Assembly (NCBI GenBank): GCA_052139735.1 | Contig: JBKQWB010000003.1 | Span: 27,528 to 91,527 of the forward strand | Length of the DNA: 64,000 nucleotides | From: Smithella sp. | GTDB lineage: Bacteria; Desulfobacterota; Syntrophia; Syntrophales; Smithellaceae | Direction of reading: 5' to 3' | In this document: positions 1-64,000 of the stretch, one piece after another | How the letters are laid out: each line of letters opens with the position of its first letter | Numbering within the stretch: the stretch's first letter is position 1 | Position numbers and translations under genes: made by a program | The notes under the pieces: generated by a model | What the model saw: the letters and a program-made list of their open reading frames with translations, nothing else | The model's database searches: none | Told to the model about the DNA's origin: nothing

Positions 1-210
1 CAGATCGCCCTCCACTTTACCCTCTTTATCGATGATGCCTCTGATCGCCGATATTTCGGAGTCGGCCAGTTCGTCAGTCTTTGTATCCGGGCTAACACCT
101 GAATCTTTCAGGATTTGCTTTGACCTTGTTTTGCCGATACCATAAATATAAGTTAAAGCAACTTCCATTCTTTTATTTTTCGGTAAATCAACACCTGAAA
201 TTCGTGCCAC
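1..210 (-). CDS. rpsM: 30S ribosomal protein S13, N-terminal 70 codons (gene runs off the left edge)
   Basis: Hand translation of the reverse strand from GTG at 210 gives [39 protein letters not shown]..., a typical S13 N-terminus. It sits downstream of rpmJ as usual. Confidence 0.9.
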
Positions 211-235
211 CTATAAACCTCCTGAATGTTAAAAA

Positions 236-349
236 CTAGCCCTGACGCTGCTTATGCTTGGGGTTTTCGCAGATAACCCGCAAAACTCCCTTGCGTTTGA
301 CTATTTTGCATTTCTCACATATTTTTTTCACTGACGATCTTACTTTCAC
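236..349 (-). CDS. rpmJ: 50S ribosomal protein L36 (37 aa, zinc-binding form)
   Basis: Too short for the ORF track. Reverse strand from GTG 349 to TAG 236 gives [37 protein letters not shown]. Lies in the infA-rpmJ-rpsM order. Confidence 0.92.
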
Positions 350-384
350 GATTTTGACTCCTTATTTTCAGTAAAAAAATATTT

Positions 385-603
385 TTACTTAGTTCTATAA
401 GTAATTCTGCCCCGGGTTAAATCATAAGGGGAAAGTTCTACCGTCACTTTATCCCCCGGCAATATCTTGATAAAATGCATACGCATTTTACCGGATATAT
501 GAGCTAACACTTTATGCCCGTTTTCGAGCTCTACTCTGAACATCGCATTGGGTAACGGCTCAATAACCCGACCTTCAACTTCTATTGCTTCCTCTTTGGC
601 CAT
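385..603 (-). CDS. infA: Translation initiation factor IF-1
   Basis: 72-aa [33 protein letters not shown]..., a canonical IF-1 sequence in the expected position. Confidence 0.97.
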
Positions 604-653
604 ACTCTTTATCTGTCACTTAAATAATTTTACCTTTCAAATCAAGGAAATCA

Positions 654-1406
654 TCAATTCAATTTACTTAATATGTCCGGTCCGTTATCAGTAATTGCTA
701 CCGAGTGCTCAAAATGAGCCGATAAACTTCCATCCTCTGTAATCACTGTCCAGCCATCCGGTAAAACCTTTACTTTATATTTACCGGCATTTACCATCGG
801 CTCAATGGCCAAAATCATACCTCTTTTCAGTTCTATTCCTCGTCCTTTTTTCCCAAAATTAGGAATCTGCGGATCTTCATGCAGATTTTTACCTATTCCA
901 TGACCAACAAAATCTCTGACTACCGAATAACCCGCATCTTCCACTACATATTGAACAGCAGCTGATATATCGCCCAGTCTATTACCATCTTTTGCTTGTT
1001 CTATACCTGCGTATAGACTCTGTTCAGTAACTTGTATAAGCCTTAAAGCTTTTTCATTCACCTTGCCTACCGGCAACGTTATAGTCGCATCACCGAAAAA
1101 ACCCTGATAACAAACACCAAAATCAAGTCCCACAATATCGCCTTCTTTCAATACACTCTCTTCTGAAGGCATCCCGTGTACTACTACTTCATTTACCGAT
1201 ATACAAAGGGAATAAGGATAACCATGGTAACCTTTAAATGCCGGCTTGGCTCCTCTTTTTTTGGAAATTTCCTCGGCAAATCTATCCAAGTCCCTTGTTC
1301 TAACACCCGGCCTTACTTTTTCCCTGAGCTTACTTAAAACCTCTGCAACGATACGATTACTTGCTCTCGCTTTTTCAATTTCATCCGGAAGTTTCAAAAT
1401 TACCAT
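654..1406 (-). CDS. map: Type I methionine aminopeptidase
   Basis: 250-aa ORF with MetAP metal-ligand context (GDIVGLDFG, HGIGKNLHEDPQIPNF, ILAIEPM). Lies directly after secY. Confidence 0.95.
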   Translation of the reverse strand: MVILKLPDEIEKARASNRIVAEVLSKLREKVRPGVRTRDLDRFAEEISKKRGAKPAFKGYHGYPYSLCISVNEVVVHGMPSEESVLKEGDIVGLDFGVCYQGFFGDATITLPVGKVNEKALRLIQVTEQSLYAGIEQAKDGNRLGDISAAVQYVVEDAGYSVVRDFVGHGIGKNLHEDPQIPNFGKKGRGIELKRGMILAIEPMVNAGKYKVKVLPDGWTVITEDGSLSAHFEHSVAITDNGPDILSKLN

Positions 1407-1429
1407 TATTAATAACCAACAATCTTCCG

Positions 1430-2737
1430 TTATCTCCTGCGGGCAATATGTCCCTTTTTCATGAACCCTTCGTATTGCCTTGTAAGTAAATGCGATTCAA
1501 CTTGACTGGCTGTATCCATTGCCACACCAACAACAATCAAGAGCGCCGTTCCACCAAAATAAAAAGGAACATTCAGTTGAGCAATTAGAACGCTGGGCAG
1601 CACACAAACTATGGAAACGTAAATGGCCCCGCTAAAAGTTAGTCTTTCCAGAACGTTTTCAATATATTCAGCTGTTTTTTTACCTGGCCTTATACCCGGC
1701 ACATAACCGCCAAATTTTTTCATATTGTCGGCAACATCATCTGGTTTAAAAGTAACTGCCGTGTAAAAGAAACAAAAGAAAAAGATAAGAGCCACATAAA
1801 GAATTTCATAAACAAACTGACCTGGTTTTAAATGTCCGGCAATAGTTTGCATCCAGCCCTGCGGCGCAAAATTTGCAATGGTAGCCGGAAACATAATAAC
1901 CGATGATGCAAAAATCGGAGGAATAACACCTGAAGTATTTACCTTCAGAGGCAAATGTGTGGTCTGACCACCATACATTTTACGCCCAACTATTCTTTTA
2001 GCATATTGCACGGGAATGCGGCGTTGGCCACCTTCAACAAAAACAATTGCGCCAACCACTAATACCATTAACATGGTAATAAACAAAATGACCAATACGC
2101 CCAGTTCACCGGCTGCAGCCAATCTGAATGTACTGCCAATTGCCGCAGGTATTCGACAAATAATACCGGCAAAAATTATCAGCGATATACCGTTGCCTAT
2201 ACCTTTTTCCGTAATTGTCTCACCAAGCCACATAATAAAGGCTGTACCGGAAGTCAAAGTTATAACTGTCAGGATTATAAACGACCAGCCCGACTGCAAA
2301 ACAATCGGAGCACCCGAGGGGCCACTCATTTGCTGCAACCCAATAGCAATACCAAAACCCTGAATCATACTTAAAAGAACTGTTCCATAACGGGTGTATT
2401 GCGTAATTTTGCGCCGTCCCGTTTCTCCTTCTTTAGAAAGCCTTTCCAGATGAGGAACAGCAATAGTTAATAACTGCAAAATAATCGAAGAACTAATATA
2501 GGGCATAATGCCCAAAGCAAAAATGGAAAAGTGACTAAAAGCTCCACCGGCAAACATGTCCATCAAGCCAAACAAGGAAGTTTTTGCATGTTCAAAATAA
2601 GCCAGTAATGCCACATTATCAATTCCCGGAGTAGGAATATATACACCGATTCGATAAACACCTAAAAGAAGGATCGTGAATAAAACCCTTCTTTGCAATT
2701 CCGGAATTTTGGATACGGTACCCAGCCCTTCTAACAA
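1430..2737 (-). CDS. secY: Preprotein translocase subunit SecY
   Basis: 435-aa multi-TM ORF (ELQRRVLFTILLLGVYRIG..., GIMPYISSSIILQLL). TTG start at 2737, right after the rplO stop. Confidence 0.96.
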   Translation of the reverse strand: MLEGLGTVSKIPELQRRVLFTILLLGVYRIGVYIPTPGIDNVALLAYFEHAKTSLFGLMDMFAGGAFSHFSIFALGIMPYISSSIILQLLTIAVPHLERLSKEGETGRRKITQYTRYGTVLLSMIQGFGIAIGLQQMSGPSGAPIVLQSGWSFIILTVITLTSGTAFIMWLGETITEKGIGNGISLIIFAGIICRIPAAIGSTFRLAAAGELGVLVILFITMLMVLVVGAIVFVEGGQRRIPVQYAKRIVGRKMYGGQTTHLPLKVNTSGVIPPIFASSVIMFPATIANFAPQGWMQTIAGHLKPGQFVYEILYVALIFFFCFFYTAVTFKPDDVADNMKKFGGYVPGIRPGKKTAEYIENVLERLTFSGAIYVSIVCVLPSVLIAQLNVPFYFGGTALLIVVGVAMDTASQVESHLLTRQYEGFMKKGHIARRR

Positions 2738-2738
2738 A

Positions 2739-3185
2739 TTATATTACCTCTTCTATTGAACCACCGGCGGCGGTTATTTTGTTTTTCGCAGCCTGACTGA
2801 TTTTATTTAGTTTTAAGGTGACGGGGAAATTAATTTCGCCCTTGGCCAAAATCTTAATGTTGCTGTTTTTTTTCTTTACAATGCCACTTTGTAAAAGAGC
2901 CGCTTCATCAATAACCGCTCCTTTACTGAATTTCCGGCACAAGTCCAAAATGTTTACCGCAACGAATTTTTCACGGAAAAGATTACGGAAGCCCCGTTTG
3001 GGCAAGCGGCGGGCCATCGGCATTTGTCCACCTTCAAATCCAGCTCTCACCTTTCCACCAGAGCGAGCCTTTTGTCCCTTATCACCTTTGCCGGATGTTC
3101 CGCCATGACCGGAAGCATCACCACGCCCAACGCGCTTCCGTTTTTTTGTCGCACCGGCAGGAGATTTCAACGAACCCAAATCCAT
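2739..3185 (-). CDS. rplO: 50S ribosomal protein L15
   Basis: 148-aa ORF with Gly/Lys-rich N-terminus (KRVGRGDASGHGGTSGKG), in the spc operon order. Confidence 0.95.
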   Translation of the reverse strand: MDLGSLKSPAGATKKRKRVGRGDASGHGGTSGKGDKGQKARSGGKVRAGFEGGQMPMARRLPKRGFRNLFREKFVAVNILDLCRKFSKGAVIDEAALLQSGIVKKKNSNIKILAKGEINFPVTLKLNKISQAAKNKITAAGGSIEEVI

Positions 3186-3188
3186 ATA

Positions 3189-3368
3189 CTACTCCTTTGA
3201 TTCTTCCACAGAGACTAAATGAATAACCTTATTTATCATACCGCGTACCTGCGGCGTATCAGCTAAAGTTACTGTGCTATTTAATTTGTTCAGTCCCATT
3301 CCTCTTAAAACTTTTCTATGCTTTTCAGGACGACCGATCTCGCTTTTTACTTTTTTAATTTTCAACAT
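3189..3368 (-). CDS. rpmD: 50S ribosomal protein L30
   Basis: The ORF-track entry 3189-3431 is over-extended. The internal ATG at 3368 gives the 59-aa protein MLKIKKVKSEIGRPEKHRKVLRGMGL..., typical of L30, and avoids overlap with rpsE. Confidence 0.88.
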   Translation of the reverse strand: MLKIKKVKSEIGRPEKHRKVLRGMGLNKLNSTVTLADTPQVRGMINKVIHLVSVEESKE

Positions 3369-3408
3369 CTTACCCACTCTAATCCACCTCATCGTATGGT
3401 TGACAAGA

Positions 3409-3888
3409 CTACTTGCCTCTTTGCAACGCAATTTCCTCTGGATTTTTCAACTGACAAAGGCCTTCAAGAGTGGCTTTCACCAGATTATGCGGATTATGAG
3501 ATCCCAGGCATTTCGTTAAAATATTATGCACACCGGCAACTTCCAACACTGCCCTTACAGCTCCACCCGCAATCAAACCTGTTCCTTCGGATGCCGGTTT
3601 TAACAGAACTTTGCCCGCGCCAGCGCGACCAATTACTTCATAAGGAATCGTTCTTCCCACAATGGCAACTTTCACCATATTTTTCTTGGCCATGTCCATG
3701 CCCTTGCGGATAGCTTCCGGCACTTCATGAGCTTTACCCAATCCCGTCCCGATCATACCTTTGCCATCGCCTATAACAACAATGGCGCTGAAACGAAAAC
3801 GCCTGCCGCCCTTGACTACCTTCGCCGTTCTGTTAATGGCAACAACCCTGTCAAGGAATTCCACATCTTTCATTTCTCTCTTATCCAA
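3409..3888 (-). CDS. rpsE: 30S ribosomal protein S5
   Basis: 159-aa ORF ([30 protein letters not shown]), an S5 signature in operon position. Confidence 0.96.
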
Positions 3889-3923
3889 AGATTCTTCCTT
3901 TATTATCGATTATTATTTAGTAA

Positions 3924-4289
3924 TTAAAATTTCAGACCACTTTCCCTTGCGGCATCCGCTAATGCCTTTACGCGGCCATGATAAAGAAATCTCCCTCTGT
4001 CAAAAACTACTTTATCAATTCCGATGGCTTGTAATCGCTGTGCGATTAATTTGCCTACTTCCCTGGCTATATCTACTTTCTTCTTGTCTTGAATCTTTTT
4101 AGCTAATTCTTTACACAGAGTAGATGCCGTTGCCAACGTGCTCGCCTGTGTATCATTGATGGCTTGAGCATAAATATGCTTATCACTCCGAAATACGGAA
4201 AGACGAGGCTTTTCTTGTGTTCCGACAAGTTTTGCCCTTGTTCTTTTCTCTCTTTTTTCTCTGATCTTTAATGTCTTTTTGGAAGCCAA
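3924..4289 (-). CDS. rplR: 50S ribosomal protein L18
   Basis: 121-aa ORF ([19 protein letters not shown]..., [28 protein letters not shown]). Confidence 0.96.
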
Positions 4290-4327
4290 TGTTCTACCTC
4301 TTTACGGGTATATAATTTTTTACTTAA

Positions 4328-4867
4328 TTAAGCGCTCGCCGACTTACCGGCCTTACGCTTAATATATTCGTCAGCATATTTAATGCCTTTGCCCTTGTAA
4401 GGCTCAGGTTTTTTTAACGCTCTGATTTCCGCGGCAACCCTGCCAACTAATTCCTTATCAATACCGGAAACGACTATATTAACTTGTTTGTCCACTTTAA
4501 CATCTATTCCCTTGGGAATATCGTACTGCACAGGACTTGAAAAGCCTAAAATAAACTTTAAGCTCTTATCAGCAAATTCAGCGCGATAACCGACGCCGGA
4601 TATTTCCAGCTTTTTTTCAAAACCAGTCGTGACACCCGTCACCATGTTTCCTACTAAGGTTCTTGTTAAGCCATGATAAGACCGCACACGTAATTCTTCA
4701 GAGGTTCTTTCAACTACTAAGTTGCCGTCGCCTATTTTGATAGTAATTCCTTCCGGCAATTTAGAAGACAGTGTCCCTTTGGGACCTTCGACTTTAACTA
4801 AACCAGCGCTTTGGCTGATTTTAACATTCTTGGAAAAAGTTATTGGTTTTTTACCTATTCTCGACAT
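4328..4867 (-). CDS. rplF: 50S ribosomal protein L6
   Basis: ORF 4328-4873 begins at TTG. The ATG at 4867 gives MSRIGKKPITFS..., the usual L6 N-terminus. Confidence 0.93.
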   Translation of the reverse strand: MSRIGKKPITFSKNVKISQSAGLVKVEGPKGTLSSKLPEGITIKIGDGNLVVERTSEELRVRSYHGLTRTLVGNMVTGVTTGFEKKLEISGVGYRAEFADKSLKFILGFSSPVQYDIPKGIDVKVDKQVNIVVSGIDKELVGRVAAEIRALKKPEPYKGKGIKYADEYIKRKAGKSASA

Positions 4868-4903
4868 GAACAAGCGCTCCTGCTTAATATCATTTTTTGA
4901 AAA

Positions 4904-5305
4904 TTACCAAACGTTACAAAGAATTTCACCGCCAACGTTTAATTCCCTGGCTTCCGCATCAGTAATAACTCCTTTTGAAGTCGAGAGAATAGAAATTCCC
5001 AAACCATTCAAAACTTTAGGAATGCTGTCTGAAGCAACATAAACCCTGCGGCCCGGCTTACTGATTCTTTTAATATTTGTAATCACGGTACGTTTGGCAT
5101 CAGGATATTTAAGAATGATTTCTATCATCTGCTGGCCATTTTCATTTTTTACATTATCATAATTACTGACATAACCAGCCTTCTTCAATACCTTGGCAAT
5201 ATTAATATTCATCTGGGACATATTAATATTCACCGCTTTGAAACGGGCCTTATTCGCGTTTCTGATTCTGGTTAACATATCGGCAATAGGATCAGTCATT
5301 CCCAT
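4904..5305 (-). CDS. rpsH: 30S ribosomal protein S8
   Basis: 133-aa ORF (MTDPIADMLTRIRNA motif). A GGAG sits 8 nt upstream of the ATG at 5305. Confidence 0.95.
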   Translation of the reverse strand: MGMTDPIADMLTRIRNANKARFKAVNINMSQMNINIAKVLKKAGYVSNYDNVKNENGQQMIEIILKYPDAKRTVITNIKRISKPGRRVYVASDSIPKVLNGLGISILSTSKGVITDAEARELNVGGEILCNVW

Positions 5306-5328
5306 GCTTTTTTCTCCTTAAACTAAAG

Positions 5329-5514
5329 TTACCAACTCGATTTTATTACCCCGGGAAGTTCTCCCTGCAGGGCAAGTTTACGCAAACAAATTCTGCACAT
5401 ATCAAATTTTCTGTAATATGCTCGCGGCCGTCCGCAAAGCGGGCACCGGTTATATTGCCTAACCGAAAATTTCATTTCCCTCTTCGCTTTTACAATTAAT
5501 GACTTCTTTGCCAC
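5329..5514 (-). CDS. rpsN: 30S ribosomal protein S14, short type-Z zinc-binding form (61 aa)
   Basis: 61-aa ORF with [20 protein letters not shown] (CxxC..CxxC), lying between rplE and rpsH. Confidence 0.95.
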
Positions 5515-5541
5515 ATCAAATTCCTCCGGAGCTTCACTAAA

Positions 5542-6081
5542 TTATTGTTTAAAAGGAACCCCCATCAGCTTTAGTAAAAACCTGGCTTCCGCATCAGTTT
5601 TTGCTGTAGTCACGATGGTAATATTCATTCCTCTTACTTTATCCACTTTATCATATTCAATTTCAGGGAAAATAATTTGTTCCTGTAAACCTATAGAAAA
5701 ATTCCCCCTGCCGTCAAACGCATTGGGTGATATACCACGAAAATCTCTTACTTTGGGCAACGCGGCATTGACCAGACGATCAAAAAATTCATACATATTG
5801 CTTTTTCTTAAGATAACCGAACAACCAATGGGCATGCCCTGCCTCAACTTGAACGTCGCTATGGATTTCTTTGCCTTGTTTATTACTGGTTTTTGTCCGG
5901 TAATAGCAGCCAACTCCTGCACGGCGCCATCAATAATCTTTACATTTTGAATGGCTTCGCCTAGACCCATATTGATGACAATCTTTTCCATTTTCGGCAC
6001 CTGCATCGGATTTTTATAATTAAATTCCTTTGTCAGAGCCGGAACTACCTTTTCCAAATAATAATCTTTTAGTCTTGCCAT
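5542..6081 (-). CDS. rplE: 50S ribosomal protein L5
   Basis: 179-aa ORF ([30 protein letters not shown]...). Confidence 0.96.
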
Positions 6082-6087
6082 TTTTAT

Positions 6088-6411
6088 TTAACCTACATTA
6101 ATTACGTCGTTGCATTTACTGCAGATGCGTACCTTCTTCCCATCATCGAGCTTTTTGCTCTTTATCCTAACAGCGGCATTGCATTTGTTACAAATCAATC
6201 CGGCTTTAGAAATATGAATCGCCCCTTCTTTTTCCACAATACCACCTTTGCTTTTCTGATCCGGTCTTGTATGTTTCTTAATTAAATTAACTTTTTCTAT
6301 TACTATTTTGTTTTTCTCGGGAATAACCGTTAATACTTTACCCGTCTTGCCTTTATCTTTGCCAGCAAGAACTTTAACCATATCCCCTTTTTTCAATTTG
6401 CTTAAACTCAT
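6088..6411 (-). CDS. rplX: 50S ribosomal protein L24 with C-terminal four-Cys ribbon
   Basis: KOW motif GDMVKVLAGKDKGKTGKV. The ATG at 6411 with an upstream GAGGGA is preferred over the TTG at 6426. C-terminus has CNKC..(17)..CSKC. Confidence 0.92.
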   Translation of the reverse strand: MSLSKLKKGDMVKVLAGKDKGKTGKVLTVIPEKNKIVIEKVNLIKKHTRPDQKSKGGIVEKEGAIHISKAGLICNKCNAAVRIKSKKLDDGKKVRICSKCNDVINVG

Positions 6412-6433
6412 TTTTTCCCTCTGCAAAGCATTT

Positions 6434-6802
6434 TTACAAAACTTCTGGCGCTAGAGATATAATTTTCATGAACTGTTTTGCTCTTAGCTCACGAGCAACA
6501 GGTCCAAAAATTCTTGTTCCAACTGGTTCCATCTGATTAGAAATTAAAACCGCCGAATTATCATCAAACTTCAAATAAGAGCCGTCCGGCCTTTTTACTT
6601 CCTTAACTGTCCGAACGATAACTGCTTTTATCACGTCGCCTTTTTTAACTTTGGAATTCGGAATTGCTTCCTTTACCGAAACCACAATAACATCACCCAA
6701 ACTTGCGTAACGCCGCTTCGATCCACCCAGCACTTTAATACAAGCAACTTTTTTAGCACCGGAATTATCCGCAACATTTAATACAGTCTGCATCTGAATC
6801 AT
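6434..6802 (-). CDS. rplN: 50S ribosomal protein L14
   Basis: 122-aa [21 protein letters not shown]..., canonical L14. Confidence 0.97.
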
Positions 6803-6846
6803 AAAGAAATCCTCATCAAACTACTTGTCCAAACAAGTCAATCAAT

Positions 6847-7104
6847 CTATTTTGCTTTATTTAATATTTCCAGCATACGCCAGCGTTTTTCTTTACTCAA
6901 GGGTCTTGACTCAATAATCAAAACCGTATCTCCCAGTTTGCTCTGATTTTTTTCATCATGAGCCTTATATTTCAAGTGCTTACGAACATATTTATGAAAA
7001 ATAGGATGTTTTACCAAGCGCTCTGCTTTAACCACTATTGTCTTATCCATCTTGTTACTTACAACTACGCCCTTAATAGTGCGTTTATTACCCCTCTCAG
7101 CCAT
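6847..7104 (-). CDS. rpsQ: 30S ribosomal protein S17
   Basis: 85-aa ORF (KGVVVSNKMDKTIVVKAERLVKHPIFHKY). Confidence 0.95.
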   Translation of the reverse strand: MAERGNKRTIKGVVVSNKMDKTIVVKAERLVKHPIFHKYVRKHLKYKAHDEKNQSKLGDTVLIIESRPLSKEKRWRMLEILNKAK

Positions 7105-7107
7105 GCG

Positions 7108-7302
7108 TTATCCTGCAGCCTCCTTTTCCTTCAACACGGTGTTGACACGGGCAATATCTTTACGGAAGCGCGCAAGCATCACTGTTGATTCCAATTGCCC
7201 TGATGAATGTCTAATCTTTAATCTAAAAAGTTCTTCACTTAAGTCAGCGATCTTTTGTTTGAGCCCGCTTACATCGAGAGCTCTGATTTCATTAATTTTC
7301 AT
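7108..7302 (-). CDS. rpmC: 50S ribosomal protein L29
   Basis: 64-aa ORF ([29 protein letters not shown]), in operon position. Confidence 0.94.
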
Positions 7303-7714
7303 CAGATATCTCCCTGGATAAAAATTTAGTTGCTATGGATAATTTATGAGCTGCCAGGCGAAATGCTTCTTTGGCAACGTCTCTCGTTACGCCTTCCATT
7401 TCATATAGAACCGAACCGGGTTTAACCACAGCTACCCATCCTTCGGGAGCGCCCTTTCCTTTACCCATACGGGTTTCGGCGGGTTTGCTCGTCACTGATT
7501 TATGAGGAAACACTCTTATCCAAATCCTTCCGCCACGCTTGACGTGACGAGTCATGGCAACACGAGCGGCTTCGATTTGTCTTGCAGTAATCCAGCCGCA
7601 TTCTGCCGCCTGCAATCCGTATTCACCAAAAGCAATTGAACTTCCCCTTGTTGCTTTGCCACCCATTCGGCCTTTTTGCAACTTTCTATATTTTACCCTT
7701 TTCGGCATTAACAT
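7292..7714 (-). CDS. rplP: 50S ribosomal protein L16
   Basis: 140-aa [28 protein letters not shown].... Confidence 0.97.
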
Positions 7715-7796
7715 AAGCTAAACTCCCGTTATTCCTACCTATATAATTCCTTACTCGGCATAATCCAGATCAATAAACCGGCAGGGAAGACGAACT

Positions 7797-8438
7797 TTAT
7801 TTTTTATTCTTCGTTGGTAAAACTTCTCCGTGGAAAATAAAAACCTTAACTCCTATCAATCCGTAAGCCGTGCTGGCCTCGGTAAATCCATAATCAATAT
7901 CAGCTCGTAATGTATGTAACGGCACGCGACCTTCCCTATACCATTCCGATCGCGACATTTCTGCGCCGCCTAATCTTCCGGAACAGGCTATTTTTATTCC
8001 CTTGGCACCAAATTTTAAGGCGTAACCTACACATTTCTTCATCGCGCGACGAAATGCAACTCTTTTCTCCAGTTGCATAGCAACATTTTCCGCAACAAGC
8101 TGGGCATCTACTTCCGGTTTTCGTATTTCTAAAATATTGACAATAATTTCCGATTGCGTAAACTTTTCTACTTCAGATTTTAGTTTTTCGATTTCGGAAC
8201 CTTTTTTACCTATTATTACACCGGGTCTGGCCGAGTAAATATTTACCTTGGCTTTATTGGCTGCTCTTTCAATTTCAATCTTAGAAATGCCTGCATGATA
8301 CAGCTTTTTCTTGAGGTACTTTCTGATCTGTAAATCCTCATGCAATACTTCGCTATATTTTTTATCGGCGAACCATACTGATTGCCACTTCTTAATGTAG
8401 CCTAATCGTAATCCTACCGGGTTAACCTTCTGACCCAA
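7797..8438 (-). CDS. rpsC: 30S ribosomal protein S3
   Basis: 213-aa ORF ([21 protein letters not shown] domain) with TTG start after GGAGG. An unusually long 82-nt gap separates it from rplP. Confidence 0.96.
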
Positions 8439-8450
8439 TATCGTACCTCC

Positions 8451-8783
8451 TTACATTTCATCCAAAATAACTGTAATATGTGAACTTCTCTTTTTAATAC
8501 CTGCCGCTCTTCCTTGTGCTCTTGCCCGCCAACGTTTTAATGACGGCCCTTGATCTACGAAGATTTCCTTTACATAAAGAACATTTTCGTCAATGTTAGG
8601 ATTTTGGGCGGCATTGGCAACAGCGGATTTCAGCACATTAGCAACGATACCTGCCGCATATTTTCTGGTGTAAAGAAGGATATTGCGTGCTTCCTGCACC
8701 TTTTTTCCTCTTATTAGATCAACCACAAGTCTAACTTTCTGTGATGACATCCTTATATGTTTTGCAACTGCTTTTGCTTCCAT
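8451..8783 (-). CDS. rplV: 50S ribosomal protein L22
   Basis: 110-aa ORF ([23 protein letters not shown]). Confidence 0.96.
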
Positions 8784-8809
8784 ATTTATCCTCTGTGTCT
8801 TCGGAATAT

Positions 8810-9091
8810 CTAAGCGTGAACTTTCGTCTTTCGATCACCTGAATGCGAATAAAAAATTCTTGTCGGCGCAAATTCACCAAGTTTGTGCCCCACCATATTT
8901 TCTGTCACATAAACAGGAATGAACTTTTTTCCATTATGAACGGCAAAAGTATAACCGATCAGTTCCGGTGTTATGGTCGAACGCCGCGACCAAGTCTTTA
9001 TGACATTCTTGTTGCCTTCAGCTTCCATCTTTCTGGTTTTTGCCAGCAACCTTTCTTCAATATATGGACCTTTTTTGACCGAACGTGCCAC
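8810..9091 (-). CDS. rpsS: 30S ribosomal protein S19
   Basis: 93-aa [19 protein letters not shown]... [15 protein letters not shown]. Confidence 0.97.
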
Positions 9092-9096
9092 GCTTT

Positions 9097-9918
9097 TTAA
9101 CCCCTTCTCTTGATAATATATTTATCAGTTCTCTTGTTCTTCCTCGTTTTGTGACCCTTTGTTGGAATACCCCATGGCGTACAGGGATGCCTGCCGCCTG
9201 AAGACTTACCTTCGCCACCACCCATGGGGTGGTCGACCGGATTCATCACGACACCACGATTGTGTGGTTTCTTACCTAACCAACGTTTTCTTCCGGCTTT
9301 ACCGATACTGATATTTTCATGCTCATTGTTTCCCACTTGTCCAATGGTCGCCATGCAGTCAATAAATACTTTGCGCACTTCGCCTGACGGAAGTCGAACT
9401 TGAGCATAATTTTCTTCTTTTGCCATTAACTGACCATAAGCACCGGCAGATCTTATTAATTGTCCGCCGCGGCCAACCTTTAATTCCACATTATGAATTA
9501 ATGACCCCAAAGGAATATTTTTTAGTGGTACGGCATTACCTGGCTTAATATCGGACTTATCACCACTGAATAAAACATCTCCGACATTAACTTGCGCCGG
9601 CGCGACAATATATCTTTTTTCGCCATCCCGATAATTAAGCAGAGCAATTCTTGCCGTTCTGTTTGGATCGTATTCTATTGTGGCAACCGTAGCAGGGATA
9701 TCGGCTTTGTTGCGGCAAAAATCTATCACTCTATATTTTTGTTTATGACCGCCGCCAATAAAACGGGCTGTAATTCTCCCATAAGAATTACGGCCGCCTT
9801 TCTTCTTTAATGGCCTCAGCAGCCTTTTCACCGGCTCTGAAGAAGTAATCTCTGCAAAATCCGAAACACTTTGAAATCTTCTGCCCGGTGATGTTGGTTT
9901 ATACTTAATAATTCCCAT
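9097..9918 (-). CDS. rplB: 50S ribosomal protein L2
   Basis: 273-aa ORF ([15 protein letters not shown]..., [15 protein letters not shown]). Confidence 0.97.
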
Positions 9919-9953
9919 CAGTCTAATCCTTAGTCTAATCCTTAAACCAATTC

Positions 9954-10241
9954 TTATACGCCTTCAGCAAATTCGATACTGCTGCCGGCATTTAAAGTCA
10001 CTATAGCTTTTTTCCAGGAACTCTTTTGACCCACAACTCTTCCCATTCTTTTCTTTTTTCCCAAAACCTGTATAACATGAACGTCAACAACTTTGACTTT
10101 AAAAAGCTTTTCCACTGCTTTAGTTATTTCGACTTTATTTGCCTTGCGATCGACTTCAAAGAAATATTTATTCGATGTCTCCCGCGCAGTTGTGCTTTTT
10201 TCCGTAGTCAGTATTTTCTTAATAACTTTATTAATTTCCAT
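9954..10241 (-). CDS. rplW: 50S ribosomal protein L23
   Basis: 95-aa ORF ([29 protein letters not shown]). Confidence 0.95.
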
Positions 10242-10864
10242 TATACCAGCAATGCCCCCTCAATCTTTTTTACAGAGGGTTCAAGAAGGATCAAATGTTC
10301 ATGGTTTAAAATATCATAAACGTTAATGCCCTCTGACCTGACCATCTTTACATTTTTTATATTTCGCGATGACTTTAATAAAACTTCATTGTTATCATCC
10401 AGAACAAAAAGTGCTTTCTTAAGGCTAAAAAGATCAAAAACGCTTTTAAAGACGCGCGTACTGATTTTATCCATCGGAAAATCTTTCAAGACCACCACTT
10501 TGTTCTCTTTTAATTTCATACTCAAAGCTGATATCAAAGCCTTCTTACGTACCTTCTTGGGTATGCTGTAAGAGTAATCCCGGGGATGCGGACCAAAAAC
10601 AGTTCCACCACTTCTCCAGATAGGTGATCTAGACGTTCCAGATCTGGCCCGGCCGGTTCCTTTTTGACGCCAGGGTTTTTTTCCGCCGCCGCTGACATCG
10701 CTTCTCGTTTTCGTTGAGGCAGTGCCGGAACGGCGCGAGGCCAATTGCATTTTCACTACATCGTATATGATAGCTTCATTGACTTCAGCGGCAAACACAG
10801 CGTCATTCAAATCAACCTCAGCTACTTTCTTCTTTTCAATATCAAAAACATCCACAACTGCCAT
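10241..10864 (-). CDS. rplD: 50S ribosomal protein L4
   Basis: 207-aa ORF (SGGGKKPWRQKGTGRARSGTSRSPIWRSGG). Confidence 0.96.
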   Translation of the reverse strand: MAVVDVFDIEKKKVAEVDLNDAVFAAEVNEAIIYDVVKMQLASRRSGTASTKTRSDVSGGGKKPWRQKGTGRARSGTSRSPIWRSGGTVFGPHPRDYSYSIPKKVRKKALISALSMKLKENKVVVLKDFPMDKISTRVFKSVFDLFSLKKALFVLDDNNEVLLKSSRNIKNVKMVRSEGINVYDILNHEHLILLEPSVKKIEGALLV

Positions 10865-10885
10865 GTCTATAACTCCAGATGTGAC

Positions 10886-11518
10886 TTAAGCACTCTTTTT
10901 CTTTGCTTTTTTAATTAGTACAAAACCGTTTTGGCTGCCAGGAACCGAACCCTTTAACAAAAGTAAGTTTCTGTCTGAACGAACCTGCCATACCTCTAAA
11001 TTCTGAATAGTTTTACGGGCATTGCCCATTTGACCAGGCAATTTGGTTCCTTTAAAAACACGCGATGGATCCGCACTGGCGCCAATGGAACCTGGTGCCC
11101 GATGGAACATGGACCCGTGTGTTGCCCTGCCACCGCCAAAGCCATGTCTTTTAATTACACCCTGAAATCCTTTTCCCTTCGACGTTCCGACAATATCAAC
11201 ATAATCGCCAATCTTGAATATATCAGCGGTAATTTCCTGTCCCACCTCGTATTTTTCAGATTGCATGGGAAATTCTTTCACAAAACGGAAGAATCCTTTA
11301 TTGGCCTTATTAAAATGACCCTGCAGTGGCTTGGTAACATTTTTTTGTTTGATACGGCCATAACCAATCTGAATGGCATCGTAACCATCCTTCTCTTTTG
11401 TTTTTACCTGCAAAACAACGGATGGTTCAACCTCAATAGCGGTAACACCAACCGCAGCTCCGTCTTCGGCAAACACTTGAGCCATTCCCAATTTTTTTCC
11501 AATAATTCCATTACTCAT
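10886..11518 (-). CDS. rplC: 50S ribosomal protein L3
   Basis: The ORF-track entry extends to 11584. The internal ATG at 11518 gives MSNGIIGKKLGMAQVF..., the usual L3 N-terminus. Confidence 0.93.
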   Translation of the reverse strand: MSNGIIGKKLGMAQVFAEDGAAVGVTAIEVEPSVVLQVKTKEKDGYDAIQIGYGRIKQKNVTKPLQGHFNKANKGFFRFVKEFPMQSEKYEVGQEITADIFKIGDYVDIVGTSKGKGFQGVIKRHGFGGGRATHGSMFHRAPGSIGASADPSRVFKGTKLPGQMGNARKTIQNLEVWQVRSDRNLLLLKGSVPGSQNGFVLIKKAKKKSA

Positions 11519-11621
11519 CTGATATTCCAGTATTCCAACTTTTAAATAAATTAAGTCAATAATATTCGATTTGAAGAATGGCAATTACGTAATGCCATTT
11601 TCCAAAATTCTAAAAGCATGC

Positions 11622-11930
11622 CTACGCCTTTATTTCCACATCCACTCCGGCGGAAAGATCCAGTTTCATCAAAGCGTCCACTGTGGCTTGAGTAGGCCCA
11701 ACAATATCAATCAATCTTTTATGTGTTCTTATTTCAAACTGCTCGCGAGATTTTTTGTCCACATGAGGTGAGCGATTTACACAATATTTATTGATTTCCG
11801 TAGGAATAGGGATAGGACCGGCAACACGTGCGCCTGTTTTCTTTGCGGTTTCCACTATTTCCTCTACAGAACGATCCAATAGTTTATAATCGTAAGCCTT
11901 GAGACGAATTCTAATCTTTTGCTCTTTCAT
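11622..11930 (-). CDS. rpsJ: 30S ribosomal protein S10
   Basis: 102-aa ORF ([31 protein letters not shown]). Confidence 0.97.
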
Positions 11931-11955
11931 TAATCAAATAACCTATTCCCTGTTT

Positions 11956-13149
11956 CTATTCAATAACCTTGCTTACGACTCCGGCGCCTACTGTTCTTCC
12001 ACCCTCACGAATAGCGAATCTTAACTGCTGTTCCATAGCAATGGGCATAATTAGCTCAATGGTCATATTGACATTATCACCGGGCATGACCATTTCTACT
12101 CCTTCAGGAAGCGTGGCGATTCCCGTCACATCGGTTGTCCGGAAATAAAACTGAGGACGATAACCGGAGAAGAATGGCGTATGACGGCCGCCTTCTTCCT
12201 TGGTCAGAACGTAAACAGCCGCTTCAAATTTGGTATGAGGTGTAATGGAACCGGGTTTGGCCACAACCTGACCTCTTTCCACTTCTTCGCGTTTGATTCC
12301 ACGAATCAACAAACCGACGTCATCACCGGCACGGCCTTCGTCAAGTGTTTTGCGGAACATTTCCACACCGGTAACAACCGTCTTGATTGTCGGTCTTATT
12401 CCGATGATTTCGACTTCCTCACCAACCTTTACAATGCCTCTGTCCACTCTACCCGTAACAACCGTGCCGCGTCCTGAAATAGTAAAAACATCACCAACAG
12501 GCATAAGGAAAGGTTTATCGGTATCGCGTTTGGGCTCGGGAATGTAATTATCCACAGCATCCATCAGTTCCTGAATGCTTTTCACATCGGGAGAATTAAC
12601 ATCTTCGGCTTCCAACGCTTTGAGCGCGGAACCGCGAATGATGGGAATGGTATCACCGGGGAATTCATACTGAGTTAAGAGTTCTCTCAGTTCCAATTCA
12701 ACCAGATCCAGGAGTTCAGGATCGTCAACCAGATCAACCTTATTCAGATAAACGACAATATAAGGAACCTGTACCTGACGGGCAAGGAGAATATGTTCAC
12801 GTGTTTGAGGCATAGGGCCATCGGAGGCGGCAACAACCAGTATCGTTCCGTCCATATGGGCGGCGCCGGAAATCATGTTTTTGATATAGTCGGCATGGCC
12901 GGGGCAGTCTACGTGAGCGTAATGTCTTTTAACCGTCTCGTATTCCACATGGCAAATATTGATGGTAACGCCGCGTTCTTTTTCTTCCGGAGCGTTATCA
13001 ATCGAATCAAAAGCCCGGAATTCCGCCAAACCCTTCTTTGCCAGATATTTTGTGATTGCGGCCGTTAATGTGGTTTTACCATGATCCACGTGACCGATTG
13101 TTCCTATATTTAAATGCGGCTTAGTCCTTTCAAATTTTTTCTTTGCCAT
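11956..13149 (-). CDS. tuf: Elongation factor Tu
   Basis: 397-aa ORF with [17 protein letters not shown] and NKVD GTPase motifs. Confidence 0.98.
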
Positions 13150-13205
13150 CTCACCTTTCCTCCTTAACTTTGAATGGTTTGTTTCCTTGTCGTTTAAATA
13201 GTCAT

Positions 13206-13676
13206 TTAAAATTTATAATGGGCAAAAGCTTTATTTGCTTCAGCCATCTTATGCACAGCTTCTTTTTTCTTGATCGCTCCGCCTCGATTATTTGCGGCAT
13301 CAATTAATTCACCTGCCAGTTTTTCACGCATGGCTTTTTCCGTGCGTTCCTGAGCGTTGGATATCAACCAGCGAATTGCCAGCGCAGTGCGTCTGGCCGG
13401 CACAACTTCTGTCGGCACTTGATAAGTTGAGCCGCCTACACGCCTTGATTTTACTTCAATGACCGGCTTTACGTTATTTAAAGCTTTTTCGAAAATTTCA
13501 ACCGGCTGTTCTTTTAATCTCTTTTCGATAATATCAAAAGCCCCGTAAAGAATACTTTCCGCAACGCTTTTTTTACCTTGCTTCAATAAAGAATTAACAA
13601 ATTTTGCTACCAGTTTATTATTAAACTTGGGATCGGGCAAAATATCTCTTTTTTCAACTTCCCGTCTTCTCGGCAT
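13206..13676 (-). CDS. rpsG: 30S ribosomal protein S7
   Basis: 156-aa [26 protein letters not shown].... Confidence 0.97.
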
Positions 13677-13695
13677 TTAATTATCTCCGTTTAAT

Positions 13696-14067
13696 TTAGC
13701 TTGGCTTTTTTGCACCGTACTTTGATCTGCCTTGTTTGCGGTCCTGTACTCCAACAGTATCAAGCGTACCTCTGATAACGTGATACCTTACACCAGGTAA
13801 ATCCTTAACTCTGCCTCCGCGCACCAGAACAACGGAATGCTCCTGCAAATTGTGACCGATACCCGGAATGTAGGAAGTAACCTCATAACCGCTGGTGAGA
13901 CGAACCCTGGCGACTTTCCGCAAAGCTGAATTCGGCTTTTTGGGTGTCGTCGTATAAACTCTGACACAGACACCGCGACGTTGCGGTGAACCCGCCAGCG
14001 CAGGCGTATTTGTTTTCTTTTCTACTTTGATCCGGCCTTTCCGAATCAACTGACTGATTGTCGGCAT
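13696..14067 (-). CDS. rpsL: 30S ribosomal protein S12
   Basis: 123-aa [15 protein letters not shown]...[17 protein letters not shown]. Confidence 0.98.
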
Positions 14068-14176
14068 TTTCCTCCTAAAACAAATCGCTGCTCTTTAAAA
14101 TACTATAGCAGCAGCGAACCGGTGGTACGTACCAGTTCAAATTTTATATGTCAAGCTTTTTCTCAATAAATTTTAT

Positions 14177-17100
14177 TTATTCCGCATTGGCCTGGGCTTC
14201 TTCATCAGCCATCTTAATACCCAGCTTCCGGTACATCACCAAACCGGTGCCCGCCGTTATCAATCTGCCCATAATAACGTTTTCTTTAAGCCCTCTTAAA
14301 TAATCGGTTTTACCTGAAAGAGCAGCTTCAGTAAGCACTTTGGTTGTTTCCTGGAACGAAGCAGCAGAAATAAAACTCTGGGTGCTGAGCGATGCTTTAG
14401 TAATACCCAATAGCATCGGCTCACCTATAGCAGGACGGCCACCTTGAGCTACAACCTTTTCGTTTTCTTCCTGAAAACGGTAACGCTCGATCTTTTCATC
14501 GGCAAGAAATGTCGTATCGCCCGGATCAATTACCTTGACTCTGCGGAGCATTTGACGAACAATGACTTCCATGTGCTTATCGTTGATCTTGACTCCCTGT
14601 AAACGGTAGACTTCCTGCACTTCATCAACCAGGTATCTGGCCAGTTCTTTTTCGCCCTTTATGGATAGAAGATCATGAGGATTATTTACGCCGGACATCA
14701 AGGCATCGCCCGGTATAACCTGGTCGCCTTCCTGAACGCTGATATGCTTGCCTTTGGCAATAAGGTATTCCTTTTCTTCTCCAACCTCCGGAGTTATAAT
14801 TATCTTACGCTTACCCTTGGCATCTTTGCCGTAGGAAACAACACCGCTGATTTCGCTGATAACAGCAAAATCTTTGGGTTTGCGAGCTTCAAAAAGTTCG
14901 GCTACGCGAGGCAAGCCACCTGTAATATCTTTTGTTTTTGTTGTTTCGCGTGGAATTTTCGCAATAATATCTCCGGCCTTGACCTCGTCTCCTTCAGAAA
15001 CAACCAGATTTACGCCTACAGACAAGAGATAACGGGCCACAGCATTCGAATCTGGCAATTTAGCAGTTTTACCTTTGCTGTCCTTGATAGAAACACGCGG
15101 TCTTAAATCTCCACCTTTAAATTCGACAATGATTTTACGGGACAGACCGGTAACTTCATCAACCTGTTCCTGCATCGTTTTTCCTTCGGTAATATCATCA
15201 AATTTAATTGTTCCATCAATTTCAGCTAAAATCGGTATAGAGAAGGGATCCCATTCGGCAATTAACTGACCTTTTTTAATATAACTATCCTCATTCACTT
15301 TCAGATGGGCGCCATAAGACACCATATACTTGCCACGACTGCGTTTCTGTTCATCCAGAACATGAACCTCACCATGACGTTTCATCACAACCAGATCACC
15401 TTCTCTGGTTTTTACCGTATTTAAGTTAACAAACTTAATCACTCCATCATGATGAGCTTCCAGAGTGGAATGTTCATCAAATTTCGCCGTACCACCGATA
15501 TGAAAAGTTCTCATGGTCAACTGCGTACCCGGTTCACCAATGGATTGAGCCGCAACGATACCAACAGCTTCACCAATATTAACCAGATGCCCATGAGCCA
15601 AATCGCGTCCATAGCACTTGGCACAAACGCCATGTTTGGAACGACAAGTTAAAACTGATCTAATGTTAACCTGTTCAATACCGGCATGGTCGATCTTTTC
15701 AACAAGGGCCTCATCTATATCTTCATTGGCTTTAACAATGACCTCACCGGTAAATGGGTCTTTAATTTCCTGCAAGGCAACCCTACCCAGAACACGCTCT
15801 CCGGCGGTTTCAATAATTTCACCGCCTTCCATAAGTGCAGAGACATACACGCCATCAACTGTCTCGCAATCATGCTCCGTAATGATGCAGTCCTGCGCCA
15901 CATCCACCAATCTTCTTGTCAGATAACCGGAATTGGCTGTTTTCAACGCCGTATCGGCCAAGCCTTTACGCGCGCCGTGAGTTGAGATAAAATACTGAAG
16001 AACGGTAAGCCCTTCGCGGAAATTAGCTGTAATCGGCGTCTCGATAATTTCACCTGACGGCTTAGCCATCAAACCGCGCATACCGGCCAATTGCCTGAGT
16101 TGCTGCCCCGAACCGCGGGCGCCTGAATCGGCCATCATGTAAATCGGATTGAAACTTTCAATTCTGCGCTTTTTCCCATCAGAAGAGGAAACTTCTTCAG
16201 TGCTGATGTCCTTCATCATCTCGGAAGCTATTTTTTCTGTAGCCTGCGCCCAGATGTCCACGACTTTATTATAACGCTCACCATCGGTAATCAAACCGTC
16301 CATATACTGTTTTTGGATTTTCAAAACATCTTTATCGGCCTGAGAAACAATGCGTTTTTTGTTTTCAGGAATAATCATATTGCTAATAGCAAAAGAAATC
16401 CCGGAAACAGTGGCATATTTAAAGCCCATATCCTTAAGTTTATCGGCTAAAATAATAGTTGCTTTGTCTCCACACAAACGATAACAATGATCAATTAAAT
16501 TGGTCAGTTCCTTTTTATTCATCAACTTATTGATCATATCAAAATTAATTTGTTCGGGAACTATTTCTGAAAGAATAATTCTTCCCGCTGTTGTTTCTTT
16601 TATTTCCGAATTAATGCGCACTTTAATACGTGCATGTAAATCAATCATGCCAGCATCAATAGCCGAGCGCACTTCATCCGGACCAGCAAAAAGCATTCCT
16701 TCACCCTTAGCTTCTGTCTTCACTCGTGTCAGATAATAAATACCCAAAACGATATCCTGACTGGGAATGATTATCGGACTTCCGTTTGCCGGAGAAAGAA
16801 TATTGTTGGTAGACATCATGAGGACACGAGCTTCCGTCTGCGCCTCAATGGACAACGGAATGTGAACAGCCATTTGATCTCCATCAAAGTCCGCGTTAAA
16901 AGCCGTACACACCAGAGGATGGAGCTGTATAGCTTTCCCTTCAATTAACACCGGTTCAAAAGCTTGTATGCCCAAACGATGCAGGGTTGGCGCGCGGTTT
17001 AGAATAACCGGATATTCGCGCACCACTTCATCCAACGCATCCCAAACTTCGGCTGTTTCCTTTTCCACCATTTTCTTGGCGCTTTTTACGGTAGTTACAT

Positions 17101-18271
17101 ATCCTTTTTCCAGCAGGCGATTGTAGATAAAAGGTTTAAAAAGTTCGATCGCCATTTTCTTGGGCAAACCGCACTGATGCAGCCTTAAATCAGGCCCGAC
17201 TGTAACAACTGATCGTCCGGAATAGTCAACTCTTTTCCCCAGTAAATTCTGGCGAAAACGACCCTGTTTACCTTTGAGCATATCGGATAAGGACCGCAGA
17301 GGCCTTTTATTGGTTCCAGTAATAGCCCTGCCACGACGGCCATTATCAAAAAGAACATCTACTGCTTCCTGCAACATGCGTTTTTCATTGCGGATAATTA
17401 TTTCCGGCGCATTTAATTCCTGTAAACGTTTCAAACGATTATTTCTGTTGATAACACGCCGGTATAAATCGTTCAGGTCAGATGTGGCAAAACGTCCTCC
17501 ATCCAGAGGAACCAGTGGCCGCAAGTCAGGTGGAATAACGGGAAGTACCGTTAAGATCATCCATTCCGGCTTATTTCTGGATTTACGCAATGCTTCCACG
17601 ACCTTCAACCTTTTAACAAGTTTCTTTTTCTTGGTATCGGAAACGGCGCCGACAATTTCCGTGCGCAGTTCTTCGTAGAGCTTTTCTAAATCAATTTCTT
17701 CCAATAACTGTCTGATTGCTTCAGCGCCAATTCCCGCAACGAAGCTATCATTACCATATTGTTCTCTTGCTTCATCGTATTCTTCATCCGTAAGCAGATC
17801 TCTTTTCTTTAAGGGAGTGCTTTTAGGATCAAGGACGATCCATGATTCAAAATAAAGAACTTTTTCCAGTTCCTTTAATGACAAGTCTACAGCATTGCCA
17901 ATACGGCTCGGAAGGCTCTTCAGAAACCAGATATGAGACACTGGGGTCGCTAAAGTAATATGTCCCATTCTTTCCCGGCGAACCTTGGATTGAATAACTT
18001 CTACACCGCACTTTTCGCAAACTACCCCACGGTGTTTCATTCTCTTGTAACGTCCGCAAAGACATTCATAATCCTTCACCGGACCAAAAATCTTTGCACA
18101 AAAAAGTCCATCTTTTTCCGGTTTAAATGTCCGGTAATTGATCGTTTCCGGTTTCTTTACTTCGCCACGTGACCAGGAAAGAATTTTCTCCGGTGAAGCA
18201 ATGGAAATTTTCATTGCATTAAATTTTACTTGATTCTTCGGTTTTTCAAAATAACTGAAAACATCTTCCAC
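14177..18271 (-). CDS. rpoC: DNA-directed RNA polymerase subunit beta-prime
   Basis: 1364-aa ORF with the zinc-binding [23 protein letters not shown] and the catalytic [12 protein letters not shown] start at 18271. Confidence 0.98.
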
Positions 18272-18359
18272 GGATTTTCTCCTGTACGATTAAAGCTTAA
18301 GTGAAATTTTTGAGTTACTTATATTCAATTGTCTCCCGCGGGCCGCCAACTTCAGCTTT

Positions 18360-21300
18360 TCAGCTCAAGTTGTCAGCTTCCTCAATTAATTCCACGTCTA
18401 ATCCAAGTCCCTGGAGTTCTTTAACAAGCACGTTAAAGGATTCCGGCAGACCCGACTCAAATGTATGTTCGCCCTTTACAATAGATTCGTAAATTCTGGT
18501 TCTCCCCGCCACATCATCGGATTTGACTGTGAGAAATTCCTGCAATGCGTAAGCCGCTCCATAAGCTTCCATAGCCCATACTTCCATTTCTCCCAACCTC
18601 TGACCACCGAATTGAGCCTTGCCACCTAACGGCTGCTGTGTCACTAGTGAATAGGGGCCTATGGAACGCGCATGAATTTTATTATCAACCAAGTGGTGCA
18701 ACTTCATCATGTAAATAATGCCCACTGTAACTTCCTGATCAAAGGGTTCGCCTGTTCTGCCGTCAAAAAGAACGGATTGACCTGTCTGGGGCAAATCAGC
18801 CCTTTTTAACATTTCTCTAATTTGCTCTTCAGGACAACCATCAAAAACAGGACTGGCTACAAGCATTCCTTTCTTTAAACGTCCCATAAATCTTCTGATG
18901 TCTTCAGCGGAAGCCTGATCAATAAACTTATCAAAATCCGGAGAGGAATAAGTTTTTTTCAATTCGCTTTTAATATTATTTAAATTTGAGTGCTTTTCCC
19001 AAAGTTCGTTTAAGCTCTCCCCTATTGATCTTGCCGCCCAACCCAGATGAGTTTCCAGAATTTGTCCAACATTCATTCTCGAAGGAACACCCAAGGGATT
19101 CAATACAATATCCACAGTAGATCCATCAGCAAAACATGGCATATCTTCTTCCGGTAAAATACGCGATAAAACGCCTTTGTTCCCGTGACGGCCTGCCATC
19201 TTATCGCCTACGGAAAGTTTTCTTTTAATAGCGATATAAACCTTGACCATTTTAATAACACCCGGAGGAAGCTCATCGCTGGCTTTGATCTTTTCTAATT
19301 GCTCTTCAAAATGAGCATTGACAAAATCAATTTTTCTCTCCAAGGACGCAATCAGGTTATTTATCTTTTCTTCTGTGCTGTCATTTTCAGCAATGGTAAT
19401 TTCTTTCCAGCAGGAGAAAGGCAAATCATTCCAAATCTCTTTTGTGATTTTATCGCCTTTCTTTAAAATTGTTTTCTTTTTAGCATCCACTATTTTGGTG
19501 GCTGCCGTTTTTCCAATAATAATTTTTGTAATATCTTTCTTAATTGTTTCAGTCAGGATACGGATTTCGTCATCTCTGTCTTGAGTTATTTGTTCAATAG
19601 CTTCACTTTCGATGGCTTGCGAACGCACATCGCTTTCGGCGCCTTTTCTCGTAAAGATTTTAGCGTCAATTACTGTACCTTCAACGCCGGGAGGAACGCG
19701 CAATGATGTATCTCGCACATCGCTGGCCTTTTCTCCGAATATCGCCCGCAAGAGCTTTTCCTCGGCAGATAACTGAGTTTCACCTTTAGGGGTTATCTTC
19801 CCGACAAGAACATCTCCAGGCTTCACTGAAACGCCAATGCAAATAATGCCGCTTTCATCTAAATTTCTCAGGACTTCTTCACCGACGTTGGGAATATCAC
19901 GTGTAATTTCTTCTTTGCCCAATTTAGTATCACGGGACATTGTTTCAAATTCTTCGATATGAATTGATGTAAAAATATCTTCTTTGACTATTCTTTCGCT
20001 GACCAGAATGGAATCTTCGTAGTCATAGCCGCCCCATGACATGAAGGCAACCATAACATTTCTGCCCAGAGCTAATTCACCGTTATCAATTGCCGGGCCA
20101 TCAGCCAATATATCTTTTTTGTGAATGCGTTGACTGGCATTAACTATCGGTTTTTGATTAAAGCAAGTATCCTGATTAGATCTCTGGTATTTGGCTAAAT
20201 TATAAATATCAACACCGCTGTCTATCCCGTCTTCTTCTATACGGTCCGCACGGACAATAATTCGAGAAGCATCAACACTTTCCACAACGCCGGATCTTCT
20301 GGCTGCAACAACAGCGCCGGAATCACGGGCAACAATAGATTCTACACCTGTACCCACTACAGGAACTTCCGGCCTCATTAACGGAACCGATTGCCTCTGC
20401 ATATTTGATCCCATAAGAGCACGATTAGCATCATCATGTTCCAGAAATGGGATTAATGCCGCGGCGATACTGACAAGTTGGGTAGGCGAAACATCCATCA
20501 TTTTAATTTCTTCCGGCACGACAGAAATATAACTGCCGCCTTTTCTAACTGATATCAACTCTTCAACAAATTTGTCCTGCTTATTCAAAGGACGGTCTGC
20601 TGAAGCAATAATTTTATTTTCTTCTTCAATTGCTGTTACAAAACGGACATCATCAGAAACGCGGCCGTTTTCTACCATCCTATAGGGTGTTTCAATAAAA
20701 CCAAATTCGTTAACCCTCGCATAAGTGCTCAGAGATACGATCAAACCGATATTAGGTCCTTCCGGTGTTTCTATCGGACAAATACGACCGTAATGGGTAG
20801 GATGAACATCTCTGACTTCGAATCCTGCTCTTTCCCTGGTCAAACCACCAGGCCCTAATGCTGACAGACGTCTTTTGTGCGTAATTTCAGAAAGAGGATT
20901 GGTCTGATCCATAAACTGAGAAAGCTGGCTGGAATTAAAGAATTCATTAACAACAGCGGAAACGGGCTTAGCGTTAATCAGGTCGTGCGGCATCATTGTT
21001 TCGATATCCTGCAGGCTCATTTTTTCCTTGATAGCCCGCTCCATACGCACTAAACCAATGCGGTACTGATTTTCAATAAGTTCGCCGACCGACCTCACTC
21101 TGCGGTTCCCTAAATGATCAATATCATCAACATTACAATCTCCAACACCATTCTTCAGGTCAATCAAATATTTAACCGCGGATAAAATATCTTCATTACG
21201 CAATACCGTAATATCAGTCGGCACATTCATGTGTAATTTGTAATTCATTTTGGCGCGACCGACATTTGACAAGTCATAAGTTGCCGGTTCAAAGAAAAGG

Positions 21301-22487
21301 CTTTTGAAAAATTTATCTCCCGTTTCCGGAGTGGGGGGATTGCTCGGACGCAAACGGCGATATATTTCCATTATTGCATCTTCTGCGGTATCAATTTTAT
21401 CCAGCAATAGGGTATCTCTGATGGAAGCATTATCCATATCTTCGTCAATATGGATAATCTTTAATTCCTTGACATCCTTTTCCCTGATTATCTCCAGGCA
21501 ATTTATAGGTAATTCCTCGTTGCAACGGAAGATAATTTCATTTGTTTTCGGATCACGAATATCCTGAGAAGGAATTTTACCGGCCAGTTCACTCTCGTTA
21601 ATCGCAACACGCTTGATGCCCACATCAACTATTCTCTTCAAAAGAGGCTTTGTAAGCTTGCGGCCTTTTTTAACAATTATCTCAGCGTTTTTGGGATCTT
21701 TTATGTCTTCGGGCGCTTTTTGACCGACAAGAGAATCGTCAACGGTAAAATAAACTTTTTTATTTTCAATTATAACTGTATTGACGCTGTAAAAATAATT
21801 TAAAATAAATTCTGTCGATTTACCCAGCGCTTTCAACAGGATAGTTACAGGCATTTTTCTGCGGCGGTCAATTCTTACATATAGGATGTCTTTGGAATCA
21901 AACTCTAAATCCAGCCAGGAACCCCTGATAGGAATAATTCGCGCTGAATATATCAACTTGCCGCTGGCGACAATTTTACCTTTGTCGTGATCAAAAAAGA
22001 TACCCGGCGAACGATGCAACTGGTTAACAATAACCCTTTCCGTCCCGTTAATGATAAATGTGCCATTTTCAGTCATCAGCGGAATTTCACCGAAGTAAAC
22101 TTCCTGCTCTTTAATATCGCGGATCTGCTTTGTTTCAGCTGTTTCGCGGTTACTTTTGCCGTCAGCCGGACGGTCAACTTCAAAAACAACCAGCCTGACC
22201 ACAATTTTCAAAGGAGCAGCATAGGTCATCCCTTTTTGAATACATTCCTTCACGTCATACCGGATATCACCAAGCTTATAACTTACAAATTCCAGAGAAC
22301 ACTTTCCGCTGAAATCTGAAATGGGAAAGACACTTTTAAAAGCGCCTTGCAAACCAAGATTGGCCCGCCTTGCCGGCGCTATTTCCTTTTGAAGAAATTT
22401 TTCATAAGATTGTGTCTGAATATCAATTAAGTTGGGAATATCCAGTATCTTTTTTACCTGACCAAAATATTTTCTAAAGTCACCCAT
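18360..22487 (-). CDS. rpoB: DNA-directed RNA polymerase subunit beta
   Basis: 1375-aa ORF with conserved beta-subunit blocks ([27 protein letters not shown]). Confidence 0.98.
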
Positions 22488-22523
22488 AGCATCCTTAAAT
22501 AAAATTATATGTTGAAGATTGCG

Positions 22524-22910
22524 TTATTTAACCTCAACGGTCCCGCCAACTTCTTCGATTTTCTTCTTGATATCCGCGGCTTCATCTTTGGAAACACCTT
22601 CTTTTATAGGCTTAGGCACGCCCTCCACCAAATCCTTTGCTTCTTTAAGTCCAAGGCTGGTAATAGCGCGAACAACTTTAATTACCTGAATCTTTTCCGC
22701 GCCGAAACCTGTGAGAATTACATCAAATTCGGTTTTTTCTTCAACCGGAGCCGCAGCGGCAGCGCCAGGACCGGCAACAGCAGCCATCATGGGAGCGGCC
22801 GCGGATACGCCGAACTTTTCTTCTAATTCTTTTACCAGAGCAGAAAGCTCTAATACAGTCATTTCTTCAATAAATTTGACTACATCATCTTTAGTAATTT
22901 TATCTGACAT
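22524..22910 (-). CDS. rplL: 50S ribosomal protein L7/L12
   Basis: 128-aa ORF with an Ala-rich hinge and the C-terminal domain [20 protein letters not shown]. Confidence 0.97.
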
Positions 22911-22933
22911 TTTTCTATCCCTTTCTGTATGTT

Positions 22934-23461
22934 TTATGAGTTTAAAGTTTGTTTCTTATCACAATAGGCATTGAGCACTTGCACAAAGCTTCTCGGAACG
23001 CCACTTAAAACGGTCACGAACGATGTCGGTACCGCCGCCATTACCGAAACTAATTTGCCCAAAAGAACCTCTTTGCTGGGTAATTCCGCCAAAACTGTAA
23101 TATCACTCTTCGTTAAAAGCTTTTTATCCAGCACGCCAACCTTGATTTCCAATTCCGGATTTTTCTTAGCAAAATCAACCAGAATCTTAGCCGGCGCCAC
23201 AGGGTCTTTATAGCTCAGAACAACCGCAACAGGCCATTTGAAATGATCAGCAAGAATGCTAAAATCTGTGCTATCTGAAGCAATTCTCAAAAGAGTGTTT
23301 TTTACAACCTTCCATTCAGCATTGGACTTGCGCAGCTCATTTCTCAAGGTTTCCATTTTTTCGACGTTCATCCCGCTAAAGCTGGTCAGAACACCCAGGT
23401 TTGCTTCTTTGAGTTTCTTTTGCAGTTCGGATACAATTTGCTCTTTAGTTCTCCGATCCAA
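22934..23461 (-). CDS. rplJ: 50S ribosomal protein L10
   Basis: 175-aa ORF upstream of rplL. TTG start at 23461 preceded by AAGGAGG. Confidence 0.94.
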
Positions 23462-23704
23462 TCTATCAGCCTCCTTTCAAAGTTATTTTATTTCTTGAGG
23501 CCAGAGATTCTAGCCACATACAGAACAAAAAAACGGTAACCTTGCCCAATTCCGATTCCCGTTTTATAAAAATTGCTTACCTTCATAAAAAACAAAGTAA
23601 CTATTTTCATTTTACGAGTCTCGGCAGGCCGTATTACGTTTAAACTTCTGTACCTGCTGTCTTCGACCTCATTTTATTTCAAAAAAACTCTCAATATTTT
23701 TTCA
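23462..23704 (-). promoter_or_regulatory. rplJ 5' leader, possible L10(L12)4 autoregulatory leader RNA
   Basis: 243-nt untranslated gap between rplA and rplJ. The RNA segment GAAGACAGCAGG...CCUGCCGAG (about 23616-23670) resembles the pairing core I recall for L10 leaders. No covariance model was run. Confidence 0.45.
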
Positions 23705-24403
23705 TTAAGCAGCTTTAATATCGAGAGGGTCAATTCTCACGCCCACACCCATTGTGCTTGAAAGAGAAATACTTTTAATATAAATGCCTTTACTTGATGC
23801 CGGCTTTAACTTAATAATTGTTTCCAACAAAGCGCTGACATTTTCTCTCAATTTTTCGGCGCCGAAAGATACTTTTCCCACGGGAGAGTGAACGATACCC
23901 GCTTTTTCAACGCGAAATTCAACTTTGCCCGCTTTTAGTTCATTTACTGCTTTGGCCACTTCAAAAGTTACCGTTCCTACCTTGGGATTGGGCATTAAAC
24001 CGCGTGGTCCTAAAATTTTACCAATCTTTCCCACGGAACCCATCATATCCGGGGTGGCGATAACACGATCAAACTCCATCCAGCCGCCTTTAATCTTTTC
24101 AATAATTTCGTCATTACCGACTAAATCCGCACCGGCTTCCAGAGCTTCTTTTTCCTTGTCCCCTTTAGCAAATACTAAAATCCGTACTGTTTTCCCCAAG
24201 CCATGGGGCAAAACTACACTGCCCCGCACCATCTGATCGGCATGAGCAGGATTAACGCCTAAGCGAATGGCCGCATCCACAGTTTCATCAAATTTTGTTC
24301 CGGCCGTTGATGTAACAATTTCCGCAGCCTCTTGAAGTGAATATCGTTTGCCCGGTTCAATCTTAGCTTTCGCCGCCAATATACGTTTGCCTTTTTTTAA
24401 CAT
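23705..24403 (-). CDS. rplA: 50S ribosomal protein L1
   Basis: 232-aa ORF ([11 protein letters not shown]..., [19 protein letters not shown]). Confidence 0.97.
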
Positions 24404-24421
24404 GATAAAACCTCGTAATTA

Positions 24422-24847
24422 TTAACCTGTGATTTCAATTCCCATTGACCTTGCCGTACCGGCAATTATCTTTATAGCGCCTTCAATATTTACAGCATTT
24501 AAATCTTTATACTTTAATTCAGCTATTTCTTTCACCTGCCCGGCCGTAACTGTTCCAACTTTTTCCCTCTTCGGATCGCTGGCTCCTTTGGCAATTTTAG
24601 CCGCTTGTTTAAGCAACACGGATACCGGGGGTGTTTTTGTTATAAATGTAAACGATCTGTCGGCATAAACGGTAATCACCACAGGAATAATCATTCCTTC
24701 CTGATTTTGCGTCATAGCGTTATAAGCTTTGCAGAATTCCATAATATTTACGCCGTGCTGTCCCAACGCCGGACCAATAGGAGGCGAAGGAGTTGCCTTA
24801 CCCGCTTTTATTTGTAATTTAATGTTTGCAATAATTTTTTTTGCCAT
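24422..24847 (-). CDS. rplK: 50S ribosomal protein L11
   Basis: 141-aa ORF ([32 protein letters not shown]). Confidence 0.97.
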
Positions 24848-24904
24848 GTTGAATCACCCTGATCTAAATATTTTTAAAGCTTATCTGTTCCGCCAATAAA
24901 CACA

Positions 24905-25435
24905 TTAACCCTGAGTTACCTGAATAAAATCCAATTCCACCGGTGTCGGCCGGCCAAAAATACTTACGATAACTCTTAATTTACTTTTTTCCGGTTTTAA
25001 TTCGTCAATAATTCCATCAAAATTAGTAAAAGGCCCGTCAATAATTCTTACATGATCACCTACATCGAATTTGAACTTAGGCTTTGGTTTTAAAGTTCCT
25101 TCATCAATCCTGAATTTTAAATTTTCCACATCTTTATCAGGTATGGGCGAAGGTTTATCTTTGCTGCCGATGAAACCGGTAACTTTGGGAGTATCTTTTA
25201 CAACGTGCCAAGCCTCATCATTCATTTCCATTCTGACAAGAATATACCCCGGGAAAAACTTACGTTTGGAATTTTTCTTTTCCCCTGAAATTAATTCCAC
25301 AACATCTTCCTCGGGAATAAGAATGTCAGAAAAATAAGCCTGAGTGCCCGTTATCTCAATTCTTTCCTGAAGACTTATTTTTACCTTATTCTCATATCCG
25401 GAATAAGTATGAACAACGTACCATTTAAAAGCCAT
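24905..25435 (-). CDS. nusG: Transcription termination/antitermination factor NusG
   Basis: 176-aa ORF (KWYVVHTYSGYENKVK, C-terminal KOW GDHVRIIDGPF), lying after secE. Confidence 0.96.
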   Translation of the reverse strand: MAFKWYVVHTYSGYENKVKISLQERIEITGTQAYFSDILIPEEDVVELISGEKKNSKRKFFPGYILVRMEMNDEAWHVVKDTPKVTGFIGSKDKPSPIPDKDVENLKFRIDEGTLKPKPKFKFDVGDHVRIIDGPFTNFDGIIDELKPEKSKLRVIVSIFGRPTPVELDFIQVTQG

Positions 25436-25439
25436 TTTT

Positions 25440-25643
25440 CTAACCTAATATAAGTTTAACCGCTTTGGCGAGGACAAAATCAAAAATGCCCAGAATAACT
25501 GAAAGAACGAAAACTAAAATTATTACAACTGCCGTAGAAGCCATCGTTTGTTTCGGAGTCGGCCACGTAACTTTCTTTAACTCAATCTTAGCTTCTTTGA
25601 TAAACTGAGTTATCTTTTGAATCGCTTCTTTTATTTTTTCCAT
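25440..25643 (-). CDS. secE: Preprotein translocase subunit SecE
   Basis: 67-aa ORF with a single C-terminal TM helix and KVTWPT motif, immediately upstream of nusG. Confidence 0.92.
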   Translation of the reverse strand: MEKIKEAIQKITQFIKEAKIELKKVTWPTPKQTMASTAVVIILVFVLSVILGIFDFVLAKAVKLILG

Positions 25644-25671
25644 ATTTCAAAATCCTTAAATAAAGAAAAAA

Positions 25672-25748
25672 TGGCAGGCCAGGAGGGACTTGAACCCCCA
25701 GCATCCGGATTTGGAGTCCGGCGCTCTATCCATTAGAGCTACTGGCCT
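25672..25748 (-). tRNA. trpT: tRNA-Trp (anticodon CCA), CCA end encoded
   Basis: Reverse strand is AGGCCAG...CCGGA-CUCCAAA-UCCGG...CTGGCCT-G-CCA, a cloverleaf with a 7-bp acceptor and CCA in a 7-nt loop. Confidence 0.93.
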
Positions 25749-25760
25749 ATACCAAATTTA

Positions 25761-25910
25761 CTACTTGGTTTCCCTGTGCAGTTTATGCCCTCGGCAAAAC
25801 TTGCAATATTTTTTCATTTCCAGACGGTTTTGCATGGTCCGCTTATTTTTTGTCGTTGTATAATTTCTTTGCTTGCATTCCGTACAAGCCAAAATAATAT
25901 TATTTCGCAT
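25761..25910 (-). CDS. rpmG: 50S ribosomal protein L33 (49 aa, zinc-binding form)
   Basis: Too short for the ORF track. Reverse strand from ATG 25910 to TAG 25761 gives [49 protein letters not shown]. Confidence 0.92.
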
Positions 25911-25923
25911 AATTCTCCTTAAC

Positions 25924-25999
25924 TGGAGCCCACGACCAGGATTGAACTGGTGACCTCATCCTTACCAAGGATGTGCTCTACCAACTGAGCTACGTGGGC
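25924..25999 (-). tRNA. tRNA-Thr (anticodon GGT), CCA end encoded
   Basis: Reverse strand is GCCCACGTAGCTCAGTTGGTAGAGCACATCCTTGGTAAGGATG...CGTGGGC-T-CCA. Confidence 0.93.
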
Positions 26000-26040
26000 G
26001 CAATCTTTAATAAACTTTTGCCCTTATTCTATGAAATATC

Positions 26041-26116
26041 TGGAGCGGGAAACGGGATTCGAACCCGCGACCCTCAGCTTGGAAGGCTGACGCTCTAGCC
26101 ACTGAGCTACTCCCGC
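26041..26116 (-). tRNA. tRNA-Gly (anticodon TCC), CCA end encoded
   Basis: Reverse strand is GCGGGAGTAGCTCAGTGGCTAGAGCGTCAGCCTTCCAAGCTGA...TTCCCGC-T-CCA. Confidence 0.92.
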
Positions 26117-26139
26117 TTATTTTAATTTCAAATAATCCC

Positions 26140-26224
26140 TGGTGGAGGGGGGAGGATTCGAACCTCCGTAGGCTCCGCCGGCAGATTTACAGTCTGCTCC
26201 CTTTGTCCACTCGGGAACCCCTCC
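26140..26224 (-). tRNA. tRNA-Tyr (anticodon GTA), long variable arm, CCA end encoded
   Basis: Reverse strand is GGAGGGGTTCCCGAGTGGACAAAGGGAGCAGACTGTAAATCTGC...CCCCTCC-A-CCA, 85 nt. Confidence 0.92.
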
Positions 26225-26245
26225 AGTATATAAATCAAGACAAAC

Positions 26246-26321
26246 TGGAGCTGGCGATGGGACTCGAACCCGCAACCTGCTGATTACAAATCAGCTGCTC
26301 TACCGATTGAGCTACGCCAGC
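26246..26321 (-). tRNA. tRNA-Thr (anticodon TGT), CCA end encoded
   Basis: Reverse strand is GCTGGCGTAGCTCAATCGGTAGAGCAGCTGATTTGTAATCAGC...CGCCAGC-T-CCA. Confidence 0.93.
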
Positions 26322-26664
26322 AAATCCCACCTAAATATCTTTTTATATCAACAATTTACGCTTTAAAATGCAAAAACGCACACAACTACACCCTTAAGCG
26401 AATTGTGGAATCTAATTTTTATAGATGTTTTTGTCAAGTAAATTTTTTAAAAATCTTATAGATAAGCTTTAATCCTGAGAGAGAGCTTGAATAGACATAA
26501 ACTTTCTTATATTTTTTTATGAAATGTACTTTTCGGACAACATAACGCCAACATTAAATAAATTCTAAGAGACTTAGCTGAAATGACTTAATGGGCAATA
26601 TTCTTCGAATTGTTTAGTTATTTTATATTAATGTGAAAATTTTTTACCAAGCCTAAAAAATATT

Positions 26665-26693
26665 TTGACAATAATTATTTTTTGCATTAGTAT
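26665..26693 (+). promoter_or_regulatory. Sigma70-like promoter for the leu leader/operon
   Basis: TTGACA (26665-26670), a 17-nt spacer, then TAGTAT (26688-26693), about 33 nt upstream of the leader ATG. Confidence 0.55.
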
Positions 26694-26725
26694 TCATCAT
26701 TATTTTAACGAAGGCTGTAAAAACG

Positions 26726-26851
26726 ATGTCGGACATAGCGAAAAATCAGAAATGTGCAATCAATATCCTGCCTCTGCTTCTGGGAATCGCTCTGTTGCGC
26801 CTTTTACTTTTAATAAAGGCCGCCTGCCCATCGTTTTTAGGTCATCACTAG
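26726..26851 (+). CDS. Putative leu operon leader peptide (41 aa, 11 Leu)
   Basis: Hand translation gives MSDIAKNQKCAINILPLLLGIALLRLLLLIKAACPSFLGHH, with 10 Leu in a 16-residue stretch including four consecutive (CTT TTA CTT TTA). It is followed by an intrinsic terminator and then leuA. It uses a different frame from ORF-track entry 26665-26859. Confidence 0.6.
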   Translation: MSDIAKNQKCAINILPLLLGIALLRLLLLIKAACPSFLGHH

Positions 26852-26878
26852 CATTATAAAATAACTGATTACCTAAAA

Positions 26879-26909
26879 GGCCGTGGGTGAAAAACCCATG
26901 GCCTTTTTT
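26879..26909 (+). terminator. Intrinsic terminator (attenuator) between the leader ORF and leuA
   Basis: GGCCGTGGGT-gaaaa-ACCCATGGCC forms a 10-bp stem with one G-U pair, followed by TTTTTT. It lies 28 nt after the leader stop and 115 nt before the leuA ATG. Confidence 0.8.
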
Positions 26910-27024
26910 ATTATAAATTTAAGAGGTACAAGTCCCGATATCTTTGGCTACGGGATCAATTCAACCGCAAGATATTGTTGCACTATGCTTGCAATATCCG
27001 GGTTTCATTAAAGGAGATGAATAT

Positions 27025-28569
27025 ATGAAGAAAGATAAAAATCGCGTTTATATTTTCGATACGTCTTTGAGAGATGGCGAGCAATCACCCGGCTGCAGTA
27101 TGAACACTGAAGAGAAATTGATTCTTGCCCGGCAACTCGAAAGGCTTGGCGTTGATATAATCGAGGCGGGATTCCCCATCGCTTCCGAGGGAGATTTTGA
27201 CGCGGTGCGGCAAATCGCCAAAGAGATCAAGAAATCTCAGGTTGCTGCTCTGGCCCGGGCCAGCAAGCTTGACATTGATCGCGCCTGGCAGGCAATAAAA
27301 GACTCGGCTCATCCCCGCATCCATACTTTTATTTCTTCTTCTGATATTCATTTAAAGTATCAGCTCAAAAAGAGCCGTGAGCAGGTGCTGGGCGAAGCCA
27401 TCGCCGCTGTCAAGCTGGCTCGATGTTACACAGAAAACGTCGAATTCTCACCGATGGATGCCACCCGTTCTGATAAAGACTATCTTGTACAAATGGTGTC
27501 GGCGGTTATTGATGCCGGTGCCTGTACCGTCAATATTCCCGATACGGTCGGATATGCCACTCCCGAAGAATTCGGCAACTTGATTGCTTACCTGTTTGCC
27601 AAAGTTAAAAATATGGGTGACACGGTTATAGCCACTCATTGCCACAATGATTTAGGTCTGGCTGTTGCCAATTCACTGGCAGGAATAAAGAATGGCGCGC
27701 GCCAGGTGGAATGCACAATCAACGGCATCGGTGAGCGGGCCGGCAACACGGCAATGGAAGAAGTTGTCATGGCGCTGCAAACACGCAAAGACCTTTACGG
27801 TCTTCACACAAAAATCAATACCGATCAGATATACAAAACATCGCGCTTGTTGACACAAATTACCGGAATATCGGTACAGCCCAACAAAGCCATCGTGGGA
27901 GCAAATGCTTTCGCGCATGAATCCGGCATTCATCAAGACGGTTTGATTAAAGAAAAAATAACTTACGAAATCATGACCCCACAGTCCGTAGGCATAAGCG
28001 ACACACATATCGTGTTGGGTAAACACTCCGGCCGTAACGCTATTTCGCACCATCTAAAAAGAATGGGCTACGTCCTGAATGATGAACAACTGGGCAAGGT
28101 CGCGGCAAGAGTAAAGGAACTGGCAGACGTCAAGAAAGATATTTATGACGAAGATATAGAAGCGATTCTCGCCGAAGAAATCTACCGGGGCGAAGATAAA
28201 TACAATCTGATTTACCTGAATGTGGTCAGCGGCAATGTTGCCATTCCCACTGCAACTATGGAAATGCAGGTAGGTAAAGACGTTGTACGGGAAGCCGGAT
28301 TCGGCAACGGTCCGGTGGATGCCACTTTTGCGGCGATCCGTAACATCACCAAGACAAATTATCCGCTGATGAAATATATCGTCAACGCTATAACCGGAGG
28401 ATCGGACGCGCAGGGTGAAGTTACCGTCCAGCTCAAATACAACGGACATTCGGTTGTGGGACGCGGCGCGCATCCGGATGTTATTGTCGCTTCCGCCAAG
28501 GCCTATATAAACGCGTTAAATCGTCTGGAATTTTTAAAGGAAAGCGGTAAAAAGGTTAGAGTTGAATAA
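27025..28569 (+). CDS. leuA: 2-isopropylmalate synthase
   Basis: [23 protein letters not shown]..., [16 protein letters not shown], plus a C-terminal LeuA regulatory domain. The ATG at 27025 follows AAAGGAG; the ORF-track start at 26944 is an upstream TTG. Confidence 0.95.
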
Positions 28570-28661
28570 ACATTTAAAAAAGTATAAAGATAAATTTATA
28601 TACCATTTTGTTTGGAATCTACCGTCTGATAGGCGTCAATTCCCGGCAAGGATGTTTATTA

Positions 28662-28721
28662 TTGCGCACCTTTCAGTTGCGCATCCGGCAGTTGTGCATC
28701 CGGCAGTTGCGCATCCGGTCA
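28662..28721. repeat. Four phased 15-bp tandem units in the leuA-leuC spacer
   Basis: TTGCGCACCTTTCAG / TTGCGCATCCGGCAG / TTGTGCATCCGGCAG / TTGCGCATCCGGTCA, with units starting at 28662, 28677, 28692 and 28707. Confidence 0.9.
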
Positions 28722-28851
28722 AAGGATAACGAGCGGCAAGGATGAGGCTTGGGCAGGCGTATTACCAATATGTTGAGGAAGCCGACGACCCTGCCAACAA
28801 AGTTAGCCAAAGAAAGCAATTTGGTATTATTTTTCACAAGGAGCATAAATC

Positions 28852-30111
28852 GTGGGCAACACTATTACAGAAAAAATTTTAATGGCTCATACCGGACTAA
28901 AAAAAATCGTTGCTGGCCAGTTGATCAACGCCCGAGTGGATATTGCTTTAGGCAACGATGTCACAGCGCCTATAGCCATTAATGAATTCAAAAAAGCAGG
29001 CGGGAAAAAAGTCTTTAACAGAGACAAAGTTGCTTTAGTTTTAGACCACTTTACACCTAACAAAGACATTAATTCCGCTCAACAATGCAAGGCTGTGCGC
29101 GAATTCGCCAAAACACAGAGGATAACTCATTTTTATGAAGGCGGTCAAGTGGGCATTGAACACGCTTTATTGCCTGAGCAAGGCATTGTCCTGCCCGGAG
29201 ATTTGGTCATTGGCGCAGACAGTCATACCTGCACTTACGGGGCATTGGGCGCGTTTGCCACCGGAGTGGGCAGCACCGACCTGGCTGCAGCCATGCTCAC
29301 CGGTGAATTATGGCTTAAAGTGCCATCATCTATAAAATTTATAATTTTTGGTTCCTTGCAAAAATGGGTTTCGGGCAAGGATTTGATTTTACATATAATA
29401 GGCCGCATTGGTGTTGACGGAGCTCTTTATAAGGCAATGGAATTTACCGGAGAAACAATCGGCAAATTACCAATGGCCGGCAGACTTTCGATGGCCAACA
29501 TGGCCATCGAAGCAGGAGCAAAAAACGGTATTTTTGCTCCTGATAAAATTACCAGAGAATATATCAAAAAAAGAGCAAAACGCGATTATAAATTTTATTC
29601 TTCCGATACGGATGCCGTCTATACCGACACCATTGAAATCGACGCCGGGAAAATTGAGCCGCAGGTGGCTTTTCCCCATTTGCCTTCTAATGTTAAAGGA
29701 ATAAGCAAAGCGGGCAAGGTTAAAATCGACCAGGCGCTCATTGGCTCCTGCACCAATGGCCGGATTGAAGATTTGAGAGTCGCCGCACAGATTTTGAAAA
29801 ACCGTAGGGCAGCTTCCAATGTAAGGTTGATTATTGTTCCGGCAACCCCGGAAATTTACAAACAGGCTTTAAAGGAAGGACTTATTGAAATTTTCCTGAA
29901 AGCCGCTGCAGTAATCAGCCCGCCTTCCTGTGGCGCATGTCTGGGCGGACACATGGGAATTCTAGCAGAAGGAGAAAGAGCTGTCGCTACTACAAATCGT
30001 AACTTCGTTGGCCGTATGGGACATCCCAAAAGTGAAGTCTACCTTGCAAACCCTGCAGTCGCGGCAGCTTCAGCTGTATTAGGAAGAATCGCATCCCCTG
30101 AGGAACTGTAA
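28852..30111 (+). CDS. leuC: 3-isopropylmalate dehydratase large subunit (short, about 420-aa type)
   Basis: 419-aa aconitase-family ORF with Fe-S ligand context ([29 protein letters not shown]). GTG start follows AAGGAG. Confidence 0.93.
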
Positions 30112-30222
30112 AACCATGGGCATGATGCCTTGGGCTTTGCGGGATAGATAAACTTACCTATTCCAATGCGTTTCGTTTTTGGAATTGGCGTTTCATTAAT
30201 AAAGGAAAAAGGATTTCTTGCA

Positions 30223-30729
30223 ATGATATTCAAAGGAAAAGTTTTGAAATTTGGAGATAATATAGATACCGACGCGATTATTCCCGCGCGCTATTTAACG
30301 ACATCGGACCCGCGAGAGCTTGCCGCTCACTGCATGGAAGATGCTGATCCGGATTTTATTACCAGAATGAAGACGGGTGATATTATTCTGGGAGGAGAAA
30401 ATTTCGGCTGCGGCTCTTCGCGCGAACATGCGCCTATCGCGATTAAAGCGGCTGGCGTTTCCTGCGTCATAGCTAAAAGTTTCGCCCGCATTTTTTATCG
30501 CAACGCTTTTAACACGGGACTACCTATTTTTGAATCCAAAGAACTTGGAGACGCGATTAGCGAAGGGGAAAAAGTAACTGTGAACAGCGCTAAGGGAACT
30601 ATTACCATAACCAACTCAAACAAAATTTTTATAATTAATCCCATTCCGCCTTTTATGGAAAAACTCATTGCCGATGGTGGTTTGATGAAGCATATTGCCA
30701 AAAAAAGAGGAAAGAATGAAACAAGGTGA
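30223..30729 (+). CDS. leuD: 3-isopropylmalate dehydratase small subunit
   Basis: [25 protein letters not shown]...[13 protein letters not shown]. The internal ATG at 30223 is preferred over the ORF-track start at 30166. Confidence 0.92.
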
Positions 30730-31810
30730 TTTTAAAATAGCCGTATTTGCCGGTGATGGCATAGGGCCGGAAATAATGAAAGAAGCTTTAAAGATTTTAA
30801 AGATTATTTCTGACAAGAAAAATATTGACCTGCAACTTACCGAAGGACTTGTCGGAGGATGCGCCTATGATCATTTTAAAGTACCCCTACCGGATTCGAG
30901 CATGGAACTTGCTCTGCAAAGCGACGCGGTTTTACTGGGAGCCGTCGGCGGTCCCCGATGGGAATCGCTGGATTATAAAGTCAGACCTGAAAGAGCGCTT
31001 CTGGGCTTGCGAAGCGCATTGGGTATTTTTGCTAATTTGCGGCCGGTTGTTGCTTTCGACGAGCTTCTGGAAGCGTCACCGCTCAAGAAAAATATCGTGC
31101 AGAGAATTGATATTATGATTGTCCGCGAATTGACAGGTGATGTTTATTTTGGCAAGCCGCGCGGCGTAAAAAAGGGGAAAGACGGTAAACGCAGAGGTGT
31201 TAACACGATGGCTTACTCGGAAGATGAAATCCGTAGAATTGCCGTTCGCGCCTTTGAAATTGCCCGAACGCGTAAAAAGAATCTCCTTTCAGTAGACAAA
31301 GCTAATGTTCTCGAAACTTCCGAGCTATGGCGTGATGTGGTGACAGAGGTCGGCCATAATTATCCGGAAATTACCCTGAAGCACATGTATGTTGATAACT
31401 GCGCTATGCAGCTTATCCGTAATCCGGCTCAGTTTGACGTAATTGTTACATCCAATTTATTCGGAGATATATTAAGCGATGAAGCCGCTATGCTGACCGG
31501 TTCCATCGGCATGCTTCCGTCAGCCAGTCTGGGCGAAAAAACCGCTTTATATGAACCCATTCATGGTTCGGCCCCGGATATAGCCGGGAAAAATATTGCC
31601 AATCCGCTGGCCACAATTCTGTCGGTGGCCTTAATGCTGCGTTATTCTTTTTCCATGCCGCTGGAAGCCGGCTTGATCGAAAAAGCCGTCGCTGAAACAT
31701 TAAAAGAAGGCTTTCGTACACAGGACATTCATCAGCAAAACAAAAAACTTGTCGGCACCGGAGAAATGGGCGACAATGTTGCAAGAAATCTGTGTAAACT
31801 CTTAAATTAG
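30716..31810 (+). CDS. leuB: 3-isopropylmalate dehydrogenase
   Basis: [20 protein letters not shown]..., [26 protein letters not shown]. The ATG at 30716 follows GAGGAAAG and overlaps the leuD end by 14 nt. Confidence 0.94.
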
Positions 31811-31846
31811 CGAGAGTCTTGCAAAAGCCGGCTAGAAGAAACTGCC

Positions 31847-32482
31847 GTGAGGATGAAAAAGATGGGATCTGCTGTTTTTCTTGAAAAGATATCAATTGAT
31901 CCTCCCCTCGAAAAAATATATCAGCGGCTCGGCTACAAAAAAAGAACAACCGAAATCTCGGCAAAGCAGAAAGAAGAAACCGACCGTTTTATAAATGAAG
32001 CTTTTTCTTTTATTTCACTCAAGGGAGGGTTTCTGCGTCTCACCATTAATCATAACGATGGTGAGAAAATAATTCTGACCGGAAATTTGACCTTCTACAG
32101 TAAAAAACTATCAGCTTTTCTGCGCGGTTGCAAAGAAGCTGTTCTTATGGGCGCTACGGCAAGTAACGCCATCATGGAAGCAATCAAAGAGAAAACCCGT
32201 CAGGACAATTTAGCTGCCGCGGTCGTTTATGACGCCGCGGCCAGCGAGGTGACGGATGCTGCCATGGACTGGATTATGGATTATTTTAATCAGCTCATCC
32301 GCCGCGAAGGGAAAACTCTTTTACCAAAACGTTTTTCGGCTGGCTATGCTGACTTTAATCTGGAAAATCAGAAAGCAATTTATGAAATGCTTCAAATGGA
32401 GAAATTAGGTGTAAAGATCACTTCCAACTTCATTCTCCTTCCGGAAAAATCAGTCACCGCCATCAGCGGCATTCGCGGATAA
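31847..32482 (+). CDS. Standalone methionine synthase activation (AdoMet-binding reactivation) domain protein
   Basis: About 210-aa ORF. The C-terminal RFSAGYADFNLENQKAIYEMLQMEKLGVKITSNFILLPEKSVTAISGI matches my recollection of the MetH activation-domain core (R..GY, then a downstream P.KSV..I.G). Start is uncertain (GTG 31847, ATG 31853 or ATG 31862). Confidence 0.7.
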   Translation: MRMKKMGSAVFLEKISIDPPLEKIYQRLGYKKRTTEISAKQKEETDRFINEAFSFISLKGGFLRLTINHNDGEKIILTGNLTFYSKKLSAFLRGCKEAVLMGATASNAIMEAIKEKTRQDNLAAAVVYDAAASEVTDAAMDWIMDYFNQLIRREGKTLLPKRFSAGYADFNLENQKAIYEMLQMEKLGVKITSNFILLPEKSVTAISGIRG

Positions 32483-32523
32483 CACAAAAATAATTGCCAC
32501 TCCATAAAAAGGAAAGAAACTAT

Positions 32524-33297
32524 ATGAAGCGTAAGATCATCAAAATCGACGAAGAAAAATGTACCGGCTGCGGTTTGTGCGTGCCGGAATGCCATGAGGA
32601 GGCCATAAAAATAATTGACGGCAAGGCCAAACTTATCAAAGATGCATTTTGCGATGGCCTTGGAGCATGTCTGGGAGAATGTCCCGAAGGAGCGCTTTCC
32701 ATCGAAGAACGTGATGCCGAATCTTTTGATGAAACATTGGTCAAGGAAACTATTGAGAGCCGGAAGAAAGAAGAACCTCGTTCTCACAGCAGCCAATCAG
32801 CGCATCAGAATCTTCATGTTATAAATTCCGCGGGTTCCTGCCCCGGATCTGCTCAAGCCGTATTTAAAAGAGAACCGCAGTCCGCCGCAGACGCATTTTC
32901 GACAAAAACAAAACCGTCGGAACTCACACACTGGCCGATTCAAATGCACCTTATAAATCCGGCGGCTGATTTTTTTCATGGAAAAGATATGGTGCTTGCA
33001 GCTGATTGCACAGCCTTTGCGCTTGGTGATTTTCATGCAAGATTCCTGAAGGGGAAAATCCTGGCGATTGCCTGTCCGAAACTGGACGAAGGACAGGAAG
33101 AATATATAGAAAAAATCCGCCGGATGGCGGATGAGGTAGAAATAAATACACTGACCGTTATCATCATGCAGGTTCCCTGTTGCCGCGGCCTGATACAGAT
33201 TGCCCAGGCAGGCCTTAATAAGGCAACAAGAAAAGTGCCGCTCAAAGTCGTGACCGTCGGCATCAAAGGAGAGATACTCTCGGAAGAATGGACTTAG
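32524..33297 (+). CDS. 4Fe-4S dicluster-type iron-sulfur protein with an uncharacterised Cys-containing C-terminal domain
   Basis: CTGCGLCVPEC and CDGLGACLGECP cluster motifs at the N-terminus. The C-terminal part has ADC...ACPKLD...VPCCRGL. ATG at 32524 chosen. Confidence 0.75.
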   Translation: MKRKIIKIDEEKCTGCGLCVPECHEEAIKIIDGKAKLIKDAFCDGLGACLGECPEGALSIEERDAESFDETLVKETIESRKKEEPRSHSSQSAHQNLHVINSAGSCPGSAQAVFKREPQSAADAFSTKTKPSELTHWPIQMHLINPAADFFHGKDMVLAADCTAFALGDFHARFLKGKILAIACPKLDEGQEEYIEKIRRMADEVEINTLTVIIMQVPCCRGLIQIAQAGLNKATRKVPLKVVTVGIKGEILSEEWT

Positions 33298-33515
33298 CAA
33301 AGCATCTCTTTAATAATCAAATAAACTTTATTGTCTTTATTACACAAAACACTATATTTTTACTTTAAATAAAAAAACACACTTCTTGCTTTAAAAATGT
33401 TATAAGAACATTGTAAAAAATAAAAACTGCTTATTGGTATTATACGAAAATTCAACGATTTTATATCTATTCTCATTTCTCTTTACCGTTATAAAAAGCA
33501 CAAAAGGATAAATAT

Positions 33516-36020
33516 ATGGGGGGAAACACCGCTTCGAAAATCAGCAATCAGCAATCTCTACGGGTGTTAATGATTGATGATTCGGAAAATGATGTGTTGC
33601 TTATAATCCGTGAACTTAAAAAAGGCGGATACAATCCGGTATATGAACGGGTAGAGACCGCCGTTGCGATGAAAATAGCCCTTAAAGATAAGCAGTGGGA
33701 CATTATTCTTTGCGATTATAAAATGCCTAATTTTAACGCTTTCTCAGCCATTGCCATATTGAAGAAAGCAAATATCAATACCCCTCTTATTCTTATATCG
33801 GGAGCTATTGGTGAAGAAACAGCCGTTGAGTGTATGCGTTTGGGCGCCCAGGACTACATCATGAAAGCTAACTTTTCCCGTCTATGCCCGACCATAGACA
33901 GAGAATTAGAAGAGACAGAAGTTAGAAACAATAAAAAACGGGCGGAAGAAGCGCTGCATCATAGTGAGGAAAAACATCGAGCCATTCTGGAAAATATCGA
34001 GGAAGGCTATTACGAAATAGACCCTAAGGGTAATTTCATTTTTTTCAATGACTCAATGTGCCGAATCCTTGGATATACACAGGAAGAAATGATGGGCGGC
34101 AACAGTCGTCAGTTTACAGATAAAGAAAATGCAAGAAAACTTTTAAAAACATTTAATGAAGTCTATAAAACAGGGAAACCTGCCAAAGGATTTGATTGGC
34201 TGGTTACAAGAAAAGATGGAACTCAAAGATATATTGAAGCATCGGTGTCACTGCTAAAAGATTCATCAAATAAACCGGCAGGATTTAGAGGAATTGCACG
34301 TGACATGACTGAACGTAAACTCATGGAAGATAAGTTGCACCATGAGGAACAGCGTTTTAGGGCTTTGATAGAGCACTCCTCCGACATAATTGTTGTCGTT
34401 GATCTGACGGGCACCATCACTTACATAAATCCTGCCGTGGAGCATGTTCTGGGATTCAAGCCTGAAGAAAGAATCGGCCGCAAAGGATTTGAGTTTATTC
34501 ATCCGGATGACCATAAATTTTTAGTTGATTCGTTCACTACTTTAATCTCGAATATAACCCCCCTTGTCGTAAGAGGTGAAATACATCTTCGTCATAAGAA
34601 CGGAACCTACCGCACTTTGGAAGCTGTGGGAAGCAACCTGATAAGCAACAATGTAGTTCAAGGTATAGTTCTCAACTACCGTGACATCACCGAGAGCAAA
34701 CGTACGGGAAAAACTTTGAAAGAGAAAGAGAATCGTTTGCGAGGCATTACTCAAAACTTGCCGGGAATTATTTTTCAATTCTATGCAAAAGACAACAACG
34801 AATTTGGAATGAGTTATGTCAGTGAACGCCTGACGGAATTTCTGGGAATAAAGGTAAAAGAAGAAGATCCGTTCCCCTTATTCCTTTCTCGTGTCCACGA
34901 GGAAGACAGGAGCAGATTTCTGACCTCAATTAAAACAGCGATGGAAACAGGAAATTCCTGGAATTTTGAAGGCCGGGTCGCCATACAATCCGGCGAAATA
35001 ATCTGGTTCCAGGGGTTGGCCACACCGACGCGCCAAAAAGACAAAGTGATCTTTGACGGAATTTTGCTGGATATTACCGAGCGCAAACAGGCCGAAGAAA
35101 AATTTCATAAAATATTCATGACATCCCCGGACTGTATAGCAATTACACGTATGAAGGATGGACTCCTCATTGACGTAAACATGGGCTTTGAGGAGATTAC
35201 AGGATGGAAAAGAAGCAATGCCATAGGACGAACCTCTTATGAAATAAATTTCTGGAGTAATACAACCGACAGAGATTTCATGGTCAACGAATTAAGGTCC
35301 GGCAGAGATATCCTGCATCATGAATTTGAATTCCGGCGAAGTGACGGCTCTGTGCGTGCCGGTATCTATTCTGCCCGATCTATAAGCATCGATGGCGAAA
35401 CATGTCTTATTTTTATCCTGCAGGACATCACCGAGCACAAGCGAATGGATGCAGAACTTCAACACACCCTTGACAGTCTCAGAAAAGCCTTTGGCACGAC
35501 CATTCAGGTCATGATATCCGCTATAGAAATGAGAGATCCCTATACGGCCGGTCACCAGAAAAGGTGTGCGGACATTGCCAGAGCCATTGCCACGGAGATG
35601 GGATTCATGCAGGAGAAAATTGATGGAATCCGCATGGCAGGCACTATCCATGACATCGGGAAATTATCCACACCTGCTGAGATATTGACCAAGCCTACAA
35701 AACTGACAAGAATAGAATTTTCACTGATTAAAGAACACTCCGTAAGTGGATACGAGATGTTGAAGGATATAGAATCCCCCTGGCCATTGGCAGAAATAAT
35801 TTACCAGCATCACGAACGAATGAATGGCTCCGGTTATCCAAGAAAACTGAAAGGAGATGAGATTCTTATCGAGGCCCGCATCATGGCCGTGGCGGATGTT
35901 GTGGAGGCCATGTCTTCTCATCGTCCTTATCGTGCGGCGTTGGGTATTGAAGCAGCTCTTGAAGAGATCGAAAAAACAAAGGCAGTCTTTACGATAATGC
36001 CGTTGTCGATGCCTGCCTGA
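33516..36020 (+). CDS. Response-regulator receiver / multi-PAS / HD-GYP phosphodiesterase (conserved C-terminal tail is out of frame)
   Basis: N-terminal REC (LRVLMIDDSENDVLL...), repeated PAS-like blocks, and HD-GYP motifs HDIGK and HHERMNGSGYP. The last 13 residues are non-homologous, and the conserved tail continues in another frame to 36055. Confidence 0.85.
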   Translation: MGGNTASKISNQQSLRVLMIDDSENDVLLIIRELKKGGYNPVYERVETAVAMKIALKDKQWDIILCDYKMPNFNAFSAIAILKKANINTPLILISGAIGEETAVECMRLGAQDYIMKANFSRLCPTIDRELEETEVRNNKKRAEEALHHSEEKHRAILENIEEGYYEIDPKGNFIFFNDSMCRILGYTQEEMMGGNSRQFTDKENARKLLKTFNEVYKTGKPAKGFDWLVTRKDGTQRYIEASVSLLKDSSNKPAGFRGIARDMTERKLMEDKLHHEEQRFRALIEHSSDIIVVVDLTGTITYINPAVEHVLGFKPEERIGRKGFEFIHPDDHKFLVDSFTTLISNITPLVVRGEIHLRHKNGTYRTLEAVGSNLISNNVVQGIVLNYRDITESKRTGKTLKEKENRLRGITQNLPGIIFQFYAKDNNEFGMSYVSERLTEFLGIKVKEEDPFPLFLSRVHEEDRSRFLTSIKTAMETGNSWNFEGRVAIQSGEIIWFQGLATPTRQKDKVIFDGILLDITERKQAEEKFHKIFMTSPDCIAITRMKDGLLIDVNMGFEEITGWKRSNAIGRTSYEINFWSNTTDRDFMVNELRSGRDILHHEFEFRRSDGSVRAGIYSARSISIDGETCLIFILQDITEHKRMDAELQHTLDSLRKAFGTTIQVMISAIEMRDPYTAGHQKRCADIARAIATEMGFMQEKIDGIRMAGTIHDIGKLSTPAEILTKPTKLTRIEFSLIKEHSVSGYEMLKDIESPWPLAEIIYQHHERMNGSGYPRKLKGDEILIEARIMAVADVVEAMSSHRPYRAALGIEAALEEIEKTKAVFTIMPLSMPA

Positions 36021-36256
36021 GTTTATTCCGGGAGAAGGGCTACAAACTTCCCTGAGATGAAAATTGCAAAATGGTTGGCATTACGGGCAGCAAAAGTGAT
36101 TTAGCTCCTATTGATAATATCTTATCAAATCAAAATACTTACAAGAAGGGGATGAATTTGTTTTTGCCTGTTTGTTCTAAAAAAAATCACACTTCTTGGT
36201 TCAAAGGTGGTATAAAGGCGCCGTAAAATAACTATTTAAATTTCAGGGGGAATATT

Positions 36257-38659
36257 GTGGTTGATGCCAGCAGGATAAAAGGCCTTTTGGCGAAAAAAAT
36301 TGTTGTTCTGGATGGTGCCATGGGCACGGAACTGCAAAAAATGGGAATGCCAGGCGGCGTTTGTCCGGAACAGTGGTGTCTCGATAATCCGCAAAATATC
36401 CGGGAATTGTACTTATCCTATCAAAAAGCGGGAGCGCAGATAGTCTATACTTGCACATTTGGCGCCAATCGTTTTAAATTAAATCAACACGGCATTAAAG
36501 AAAGTTCCTATCAAATCAACAATAAATTGGCGCGTCTGGCCAAACTCGCGGTTGGTAAAAAAACTCTGGTTGCCGGAGATATAGGCCCGACCGGTTTATT
36601 TATCGAACCGTTCGGTACACTGGCCTTTGAAGAAGCAGTGGATGCATTTAAAGAACAAGCGCGCGGTTTGATTGACGGCGGCTGCGATCTGATAGTTATC
36701 GAAACTATGATTGACATTCAGGAAGCTCGTGCTGCGCTGCTGGCGGTCAAAGAAATTAAAGATATTTTTACCATTGTTTCCATGACATATGAAAAAGACG
36801 GTCACACTCTTAACGGCACTGATCCGGTAACCACTCTTATCACTTTGCAGAGTCTTGGCGCAAATGCTGTAGGCTGTAATTGTTCAACCGGTCCTGAAAA
36901 AATGGTAGATTTCATCGCAGCCATGAAACCATACGCTACCGTGCCGCTGGTGGCAAAACCCAATGCCGGAGTTCCTCGCCTCGAAGGCGGGGAAACTATA
37001 TTTGAAATGGATGCGAAAACGTTTGCGTCCTTCGGACGCAATCTTGCAAAAGCGGGAGCGAACATGCTGGGCGGATGCTGCGGAACAACACCCGTGCACA
37101 TCCGGGAACTTGCCCGGGCAATCGCGGTTATCAAACCCAAATTGCCTGCAAAAAAATCAATCAGCGCTCTGAGTTCGGCGCGCGGATTTCTCCATTTCAC
37201 CGAAAATCAACCTCTTTTCATAGTCGGCGAAAGAATCAACCCCACCGGTAAAAAATCCCTGCAACAGGAACTGACGGAAGGGAAAATGTCCATCATTCGC
37301 CAGATGGCTGCCGAGCAGGAAAATCAAGGCGCGAATTTGCTGGATATAAACATCGGCCAACCCGGTATAGATGAAGTTAAAACAATCAAAGAAGTAATTG
37401 GTCTTTTAACCACAACAAGCAAACTGCCGCTTGCTGTGGATTCTTCCAATATAAAAACAATTGAAGCCGCATTACGGATTTATCCGGGCCGAATGCTGAT
37501 TAATTCCATTTCCGGCGAAAAAGAAAAGATAGCCAAACTTTTGCCCCTGGCCGCAAAATATGGAGCCATGTTCATTTTGCTGCCTCTGACTGGCGGCGAA
37601 GTACCGCAAACAGCGGAAAAGCGGCAGAAAATTATAAAAAATATTTTTCAGAAAGCGAAAATTTTCGGCTTTACCAAAGATGATTTTATTGTGGACTGCC
37701 TGGTTATGGCTGTGGCGTCCAACGCCAGTGCCGCACAGGAGACACTTAAAACTCTGCACTGGTGCGCGCACACTTTCAAAAGTAAAACGATCTTTGGACT
37801 CTCCAATGTGTCTTTCGGCATGCCAGGACGCCCATGGCTTAACGCGACTTTTCTGGCAATGGCACAATTCTGCGGATTAACAATGGCCATTGCAAATCCC
37901 GCAAGCCAGGAAATGATGAATATAAAAATAACGGGAGATGTTCTTCTTTCCAGAGACAAAGACGCATTGCGTTTTATTAAACATTTTTCCGCACAGATTA
38001 ATGCTAATTCCGTAACTTCCGCGATAAAAACTATTACGCCGCAGGAAAAGATCGCTGAAGCGATAATGAATGGCGACAGAGAGAATATTTTGCCTTTAAT
38101 AGAAAAAGCGCTTTCTACCGGCGTTTCAGCTCAGGATTTGGTTGATAAGAGTATGATCCCTTCCATCGTTCGCGTCGGCGATTTATACGAAAAGAAAATT
38201 TACTTTTTGCCACAGCTAATGTCCGCCGCAGAAGCAATGAAAAAGGCGCTTGCTTATCTGGAGCCGCATCTGAAGAAAGGATCTACCGGAAACAAGGGTA
38301 AAATAATACTGGCAACTGTGAAGGGTGATATTCACGATATCGGGAAAAACATTGTCGCTTTGCTTTTGAGAAATTATGGCTATTATGTTATTGATCTGGG
38401 CAAAGATGTCGCTGCGGAAACAATAATTGCGAAAGCAAAAGAGGAAAACTCAGATGTCATCGCCCTTTCCGCATTGATGACCACAACGATGGTAAATATG
38501 AAAGATGTGATAACACTGGCACGGGCAAACGGAATTCAAAAGCCATTTATGATTGGCGGCGCGGTAGTTACCGAAGCTTACGCAAAATCTATCGGGGCGT
38601 CTTTTGCCAGAGATGGCGTGGAAGCCGTTAAGGTAGTGGAAAGATTAATTAAAAAATAA
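36257..38659 (+). CDS. metH: Cobalamin-dependent methionine synthase core (Hcy-binding, pterin-binding and B12-binding modules; no activation domain)
   Basis: 800-aa ORF with Hcy S-methyltransferase N-terminus (VLDGAMGTELQK, GGCCGTTP), a pterin-binding middle, and a B12 cap plus binding domain with GDIHDIGKN (DxHxxG). It ends directly after the B12 domain. GTG start. Confidence 0.92.
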   Translation: MVDASRIKGLLAKKIVVLDGAMGTELQKMGMPGGVCPEQWCLDNPQNIRELYLSYQKAGAQIVYTCTFGANRFKLNQHGIKESSYQINNKLARLAKLAVGKKTLVAGDIGPTGLFIEPFGTLAFEEAVDAFKEQARGLIDGGCDLIVIETMIDIQEARAALLAVKEIKDIFTIVSMTYEKDGHTLNGTDPVTTLITLQSLGANAVGCNCSTGPEKMVDFIAAMKPYATVPLVAKPNAGVPRLEGGETIFEMDAKTFASFGRNLAKAGANMLGGCCGTTPVHIRELARAIAVIKPKLPAKKSISALSSARGFLHFTENQPLFIVGERINPTGKKSLQQELTEGKMSIIRQMAAEQENQGANLLDINIGQPGIDEVKTIKEVIGLLTTTSKLPLAVDSSNIKTIEAALRIYPGRMLINSISGEKEKIAKLLPLAAKYGAMFILLPLTGGEVPQTAEKRQKIIKNIFQKAKIFGFTKDDFIVDCLVMAVASNASAAQETLKTLHWCAHTFKSKTIFGLSNVSFGMPGRPWLNATFLAMAQFCGLTMAIANPASQEMMNIKITGDVLLSRDKDALRFIKHFSAQINANSVTSAIKTITPQEKIAEAIMNGDRENILPLIEKALSTGVSAQDLVDKSMIPSIVRVGDLYEKKIYFLPQLMSAAEAMKKALAYLEPHLKKGSTGNKGKIILATVKGDIHDIGKNIVALLLRNYGYYVIDLGKDVAAETIIAKAKEENSDVIALSALMTTTMVNMKDVITLARANGIQKPFMIGGAVVTEAYAKSIGASFARDGVEAVKVVERLIKK

Positions 38660-38671
38660 AGCTTTTTCCCC

Positions 38672-39394
38672 ATGAGATTTACAAAAACGGAAAATAAAAA
38701 ATATTCAATAATATCCGCCGCGTGCTTGTCTCTGACGATTCATTTTATTGTTGGAGCGCTTCTAGTGTTTAGTTTATCACATAACTTAATAACCCCTCTA
38801 AAATTAAATGGATTAAATCTGATATGGGTCTCTCTGGATACTAAAATTAAAAATAGCGGCGTTGCAATAAAAAATGCCAGCATTGAGCAACCATCTATTG
38901 CTATGGAAAAAATAGCTAAGAAAATGACAGATATTGAAAAGGCGGCAGGCGCCCAGGAAACCTCACAAATCTATGCGGCGGCAACAAAAGAATCGCTCAA
39001 CATCATTACATCGGCAAAACACGAAGATTCCAGCACGGGAGCTAAAGATCAGCATGATAATATGGCAGGATATAGCGCTAATAAAACCAATGACAAAAGG
39101 TCTGATTCGAACACTGTAATTGTTTATCCTATATATAGAAAAAACCCGAAACCCACTTATCCGGAAATAGCACGCATTCGCGGCTACGAGGGTATTGTTC
39201 TGTTGTCCGCGGAAATTTTGCCCGATGGTCGTGTAGGAAACACAAAAATAAAAAAATCATCAGGATACACCATTTTAGATCAGGCAGCACTCGATGGAGT
39301 GAAACCATGGAAATTTGAGCCGGCCAAAAAATCAGGAAAACCATTTACGTTATGGGTGGAGTTACCTATCACCTTTCACATTTCAGATACATAA
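38672..39394 (+). CDS. TonB-family C-terminal domain protein
   Basis: N-terminal TM anchor and a C-terminal TonB_C-like PTYPEIARIRGYEGIVLLSAEILPDGRV...PWKFEPAKKSGKP. It lacks an obvious Pro-rich spacer. Confidence 0.8.
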   Translation: MRFTKTENKKYSIISAACLSLTIHFIVGALLVFSLSHNLITPLKLNGLNLIWVSLDTKIKNSGVAIKNASIEQPSIAMEKIAKKMTDIEKAAGAQETSQIYAAATKESLNIITSAKHEDSSTGAKDQHDNMAGYSANKTNDKRSDSNTVIVYPIYRKNPKPTYPEIARIRGYEGIVLLSAEILPDGRVGNTKIKKSSGYTILDQAALDGVKPWKFEPAKKSGKPFTLWVELPITFHISDT

Positions 39395-39445
39395 TAAAAA
39401 TTCTTAACAATCATTGAAAAGCATTATTTAGAGAAGGAGAACAGC

Positions 39446-40018
39446 ATGACCATTAATAAGATGAAAGAGAGACTGGGCGAAATAATTCTTGATCGGTCTT
39501 TTAAATATAGCGAAGATCCGCCTTTTACACTCGCATCCGGAAAGAAAAGCAATTATTATTTCAATTGCAAACCGACCACGCTTGATCCCGAAGGCATGAA
39601 TCTTATCGGCGAGATCATTTTTGACATGCTCAAAGATACTGACATAACAGCGGCTGGAGGACTTACTCTAGGGGCTGATCCGATAGCCAACGCGCTGTCT
39701 GTGATATCATACCAGAAGGGAAAACCAATTAAATCTTTCATTGTTCGAAAAGACATTAAAGCTCACGGCACTAAAAGCGCCATCGAAGGCAGTGTCGGAA
39801 CAGGTGAAAAAGTAGCCATTATTGACGATGTTATTACCACCGGCGGTTCCACAATTACCGCAATAGAACAAGCACGCCTGACAGGACTCATCGTCGAAAT
39901 GGTTATCACGCTGATTGACCGGGAAGAAGGCGGCAGGGAAAATATCCTTCAATATGTTGATAATATCAAATCCATATTTACCAGAACCGAGATAATGAAA
40001 CTACGCGCTAAAAAATAA
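39446..40018 (+). CDS. pyrE: Orotate phosphoribosyltransferase
   Basis: 190-aa ORF with PRPP-binding loop VAIIDDVITTGGST. AAGGAG lies upstream of the ATG. Confidence 0.9.
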   Translation: MTINKMKERLGEIILDRSFKYSEDPPFTLASGKKSNYYFNCKPTTLDPEGMNLIGEIIFDMLKDTDITAAGGLTLGADPIANALSVISYQKGKPIKSFIVRKDIKAHGTKSAIEGSVGTGEKVAIIDDVITTGGSTITAIEQARLTGLIVEMVITLIDREEGGRENILQYVDNIKSIFTRTEIMKLRAKK

Positions 40019-40249
40019 ACCTGAAGAACGTTAAATGAACAATACATCCGCCTTAATCTTACTTTTTATTCAGGTATTGGATTCAGGAGCAGATCTCTCT
40101 ATTCTTCCCGCAACTAAATTTACTTAAATTTGAAATGTCCAACGCAATTTTCTATTATTATCATGCGCCGGCATATGATTCACATTGACATATTATTAAT
40201 ATTATCTTATGTTAACAAATGACTATTAATTCTTGTGTCAGGCAAATAT

Positions 40250-40648
40250 ATGGCAAATAAAACAGTAACTTTGTTGTTTTTAGCTTTCCTGCTTATTACC
40301 GGATGCGATGCGGCAATAAATATGAATGGCAAAATTGCCAGCATTAATTCCGGAAAATTCCTTTACCAGGATGGAAATCTTGTCAGCAACTATAAAGCCA
40401 ATATTGATATGGTGTGGCAAGCCTGTGAAAAATCGGTGGCTGAATTAAAGGCGACAGACATTCAAAAAGAACGTAAAATTTCCACAGGTGTGATCAAAGC
40501 CGTCATCCAAGACGAAAAAGTAGTTATAAAAGTTGAATATATAGACAGGGATTTAACTTCAGTTTCCGTATTTGTCGGAACGGTCGGCAATAATATGGCT
40601 TCCCGCCTTATTCATGATAAGATAATTGGCAATCTGGGAAAAGATTAA
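40250..40648 (+). CDS. Small lipoprotein of unknown function
   Basis: Signal peptide with lipobox LLITGC, about 130 aa. The ATG at 40250 is preferred over the GTG at 40235. Family assignment is not certain. Confidence 0.7.
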   Translation: MANKTVTLLFLAFLLITGCDAAINMNGKIASINSGKFLYQDGNLVSNYKANIDMVWQACEKSVAELKATDIQKERKISTGVIKAVIQDEKVVIKVEYIDRDLTSVSVFVGTVGNNMASRLIHDKIIGNLGKD

Positions 40649-40794
40649 CTATAACTCCTGATAACATCAACTATTGAAGACCGTTAGATCATCCGATATT
40701 TGATGTCTGTTCGCCGGGTGTGACCCTCCCGCAAGGGTGGCGCAATAATGAACAATAATTTTCCTTGCCGGTAAAAGCCTTCCCTATACCCGGA

Positions 40795-41988
40795 TTAATT
40801 TTTCCTTGCCAAGAGCAACCCCTTAAGATAGCGCCCCTCGGGATGTCCTAATAAAATAGGATGATCCGGTCCGGCTTCTAATCTTGTTAAAAGCTGTAAA
40901 TCAGCGCCGGCATCCCGCGCCGCGGCAAGGACAATTTTATAAAAAAGATCTTCCTCGATAAAATTAGAGCAGGAAAAAGTAGCTAATATACCGCCTTTTG
41001 TAAGATGTTTAATTGCCTGTAAATTAATTTCCTTATAACCCCGGGAGGCTTTAGTAACATCTCTTTTTGTTTTGGCAAAAGCCGGAGGATCAAGAATGAT
41101 CATGTTGAAGTTTTCCTGCATTTTGCGCAAATAATCAAAAACATCGGCTTCGATTACCGGATAATTTTCAACGGAAAACCAGTTGAGATGCAAATTTTTT
41201 CTTGCAGCAACACAGGCAGATTTGGATATGTCCAGAGAAACAACCCTTTTTGCTCCGCCTTCAGCGCAGTAAACGGAAAAAGCCCCGGTATAAGAAAAGC
41301 AATTCAATACACTGGCATCGCGACTCAACGCTCCCATTTTTTCCCTGTTGAGACGCTGGTCAAGAAAAAATCCCGTTTTTTGGCCTGAGATAATATCAAC
41401 TTCAAATCTCAGAGAGTTTTCCATTATTTCCACGGCGCCGCTTCTGTTTTCGCCAAATACAATACGACTGCTGTTTTCAAACCCTTCCAACGTTCGCGAC
41501 CGGCTCTCGCTATGTTCATAAATCCATTCCGGTTTTACTTGGGAAGCGAGAGCATTTAAAATGTGATTTTTTTGTTTTTCCATTCCAGCGGTGGCAATTG
41601 AAAAAACCAGTGTCGTATTATAGACATCAACAATCAGTCCGGGAAATCCATCGCCTTCGGCATTAATCAAACGATAGGCGTTTGTTTGCTCGCCGATAAT
41701 CTTTTGCCGTAATTTGATTGCGGCCTGCAAACGAGCTTGCCAAAAATATTGAGAAATATTTTCTTCACATCTTCTTGTTAAAACACGAAAAGCTATATCA
41801 GTTTTCGGATTAAAAAATCCTAATGCCAGAGGATTGCCTGCCGAGTCTCTGGCTAAAACAATATCACCCGCGCCGGCATTCCCTTTAATCTCGGCTATTG
41901 CGCCGGAGAAAACCCATGGGTGACCTCGCAGTATAGCGGCTTCCCGCCCCTTTTTAAGAGTTATTTCTGAATAGTTCATTGTTGACAT
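40795..41988 (-). CDS. Class I SAM-dependent rRNA methyltransferase, RlmI/YccW-like (PUA plus MTase)
   Basis: 397-aa ORF with N-terminal KKGREAAILRGHPWVFSGAI (PUA-like) and a C-terminal Rossmann MTase (VLNCFSYTGAFSV, IILDPPAFAK). Confidence 0.85.
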   Translation of the reverse strand: MSTMNYSEITLKKGREAAILRGHPWVFSGAIAEIKGNAGAGDIVLARDSAGNPLALGFFNPKTDIAFRVLTRRCEENISQYFWQARLQAAIKLRQKIIGEQTNAYRLINAEGDGFPGLIVDVYNTTLVFSIATAGMEKQKNHILNALASQVKPEWIYEHSESRSRTLEGFENSSRIVFGENRSGAVEIMENSLRFEVDIISGQKTGFFLDQRLNREKMGALSRDASVLNCFSYTGAFSVYCAEGGAKRVVSLDISKSACVAARKNLHLNWFSVENYPVIEADVFDYLRKMQENFNMIILDPPAFAKTKRDVTKASRGYKEINLQAIKHLTKGGILATFSCSNFIEEDLFYKIVLAAARDAGADLQLLTRLEAGPDHPILLGHPEGRYLKGLLLARKN

Positions 41989-42090
41989 TATATTTTTAAA
42001 TATATTTTCCAGCTTGAAATTGCAAGGTACATTATACTATAAGTGTTAAGAAGTAGCATCGTAATCTTAAAGAGCCAGGGAGTTTAAATA

Positions 42091-43167
42091 ATGTACGCGG
42101 TAATAATGGCCGGTGGAAGGGGCGCAAGATTCTGGCCCCGCAGCAGAGAAAAAAAGCCTAAACACTTATTGGATATACTAAGCGAGAAAACGATCATTCA
42201 GGAAACTGTTGACCGGATAAAAAAGCTGATCCCTCCTGATAATATTCTGGTTGTAACGGGAAAAAAACACGCCGGCACTTTAATGAAACAGCTTCCGGAA
42301 ATTCCATCGCGAAACATTATTATCGAACCGGAAGGAAAAAACACCGCGGCCTGCATCGGGCTTGCCGCACTGCATATTTGCAAAATGGCTCCCGACGATA
42401 TCATGGTCGTCTTGCCCTCCGATCATGCCATCAATGATTCTCAAAAATTTATTGATATTATTGATGCGGCCGCAAAAGTTGCCGCCCGGGAAGACGGGCT
42501 GGTAACAATAGGCATCAAACCTTCCAGCATTCAAACGGGCTTTGGATACATTGAGCGGGCAAATTCCTTTAAACACATAGCCGGTGAAGAAGTCTTTCAC
42601 GTAAAATCTATCCGCGAAAAACCTGATTTTCAGCAAGCAAAAGAATTTGTTCAAAGCGGTAACTTCTATTGGAATAGCGGAATGTTTATATGGAAGACCT
42701 CGATTATATTAAAACAAATCGGCCGCTTCCTACCGGATTTATGCGCGGGATTGATGAGAATAAATGAGGCGCTCGGCTCGCCCCAAGAAGCGGTGATAGT
42801 GCCTCGTGTTTACAAAAAGCTTGCATCCATTTCCATTGACTATGGTGTTATGGAAAAGGCGGATAACGTTTTTATGATTCAGGGGGATTTCGGCTGGAGT
42901 GATGTCGGAAGCTGGGATGCCCTTTGGGAAATATCACCAAAAGATATTAAAGATAATGCGGTGCTGCAAGGCAGTCAGACAATTCTTGAAGATTCAGAAG
43001 GCTCTCTTATTTACAACCCGCGAAAGTTGACAGCACTGGTAGGGGTAAAAGATTTAATAATCGTTGAAACAAAAGACGCTTTACTTATATGTAAAAAAGG
43101 CCGCTCCCAGGATGTCAAAAAAATTGTAGATAAACTGGATTCGGGGAAAATAAAGAAATATCTCTAA
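42091..43167 (+). CDS. Mannose-1-phosphate guanylyltransferase-type nucleotidyltransferase
   Basis: MYAVIMAGGRGARFWPRSREKKPKHLL..., GYIE, FYWNSGMFIW, typical of ManC/GMP family N-terminal domains. Confidence 0.88.
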   Translation: MYAVIMAGGRGARFWPRSREKKPKHLLDILSEKTIIQETVDRIKKLIPPDNILVVTGKKHAGTLMKQLPEIPSRNIIIEPEGKNTAACIGLAALHICKMAPDDIMVVLPSDHAINDSQKFIDIIDAAAKVAAREDGLVTIGIKPSSIQTGFGYIERANSFKHIAGEEVFHVKSIREKPDFQQAKEFVQSGNFYWNSGMFIWKTSIILKQIGRFLPDLCAGLMRINEALGSPQEAVIVPRVYKKLASISIDYGVMEKADNVFMIQGDFGWSDVGSWDALWEISPKDIKDNAVLQGSQTILEDSEGSLIYNPRKLTALVGVKDLIIVETKDALLICKKGRSQDVKKIVDKLDSGKIKKYL

Positions 43168-43170
43168 TAT

Positions 43171-43470
43171 TTATTTAACATAAACCGGTTTCCCGTTTAT
43201 TTTATTTCCTCCTTTTTCGAGTTTGCTGATAATTGTATCAAGGGCGGTGATTTTGTCATCAAAAGTTATTGTTAACAAATCCTTGTTCCCGAATTGATAT
43301 TTTATTACGCCTTTGGTTTCTTTCAGGATAGCACCTATCCTGTGTGAAGCGCCTCAAGCGGCACAACCGGGGACGGTTAACTGAACAATTCTTTCTTCAG
43401 CCACAGCCACACTTAAAAAAGCCGCAAGTATTGTTAAAATTATAAATGTAAAAAATGTTTTTTTCATCAT
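43171..43470 (-). CDS. Candidate selenoprotein: secreted MerP/HMA-like metal-binding protein with in-frame UGA (codon 39, 43354-43356)
   Basis: Hand translation gives MMKKTFFTFIILTILAAFLSVAVAEERIVQLTVPGCAA[UGA]GASHRIGAILKETKGVIKYQFGNKDLLTITFDDKITALDTIISKLEKGGNKINGKPVYVK. It has a signal peptide, an HMA-type beta-alpha-beta-beta-alpha-beta pattern, and the UGA exactly where the second Cys of GMTCxxC sits. GGAG lies upstream of the ATGs. selC is present in the same window. Confidence 0.6.
43324..43342 (-). promoter_or_regulatory. SECIS-like hairpin downstream of the in-frame UGA
   Basis: RNA reads UGA-GGCGCUUCACA-CAGGAUAG-GUG-CUAUCCUG: a perfect 8-bp stem starting 11 nt after the UGA, with a G/U-containing apical loop. 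UUC/GAA flanks could extend it across an internal loop. Confidence 0.5.
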
Positions 43471-43601
43471 CCGCTCCATGAATGCTTTTTGTTTTATATT
43501 AACAACAATCTTTATCGAAATGCAATTATAATTTACAATTGACAGGCATCCTTAAATTTGTGATAGACAACAATAATATTGTCGAAAAGATATAAGAAAC
43601 T

Positions 43602-44195
43602 ATGTCTATTACTTCCAAAGATTTATTTGTTCTGGCATCCGAGTCGCCGCGCAGGCGGGATATTCTTGAATCCGTCGGTTTGAAATTCAAAATAGTTCCG
43701 GCTTACGTCAATGAAGATTATCTTGCCGGCGAAAGTCCGCAGGAGCATGTAAAAAGGCTCGCGCGTGATAAGGCGATGGTTATTGCCTCAAAATATCCCG
43801 AAGCGTGGGTACTGGGCGCCGATACAATTGTCGTAATTGATGGGATTATCCTAGGCAAACCTAAAGACAAAGCACAGGCAAAGAAGATGCTGAAAAGGCT
43901 CAGTGGTCGTGAACATAAAGTCTTTACAGGTTTTTCCATTACTCGTATTGCTTCCAAAGTTTTTCAGACAAAAGTTATTCAATCCGCCGTGAGGTTTAAA
44001 ACGATAAGTCCTGAAGAATTGGTCTGGTATCTTGCTTGTGATGAACCATATGATAAAGCCGGCGGATATGCTATACAGGGAAGGGGCGCATATTTTATCC
44101 AATCGATTCGCGGATCTTATACAAACGTGATCGGATTGCCGCTTTGCGAAGTTTTGGAAACATTAAAAAAATTTAAAGCAATCAATTTTCAATAA
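43602..44195 (+). CDS. maf: Maf-family nucleoside triphosphate pyrophosphatase
   Basis: 197-aa ORF (LASESPRRRDIL, GADTIVVIDG, DKAGGYAIQG). Confidence 0.92.
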   Translation: MSITSKDLFVLASESPRRRDILESVGLKFKIVPAYVNEDYLAGESPQEHVKRLARDKAMVIASKYPEAWVLGADTIVVIDGIILGKPKDKAQAKKMLKRLSGREHKVFTGFSITRIASKVFQTKVIQSAVRFKTISPEELVWYLACDEPYDKAGGYAIQGRGAYFIQSIRGSYTNVIGLPLCEVLETLKKFKAINFQ

Positions 44196-44266
44196 ATTCC
44201 GTTAGAAAGTTTTTGATCTTGAAACGGAATTTATCCGACGGGACTTTCTAACAGAGTAAACTTTAT

Positions 44267-44959
44267 ATGGAAGCAGATATTACCGCTAACATAAATAAGA
44301 TTAAACAACGGATAGCCGCAGCTGCCGCAAGATGCGATCGCACTCCCGAGTCCATTAAACTTTTAGCAGTGACCAAAACAGTCTCCATCCCTGCCATTGA
44401 ACAGGCCATTGAAGCGGGCATAACAGCGCTGGGAGAAAATTATGTTCAGGAAGCAAAAGAGAAAATTGCCGTTATCGGACAACGCGTTTCGTGGCACATG
44501 ATCGGACACCTTCAAACCAATAAAGCAAAATATACCGTAAATCTCTTCGATTACATCCATTCCGTAGATCGTCTGGAACTGGCTGCGGAAATAAACAAAA
44601 GAGCCAGCCTGATCGCCCGTAAAATAAACATTTTGATTGAAATCAATGTAAGTGGTGAAAAAACAAAAAATGGCATAACGGCGCTTGAAGCTATTGAATT
44701 AATTAAAAATGTCTCCATGCTGGAAAGCGTTTCGGTGAAAGGATTAATGACGATGGCGCCTTATTCCACCAATCCCGAAAATTCCCGCCCGTATTTTTCC
44801 GAACTTAGAAATCTTCGCAACAAAATCATAAGCGAGGGAATTACCAATATTCAGATGGAAGAGCTTTCCATGGGCATGACCGATGATTTTGAAATCGCTA
44901 TTGAAGAAGGAGCAACCATTGTACGTATCGGCAGGGCAATTTTCGGACAGAGGAAATAA
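44267..44959 (+). CDS. yggS: YggS-family pyridoxal-phosphate homeostasis protein
   Basis: 230-aa ORF ([37 protein letters not shown]). Confidence 0.92.
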
Positions 44960-45010
44960 TTAAAGAAGTTAATTTGGAAAGCGCATGGTAGTTGTTTCTT
45001 AATTTTTAAT

Positions 45011-46162
45011 TCAATTAATGCTGTCTTTAGCGGTCCTTTTATAAATCTTTAAGCAGGCGTCCACAACTGAAGGATCATATGTTACTCCTCTGAATTTTGT
45101 TATTTCTTCAATCGCCGCGTCAACCCCTAAAGCCGGCCGGTAAGGCCGATAGGAAGCCATAGCATCAATAACGTCCGCGACCCCAATAATTCGGGCTTCC
45201 AACGCAATATCGTCTCCCTTTAAACCTCGGGGATAACCTGAACCATCCATTCTTTCATGGTGTTGATAAATAATCTCTGCCACCGGATAGGGAAACTCGA
45301 TATTTGCAAGAATATCATTGGCAACTTTACAATGCGTCTTGATTATTTCCCTTTCCAGATTAGTTAAAATGCTGGGTTTGGTCAATATTTCTGAAGGTAC
45401 GGATATTTTACCTATATCATGCAGAGTGGCGGAAATATAAATGGACGAGACCTGCTCTTCAGTCAATTTCATTTCTTTGGCAATCCTGCAGGCAATCTTT
45501 GCTACCTGATCCTCATGCCCTGATGTATAAGGATCTCTTGTTTCTACAATCTTTGACAACGTCTTGACTACACCATCCAAAATTAATTGTGATTTTTTAT
45601 AACTGTCCTTGAGTTTTTCAGTTTGAGCCAGAAGATCATTTGTTCTATCGTTAGCTTTTTCTTCAAGTGTTTTATTTAATTTAATCAACTCTTGATTTTT
45701 AATCTTTATTAATTCAACAAGACGTTTATTTTCCGCTAATATTTCAACTTTGGAAAGTGATTGCTTGATATGAAGTAGTATTTCTTCTTCACGCCATGGT
45801 TTTGTGAAATAAAGATGAACCCCGCCTTTGTTAATGGCGTCAATTATAGCATCTGAATCGGCATACCCCGTCAAAAGTATACGGACGGCATCCGGAAAAA
45901 TATCCTTGGCTTGAGCAAAAAATTGAACACCACTCATCTCCGGCATTCTTTGATCGGAAACAATAACGGAATAAGGCTTTTGAGCCGTGCGCAGTTTATT
46001 CAGCCCTTCCGAACCATTATTCACAGTGTGGACTTCATAATCTTCATCGGCTAAAATGCGCTGAAAAGAATTAAGGATAGACTCCTCATCATCGACAATT
46101 AATATTGAATGTTTATATTGTGAATCTTTCGACAGTTCAAGATCCTTTCTGACATGCATCAT
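45011..46162 (-). CDS. Response regulator with HD-GYP domain (RpfG-like)
   Basis: REC ([14 protein letters not shown]...DQRMPEMSG), a coiled-coil linker, and HD-GYP motifs ([16 protein letters not shown]). Confidence 0.9.
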
Positions 46163-46350
46163 AATAAAATAGCTTTTTATAAGCTTAAATATAAAACTAT
46201 TTTGATGATTATGTCAAGACGTCATTTGTTACTGAATAAGAATTATGAACATTTATCTTTATTATTTTTCAGCAATTATACTTAAAAAAATATTTTGGAA
46301 ATTTGCAAACGTTTACGATAGATTTAACATGCAAAAAAACAAAAATGCTC

Positions 46351-49164
46351 TCAGACGGAAATAATTTTCCGCAAAAATTGACCTGTTGAAGATTTTTCTT
46401 CCTGTGCTACTTTTTCCACAGTGCCTGAAGCAACAATTTCACCGCCACCGGAACCGCCTTCCGGTCCGAGATCAATTACATAATCAGCACACTTAATTAT
46501 ATCTAAATTGTGTTCTATTACGACCATTGTATTCCCCATATCCACCAGTCGCATTAAAACATCCAGCAATTTTTGAATATCCGCGAAATGCAATCCAATG
46601 GTAGGTTCATCTAAAATATAAAGAGTATTGCTGTTTGTTTTCTTACCCAGTTCCCGAGCCAGTTTTATCCTTTGCGCTTCCCCACCGGAGAGAGTAGTCG
46701 CGGACTGCCCCAGATGAATGTAGCCCAAACCAACATCGTTCAACAATTGCAAATGCGATTTAATTGAAGGAATATTGGAAAAAAATACCAGCGCCTGATT
46801 GACCGTCATGTCTAAAATCTCGGCAATATTCTTGTCCTTATATTTAATATCCAGCGTATCGGAATTAAATCGTTTGCCGTGACAAACATCGCAAGTCACA
46901 TAGACATCGGGCAAAAAATGCATTTCAATCTTTATCAAACCATTACCTTCACAAGCCTCGCAGCGTCCGCCTTTCACGTTAAAGCTGAACCGCCCCGGCT
47001 TATATCCGCGCATCCTTGCTTCGGAAAGATTGGTAAATAAATCCCTGATATAAGAAAAGATTCCCGTATAAGTTACCGGATTGGATCGCGGCGTACGGCC
47101 AATGGGATGCTGATTAATCATTATGACACGTTCAATATCTCCCAAATCTACCACCCTCTTAATTTTTCCCATTGATCCGGTATGCTGGTTCAAACGGCGC
47201 GCCAATACTTTATAAAGAGTTTCAATGATCATTGTGCTTTTACCAGAACCTGATACGCCGGTTACCGCAGTAAATACTCCTACAGGTATTTTAATATCAA
47301 TATTCTTGAGGTTATTTTCACTGGCCCCCTCTAAAATAATATGTCTTTTCGGAATTGACCGTCTTTTTGACGGCAGCGCGATGGACTCTTTCCCCGATAA
47401 ATATCTGCCTGTGAGCGACTGATCGCTTTGCAGGATTTCCCCGGGAGTTCCCTGAAAAACTATTTCTCCCCCCTGTGTTCCGGCACCCGGACCTATATCC
47501 ACAATATGATCGCAGGCAAGCATCATATCGGCATCATGCTCCACAACCAGCACGGTATTGCCCATATCGCGCAGCTTTTTTAAAGTATCAATCAGGCGAA
47601 GATTATCTTTCTGATGCAGTCCAACAGTGGGCTCATCAAGCACATACAAAACCCCCATTAATCCGGAACCAATTTGTGTGGCCAGCCGGATTCGCTGACT
47701 TTCCCCTCCCGATAAAGATGATGTGGATCTCTCCAAAGTCAGATAATCCATGCCGACGTTCAGCAAAAATTGAAGTCGGCTTTTAATTTCCCTGATAATT
47801 CTTTCGGTAATATTTTTTTCCTGCGGTGATAGTTCCAGTTGGTCGAAAAAATTAAAACAGTCGCGGATGGACATTTGGCAAAGCTCGTAGATATTCTTGC
47901 CCATAACTGTAACAGCAAGTGTTTCTTTTTTTAAACGCGCTCCGTGACAAGTATCGCAAGCGCTTAAATCGTTGTAACGCATCAAATCATTACGCACTGC
48001 TGTCGAAGCTGTTTCTTTCCAGCGGCGTTCCAGTTGTTTGATTACTCCTTCAAATGGCCGGTGAGCAAAGTATCTTTTATTTGAACGATCATGATAAAAT
48101 TTAATGTTTTCGTTGCCTGATCCGTAAAGAAGAACTTTTTGAATTTTTTCCGGCAATTTATTAAATGGCGTGTTAACATCAAATCCATAATGGGTGCTTA
48201 GCGCGTCCAAAATATTATAATAATAAAGAGAGTTTCTGCCCGCCCAGGGAGCGATAGCGCCCTCCCTCAAAGACAATCCCGCGTCCGGCACAACCAGATA
48301 TTCCGTAAAGCGCATACAGGAACCAAGACCATTGCAATCAGAACATGCGCCATAGGGACTGTTAAAGGAAAACATACGGGGGGTGAGCGCGGGTATACTT
48401 ATTCCACAGTCAGGACAGGCATATTTTTCGCTGAAAAGCATTTCTTCACCATTGACAAGAACTATGCGCACGAGCCCTTCAGCGCGACTGGCGGCAATTT
48501 CCAGGGAATCGCGTAATCTTTTTCTCACACCTTCTTTTAACACCAGACGGTCAACGACAAGATCAATATCATGGCGCTTATTCTTTTCCGGAACAATATC
48601 TTCTGCCAGATCACAAATTTTTCCGTCAATCCGAACACGTGCAAATCCTTCTTTCTGAAGTTTTTTTAATTCTTTCTGAAATTCACCTTTTTTCCCGCGC
48701 ACAAGTGGCGCCATAATGCTAAATGACGTATTCGCCGGAAGAGAAAGAACACTCTCCAGAATACTATCTATCGTTTGCGATTTAATAATGCGTCCACAGC
48801 GGTAGCAATGATAAACGCCTATAGCGGCGTAGAGGAGACGGAAGTAGTCGTATATTTCAGTGACTGTACCTACTGTTGAACGCGGATTATGGCTGGCTGT
48901 GCGCTGCTCTATAGCTATAGCGGGCGATAAGCCTTCTATTGATTCCACATTCGGCTTATCCATCTGTCCGATAAACTGACGCGCGTAAGTGGAAAGTGAT
49001 TCAACATATCGCCTTTGACCTTCAGCATAGATAGTATCAAAAGCGAGCGATGACTTGCCCGAACCACTCACACCTGTAATGATGACAAACTTATCTCGAG
49101 GTATATCTAAACTTATGTTTTTTAAATTATGCTGAGAGGCCCCTCTGATTCTTATTGTGTCCAT
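46351..49164 (-). CDS. uvrA: Excinuclease ABC subunit A
   Basis: 937-aa ORF with two ABC ATPase modules ([34 protein letters not shown]) and zinc-finger Cys pairs. Confidence 0.98.
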
Positions 49165-49185
49165 ATTTTTACTTCTATAACTTTT

Positions 49186-50160
49186 TTATAATCTTGTTTC
49201 GATGTGCGACTTAGCTCGAATGGAAGACATCCATTCATCAAATTTCTTATCCAATTTTTCATCTTCAATTTTTGTCTTTACTTCTTCCCGCACCATGGCA
49301 ATCGGTTTCAATCCGGCACCTTTTTTATCAACCACCTTAATGATATGAAATCCTAAACTTGATTCAATTACTTCACTTACCTGATCCAGGGGAAGGCTAA
49401 AGGCCGCTGCTTCAACTTCCGGAATAATTGTTCCTTTTTCGATAAATCCAACATCACCGCCCTGCGCTGCTGCCGGTCCCTGAGAATATTTCGCAGTCAG
49501 TAAATCAAAAGATTCCCCGTTCATAATAAGTCCGCGCAAGCGCAGAGCTTCATTTTTTATTTTCATTTTTGTAGTTTTATCCGCGCCGGGAGGCAGCAAC
49601 AGCAAAAGTTGTTTCATCCTCACGCTTTCCTTGCCTTCATATTCCTCGCGGTGTTTGTTATAATATTCGCCAATTTCCTCATCACTTACAAGTACTTTGT
49701 CTTTTACTTCCCGTCGAAGCAGCCGCATACGAACCAACTGCGACCTTATCTCTTTTTTAACAGATTCAATGGAGTTGCCCTCCTTATCAAGATTTTTCAA
49801 AAAATCTTGCATACTCAATTTTTGCTTAGTCATTACGTCCTGAATCACCACCATAACATCCGCATCCTTGACGGTGGCGCTAATACCCGTTTTTTTTGCC
49901 TCTTGTTCGATCAGCAGGCCATCGATCATTCGCTGAAATAAGGTATCTTTCGTCTGTTTTAATACAGCCTCTTTATCATTGCCTTTATAAGTATTTTCGA
50001 TGTTTTTCCGATAAGGTTCAAATGCCGCGTTAAATTCGGAAAGCGTTATTACATCATCATTTACCACAGCAATAATTTTATCCACTACCTCGGCATAAGC
50101 CGGCACGCACAAGAGTATTACACTCCATGAAATCAGAATAAACTTTTTGTAAAACTTCAC
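49186..50160 (-). CDS. SurA-like periplasmic chaperone / parvulin peptidyl-prolyl isomerase
   Basis: Signal peptide, SurA_N-like region, and a PpiC domain (GGDVGFIEKG...GFHIIKV). Confidence 0.85.
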   Translation of the reverse strand: MKFYKKFILISWSVILLCVPAYAEVVDKIIAVVNDDVITLSEFNAAFEPYRKNIENTYKGNDKEAVLKQTKDTLFQRMIDGLLIEQEAKKTGISATVKDADVMVVIQDVMTKQKLSMQDFLKNLDKEGNSIESVKKEIRSQLVRMRLLRREVKDKVLVSDEEIGEYYNKHREEYEGKESVRMKQLLLLLPPGADKTTKMKIKNEALRLRGLIMNGESFDLLTAKYSQGPAAAQGGDVGFIEKGTIIPEVEAAAFSLPLDQVSEVIESSLGFHIIKVVDKKGAGLKPIAMVREEVKTKIEDEKLDKKFDEWMSSIRAKSHIETRL

Positions 50161-50186
50161 AACGATTCCTCCCTTGTTTAATTTTA

Positions 50187-51188
50187 CTAATTTACTTTCT
50201 TTAACTTTATATTGGTTTGTTTTTTTATTACTGCTTTTTTCTTTAAATCTTCCAGCCAGCTTATAAAAGCCGCATCTTCTTTTTGCAGCATGATATCGGC
50301 AATCACATCTTCCCGGACATCCGTAAAATTTCCGGCTCTTGCCGGTTGAATCTCCAAGACTTTAAAAATGTGAAATCCATAAGAACTTTGCACGATCGGA
50401 CTTATCTCATTAATCTGCATTTTGAAAATAGTTTTATCCAGGGGTTCCGGCATTACCCGTCTGGTAACAAATCCCAGATCTCCACCATGGTGAGCTTCCG
50501 GGCCGATGGACATACTGGCGGCCACTTTGGCGAAATCTTCTCCGGCGTTTAATCTTTCCACTGCTTTTTTAGCTGCTGCCAAATCCCGGACAACGATCTG
50601 CGCGACTCTTACGCGGGATTCCTTTTTATAATTATTACGGTGTTCATTAAAATAATCTTTAGCTTCATCATCTGATATTTTAATTTTGGCATTGACATCC
50701 GTTGCGATAAGCTTTTGCAAAAGCATCTCTTTTTTGAAGTCTTCTTTCCAGTTTTCATATTTTACATTTTCCTGCGCAAACTGGCTGGTAAAATCTCCTC
50801 CGTAATCTTTTTTAATTTCCTTGATTTTATTCTCCAACTCGATTTCGCTTATGGATATATTCAACTCCTGCGCCCTCAAATACATTATTTTTTCCGTAAT
50901 CATGTTGTCTAAAACTTCTTCTTCGAATCGTTTCATATATTCCGGTTGAACTAAAATATCTTTGGGCACCATATCCATTTTTTGATCTAACCGGGACTGA
51001 TAATCATCAAGATAAATGTTGGAACCATTAACCGTGGCGACCGAAGGCCGCGAAAAAATATCAATCTTATCGCAGGCAACAATAAAACTCAGCATCAGCA
51101 AACATGGAACAGCGTAACGACTCAGGGCTATCCTCTTTGATGTCCGTGTGATAGAAAAAATATCAAAACGCGATTTCGTAGTAATCAT
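50187..51188 (-). CDS. Parvulin-type peptidyl-prolyl isomerase (PpiD/PrsA-like), membrane or lipid anchored
   Basis: N-terminal hydrophobic segment ending ...FIVAC, and a PpiC domain (GGDLGFVTRR...YGFHIFKVLE). Confidence 0.85.
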   Translation of the reverse strand: MITTKSRFDIFSITRTSKRIALSRYAVPCLLMLSFIVACDKIDIFSRPSVATVNGSNIYLDDYQSRLDQKMDMVPKDILVQPEYMKRFEEEVLDNMITEKIMYLRAQELNISISEIELENKIKEIKKDYGGDFTSQFAQENVKYENWKEDFKKEMLLQKLIATDVNAKIKISDDEAKDYFNEHRNNYKKESRVRVAQIVVRDLAAAKKAVERLNAGEDFAKVAASMSIGPEAHHGGDLGFVTRRVMPEPLDKTIFKMQINEISPIVQSSYGFHIFKVLEIQPARAGNFTDVREDVIADIMLQKEDAAFISWLEDLKKKAVIKKQTNIKLKKVN

Positions 51189-51214
51189 AACATTTCATTA
51201 TACCCTGCTTGCAA

Positions 51215-54200
51215 TTATTGGGCAAGCATCTTTAATAACAACATGGCTTGTTCTAATATTTCCTTTCCGTGAATGGCCGGCGCGGGCACATACAATTTAT
51301 AATCCGGCGTAAAACGTAAATTCTTAATTTTCTTGTGATAAAGCGCGATAATCTTTGCGGGATCAACCGGAGAATTATCCCGGAAGAAAATATATAAATA
51401 TTTGCCGTCATAGCCCATCTTTTTACCCTTCAATGGCTTAAGACAATTTCTTATACTGATGACCTGCAAAAGATTACCCACGGATGCGGGCAAATCCCCG
51501 TAACAATCCTGCAGCTCACTTTTAATCTGATTAATGTCTTCATCATTTCCGGCCAGAGAGATTCTTTTATACAAGACCAGCCGTTGATGAACATCCTGAA
51601 CATACTCTTCGGGAATAAAAGCAGAAATTCCCAACTGAATTTCAGGCAGTAATTCCTCTTCACCAATTTCTTCTCCCTTAATTTCACGAACCGTCTTTTC
51701 CATTAATTCGGTATAAAGTTCATAACCAACGGCGGAAATATGACCTGACTGGGAAATGCCTAACAAATTTCCTCCGCCGCGGATTTCCAGATCATTATAC
51801 GCTATCCTGAATCCGGACCCGGGTTCGGAAAATTCTTTAATGACCTGTAATCTTTTCATGGCTTCGCGGGAAAGCATCGCTCCCCGGGGCAATAGCAGGT
51901 AAGCAAAAGCTTCCTGACTGGAACGTCCCACGCGGCCTCGTATCTGATAGAGTTGCGCCAATCCAAACTTTTCGGCGCGGTTAATAATTATTGTATTGGC
52001 GCTGGGAATGTCCAGACCTGAGCCGATAATGGTGGTGCAAACCAGAACGTCACATTCATGCCGGATAAATCCGGTCATAGCTTTTTCAATTTCCGCGGAT
52101 TTCATTTGACCATGGACCACCCCGACTCTCGCCTGTGGTACCAGACGCTGCACAAGACGGGCCATCGAATAAATTGAGCGCACCCGGTCATGAACAAAAA
52201 ATACCTGTCCCCCGCGCGCCAGCTCTTTCTCTATAGCAGCTTTAATCGCGTCCTCATCGAATTCCAGCACATACGTTTTTATGGACACACGATCTTCCGG
52301 CGGCGTATTAATAATTGATAAATCTCTGATGCCGACAAGCGACAGATGAAGCGTGCGCGGAATCGGTGTTGCCGAGAGCGTGAGTACATCAACGAGCGCG
52401 CGCATTTTTTTTAATTTTTCTTTGTGCGCCACGCCGAAGCGCTGTTCTTCATCAATGATTACCAGCCCCAGATCTTTAAATTCAACGTCTTTTTGGATCA
52501 AGCGATGCGTCCCGACGACAATATCCACTTTTTGATTCTTTACCTCTTCCACAATTTTCTTTTGTTCGGCAGCGCTTTTAAAACGATTCAACACCTCAAC
52601 ACGCACCGGAAAATCCCGGAAACGGCGGGAAAAAGTCTGATAATGTTGTTCTGCCAGAATAGTCGTGGGCACTAAAACGGCAACCTGCTTGCCGTCCATC
52701 ACAGCCCGAAAAGCCGACCTGATTGCGACTTCCGTTTTACCGAAACCGGCATCGCCGCAAATCAACCTGTCCATCGGTTTGGAATCATCCATGTCCAGAT
52801 GAATATCTTCAATCGCTTTGTCCTGATCCGGTGTTTCTTCAAATTCAAAAGTGGAGCAGAATTCCTCGTAAATCCGGTCCGGCGGCGCAAACGATTTTCT
52901 TTCCAGTGCTTCGCGGGCGGCATAAATGGCGACCAGTTCCTCGGCATATTCACGTACTGATTTTTTAACCTTTTCTTTTACCGCTTCCCATGAGGTTCCG
53001 CCCATTTTATCAATCTTCGGCACATAACCGTCGGCTCCGAGATAGCGTTGTATTTTTTCCAGAGAATTAACGGGAATGTAGAGTTTGTCGCCATCCAGAT
53101 ACTCAATGATTAAAAAATCGTTTTCGATCCTGCCCACGGTAATTTTTTTCAATCCGCGATAAATACCGATGCCAAAATCAGTATGAACAATAAAATCGTC
53201 TTCTTTTAAATCACCAAAGGATTTAATAAAGTAACCTTCCCGCGCCGGCCTGAGACGGCGGCGGGGAGCTTTTTTGACAAATATTTCTTCTTCGCTTAAA
53301 AATACCAGCTTCATTGCCGGCACAATAAAACTGGTAGAAATTTCCCCTTCCAGCAAAACAAGTTGAGGATTCCCCTGGCTGCGGTCAATAATTTCGAGAA
53401 CTGAATCCCGGGAAGATGAAATCTGCACCGGCAAATCACAAGACAAAAGCAGATGCTTCATCCGTTGGATGGCTTCCGGAGCCGGACAAAATAAAAAAAT
53501 CAACATGCCTTCGGAAAGCCACAATTTAATTTTTTCCGCGGTCCACCGTAAGGAAGCATCTTCCTTAATCTCACCAGTAAGTAATTCTCCTGTACAAAGA
53601 TATTGGTCAGTTTCAAAAGTCACTGTGGTTGCCGCATCATCTTTTTCCTGGTCTAGATAGAGGCCGGCGAGAGAAATTTGTCCAAACCTGTCCAGACCTG
53701 CCGCGATACGAGTTAGATCGACATAAGTGTTTTCTTTTTCCAGATAAAATTTGCCGCTGTTTTTAGTTTTAAACAACAACTTGTCAATATGAAACCCCGC
53801 ATTCCCGATGGCCTGATTCACGGCCAGCGGATTATCCAGAATGACTAAAGTGCTTTTCGAAAGATAATCAAAAAGACTCGACAATTTATCGCGTGAAAGT
53901 CCGCTGTTACTATCGTATGATTCATAAAACAGCGGTAAAAATATCGGATTGATGGAATTGGTCAAACCGTTCTTCAGGGAATCCACCAGACGGTTGCGAA
54001 TCTCGCGGGGCAGAGAAAGATCGTCGGCACGCCGCCTGATATTTCGGACCGCCAGTTCTAAATTTGAGGGATTGATGATTAACTCACTGGCAGGCCCGAC
54101 TATGAAAGCATCCGCCGAGCTTATGGAACGCTGAGAGGAACCGTCAAACGTCCGGATGGATTCGATATCATCGCCGAACATTTCCAGACGCAGCGGATTA

Positions 54201-54772
54201 TTTTCAGCCGGAGGGAATATATCAATAATGCTGCCCCGGATGCTGAACTCCCCTTTTTCCTCTACCAGGCTTTCTCTTTTATAGCCGCCGGAAATCAGGC
54301 GGGAGCAAAAGTCATCTCTGTTGACAGCATCACCCGCTGAAATGATATGCAGATAATTATTGAATTGGGCAAAAGGCGTCACTTTTTGCATTAAAGCGAT
54401 TACGGAAGTAACCACAATTATTTTTGTTTTTATTTGCAGATTAGTAAGGACTTCCAGGCGGGTTAATTCTTCCTCCTTCTGCAGGGCAAACATGTCGATT
54501 GTCAAAAAATCGAGCGACGGATAATGAAATACGGATTCTTCCCCCAGAAACAAAGACAAATCCCGCGCGAAAGCCGCCGCTTCTTTCTCTTCGGGGCAAA
54601 CAATAAGCAGCGGCCTTTCCAGCCGTTCAAAAAGAAGAGATACTAAAAATGGACGAGCCGCGCCATTAAGTCCGCTGACATCAACCTTTGCCGAACCTTC
54701 ACTGATTTGCCGGATAAGATTATGGAGATGTTCAGTACCTTTATTAATTTTTTTTGTGATAAGTTTTCGCAC
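51215..54772 (-). CDS. mfd: Transcription-repair coupling factor
   Basis: 1185-aa ORF with a CarD-like domain, superfamily-2 helicase motifs ([18 protein letters not shown]) and a TRCF C-terminal domain. GTG start. Confidence 0.97.
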
Positions 54773-55059
54773 TGATTACAACCAAGCTTTCTTTAAAATA
54801 ACACAACACTAAAACCCATTCTGCCCCATTCTGAATGAAAAACAGCTCTTCAATCCAGAATGGGCCAAAATGGGTAAGTTGAAATGTTATCTAACCTTCT
54901 TCTCCTGATAATTCAATTGAAAATTTCTTTCCCGGAAATTACCATTGAAAATCAATGTCTCCCAATATCTGTTGACATAAGTCTTGTGTTTGGTAAACTT
55001 GGTATAGAGTATAAATACCGTCTCAAAAAATGAAAATATCCTCGATATTTTATTGCATA

Positions 55060-55088
55060 TTGACACATGGGTATTTTTGAAGTTAAAT
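55060..55088 (+). promoter_or_regulatory. Candidate promoter for selC
   Basis: TTGACA (55060-55065), a 17-nt spacer, then TTAAAT (55083-55088), placing a start site a few nt before the tRNA 5' end at 55107. Confidence 0.5.
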
Positions 55089-55106
55089 TATAAGATATTT
55101 ACCAAT

Positions 55107-55204
55107 GGAAGTGCCAAGGTCACTGGTGGGCCTCCCGGACTTCAAATCCGGTGTTGGGCGCTAAAACCGTCCAGGGTGGGTTCGATTCCCATGCACTTCC
55201 GCCA
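55107..55204 (+). tRNA. selC: tRNA-Sec (selenocysteine tRNA, anticodon UCA), CCA end encoded
   Basis: 98 nt with an 8-bp acceptor stem GGAAGTGC/GCACTTCC, anticodon loop CTTCAAA, a long variable arm, and G-CCA. It closely parallels E. coli selC at GGAAG..., GGACTTCAAATCC, GGTTCGAYTCC and CTTCCGCCA. Confidence 0.95.
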
Positions 55205-55207
55205 ATT
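55192..55207 (+). repeat. Direct repeat, left copy (selC 3' end)
   Basis: TGCACTTCCGCCAATT, with a partner at 56982-56997 (15/16 identical, including 12 consecutive identical nt). Confidence 0.85.
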
Positions 55208-55408
55208 ATTCATACAACATTAATAACTTAACATTTTAAATTCGATCCGATACTGATCCGATAACAGAATTTTTACATATAAAAATATGCAACCTATAAT
55301 TATCAATTTCTTCCTTAAGCAATAAAACGTTAACATTGACAAACATTCAAGATTTCAATTCGTAATAAACACAATCCGTACCCCACACATTTTATGATCA
55401 AGATTATC

Positions 55409-55437
55409 TTGACACACAAGACTGTGTTTTCTATACT
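55409..55437 (+). promoter_or_regulatory. Consensus-like sigma70 promoter for the antiporter gene
   Basis: TTGACA (55409-55414), a 17-nt spacer, then TATACT (55432-55437). Confidence 0.55.
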
Positions 55438-55486
55438 TTAGCCAAACGAGTACGTGAGCGAAACGCAGGATGGATGGAGTTTTACT

Positions 55487-56797
55487 ATGACGACGCCGTT
55501 GAAAGGGCTTCCTCCGCAGATGTTGCTGTATCTCCTACTGCAACTGGTTTTCCTCCTTGGAACGGCGCACCTTCTCGGGGAACTGGCACGGCGCTGGAAG
55601 CAGCCCGCGGTACTTGGAAACATCTTGGCCGGCGTGCTGCTTGGACCTTCAGTGCTGGGGCATTGGTTTCCTGCACTGCAGTTGGCAATCTTCCCGCACG
55701 ACCAGAACCAGGGCAATTTGCTGGCGGCCGTCACTTGGATTGGGTTGATCTTGCTGCTCTTATCGACAGGGTTGGAGACGGACCTTGACTTAATCGTACG
55801 CAAATGGCGCGTCTCCGTTTCTGCCTCAGCGGGTGGGATCATCGTTCCGTTTATCTCCGGCTTCCTCCTGGGACACTTCATTCCCGAAACTTTTCTGGCG
55901 CATCCAAACGACCGCCTGGCGTTTTCCCTGTTTCTCGCGGTAGCAATGTGTATTTCATCTCTGCCGGTAATTGCCAGCATTATGAGGGAGATAAAGGCGA
56001 TCCCGCTAAGTATCAGGCAGATCGCCTTGGCGGCCGGCATGATGGATGACACGGTTGGATGGACTCTTCTTGCGATCGTGTCGGGACTGTTCTTGAGCGG
56101 CCGGTTCGACAACCTGATTGTCGCTCGCATGGTTGGCATTGCTATGCTGTTTCTGCTGGTCAGTTACGTCGCAGGCAGGCCACTGGTACGCTGGATCGTG
56201 ACCCGGACCAATAGCGTGTCGCCTCACCCTTCCGCGCAGCTTGCGATACTCATTTTTTTGGGAATCATTGGCAGTTCGATCACTCACTCGTTGGGATTGG
56301 AAGCGACGCTGGGTGCATTTGTGGTGGGAATCCTGGCGAGCACGGTCCCGAGCATTCGCAAAGACACGGCCCAATCACTCGATCTTGTAGTGACGTCGTT
56401 TCTGGGGCCCATCTACTTTGGGCTGGCCGGCTTACGCTTCGATTTATGGGGCCTACTTCATTGGAATACTTTCCTCATCGCCTTGGCGGTTATAGCGATC
56501 GCCTGTTTTGGCAAGATCGTCGGCGTCTATCTTGCGACCTGGGCTGGAGGGGTTTCCCACTGGAAGCGATTGGCTCTGGGCTTTGGTATGAACGCACGCG
56601 GTGCTGTGGAGATCATCGTGGCAACTCAGGGCTATTCCATGGGCCTGCTCAATTTGCAGGTATACTCGATGATCGTGCTAATGGCGGTGGTCACGTCCGT
56701 GATGGCTGCCCCCTTGATGAAATGGGCAGTATCCCATTTTGACGCCGGCAGCAGTGAAGTCGAACTGCTTCCCGGCGAGGGGACTGGCTCGAAGTGA
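55487..56797 (+). CDS. Cation:proton antiporter (CPA2 / Kef-NapA-like membrane domain)
   Basis: Multi-TM ORF with N-terminal LLQLVFLLGTAHLLGELARRWKQPAVLGNILAGVLLGPSVLG, typical of Na+/H+-exchanger family proteins. The ATG at 55487 follows GGAG; the ORF-track start at 55454 is GTG. Confidence 0.85.
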   Translation: MTTPLKGLPPQMLLYLLLQLVFLLGTAHLLGELARRWKQPAVLGNILAGVLLGPSVLGHWFPALQLAIFPHDQNQGNLLAAVTWIGLILLLLSTGLETDLDLIVRKWRVSVSASAGGIIVPFISGFLLGHFIPETFLAHPNDRLAFSLFLAVAMCISSLPVIASIMREIKAIPLSIRQIALAAGMMDDTVGWTLLAIVSGLFLSGRFDNLIVARMVGIAMLFLLVSYVAGRPLVRWIVTRTNSVSPHPSAQLAILIFLGIIGSSITHSLGLEATLGAFVVGILASTVPSIRKDTAQSLDLVVTSFLGPIYFGLAGLRFDLWGLLHWNTFLIALAVIAIACFGKIVGVYLATWAGGVSHWKRLALGFGMNARGAVEIIVATQGYSMGLLNLQVYSMIVLMAVVTSVMAAPLMKWAVSHFDAGSSEVELLPGEGTGSK

Positions 56798-56981
56798 CCT
56801 TGCCTGCCGGTCGCGAAACTCAGAAAAATACTTCAGAGGATTGTCTATCTCCTCTTCTCTCCCAAACATACCACAGATGCACAAACCCAACTATGTAGAC
56901 CAAAGGGCTGAAGCACGACAATATTTTCATCCGCTTTTGTGACAGTATGCTGTCATGTAGGTTTCAATCTGCACCTCAATC

Positions 56982-56997
56982 TGCACTTCCGCCGATT
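56982..56997 (+). repeat. Direct repeat, right copy (partial selC 3' end)
   Basis: TGCACTTCCGCCGATT. The preceding AGGTTTCAATCTGCACCTCAATC loosely resembles the selC T-arm GGGTTCGATTCCCA. Confidence 0.8.
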
Positions 56998-57258
56998 GAA
57001 TGATTTCGGGGGGTTTGATTAAGTTCATCAATCCTTAATTTATGGTAACTCTACTTCACCGCAGCTTTAAACGCGTTAGCCGGTTTAAATTTTGGCGTAG
57101 TTGCTATTTTAGCTGTTTTGCCGCGTTCACTGATAAGGTTAAGTGAGGCGAACGACAACGCAAACCTGAAAGCTATTATAATCTTGACATTTATTATCAA
57201 AATAGTATGTTTTTCTAAATCTAACCACTAAATAAACTATCTATGCGCCGGAGGAGTT

Positions 57259-57891
57259 ATGAAATCTTTATTTTCAATAGTTATTATATGTCTTTTGCTG
57301 GTTCCCCTGGGAGTTAACGCGGCAGCGGTAGAGGCAGAATGGATTGATACCGATAAACCAAATTGTAAAATATGGAATGAAGTCCCTGCAAAAGGCGAGA
57401 CCGTATCATGGTCAGGAGAGTGTGTGAAGGGATACGCTTCCGGCTACGGAACTGCGATTTGGTCTCTAAACGACAAAGAAGCCCAGCGTTATGAAGGAAT
57501 ATTGAAGAAAGGCAAATGTGCCGGCATAGGGACTTTAACCTTTGCCAATGGCAATAAATATGCAGGAGACTTTAAAAATAACAAAAGTACCGGCAACGGG
57601 ACTTACACCTTTGCCAATGGCGATAAATATGAAGGGAGCTTTGTTGATAGCGATTTCCATGGCGAAGGGACGCTATCCTTTGCCAATGGCGATAAATACG
57701 AAGGGGACTTTGTTCATGACAATTTCAGCGGCAAAGGGACTTACTACTATGCCAATGGCGAGAGATACAAAGGGGGCTTTGCTGATGGCAATTTCCAAGG
57801 CAAAGGGACTTACACCTGCAGCAACTACAAAGAATTTAAAGGTAATTTTGAAAGCGGCATCCCGGTTGGATTTGTTATAAAATGTAATTAA
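57259..57891 (+). CDS. Secreted MORN-repeat protein
   Basis: Signal peptide, then repeated YEGxFxxxxxxGxGTYTFANGDKYEG units (MORN-type). Confidence 0.85.
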   Translation: MKSLFSIVIICLLLVPLGVNAAAVEAEWIDTDKPNCKIWNEVPAKGETVSWSGECVKGYASGYGTAIWSLNDKEAQRYEGILKKGKCAGIGTLTFANGNKYAGDFKNNKSTGNGTYTFANGDKYEGSFVDSDFHGEGTLSFANGDKYEGDFVHDNFSGKGTYYYANGERYKGGFADGNFQGKGTYTCSNYKEFKGNFESGIPVGFVIKCN

Positions 57892-58080
57892 TCGGGAATA
57901 TAGAAATAAATTTTTTAATCCTTTTTAATATTAATTTTAATGAAAATTTAATTTTATAATGATGGAGAATAATTAATCATCGGTGGCGAAATGAAAGAGT
58001 AATGTTAAGATATTCGGGATACTGCAATGCACATATTGAGTCTTTTAAAAAGATAAGACGGCATAGGAGGTTCCCGGTTT

Positions 58081-58126
58081 AACCCCTCGCAAGAAACAAT
58101 GTATTTCACGAGGGGTTTTTGTTTTT
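58081..58126 (+). terminator. Intrinsic terminator about 190 nt after the MORN gene
   Basis: AACCCCTCG-(19 nt)-CGAGGGGTT followed by TTTTGTTTTT. Confidence 0.65.
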
Positions 58127-58188
58127 CTCATTACTGACCTGTTCTTGATTTAATAAACACAGACATTGTCGGGCGCAAATAATTATTG

Positions 58189-58890
58189 TCAATCCGACAA
58201 ATAATATTCAACGGTTGAGACAACTCTTACCTGCTTTATGTACGGGGTATTGATATCACGATCTTCAATAGAAAATTCACCTTGCGAAGCGCTTTTGATT
58301 TTCCCCAGCTTACTGTTTGAATCCCGGGCAAACTTTTCTGCCACTGCTCTGGCATTTTTTGTCGCTTCCTCAATCATTACCGGTTTAAGTTCATTCAATT
58401 TTTTAAATATAAAGACCGGCTTAGACTGATAATCTCCCCCTGAAATCGCGATGCCCTGTTTGCCCAATTCCACAAATGATGCCATTGTTTTTCTTACCAG
58501 GTCGACATTTTCACTGTAGATATTAATTGTAGATATGCCCGAATAACGGAATTTGGCTTTATCGGATTGTTGATCGAGTATAGCAGGGGCAGAGATGGAA
58601 ATATCTTTATCCTGAAATCCATGTTTATTTAGAAATTCTAGGATGATTGAGTTTTTTTGCTGGATGGTAAAGAAGATCTTATTCAGATCATTATCGGCTA
58701 CACTGAATTTAATAGGCCAGATTGCAACATTGGACTGGACTTCACGCTCGGATAATCCCTTTACCGTAACGATTCTTTCTAAAGCCTTTAGCTTTACAAT
58801 GCCCCCGGCTATAAAATAACCAAGCAATGCCAGGCCAATACACACAAGTATTCCCTTGATAAAAGCCGCGCCGAGACTATCGTCATTCAT
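58189..58890 (-). CDS. SIMPL-domain (DUF541/YggE-like) protein
   Basis: N-terminal TM segment, then a SIMPL-like pattern (VTVKGLSEREV...). The ATG at 58890 with an upstream GGAGG is preferred over the ORF-track start at 58953. Confidence 0.75.
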   Translation of the reverse strand: MNDDSLGAAFIKGILVCIGLALLGYFIAGGIVKLKALERIVTVKGLSEREVQSNVAIWPIKFSVADNDLNKIFFTIQQKNSIILEFLNKHGFQDKDISISAPAILDQQSDKAKFRYSGISTINIYSENVDLVRKTMASFVELGKQGIAISGGDYQSKPVFIFKKLNELKPVMIEEATKNARAVAEKFARDSNSKLGKIKSASQGEFSIEDRDINTPYIKQVRVVSTVEYYLSD

Positions 58891-59378
58891 ATAACCTCCG
58901 TTTAAATTTGCTCTATAAATCCAATCTTTCCAAAGCCTCTTGACAACATACATACGCTATCTGTCCAACAATTTTTATATGTTTCCCTGCTGACACCGCA
59001 AATGCCATAATATTGAGCTATAACTATTATCGTTTGTAATCTACCATAAAAATAATATTTTAGGAAATGAGAATTCCAGAAGAAGTGCCTGCTGTCTACG
59101 TAAGCAATCAATCTCTATCCGATCTTCGTATTATTTACTTATCTCTACAAGGAGGATAAAGAATAGCCGTAGACCGATTAAATATTTATCGGTATCTGTT
59201 AAACCTGTTGCAAGAAAAAATAAACATGATAAAATATATCTATATTCGGCATTTCCCTTTCTTTTTTGTGAAAAGGCAATCGCTTTTTAGTATTACACTC
59301 GCGGCCGGAAAAAGAGTTGCCCATTTAAGATGCACATATTTGAACATGACTTGTGCTCTTTCATGGAGAAAGGCATTT

Positions 59379-59744
59379 ATGCAAAACACTGGCGGGAACG
59401 TTCCCTCGCGCTACGAGATGAACCATCTGGTTCGCAACGTCCTGACCCGACATAGGGCCAATCTGGAACTTATTACAATTTCCTGCACAAACCGGATTGT
59501 CTATCTTTCCGGCTCGCTTGTTAAAACGACAAAACCGGATTACAAGATTGCCGATATCGATCTCATTTTTCGGGAAATAGCGCAGATTCCAAGAGTCCAC
59601 AGCATCTATGCCGATCTGGACAACTGGACAGTCAGCGCCATTGAAGGTACGGGGGAGTGGCTCGTGTCCCAAAAAGGCACCGTTTTCCGTCCACAAACGC
59701 AAAAGACGATTCACCTGACAACAGGATTTAAAGGGGAGGATTAA
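59379..59744 (+). CDS. Hypothetical protein (possibly BON-like)
   Basis: 121-aa reading from the ATG at 59379 after GGAGAAAGG. The upstream part of ORF 59208-59744 looks non-coding. No firm family match. Confidence 0.45.
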   Translation: MQNTGGNVPSRYEMNHLVRNVLTRHRANLELITISCTNRIVYLSGSLVKTTKPDYKIADIDLIFREIAQIPRVHSIYADLDNWTVSAIEGTGEWLVSQKGTVFRPQTQKTIHLTTGFKGED

Positions 59745-59892
59745 TCGCCGACGTACTCGATGATATCAAAAAGGTAAAACAGTAAAATTCGAGTATGATC
59801 TATTGGGGCATAAGACAACGACTCTTGCTGCGGCTTAAAAACAAGGTCTTGAATTTATTTTCTATCGTCATCAAAAAATAAGGAGGAGGGAC

Positions 59893-60339
59893 ATGGAAGA
59901 GATTAATCGCATTCTTGTTGTAAGCTGGATGACCCAATCATGTAAAAAAACGATCCATTATGGAGTTTCACTGGCGGAGAAATATAAAGCCGAGCTTTCT
60001 GTGATTCATATAGTTAACACGTTCTGGCTTCAGGGATGGAGTGTGCCCATGATATCCCTTATCGAAGAGCGGAAGAAAGATTTGCAGAGAGTGAAGCAGG
60101 AACTGGATAATATTATTAACAGCGAAAAAAAGAAAGGCATGACGATCAGGGAGTTTATTAAGGAGGGTGATCCGGTTGAAGAAATTCTGAAAACTATTGA
60201 AGATGAAAAAATTGATCTGCTTATTTTGCGTGCCCAGAAAGAAGGCCGCACGGAACATTTTCTTATAAGCGGCAGCAATGATGCCATCATCCGGAAAATA
60301 CCCTGTTCAATCTACTTAGTAAAGGACGAACCACGATAG
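59893..60339 (+). CDS. Universal stress protein (UspA family)
   Basis: 148-aa ORF (ILVVSWMTQSCKKTIHYGVSLAEKYKAELSVIHIV...GSNDAIIRKIPCSIYLVK). Confidence 0.85.
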   Translation: MEEINRILVVSWMTQSCKKTIHYGVSLAEKYKAELSVIHIVNTFWLQGWSVPMISLIEERKKDLQRVKQELDNIINSEKKKGMTIREFIKEGDPVEEILKTIEDEKIDLLILRAQKEGRTEHFLISGSNDAIIRKIPCSIYLVKDEPR

Positions 60340-60543
60340 GGTGTGTATCGCATCTGGCCGAAGCAAGAATCTATACGAAAATGGCGTCCGGAATATGTTT
60401 TAACAGGCGCCTTCAGGCTCTTCACTGATGCCTTAAGCTATATTATTACAAGACATTTTCGGGTTATGATTGGGCTAAAATAATTGCGGATTTGTCTTTC
60501 AAGGTAATCTTTGCCAAACGGCACTTTTTGCAGCCAATATTCG

Positions 60544-60572
60544 TTGACATATTAAACAATTCTTCATATACT
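60544..60572 (+). promoter_or_regulatory. Consensus-like sigma70 promoter for the beta-propeller lipoprotein gene
   Basis: TTGACA (60544-60549), a 17-nt spacer, then TATACT (60567-60572). Confidence 0.55.
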
Positions 60573-60633
60573 CCCACACCAAAAAAGAAATACTTAATCA
60601 AATTTAAAAATAATCCGCATACATGGAGAAAAA

Positions 60634-62187
60634 ATGCTGGTACTGTCTATGAATAAAAAACGCGAATTTAAATTTTTTTTGAGGATATTGATCAAGACCG
60701 TATGGGCTGTTGGCTTGATGGCCATTCTAACGTCCTGCGGCACCTCACCTGGATACAATTACACAATTAGCGGCACGGTCAGCGGAATGATCGGAAGCGG
60801 ACTGGTATTACAGGACAATGGAGGAGATGACCGGTCCGTCACTGCCAATGGCGCTTTTGCCTTTGTAACGGCGCTGACCACCGGAACCACCTACTCCGTC
60901 ACGGTAAAAACACAGCCGACCAACCCTTCCCAAACTTGCGTCGTCAGTAACAGCAGCGGCACAATCAGTGGCTCGCCAGTGCAAAACGTGGCCGTGAGCT
61001 GTGTGATGAATTCCAGTCCTGTTACGGTTGACCCATCAGGGCTATTTGCCTATGTGTCAAATTCTGGTCCTGGTAACATCGATGCCTATACCATCAATCA
61101 GACTACAGGGGCATTGAACTCCGTTTCAGGAAGCCCATTTACTGCCGGCACATATCCCACCCAAGTCACGATTGACGCATCAGGGAAATTTGCCTATGTG
61201 GCCAATATAGGTGACGGCACTATTTCGGCCTACACCATAGATAATACCTCCACACCCGGGGCATTGAACTCCGTCACAGGAAGCCCGTTCACTGCCGGTT
61301 TAAGTCCCGTCTCCGTCACGATTTATCCATACGCATCAGGGTTATTTGCCTATGTGCCTAATATGGGTTCCGGCAATATCTCGGTCTATGCCATCAATCA
61401 GACTACAGGGGCATTGACCACCGTTACAGGAAGCCCGTTCACTGCCGGTACAAGTCCTATTTCCATCACGCCTTACGCTAACGCATCAGGAGCATATGCC
61501 TATGTGCCCAATATGTCTGACGGCACTATCTCGGCCTATACGATCAATACAGACGGGTCATTGACCCCTTCCATTAACACCCCGACAGTGACTGCGGGGA
61601 CGTATCCTGCATGTTTCACGATTTACGCTAACTCATCAGGAGCATTTGCTTATGTGGCAAATATAGGTAACGGCAATATCTCGCTCTATACTATCAATTC
61701 CGACGGGTCATTGAGCCAGAACGGAAACGCAGTGACTGCAGATATCTATCCTGCCTCCGTCACGATTTACCCTAACTCATCAGGAGCATATGCATATGCC
61801 TATGTATCCAATATGGGTAACAGCGATATTACGGCCTTTGCGATCAATCCCTCCAATGGGACATTTGCGAGCTACGTTACAGGAAGCAATTTCGTTACCG
61901 GTACGTATCCTAACCCGGTCACGCTTTACACGAACTCATCAGGAACATTTGCCTATGTGTCAGACAGGAATGATGGCAACATCTGGGTTTATTCAATTAA
62001 CGGAACCAATGGAGTATTGACTAATATTCAGACAATGGTGACTGCAGGGATACTAAGTTTTACCACCGTTACGATCGACCCCCAAGGGCCCTATGCTTAT
62101 GCATCAGATGTGAATACCGGTCTTGTCTATGCCTTTACTATCAATCCCGACGGGACATTGACCCTTGTTACGGGAAGCCCGTTCTGA
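60634..62187 (+). CDS. Lipoprotein with N-terminal Ig-like region and lactonase-type beta-propeller repeats
   Basis: Lipobox LTSCG, then about 9 units of FAYV.N.G.G.IS.Y.IN...GAL..V.GSPF.AG..P. Confidence 0.8.
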   Translation: MLVLSMNKKREFKFFLRILIKTVWAVGLMAILTSCGTSPGYNYTISGTVSGMIGSGLVLQDNGGDDRSVTANGAFAFVTALTTGTTYSVTVKTQPTNPSQTCVVSNSSGTISGSPVQNVAVSCVMNSSPVTVDPSGLFAYVSNSGPGNIDAYTINQTTGALNSVSGSPFTAGTYPTQVTIDASGKFAYVANIGDGTISAYTIDNTSTPGALNSVTGSPFTAGLSPVSVTIYPYASGLFAYVPNMGSGNISVYAINQTTGALTTVTGSPFTAGTSPISITPYANASGAYAYVPNMSDGTISAYTINTDGSLTPSINTPTVTAGTYPACFTIYANSSGAFAYVANIGNGNISLYTINSDGSLSQNGNAVTADIYPASVTIYPNSSGAYAYAYVSNMGNSDITAFAINPSNGTFASYVTGSNFVTGTYPNPVTLYTNSSGTFAYVSDRNDGNIWVYSINGTNGVLTNIQTMVTAGILSFTTVTIDPQGPYAYASDVNTGLVYAFTINPDGTLTLVTGSPF

Positions 62188-62511
62188 AAAGGCGGAAGCT
62201 TTCTTCTTGGCCGCCGTCTTCGGATACAGGTATCCCTTTACATCCGCACGTTGTACGAGATAACCAGAGTCTGCGACGCCTTGAGATGGATGCCGCATTA
62301 CACCAGGATGACAACCCCTCCAATTAATCTTTCAAAAGACCACCTTTGGAGAAGGAGATGGAAAACTTATTGCCCGAAGCCTCCGAGAGAGAAATATATT
62401 TATCAACTCAAATGGGACATTTCCACTTTGGCTGGACAAGATACGGACAAAACTTGACACAGACATAATTTAAATTTATATTTAAACAGATTTTCAATAA
62501 GGAGGCAGACC

Positions 62512-63210
62512 GTGAAAAAATTAACCGCAACCTTTTTATTTATTCTTTTCCTCTTTCCAACTTTTGCGTTTGCTAAAAATTTACCCATAGAAGAACAATT
62601 CAAAAAAAGTTTCCCAAAAAATATTTTTGAAAGCATAACGCCCACCGATATTAAAGGAATTTATGAAGTCTATACGGGCAACCAGATTTACTATTACATG
62701 CCGAAAGACGATGTAATCCTCTATGGAAATTTAATTTCCAAAAATGGAGTAAATATCACCCATGAAAGCTTTTCTAAAAAGATGGCGCAAAAAATGGCCA
62801 AATTACCTCTGGAGAGCGCACTGAAAATCGGCAATGGAAAAACGGCTGTAGTGGAATTTATGGATCCAAACCATTCTCCCTGCCGTCAGGCTTATAAATT
62901 CTTTTCTCAACGTCAGGATGTAACATTGTATGTTTTCTTTTTCCCGCTAACTAAAGACTCGGCAGATAAAATCAAACATATTTTATGTTCAAAAGATGCG
63001 GTGAAGACGTATGATGATGCAGTGACCGGAAAACTCGATAATAAGGCTCCTCTTAATATTTGCGTTGACAAAAAAGTAGATGAAACCGTCAAAACGCATA
63101 TGCAACTTGCGTCGCAAATCGGAGTCAAAACAATACCCTTATTTTATATCAAGGGTCAGGTCGTTGATGGATTTGATTCCAGCGCTATTGAAAAACTCTT
63201 GAAAGATTAG
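62512..63210 (+). CDS. DsbC/DsbG-like periplasmic thioredoxin-fold protein with HSPC in place of CxxC
   Basis: Signal peptide, a DsbC-type N-terminal dimerisation pattern (IKGIYEVYTGNQIYYY), and a thioredoxin-fold part VVEFMDPNHSPCRQ...GVKTIPLFYI. GTG start after AAGGAGG. Confidence 0.75.
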   Translation: MKKLTATFLFILFLFPTFAFAKNLPIEEQFKKSFPKNIFESITPTDIKGIYEVYTGNQIYYYMPKDDVILYGNLISKNGVNITHESFSKKMAQKMAKLPLESALKIGNGKTAVVEFMDPNHSPCRQAYKFFSQRQDVTLYVFFFPLTKDSADKIKHILCSKDAVKTYDDAVTGKLDNKAPLNICVDKKVDETVKTHMQLASQIGVKTIPLFYIKGQVVDGFDSSAIEKLLKD

Positions 63211-63224
63211 ACCAAATGTATAAA

Positions 63225-63263
63225 TCCGGTAGCCGCTTTTTTCAAAGAAAAGCGGCTACCGGA
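63225..63263. terminator. Strong hairpin between the convergent dsbC-like gene and metG
   Basis: TCCGGTAGCCGCTTTT-ttcaaag-AAAAGCGGCTACCGGA forms a perfect 16-bp stem. The right arm overlaps the last metG codons. Confidence 0.75.
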
Positions 63264-64000
63264 TCTTTGCTCCTGTTTTTGCTTCGCGGTCAAATGTCAG
63301 TACCGTAAGTTCTTTATCCGTATCAGTCGCCAGCAGCATGCCGTAAGATTCTACTCCCATTAATTTCATCGGTTTTAAATTGGCAACGATCACTATTTTT
63401 TTGCCGATTAATTCCGCGGGGGTATAGTCCTTGCCGACACCGGCAACAATTGTGCGTTCTTCACCTATATCGACTGTAAGTTTTAAAAGTTTATTGGATT
63501 TGGGAACAGCTTCCGCCGCCAGAATTTTTGCCACACGTAAATCCACTTTGGCAAACTCCTCGTAGTCAATTTCAGGTTTTAAATCAATCATGGAAGATTT
63601 TTTCTCCTGCGTCTGGTTTTCTTTTTCCTGAACAATGCGCGGGAACAGCGATTCGCCGCGAGTTAAGGGGCTGCCCGCTTTTAATATATCACCTTTTTTT
63701 ATACTGGCCATATCCAGATTAGATTCATCTACTCCAATTTGCCGCAAAATTTTCTCCGCGGTTTGCGGCATGAAAGGCTTGAGCAAAACAGCTATTGACC
63801 GCAAGGCCACAAGCAAATTAAACATAATTGCTGTTAATTTTTCCTTGTTCGCGGGGTCTTTTCCCAAAGTCCACGGCTCATTTGCGACAATATATTTATT
63901 AGTGATATTTATAAAATCCCAAATGGCAATCAAGGCTTTATGCAGGGACATGTCATTAAAACTGGATTCGACTTCTGCGACTGTTTTCAAAGCTGCTTCA
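63256..64000 (-). CDS. metG: Methionyl-tRNA synthetase, C-terminal part (gene continues beyond the right edge)
   Basis: Anticodon-binding region, then a C-terminal tRNA-binding domain (VDLRVAKILAAEAVPKSNKLLKLTVDIGEERTIVAGV...). The frame is open to the window end. Confidence 0.9.
   Translation of the reverse strand, partial: EAALKTVAEVESSFNDMSLHKALIAIWDFINITNKYIVANEPWTLGKDPANKEKLTAIMFNLLVALRSIAVLLKPFMPQTAEKILRQIGVDESNLDMASIKKGDILKAGSPLTRGESLFPRIVQEKENQTQEKKSSMIDLKPEIDYEEFAKVDLRVAKILAAEAVPKSNKLLKLTVDIGEERTIVAGVGKDYTPAELIGKKIVIVANLKPMKLMGVESYGMLLATDTDKELTVLTFDREAKTGAKIR

Follow-up and report, generated by a model that had tools for sequence, protein, structure and literature searches.

Gene structure and local context

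The window analysed here, a 64-kb stretch of Smithella sp. DNA, carries on its minus strand a reading frame (43479..43171) that translates as MERMMKKTFFTFIILTILAAFLSVAVAEERIVQLTVPGCAA*GASHRIGAILKETKGVIKYQFGNKDLLTITFDDKITALDTIISKLEKGGNKINGKPVYVK*, with a TGA at 43356..43354 as its sole internal stop. The initial annotation had described an unannotated minus-strand frame broken by a single TGA, and translation of the region confirms this description. The mechanical ORF list gives only two stubs at this position, 43354..43479 (41 aa) and 43171..43278 (35 aa). The surrounding genes follow the order uvrA, response regulator, yggS and maf on one side and manC and an rlmI-like methyltransferase on the other, an arrangement conserved across the family, and a scan of the window for further ORFs interrupted by TGA yielded no second convincing candidate. 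The features of the gene, in window coordinates, are as follows.

43171..43467, minus strand: selenoprotein coding sequence (predicted), 98 residues and a TAA stop, with selenocysteine (Sec) as residue 38
43399..43467, minus strand: predicted Sec-type signal peptide MKKTFFTFIILTILAAFLSVAVA, cut after AVA and before EERIV, read from sequence
43354..43365, minus strand: C-A-A-U motif, with the Cys codon TGT at 43365..43363 and the Sec codon at 43356..43354
43354..43356, minus strand: in-frame UGA, read as Sec from the TGA/Cys pattern among homologues
43474..43477, minus strand: Shine-Dalgarno sequence GGAG, 6 nt 5' of the ATG at 43467
43496..43525, minus strand: promoter-like elements, -35 TTGCAT (43525..43520) and -10 TAATAT (43501..43496), with an 18-nt spacer

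The reading proposed initially stands as regards the frame, and its start at 43470 gives way to a position three nucleotides downstream: the start codon is probably the ATG at 43467 (MKK...), because a Shine-Dalgarno GGAG followed by ATGAAA is conserved in 60 relatives, where GGAG or GAGG recurs at the same spacing in the upstream alignment; the ATGs at 43470 and 43479 are less likely. All family members begin with MKK or MKR, continue with 17-20 hydrophobic residues and reach a small-x-small site preceding (E/A)ER, and neither a lipobox Cys nor a twin-arginine motif can be read in the signal peptide. After the signal peptide comes RIVQLTVPG-C-A-A-UGA, so that the motif lies in the context P-G-C35-A-A-U38, and 60 sense codons separate the UGA from the TAA of the window gene.

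Further upstream, the elements TTGCAT/TTGAAT ... TATAAT/TAATAT are conserved across relatives. The promoter of the window gene is putative, being recognised by its likeness to the consensus, and a strict scan did not list these elements. Two upstream palindromes, ACAATATTATTGT and CAATT-N9-AATTG, were also considered and are not kept as palindromes in relatives; the conserved upstream blocks are better read as two candidate promoters placed back to back.

In public annotation, the TGA forms of this gene exist only as stubs of 37-41 aa, deposited as 'hypothetical protein'. The Cys forms are found in databases as 'CopZ', 'MerP component' or 'hypothetical', with the JGI name being 'copper chaperone CopZ'.

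Distribution of UGA and Cys codons among homologues

We recovered 63 distinct orthologues and paralogues, leaving out a weak and partial match from Helicobacteraceae (L071). At the Sec column, 56/63 carry TGA and 7/63 a Cys codon (TGC or TGT), and all 63 share the frame and run to the same C-terminus, G-x-P-V-Y-L-K followed by a stop; homologues that end at the UGA, for which we had looked, were thus not found. The carriers are all Smithella, Smithellaceae or Syntrophaceae assemblies and metagenomes, and about 55 related species keep the gene. Of the 60 loci found in the genome scan, 59 come from Smithella, Smithellaceae, Syntrophaceae and other deltaproteobacterial MAGs, and the remaining one is the excluded L071. 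MAGs with the TGA form include JBEKUA01, CAWEQT01 and PHBJ01, and the genomes JBEKMY01, CAVQAL01 and JBEKRZ01 have Cys forms only. Metagenome homologues at 49-72% identity were listed with 'W' (no table 11 translation), and their DNA has TGA at the column. In the alignment the first Cys of the motif never varies, and all TGA forms (54/54) have their TGA at this column. This recurrence of TGA in dozens of independent assemblies answers the concern that the codon might be a sequencing error.

The seven Cys forms fall into about three lineages (L003, L004 and L013; L031, L034 and L060; L033), and the closest relatives of the window gene, at about 96% nucleotide identity, carry TGC at the UGA column. 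Four genomes have two copies, and in each the copies agree: both are Cys in one (L031 and L033) and all are TGA in the other three (L048 and L049, L020 and L056, L024 and L036).

The initial annotation had also held that the codons after the TGA do not behave as untranslated sequence, and the downstream region indeed displays a coding-type codon-position pattern. Third-position identity at residues that are invariant after the UGA is 0.46 at G+15, 0.56 at D+33, 0.37 at L+45 and 0.57 at P+56. The comparison of homologues shows in this way that the sequence 3' of the UGA evolves as translated sequence, with its codons changing as coding ones and its third positions free.

A hairpin conserved alongside the UGA codon

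The 8-bp perfect hairpin proposed initially at 11 nt after the UGA is present at 43342..43324.

43324..43342, minus strand: SECIS-like hairpin, 8-bp stem CAGGAUAG/CUAUCCUG with a GUG loop, separated from the UGA by an 11-nt spacer (43353..43343)

The stem is perfect over its 8 bp and begins exactly 11 nt past the UGA. Folded as a single sequence, the hairpin region does not differ significantly from its shuffled versions (z = -1.48), and its significance was therefore taken from the comparison between species. The hairpin is present in 55/55 distinct TGA forms, with folding energies (dG) of -5.4 to -10.5, and it is degraded in 5/7 Cys forms (L004, L031, L033, L034 and L060), with energies of -2.4 to -3.7. 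Across 50 sequences, stem cells are paired in 95.5% of cases, versus 30-42% when the partner is slid. The stem is mostly invariant and true covariation is confined to two pairs: the outer pair changes from C-G to A-U in nine sequences, and L046 has a compensated double change from G-C to A-U inside the stem. Seven further stem changes are G-U wobbles. RNAalifold gives a core of 5 bp with a GGUNC loop.

The codons that form the stem are nearly fixed, with Arg+5 as AGG in 50/54, Ile+6 as ATA in 48/54 and Ile+9 as ATC in 52/54 sequences, which corresponds to third-position identities of 0.98-1.0. Residue +8 varies among Ser, Ala and Thr, yet the stem nucleotides at this codon are invariant. The comparison shows a conservation of the hairpin at the RNA level that is confined to the forms with a UGA codon. 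Amino-acid conservation of R-I-G-x-I-L accounts for part of the nucleotide conservation of the stem.

The E. coli element lies 11 nt from the UGA and has a conserved G23 and U24 (PMC8659212). Counted from the U of the UGA, the hairpin of this family spans nucleotides 15-33, with G23 invariant and U24 in about 70% of sequences; the window hairpin thus resembles the fdhF-type SECIS in its 11-nt distance and in its apical G23 and U24, and differs from it in lacking the bulged U17 and in having a perfect helix of 7-8 bp with a loop of 3-5 nt. An Rfam search of the gene region matched no SECIS family and gave chance snoRNA-like matches only, an expected outcome that carries no weight in either direction.

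Selenocysteine machinery

As proposed in the initial annotation, a canonical tRNA-Sec gene lies 11.6 kb from the selenoprotein gene, flanked by mfd and a Na+/H+ exchanger.

55107..55204, plus strand: selC, tRNA-Sec with anticodon UCA (ARAGORN; Rfam RF01852, 74.8 bits against a gathering threshold of 47)

Read from its sequence, this tRNA has an 8-bp acceptor stem, the discriminator G73 and a long variable arm, and these properties, together with its score of 74.8 bits as tRNA-Sec, identify it as a genuine selC. Neither selA, selB nor selD lies within the 64-kb window, and a complete Sec apparatus has been reported for a composite Smithella genome (PMC5389517). TGA also serves as an ordinary stop in the window, where it ends 9/51 long ORFs, rpoB and uvrA included. 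By the established bacterial mechanism, SelB-GTP-Sec-tRNA(Sec) would bind the hairpin as the ribosome arrives at the UGA, and Sec would then be inserted there and termination avoided.

Fold and family assignment

To model the protein we used a natural Cys form (P0001) that is 95% identical to the window protein, with AlphaFold2 and a shallow alignment of seven sequences. The model has a pLDDT of 86-91 across the domain, whose elements follow the order beta-alpha-beta-beta-alpha-beta, and an N-terminal helix (residues 3-20) of low confidence. The motif is placed in the beta1-alpha1 loop and the first turn of alpha1, and helix 1 begins at the Sec column. In a Foldseek search of the PDB, the top 33 matches are all HMA domains (HMA7, Atx1, MerP 1osd, CopA and CopZ), with probability 1.0 and target-normalised TM scores of 0.75-0.87 for the top matches and 0.80 for MerP 1osd.

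Profile searches point in the same direction. A 35-member family profile matches CopA 1p6t at 1e-6 and MerP 1osd at 7.9e-6 with the motifs in register, aligns the C-A-A-U motif on Cys14 and Cys17 of MerP and reaches canonical MerP sequences; the MerP model TIGR02052 is the best NCBIfam match for 35/35 members. The placement of the TGA at the second Cys of a CxxC motif, as originally claimed, is upheld by the register of this profile, with the qualification that the alignment to MerP requires a two-residue gap in the motif loop (PG--CxxU versus PGMTCxxC). An earlier seven-sequence profile, which aligned the loop without this gap, had given marginal E-values against the PDB, an ungapped misalignment of the motif and a spurious match to a designed TIM barrel, all of which the 35-member profile resolved. 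An NCBIfam match to ExtJ, of the selenite/tellurite operon, was dismissed, as it covers the signal peptide alone (residues 1-29).

The scores against curated models are low. With U read as C, the window protein reaches 15 bits (E = 0.034) against Pfam HMA PF00403, below the gathering threshold of 24.8, and 24 bits against TIGR02052, below the cut-off of 92.55, which is also above the 24-49 bits of family members and the 61.5 bits of a sister selenoprotein (P0025). This sister matches the family profile at 2.1e-13 and Pfam HMA at 33.4 bits, above gathering. Since the scores of the family are below the curated thresholds, the case for its HMA membership is made by profile, transitive and structural evidence. 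The structure model, the Foldseek matches and the profile searches together support the assignment of the window protein to the HMA fold, with MerP as its predicted closest relative, and with it the HMA/MerP layout that the initial annotation had recognised.

Proposed function and alternative explanations

We conclude that the gene at 43467..43171 (minus strand) very probably encodes a secreted, MerP-like selenoprotein of 98 residues with an HMA fold, in which Sec38 is the second ligand of the metal-binding loop. A metal or redox function of the protein is a predicted one. From the fold and the position of the motif, we would expect that export by the Sec-dependent route and cleavage of the signal peptide leave a domain of roughly 75 residues, that the Cys thiolate and the Sec selenolate together hold a soft metal ion, for instance Hg(II) or Cu(I), and that the low pKa of the selenol makes binding tighter or faster. 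In MerP, Hg(II) is held between Cys14 and Cys17, and the proposed site would parallel that one.

With regard to genomic context, no metal transporter, reductase or regulator adjoins the gene, and therefore a metal-binding role is without support from gene context. The second copies (L033, L039 and L060) and the main locus have no consistent metal-handling neighbours; those met around the examined loci include a sigma-54 activator, an integrase, a T2SS ATPase, MoaE and a NifU/ParA-type protein. Owing to its own putative promoter and Shine-Dalgarno sequence and its conserved housekeeping neighbourhood, which is not a mer or cop operon, the gene has the appearance of a core gene that Smithellaceae inherit vertically, and not of a resistance cassette.

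A possible, still tentative interpretation of its role is that of a metallochaperone of the periplasm whose site combines a thiolate with a selenolate, encoded by a core chromosomal gene across Smithellaceae and dedicated to the routine capture or hand-over of a soft metal and not to resistance. The metal envisaged would be a scarce or toxic soft one, such as Hg, Cu, Cd or Ni, in sulfidic and often acidic peat and sediment.

Alternatively, the protein could be a genuine HMA-fold selenoprotein whose C-x-x-U motif is a periplasmic thiol/selenol redox centre and not a metal binder, with disulfide reduction or isomerisation, or the detoxification of peroxide or polysulfide, as its proposed jobs. 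Most bacterial CxxU and UxxC selenoproteins are redox proteins (PMC13188914; PMC2398784), the canonical GMxCxxC loop has two residues more, no gene for metal handling lies beside the locus, and an oxidised form of MerP itself has been crystallised (title of PDB 1osd). We nevertheless regard this alternative as unlikely, given that the fold is of the HMA and not the thioredoxin-like type, that its close structural and sequence neighbours are all metal binders, and that the model places the motif where HMA domains bind metal.

It is far more doubtful that the UGA is recoded not, or not only, as Sec, either as Cys through selC* and a SelB-type factor or by near-cognate read-through with Trp or Cys. 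A selC*, a tRNA-Sec-like tRNA(Cys), is described for a composite Smithella genome, and extra selB copies for related Deltaproteobacteria (PMC5389517). Cys might therefore enter at this UGA in certain conditions; Cys is also clearly tolerated at the Sec column, since seven natural Cys forms exist. However, the tRNA of the window is a genuine selC by the features given above, ARAGORN and Rfam detected no selC* gene in the window, and the TGA and its costly hairpin are retained in 55 distinct genes although one mutation would give Cys, which speaks against Cys as the inserted residue.

That the TGA is a real stop (a pseudogene, a nonsense mutation, a sequencing error or a short-peptide locus, with the hairpin as terminator or attenuator) would agree with gene callers and databases, which have the 41-aa N-terminal stub in the window and similar stubs of 37-38 aa named 'hypothetical protein', and with the TGC of the relatives at about 96% nucleotide identity, but we give it next to no credence: the comparative data already contradict it, with a TGA shared at this column by 56 distinct genes of independent assemblies, 60 downstream codons under amino-acid purifying selection with free third positions, the same G-x-P-V-Y-L-K stop in every form, and a hairpin that lacks a U-tract and lies within the conserved frame.

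Significance

With the selenoprotein reading, the bacterial selenoproteome gains a well-supported and previously unannotated family, whose carriers, the syntrophic Smithellaceae, are important in methanogenic peat, in fens and in hydrocarbon degradation. The family also provides a clean comparative case in which a SECIS hairpin is frozen at synonymous sites while the UGA is kept and erodes once the codon becomes Cys. The general understanding of selenoproteins is unchanged by it, and its function is still an inferred one. Should the metallochaperone interpretation hold, this would be the first MerP-type protein with selenium as a metal ligand, and the Sec/Cys pairs between genomes of about 96% identity, together with the decay of the SECIS at each switch, would form a compact natural system that would measure the gain of Sec over Cys in metal binding.

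Comparison with known systems

MerP (TIGR02052; PDB 1afi, 1osd) shares with the family the layout of one HMA domain behind a signal peptide, and the TIGR02052 match covers both the signal peptide and the whole domain of the family, starting from profile position 1. They also have in common V-P-G...C-x-x-C/U with a helix after it, and a V/I-T-F-D-D strand. The family differs from MerP in its PG-CxxU loop, which is two residues shorter and has Sec as its second Cys, in its conserved C-terminal G-x-P-V-Y-L-K, and in the location of its gene outside a mer operon, with no merT, merA or merR nearby. CopZ/Atx1 and the N-terminal HMA domains of CopA (PF00403) have the same fold and motif position as the window protein; unlike it, they are cytoplasmic and have no signal peptide.

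HMA-type selenoproteins are on record already, for example NF041115, NF045683, the UxxC cation ATPase and, in the GOS table of 2008, an entry named 'MerP'. NF041115 (UxxU_metal_bind, 'metal-binding (seleno)protein'), named 'putative mercuric reductase' (UxxU) in reviews of 2022 and 2026, is likewise a small HMA-type protein with Sec in place of a metal-binding Cys, but it has two Sec residues (UxxU) where the window family has CxxU. Its model matches 10/35 members weakly, at 18.7-31.9 bits in the proteins checked (P0025 being the highest) against a cut-off of 95, and does not match the window protein at E <= 1. The model NF045683 (MerT_CopZ_Se, MerT/CopZ fusion-like; cut-off 375 bits) matches 1/35 members at E = 0.0046 and P0025 at 36.4 bits, and the window protein is without a MerT membrane domain. 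The CxxU family has no trusted-score match to the catalogued HMA-type selenoproteins and is absent from the table of the 2026 review; because selenoproteins of HMA type are catalogued already, it constitutes a new family of a known type.

That proteins of heavy-metal transport may contain Sec is an established theme, represented by the cation-transporting P-type ATPase, whose motif begins with Sec (UxxC), and by NF045683; these proteins are membrane transporters or fusions. The window protein, in contrast, is secreted as a free domain, and its Sec occupies the second position of the motif. If its suggested function is correct, the theme of Sec as a heavy-metal ligand would extend to a free, periplasmic MerP-like domain that has Sec at the second position of the motif.

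Reading frame, leader and neighbourhood

The initial annotation had described, at 43171-43470, a minus-strand gene broken solely by a TGA at 43354-43356. Translation of 43479..43171 bears out the frame, which holds 102 sense codons with that TGA as its only internal stop, and the start is shifted: because the upstream boxes (-35 TTGCAT; -10 TAATAT/TATAAT), the Shine-Dalgarno sequence (GGAG/GAGG) and the ATGAAA start are conserved, comparison places the probable start codon at 43467. The mechanical ORF list has two stubs only at this locus, 43354..43479 (41 aa) and 43171..43278 (35 aa). N-terminal to the TGA, a basic-then-hydrophobic leader is followed by EERIVQLTVPGCAA, and C-terminal to it the frame reads GASHRIGAILKETKGV...LLTITFDDKITALDTIISKLEKGG...GKPVYVK and ends at a TAA stop. 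Since every member of the family has an MKK or MKR start, a hydrophobic stretch of 17-20 residues and a small-x-small site, export through the Sec pathway is very probable.

The gene order is uvrA, HD-domain response regulator, yggS, maf, the gene, manC and an rlmI-like methyltransferase, with the gene divergent from maf and convergent with manC, and family members share this arrangement even when identity between the neighbours drops to only 60-70%. Neither the main locus nor the second copies have a metal transporter, a reductase or a metal-sensing regulator next to them. Between maf and the gene (43520-43570 in the window; ~50 loci), the upstream block CTGTCAATTGTAAATT has been strongly conserved, and its opposite strand carries a perfect, conserved TTGACA, which looks like the -35 box of a divergent maf promoter lying back to back with the TTGCAT of the gene; the conserved block may instead be the site of a shared regulator.

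UGA and cysteine codons among homologues

Homologues were sought with the protein in which U was replaced by C, and nine clusters were retrieved. The nearest (89-95% identity) have a real Cys at the selenocysteine (Sec) column, in the motif PGCVACGASHRIG; in the farther ones (49-72% identity) that column is written W, the genes do not translate under table 11, and the DNA there is TGA; gene calling for them had used a code that reads TGA as Trp. Scanning genomes, one for each species, gave 60 loci, from Smithella, Smithellaceae, Syntrophaceae and unclassified deltaproteobacterial MAGs, with one weak match as the sole exception. Overall, 56 of the 63 distinct genes carry TGA at this column (TGA forms) and seven carry TGC or TGT (Cys forms), and all are conserved to the same C-terminus, G-x-P-V-Y-L-K.

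About three groups can be distinguished among the Cys forms: loci L003, L004 and L013, the nearest relatives of the window; L031, L034 and L060, with the motif PGCRPC; and a single paralogue, L033. As the window is ~96% identical in DNA over 5 kb to a Cys genome (L013) and to a TGA genome (L012) alike, the switch between Sec and Cys can occur between very close relatives. In the four genomes with two copies, both copies share one state (L031+L033 both Cys; L048+L049, L020+L056 and L024+L036 all TGA), consistent with Sec use being possible, or impossible, for a genome as a whole.

The second copies (L033, L049, L056) are diverged, have a one-residue insertion (GG-x-FG-R/M-VG) and lie outside the maf/manC locus; L033 adjoins a phage-type integrase and a sigma-54 activator. 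A further subgroup (L036, L038, L057, L058, L062, L068, L069) has the motif PGCFS-U and a conserved C-terminal extension past the usual end, …VYLKAFP-x-x-x-Q-S/L-x.

A conserved hairpin downstream of the UGA

The perfect 8-bp hairpin proposed 11 nt past the UGA is present:

43342..43324, minus strand: hairpin CAGGAUAG-GUG-CUAUCCUG, 8-bp perfect stem, 11-nt spacer after the UGA

Folded alone, the 81-nt stretch is no better than its shuffles (z = -1.48). Across 54 TGA forms, the synonymous sites of the stem codons are frozen (codon positions relative to the UGA):

Arg+5: AGG in 50/54; for comparison, Arg at -12 is AGA in 41/54
Ile+6: ATA in 48/54, that is, in all 48 Ile codons; other Ile columns favour ATT
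Ile+9: ATC in 52/54; other Ile columns favour ATT

Residue +8 varies among S, A and T through its loop-side first base alone, its two stem bases being invariant. In a set of 50 distinct sequences, 95.5% of the cells of the stem are paired; sliding the partners by 1-3 columns lowers this to 30-42%. Thirty-one sequences have C-G as the outer pair and nine have A-U, an internal G-C has become A-U in L046 via two synonymous changes, and seven of the stem changes are G-U wobbles; RNAalifold independently returned a 5-bp core with a GGUNC loop.

Every one of the 55 distinct TGA forms keeps the hairpin (-5.4 to -10.5 kcal/mol). Of the seven Cys forms, five have lost it (-2.4 to -3.7 kcal/mol), L004 partly by a synonymous AGG to AGA change; the two that retain it are near-identical to the window. 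The family offers a clean natural case of a SECIS being kept in some members and decaying in others.

Translation past the UGA and fold

That the codons after the UGA are translated, as had been claimed, is borne out by third-position identity at invariant residues in the 54 aligned TGA forms (G+15 0.46, D+33 0.56, L+45 0.37, P+56 0.57), a pattern that marks selection acting on a protein. Such variation at third codon positions of unchanging residues rules out a tail that is not translated, a pseudogene and a sequencing error.

The suggested heavy-metal-associated (HMA)/MerP layout, with the TGA at the second Cys of CxxC, is well supported. The window protein alone scores below the cut-offs of Pfam HMA (15 bits; 24.8) and NCBIfam MerP (24 bits; 92.55). 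Evidence from the entire family is stronger, MerP being the top NCBIfam match for 35/35 members, at up to 49 bits and beginning at the signal peptide. A 35-member profile finds the HMA domains of CopA at 1e-6 and MerP (1osd) at 7.9e-6, with C-x-x-U falling on the MerP C-x-x-C, a two-residue gap before the motif (PG--CsaC vs PGmtCSAC) and a matching one after it. An AlphaFold2 model of a 95%-identical Cys form (pLDDT 86-91 across the domain) has the order beta-alpha-beta-beta-alpha-beta, in which the first loop holds the Cys and helix 1 begins with the Sec column; its best Foldseek matches in the PDB are HMA domains throughout (HMA7, Atx1, MerP, CopA, CopZ).

Exhaustive profile search extended to canonical MerP sequences and also to a sister group, made up of secreted HMA proteins with C-x-C or C-x-'W' (P0025, P0027, P0032, P0035, P0041, P0048, P0060, P0063), of which P0025 exceeds the Pfam HMA threshold (33.4 bits). 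In P0025 (L072:223-531) a TGA underlies the 'W' and lies one codon upstream of its place in the Smithellaceae family (PGCV*PG); the same hairpin, AGGGUAG-GUU-CUAUCCU, comes after it, shifted 3 nt. Related proteins therefore seem to use Sec at a second position as well; for P0027, P0032 and P0043 the 'W' is read from the protein sequence. The family profile also matches the 1636-aa protein P0015 in eight separate stretches (E = 1.3e-23), presumably a chain of HMA-like repeats.

tRNA-Sec and genetic code

The selC reported for the window was confirmed by ARAGORN and by Rfam RF01852 (74.8 bits), and stands alone, with none of selA, selB or selD adjoining it (51215-56797):

51215-54772, minus strand: mfd
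55107-55204: selC (tRNA-Sec)
55454-56797, plus strand: Na+/H+ exchanger gene

Its 8-bp acceptor stem, G73 discriminator and long variable arm identify it as a genuine selC and not a tRNA-Sec-like tRNA(Cys). Genes of the latter type, selC*, have been described for a composite Smithella genome (PMC5389517), and none occurs in the window; should selC* exist in Smithella-type organisms, Cys might at times be inserted at UGA codons that have a SECIS. There is no reassignment of the genetic code; TGA is the normal stop of 9 of the 51 long ORFs of the window, rpoB and uvrA among these.

Interpretation and comparison with known selenoproteins

The selenoprotein interpretation of the initial annotation is supported, and the gene very likely does encode Sec and has a functional SECIS. 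The best functional reading, which we hold with moderate confidence, is that Cys35 and Sec38 would bind a soft metal in the periplasm; the main alternative is a thiol/selenol redox role. In public sources the TGA forms exist only as 'hypothetical protein' stubs of 37-41 residues, including the window's own 41-residue stub, and the Cys forms are named 'copper chaperone CopZ', 'mercuric transport protein periplasmic component' or 'hypothetical protein'; a gene has thus been missed by annotation in an ecologically important clade.

The hairpin occupies nt 15-33 counted from the U of the UGA, with G23 invariant and U24 common. It shares with the E. coli element, which lies 11 nt from the UGA and has conserved G23/U24 (PMC8659212), both placement and these two bases, and lacks the bulged U17 of E. 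coli; no Rfam family matches it. Among catalogued prokaryotic selenoproteins are a MerT-type transporter, a cation ATPase with UxxC, the small UxxU metal-binding protein NF041115, MbdU and, in the 2008 GOS table, a 'MerP' entry of two sequences with no motif stated (PMC2398784, PMC9312934, PMC13188914); NCBIfam 20.0 also has NF045683, a MerT/CopZ fusion selenoprotein. HMA-type metal sites that contain Sec are therefore of an established kind. The family matches none of the catalogued selenoprotein models (e.g. NF041115, NF045683) near cut-off, is absent from the table of a 2026 review, and was not found described in the literature on Smithella and selenocysteine or on HMA domains and selenoproteins. 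It is new, but belongs to an already known kind of selenoprotein, and differs from the catalogued HMA-type members in having Sec at the second, not the first, motif position and in being a free secreted domain.

Follow-up and report, generated by a model that had tools for sequence, protein, structure and literature searches.

The window, i.e., the whole 64-kb stretch of Smithella sp. DNA that was analyzed, carries a gene for tRNA-Sec (selC) at 55107-55204 on the plus strand. This gene was called by ARAGORN and scores 74.8 bits against Rfam family RF01852, versus a gathering score of 47; it is intact, with anticodon TCA and an encoded CCA end, and in the closest relative (L014), selC matches it at 100% identity across 99 nt. 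No Rfam family other than tRNA-Sec was found across 54700-57400. The 3' end of selC recurs downstream on the same strand. Copy 1 of this repeat, TGCACTTCCGCCAATT at 55192-55207 (plus strand), comprises the last 13 nt of selC and 3 flanking nt and is attL-like; copy 2, TGCACTTCCGCCGATT at 56982-56997, is attR-like, a displaced selC 3' fragment, and matches copy 1 at 15 of 16 positions. With up to two mismatches allowed, the window contains these two matches to the 16-mer and no others, whereas 0.06 matches are expected by chance in dinucleotide-preserving shuffles, and two matches occurred in none of 100 shuffles. Both selC and the repeat, as described in a first-pass annotation of this DNA, are thus real. 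By contrast, the degenerate T-arm-like stretch that the same annotation had seen before copy 2 does not stand out from chance, its alignment score being 10 versus 11.9±2.2 for shuffled sequence.

The variable DNA begins at 55205, directly 3' of intact selC, and the islet enclosed by the two copies (55205-56981) is about 1.8 kb long and contains one real gene. It opens with an AT-rich leader of 22% G+C (55205-55289, plus strand), hereafter leader A, in which the 9-mer GATCCGATA occurs twice in direct orientation, at 55244-55252 and 55255-55263; we infer that these are candidate arm-type binding sites. A sigma-70-like promoter TTGACA-N17-TATACT is present at 55409-55437 (plus strand), as previously annotated, with 11 of 12 positions matching, and it ends where low-G+C meets high-G+C DNA. 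At the far end of the islet lies a low-G+C tail (56815-56981, plus strand), in which a 57-nt segment with a GACAG..CTGTC hairpin (56913-56969) and an 11-nt tandem duplication of TCAATCTGCAC (56964-56974 and 56976-56986) can be recognized. Read in inverted orientation, this 57-nt segment shares 79% identity with IS-adjacent sequence in L003, L005 and L097.

Just 3' of copy 2, i.e., outside the antiporter module, tblastn revealed a fragment of an HU/IHF-like gene on the minus strand (57054-57122, stop codon at 57051-57053). It consists of about 25 C-terminal codons and is 68% identical over 25 aa to the HU protein of L024 (E=1e-4). In relatives, the full HU gene is part of integrase-bearing selC elements; L024 has HU, integrase and primase genes together. 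A native block, MORN-SIMPL-orf-Usp-lactonase-dsbC-metG, follows on the plus strand with its start at 57147-57258, and collinear homology places it outside the islet: apart from short gaps without alignment, 57147-64000 shares 76-87% identity and gene order with a region of Smithella sp. SMAG_U14785 (L095) that is not next to selC. In L044, L059 and L065, dsbC-metG directly follows selC, an arrangement that had raised the idea of a larger, ~7-kb island spanning 55205-62437. This idea was dropped, since in SMAG_U14785 the genes from MORN to metG form an unbroken block at a distance from selC; the arrangement in the three relatives thus reflects rearrangement and not an island. Moreover, no additional copy of the selC end was found in 57000-64000.

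Between the repeat copies, the only ORF with a protein family is an intact gene for an antiporter of 436 aa at 55487-56797 (plus strand), and the earlier assignment of one antiporter gene to this interval holds. Its reading frame is open from a GTG at 55454 onward; the 436 aa are counted from the ATG, which has a GGAG about 8 nt upstream. The protein matches Pfam PF00999 (Na_H_Exchanger) with E=5.6e-49, over positions 6-374 of 375, and TIGR00932 (CPA2) with 116 bits, under the 238-bit cutoff. The nearest solved structure is that of a Na+/H+ antiporter, PDB 4BWZ/5BZ2 (E=3e-31), which we take to be Thermus NapA. The protein contains a DD motif (MMDDTVG) and lacks the C-terminal Usp domains that most homologues have. 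From these features, it is predicted to be a monovalent cation/proton antiporter of the CPA2 type. The 233-aa ORF reported on the opposite strand (55438-56139, minus) does exist; it matches no Pfam family and is not counted as a gene. A similar shadow ORF lies antisense to the antiporter homologue on contig L013.

The composition of the antiporter gene is markedly different from that of its surroundings. Its ORF has 55.7% G+C, compared with 42.2% for the window, where segments of the same size have a standard deviation of 2.9%, and it is the window maximum; its GC3 is 66.4%, compared with 40.5±4.6% in the 31 other genes (z=5.6). Maximum-likelihood two-state segmentation assigns the foreign compositional type to a block of 55.9% G+C at 55440-56814 (plus strand). 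The G+C excess proposed in the first-pass annotation is thus borne out by windowed G+C, GC3 and segmentation alike. The same annotation had treated the islet as one foreign element, and this holds for the gene but not for the whole. The high-G+C block falls about 400 bp short of filling the space between the att-like copies, so the donor-type DNA differs in extent from the att-bounded unit. Because the block sits in a low-G+C shell, of which the first ~85 nt are common to antiporter-less Smithella, the islet is a mosaic rather than a single piece of donor DNA.

A search for the best matches of the antiporter, as the annotation had proposed, led to genes on contigs of 56-59% G+C, one of them Terracidiphilus-like. 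The closest gene, on L012, shares 86% nucleotide identity and lies on a contig of 57.7% G+C; further close genes, on L013, L098 and L099, share 82.5% and lie on contigs of 55.7-59.2% G+C. In all cases, the similarity is restricted to the coding sequence. The AspRS encoded on L098 is 87-88% identical to that of Terracidiphilus MAGs (Acidobacteriota), and it is from this single contig that the donor identity is read. For L012, the cluster names contradict one another (Gaiellaceae, Desulfuromonadaceae, Verrucomicrobiae), and its tetranucleotide correlations are uninformative on taxonomy. A tyrosine recombinase gene adjoins the antiporter homologue on L013. Taken together, the composition, the absence of the gene from 80 related species (see below) and the closest relatives in genomes of 56-59% G+C support the horizontal acquisition of the predicted antiporter; the donor would be a high-G+C lineage, possibly acidobacterial.

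The view that integrases target selC in this lineage, previously extrapolated from enterobacteria, is supported by several relatives and by phage-type contigs. In L041, an integrase-bearing island at selC is bounded by a 26-nt direct repeat that contains a 24-nt block, TTCGATTCCCATGCACTTCCGCCA, found in the window at 55181-55204 (plus strand); this block is the identity segment common to phage-type and element att sites. Integrase-bearing elements occupy selC in two relatives, L041 and L024, whose integrases share 54% identity. The exact 24-nt selC block also occurs, as an attP-like site, on five IMG/VR contigs without a tRNA, where it lies 90-470 nt downstream of an integrase gene; the integrases of these contigs are 51-53% identical to that of L024. 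Temperate-phage genes are present on one of the five (L111), which encodes Erf, an exonuclease, an integrase and a portal protein. In L046, a 17-nt repeat of the selC end bounds a 519-bp single-gene islet with a chagasin-type inhibitor; in L089, selC-end repeats of 66 nt and ~12 nt form a tandem array of three copies with a Fic/DUF433 module. The 13-mer of the window is also repeated downstream of selC in three relatives. Across relatives and phage-type contigs, the identity blocks at selC are of a T-stem type (24-26 nt) or an anticodon type (66 nt), and the first 100 nt 3' of selC in 44 relatives and the window fall into 22 similarity clusters. These att sites show the selC 3' end to be the attachment site of a tyrosine integrase family found on phage-type contigs and small integrative elements. 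Copy 2 in the window retains 12-13 of the 24 nt of the identity block, and so it is possibly no longer a working att site. Three of the selC integrases were used in tblastn searches of the 64-kb window, and no homologue was found. The selC-plus-leader-A pattern had no match in viral contigs; the tandem-repeat pattern of leader A matched coincidences in coding sequence and L116, a low-G+C viral contig with similar CGTTCCGATA repeats that are not beside the selC core. A 28-mer across the attR junction had no match in a scan of JGI metagenomes, a set from which the species is apparently absent.

To assess how the islet is distributed, we compared 80 mfd-anchored loci of Smithella and other Syntrophales species. 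The antiporter is present in none of these loci, although selC lies beside mfd in 50 of them. Leader A is found at 80-86% identity in L016, L019, L064 and L087, and in less complete form in L029, L034 and L062. In all seven, it is followed by unrelated, ordinary-looking genes, with no antiporter. It is therefore possible that leader A belongs to an old resident flank, and not to a delivering element. It is absent from the sister lineage L097, which is 96% identical and is represented by one contig that starts just 9 nt into selC. This contig shares the distal repeat and its flank with the window but has no antiporter between the copies; CTTCCGCCA is separated from TCAATCTGCACTTCCGCCGATTGAATGA by a different leader of 157 nt, and the flank that follows is that of the window. 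Homology with the window picks up again 6 nt upstream of copy 2. That is, the whole interval is replaced between the two genomes, leader included, and the break points are the two repeat copies, in line with the earlier proposal that the copies bound a variable segment. That the repeat also marks the delivery of the antiporter, as was further proposed, is less clear: the interval is bounded as expected, but since L097 has the distal repeat without the antiporter, arrival of the latter did not necessarily create the former. Likewise, the annotation's comparison with empty selC sites in relatives gave a divided answer, in that the antiporter is missing from all 80 loci but the interval in L097 holds 157 nt of other sequence. 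An empty shell, i.e., leader A fused to the tail with no gene, was not seen among the fetched loci.

Within the species, the antiporter protein is identical on 21 contigs, and it is present in every contig recovered. Relative to L003, the region 54732-57062 is free of SNPs, with a Poisson probability of ~6e-9; relative to L002, the region 55102-59311 is. The flanks of these tracts have 7-12 SNPs/kb, i.e., 0.7-1.2% divergence. The two tracts overlap at 55102-57062, roughly selC, islet and repeat, which points to a recent spread of the islet within the species. Each tract runs past the repeats, on one side per strain, and this fits homologous recombination and not att-to-att integration. From these tract ends, the islet seems to have spread within the species by homologous recombination whose end points varied, and not just by site-specific integration.

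We consider it probable that 55205-56981 is an integrase-less genomic islet in a selC hot spot, resembling a cis-mobilizable element (CIME), i.e., a cargo module that results from repeated integration and decay. Elements would integrate at selC in succession (tandem accretion), each displacing the previous tRNA 3' fragment. Deletions would then strip off integrase and replication modules, leaving the HU fragment of an older element, and the cargo-only antiporter module would remain closest to selC. The module may then have spread through the species via homologous recombination in the flanks, possibly aided by integrases acting in trans, and it was probably kept for the benefit that cation/proton exchange brings in the habitat. 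In the first-pass annotation, the islet was a remnant of a horizontally acquired element that had lost its integrase or had been mobilized in trans. Of this, the acquisition is supported, and the integrase loss would have to be assumed, as neither an integrase nor a remnant of one is found inside the islet. That annotation had also named observations that would count against it, namely the same antiporter beside selC in related genomes with the same composition, a compositional difference that disappears under proper statistics, or a repeat missing in relatives that carry the gene; none of these was made.

An alternative that we deem rather unlikely is that the antiporter (~55440-56814) entered an old, decayed, att-bounded relic at a later time. 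The repeats would have had no part in its entry, for which illegitimate recombination, an IS-mediated event and recombination with another low-G+C host's DNA are examples of a route. The repeat would then mark the hot spot and not the vehicle. Such a secondary capture would account for the distal repeat without antiporter in L097, for a high-G+C block 400 bp shorter than the interval, for leader A in antiporter-less species, for the resemblance of the 57-nt segment at the right end to IS-adjacent sequence in L003, L005 and L097, and for donor-type homology that ends with the coding sequence. It is at odds with the swap between the window and L097, which spans the whole interval including the leader and breaks at the repeat copies; nor is there an IS, terminal inverted repeats or a target-site duplication beside the high-G+C block, or an empty shell at any locus. 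A native Smithella gene of odd composition next to a coincidental 16-mer would explain why none of the contigs recovered for the species lacks the gene, and membrane proteins may have skewed composition; this explanation is nevertheless effectively refuted, with hardly any probability left to it, by the GC3 deviation (z=5.6), the lack of the gene at the locus in 80 related species, the 86% nucleotide identity to a gene on a contig of 57.7% G+C, a repeat that is expected 0.06 times and whose 13-mer also lies downstream of selC in three relatives, and an islet that is SNP-free where its flanks are not. Least probable of all, and effectively refuted as well, is an acidobacterial gene misjoined to Smithella contigs during assembly or binning: the samples are mixed communities with both kinds of organism, and L012 comes from the same ENA assembly series as the Smithella contigs, but independent ENA, NCBI and Logan assemblies agree on both islet junctions, which do not vary among at least 14 of the 21 carrier contigs; moreover, these contigs include the low-G+C shell and the repeat in their interior, and the longest carrier is 959 kb.

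The features of tRNA/tmRNA-integrated genomic islands are defined in the Islander database (PMC4383910), and those of islands in general have been reviewed (PMC2704930). Like Islander islands, the islet adjoins the 3' end of an intact tRNA gene, with a displaced direct 3' fragment at its far end, and it has a deviant composition, a sporadic distribution and a tRNA gene used by tyrosine integrases. Unlike them, it is 1.8 kb long, with a single gene and no integrase, so that the Islander filters would reject it; its displaced fragment contains 13 nt of tRNA, about half of a T-stem-type block, and it is a compositional mosaic inside. It resembles a CIME in that a cargo-only module, with no integration or transfer genes, lies between an attL-like copy, the intact selC end, and an attR-like one, at a site that integrase-bearing elements use. 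The adjoining remnant of an older element and the tandem array in L089 may be indirect signs of mobilization in cis by accretion. It differs from a CIME in that its attR is shortened and may be inactive, with an upstream part that is not significantly tRNA-like; no conjugative element is known here, the integrase carriers being phage-type contigs and small integrase/primase elements, and within-species spread resembles homologous recombination.

In Enterobacteria, the LEE and other islands are found at selC, pheU and pheV integration sites (PMC6174562, PMC7545054). The target gene is thus the same, as is the presence of variable, strain-specific foreign DNA. The islet differs in its host (Syntrophales, Desulfobacterota), in its size (1.8 kb versus tens of kb) and in its cargo (an ion transporter versus virulence genes). 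The integrases would differ as well, those at enterobacterial selC being P4-like. The islet also resembles an integron cassette, as a promoter-dependent single-gene module with short flanking repeats that is apparently exchangeable at a fixed site. Delivery by an integron or an IS was rejected, since there is no IntI or attI, no attC was recognized by eye, and the window contains no IS; moreover, the repeats are tRNA-derived, the islet has its own promoter-like site, and the recombinase on L013 scores 44 bits, versus an integron-integrase cutoff of 265.

The islet is a clean yet ordinary example of the tRNA-linked kind and reveals no new mechanism. Its interest lies in placing an active integration hot spot at selC beyond Enterobacteria, in syntrophic Deltaproteobacteria of peat and sediment, and in a cargo-only module, with unusually clean boundaries, that would be able to persist and spread there. 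An ion-homeostasis gene of a high-G+C, possibly acidobacterial type appears to have become fixed recently in a Smithella population, which offers a testable lead for peat microbial ecology, i.e., that a syntroph may have acquired its capacity for cation/proton exchange. For island finders that require an integrase gene, the islet is a useful test case. A bolder reading, which we consider improbable, is that selC in Smithella and other Syntrophales is a docking platform for small integrase-less modules, several with one gene each, that are swapped in trans by the integrases of phages and elements, and that the antiporter module represents a recent cross-phylum transfer from Acidobacteriota to an obligate syntroph and has swept a peat population. 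The antiporter, the L046 inhibitor islet and the L089 Fic/DUF433 module, each with short tRNA-end repeats, would then be examples of this platform; if true, it would amount to a tRNA-anchored system somewhat like cassettes. As a minor observation, distant Syntrophales also have the 13-mer in inverted orientation, 1.9 kb upstream of selC; this copy was set aside, as no tRNA is predicted there, and it appears to be part of a coding region.

The tRNA-SeC gene, selC, lies at 55107-55204 on the forward strand (ARAGORN) and scores 74.8 bits with the Rfam tRNA-Sec model, against a gathering score of 47. Its final 13 nt, including CCA, form together with 3 flanking nt the 16-mer TGCACTTCCGCCAATT (55192-55207), which recurs on the same strand as TGCACTTCCGCCGATT (56982-56997). 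With up to two mismatches allowed, the 64 kb contain no match beyond these two, and 0.06 are expected by chance, as estimated from dinucleotide-preserving shuffles. The recurrence of the selC end about 1.8 kb downstream, reported in the first-pass annotation, is thus borne out. The T-arm-like stretch that it described before the second copy is not; alignment of this stretch to the tRNA is no better than that of shuffled sequence. An 11-nt tandem duplication, TCAATCTGCAC-C-TCAATCTGCAC (56964-56986), overlaps the first 5 nt of the second copy and could be a recombination scar; contig L097, from a sister lineage lacking the antiporter here, has only one copy of the unit, versus two in the window.

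Between the repeat copies, the only ORF with an assigned family is the expected antiporter gene (55487-56797; 436 aa; Na_H_Exchanger, PF00999, E=5.6e-49). The promoter-like TTGACA-N17-TATACT of the lead-in was located at 55409-55437, ending at the G+C junction, and the 233-aa ORF on the opposite strand also exists, with no family assigned. The G+C excess claimed for the antiporter persists under windowed and codon-position statistics. Its ORF has 55.7% G+C against 42.2% for the window, of which it is the maximum (SD of same-size windows, 2.9%), and its GC3 is 66.4% against 40.5±4.6% in 31 other genes (z=5.6). Maximum-likelihood segmentation confines the high-G+C block to 55440-56814 (55.9%, versus 38.4% outside); therefore, the repeat-bounded interval also includes a low-G+C shell, with 27% at 55205-55439 and about 44% at 56815-56981. 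The module is a mosaic in which a low-G+C leader and a promoter-like site precede the high-G+C gene, with a low-G+C tail after it. The antiporter is predicted to be of the CPA2 type; among solved structures it is closest to a Na+/H+ antiporter, Thermus NapA (4BWZ/5BZ2; E=3e-31), and its TIGR00932 score is under the model cutoff.

To compare the selC locus among relatives, we carried out an mfd-anchored scan of 80 loci from Smithella, Smithellaceae and Syntrophales species (Mfd identity 54-95%). selC adjoins mfd in 50 of these loci, and the antiporter, for which a check next to selC in related genomes had been proposed, is at the mfd-selC locus in none of the 80. The sequence following selC varies greatly between relatives: when the window and 44 relatives are compared, its first 100 nt form 22 similarity clusters. 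Three relatives carry selC-end direct repeats downstream of selC. In L041, a 26-nt repeat bounds a 4.7-kb island with tyrosine integrase, Rep-like, PARP-like and SecB-like genes. In L046 (HGW-Deltaproteobacteria-12), a 17-nt repeat bounds a 519-bp islet (region 13888-14504, window orientation) whose one gene encodes Inhibitor_I42, a chagasin-type peptidase inhibitor; this is a close parallel to the single-gene islet of the window. L089 has three selC-end copies in a tandem array (15068-22549, window orientation): downstream of selC, a 66-nt repeat follows at a distance of 4.7 kb and the third copy, of about 12 nt, at 7.4 kb. The first module, enclosed by the 66-nt repeat, contains Fic and DUF433 genes but lacks an integrase, and the host has 58.7% G+C. 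A further relative, L024, has a Schlafen-type gene, an HU-like gene, an integrase and a PriCT/AAA_25 primase-helicase downstream of selC, and its integrase is 54% identical to that of L041.

Five IMG/VR viral contigs (L107-L111; 41-56% G+C) encode integrases 51-53% identical to that of L024. In each, the exact 24-nt block TTCGATTCCCATGCACTTCCGCCA (window 55181-55204) lies downstream of the integrase gene at a distance of 90-470 nt, and the loci analysed contain no tRNA. Thus, we conclude that the selC 3' end, put forward earlier as an integrase target, is the genuine attB of this phage and element integrase family. The data also suggest a selC-targeting phage family spanning low- and high-G+C hosts. 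The gene set of L111 (Erf, exonuclease, integrase, portal/adaptor) is like that of a temperate phage, and its 24-nt block separates the integrase from the structural genes, the usual position of attP. The second repeat copy of the window retains just the last 12-13 nt of the block. These findings are consistent with the principle that a regenerated tRNA gene and a displaced fragment mark island ends (PMC4383910), and both block classes counted in that work, T-stem-type and anticodon-type, are seen at selC.

The boundaries of the module can be assessed with L097, which is 96.4% identical to window 56976-57995 (30 mismatches in 1025 bp). This contig begins inside selC with CTTCCGCCA, followed by 157 nt of another leader type, family C, then TCAATCTGCACTTCCGCCGATTGAATGA and, as far as the MORN gene, the same flank as in the window. 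The two lineages therefore differ by a swap of the whole inter-repeat interval, which, on this one contig, supports the repeats as module boundaries. The main rival explanation is that the interval was already present as a relic when the antiporter came in by a path that did not involve the repeats. It draws on the presence of the distal repeat copy in L097 without the antiporter; the exchange of the entire interval between the copies speaks against it. We consider it possible but rather unlikely.

As to the source of the gene, the closest non-self antiporter genes are those of L012 (86% nucleotide identity) and of L013, L098 and L099 (82.5%), with homology confined to the coding sequence (55492-56789). 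Their contigs have 55.7-59.2% G+C, so the composition of the antiporter is native to them. In L098, a 306-kb contig, the homologue is near aspS and hisS, and AspRS is 87-88% identical to that of several Terracidiphilus MAGs (Acidobacteriota); in L013, a tyrosine recombinase gene adjoins it. Homologues of about 50% identity mostly have about 750 aa, with Usp domains at the C-terminus. The Smithella antiporter shares its short form with the donor-type clade, so this form is not a product of decay after transfer. A stand-alone Usp gene 3 kb downstream (59893-60339), in a native block, is probably a coincidence. These data demonstrate that the antiporter gene is of foreign origin, and there is good support for its having been acquired horizontally at selC, an integration hot spot; the acidobacterial-type gene probably joined low-G+C mobile DNA either ahead of its arrival or in the course of it. 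Vertical descent with a chance repeat is effectively excluded by the GC3 deviation, the 0/80 relatives and the 0.06 expected matches. Assembly chimerism is likewise effectively excluded: the exact protein is encoded by 21 contigs of ENA, NCBI and Logan origin, and both islet junctions are the same on at least 14 of them. Among the 10 listed, the layout is mfd-selC-antiporter-MORN wherever the flanks are covered. The protein is 100% identical to an NCBI protein named as from a Smithella sp. MAG, and the best relatives of the neighbouring mfd are in Smithella genomes.

Strain comparisons show that the islet spread recently among diverged strains. L003 differs from the window by 25 SNPs in mfd (7.0/kb) and 11 in 57063-57966, versus none in 54732-57062 (Poisson probability ~6e-9); L002 has 9-12 SNPs/kb in the flanks and none in 55102-59311. 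The overlap of the two SNP-free tracts, 55102-57062, is essentially selC, islet and repeat. The break points differ from strain to strain, suggesting that homologous recombination took place within the flanking DNA.

Beyond the repeat, a C-terminal fragment ending in GKTAKIATTPKFKPANAFKAAVK and a stop (57054-57122, reverse strand) matches the HU-like protein of L024 (E=1e-4), where the full protein accompanies the integrase. In L023, the same fragment precedes a second family C leader. From 57147 on, the window is collinear with Smithella sp. SMAG_U14785 (76-87% identity, short unaligned gaps), in which the MORN-SIMPL-orf-Usp-lactonase-dsbC-metG block lies away from selC. The block is thus native, and a 7-kb island reading was dropped.

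The first-pass annotation proposed a remnant of an acquired element lacking its integrase. The hot spot, att identity, boundaries, foreign gene origin and recent spread demonstrated here uphold this reading up to the integrase loss, which is a conjectured step. Successive integrations at selC would each have displaced the earlier tRNA end, and deletions would have removed the integrase modules, leaving an older element's HU fragment and a cargo-only module nearest selC. The islet lacks the integrase used as a criterion for genomic islands, whose general features are reviewed in PMC2704930. Enterobacterial islands at the same target gene are well known (PMC6174562, PMC7545054).

Several minor features were also observed. 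The family C leader occupies the first ~100 nt after selC in L097 and 11 relatives, from Smithella to Syntrophus (L020, L021, L023, L024, L046, L070, L072, L077, L080, L083 and L084; Mfd identity 57-86%), with a TTCGAT-N4-ATCGAA palindrome and three CTTTAACC repeats; the second copy in L023 is 3 kb downstream. It is too conserved for ordinary intergenic DNA; it may belong to the arm of an element or serve some unknown function. The window leader has two GATCCGATA repeats, 11 nt apart (55244-55263). L116 (IMG/VR, 34.9% G+C; 7021-7113) has two copies of a unit with three similar CGTTCCGATA repeats, which no selC core adjoins. About 65 nt of the lead-in (55308-55374) have two copies, ~78% identical, in L021 (20062-20129 and 21952-22002, window orientation), flanking 29%-G+C genes in a selC-linked variable region. 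A 57-nt segment with a GACAG/CTGTC hairpin (56913-56969) lies at the right end of the islet. Some strains (L003, 8847-8900; L097, 1520-1573) have an inverted copy of it, 79% identical, which adjoins an IS (DUF772/DDE_Tnp_1) downstream of MORN; these strains also have a 171-bp insertion after 57995. The mfd-selC gap is ~1.5 kb in most relatives, holding in L041 a gene MoeA-like by eye, and 3.5-7 kb in several; it is just 335-575 bp in the window (54773-55106), L014, L016 and L062. In L044, L059 and L065, dsbC-metG follows within ~200 nt of selC, with a dsbC promoter region alignable to window 62438-62490 (region 62438-62511); the window and SMAG_U14785 have five genes (MORN, SIMPL, orf, Usp, lactonase-like) before dsbC. 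At selC, the chromosome has undergone rearrangement.
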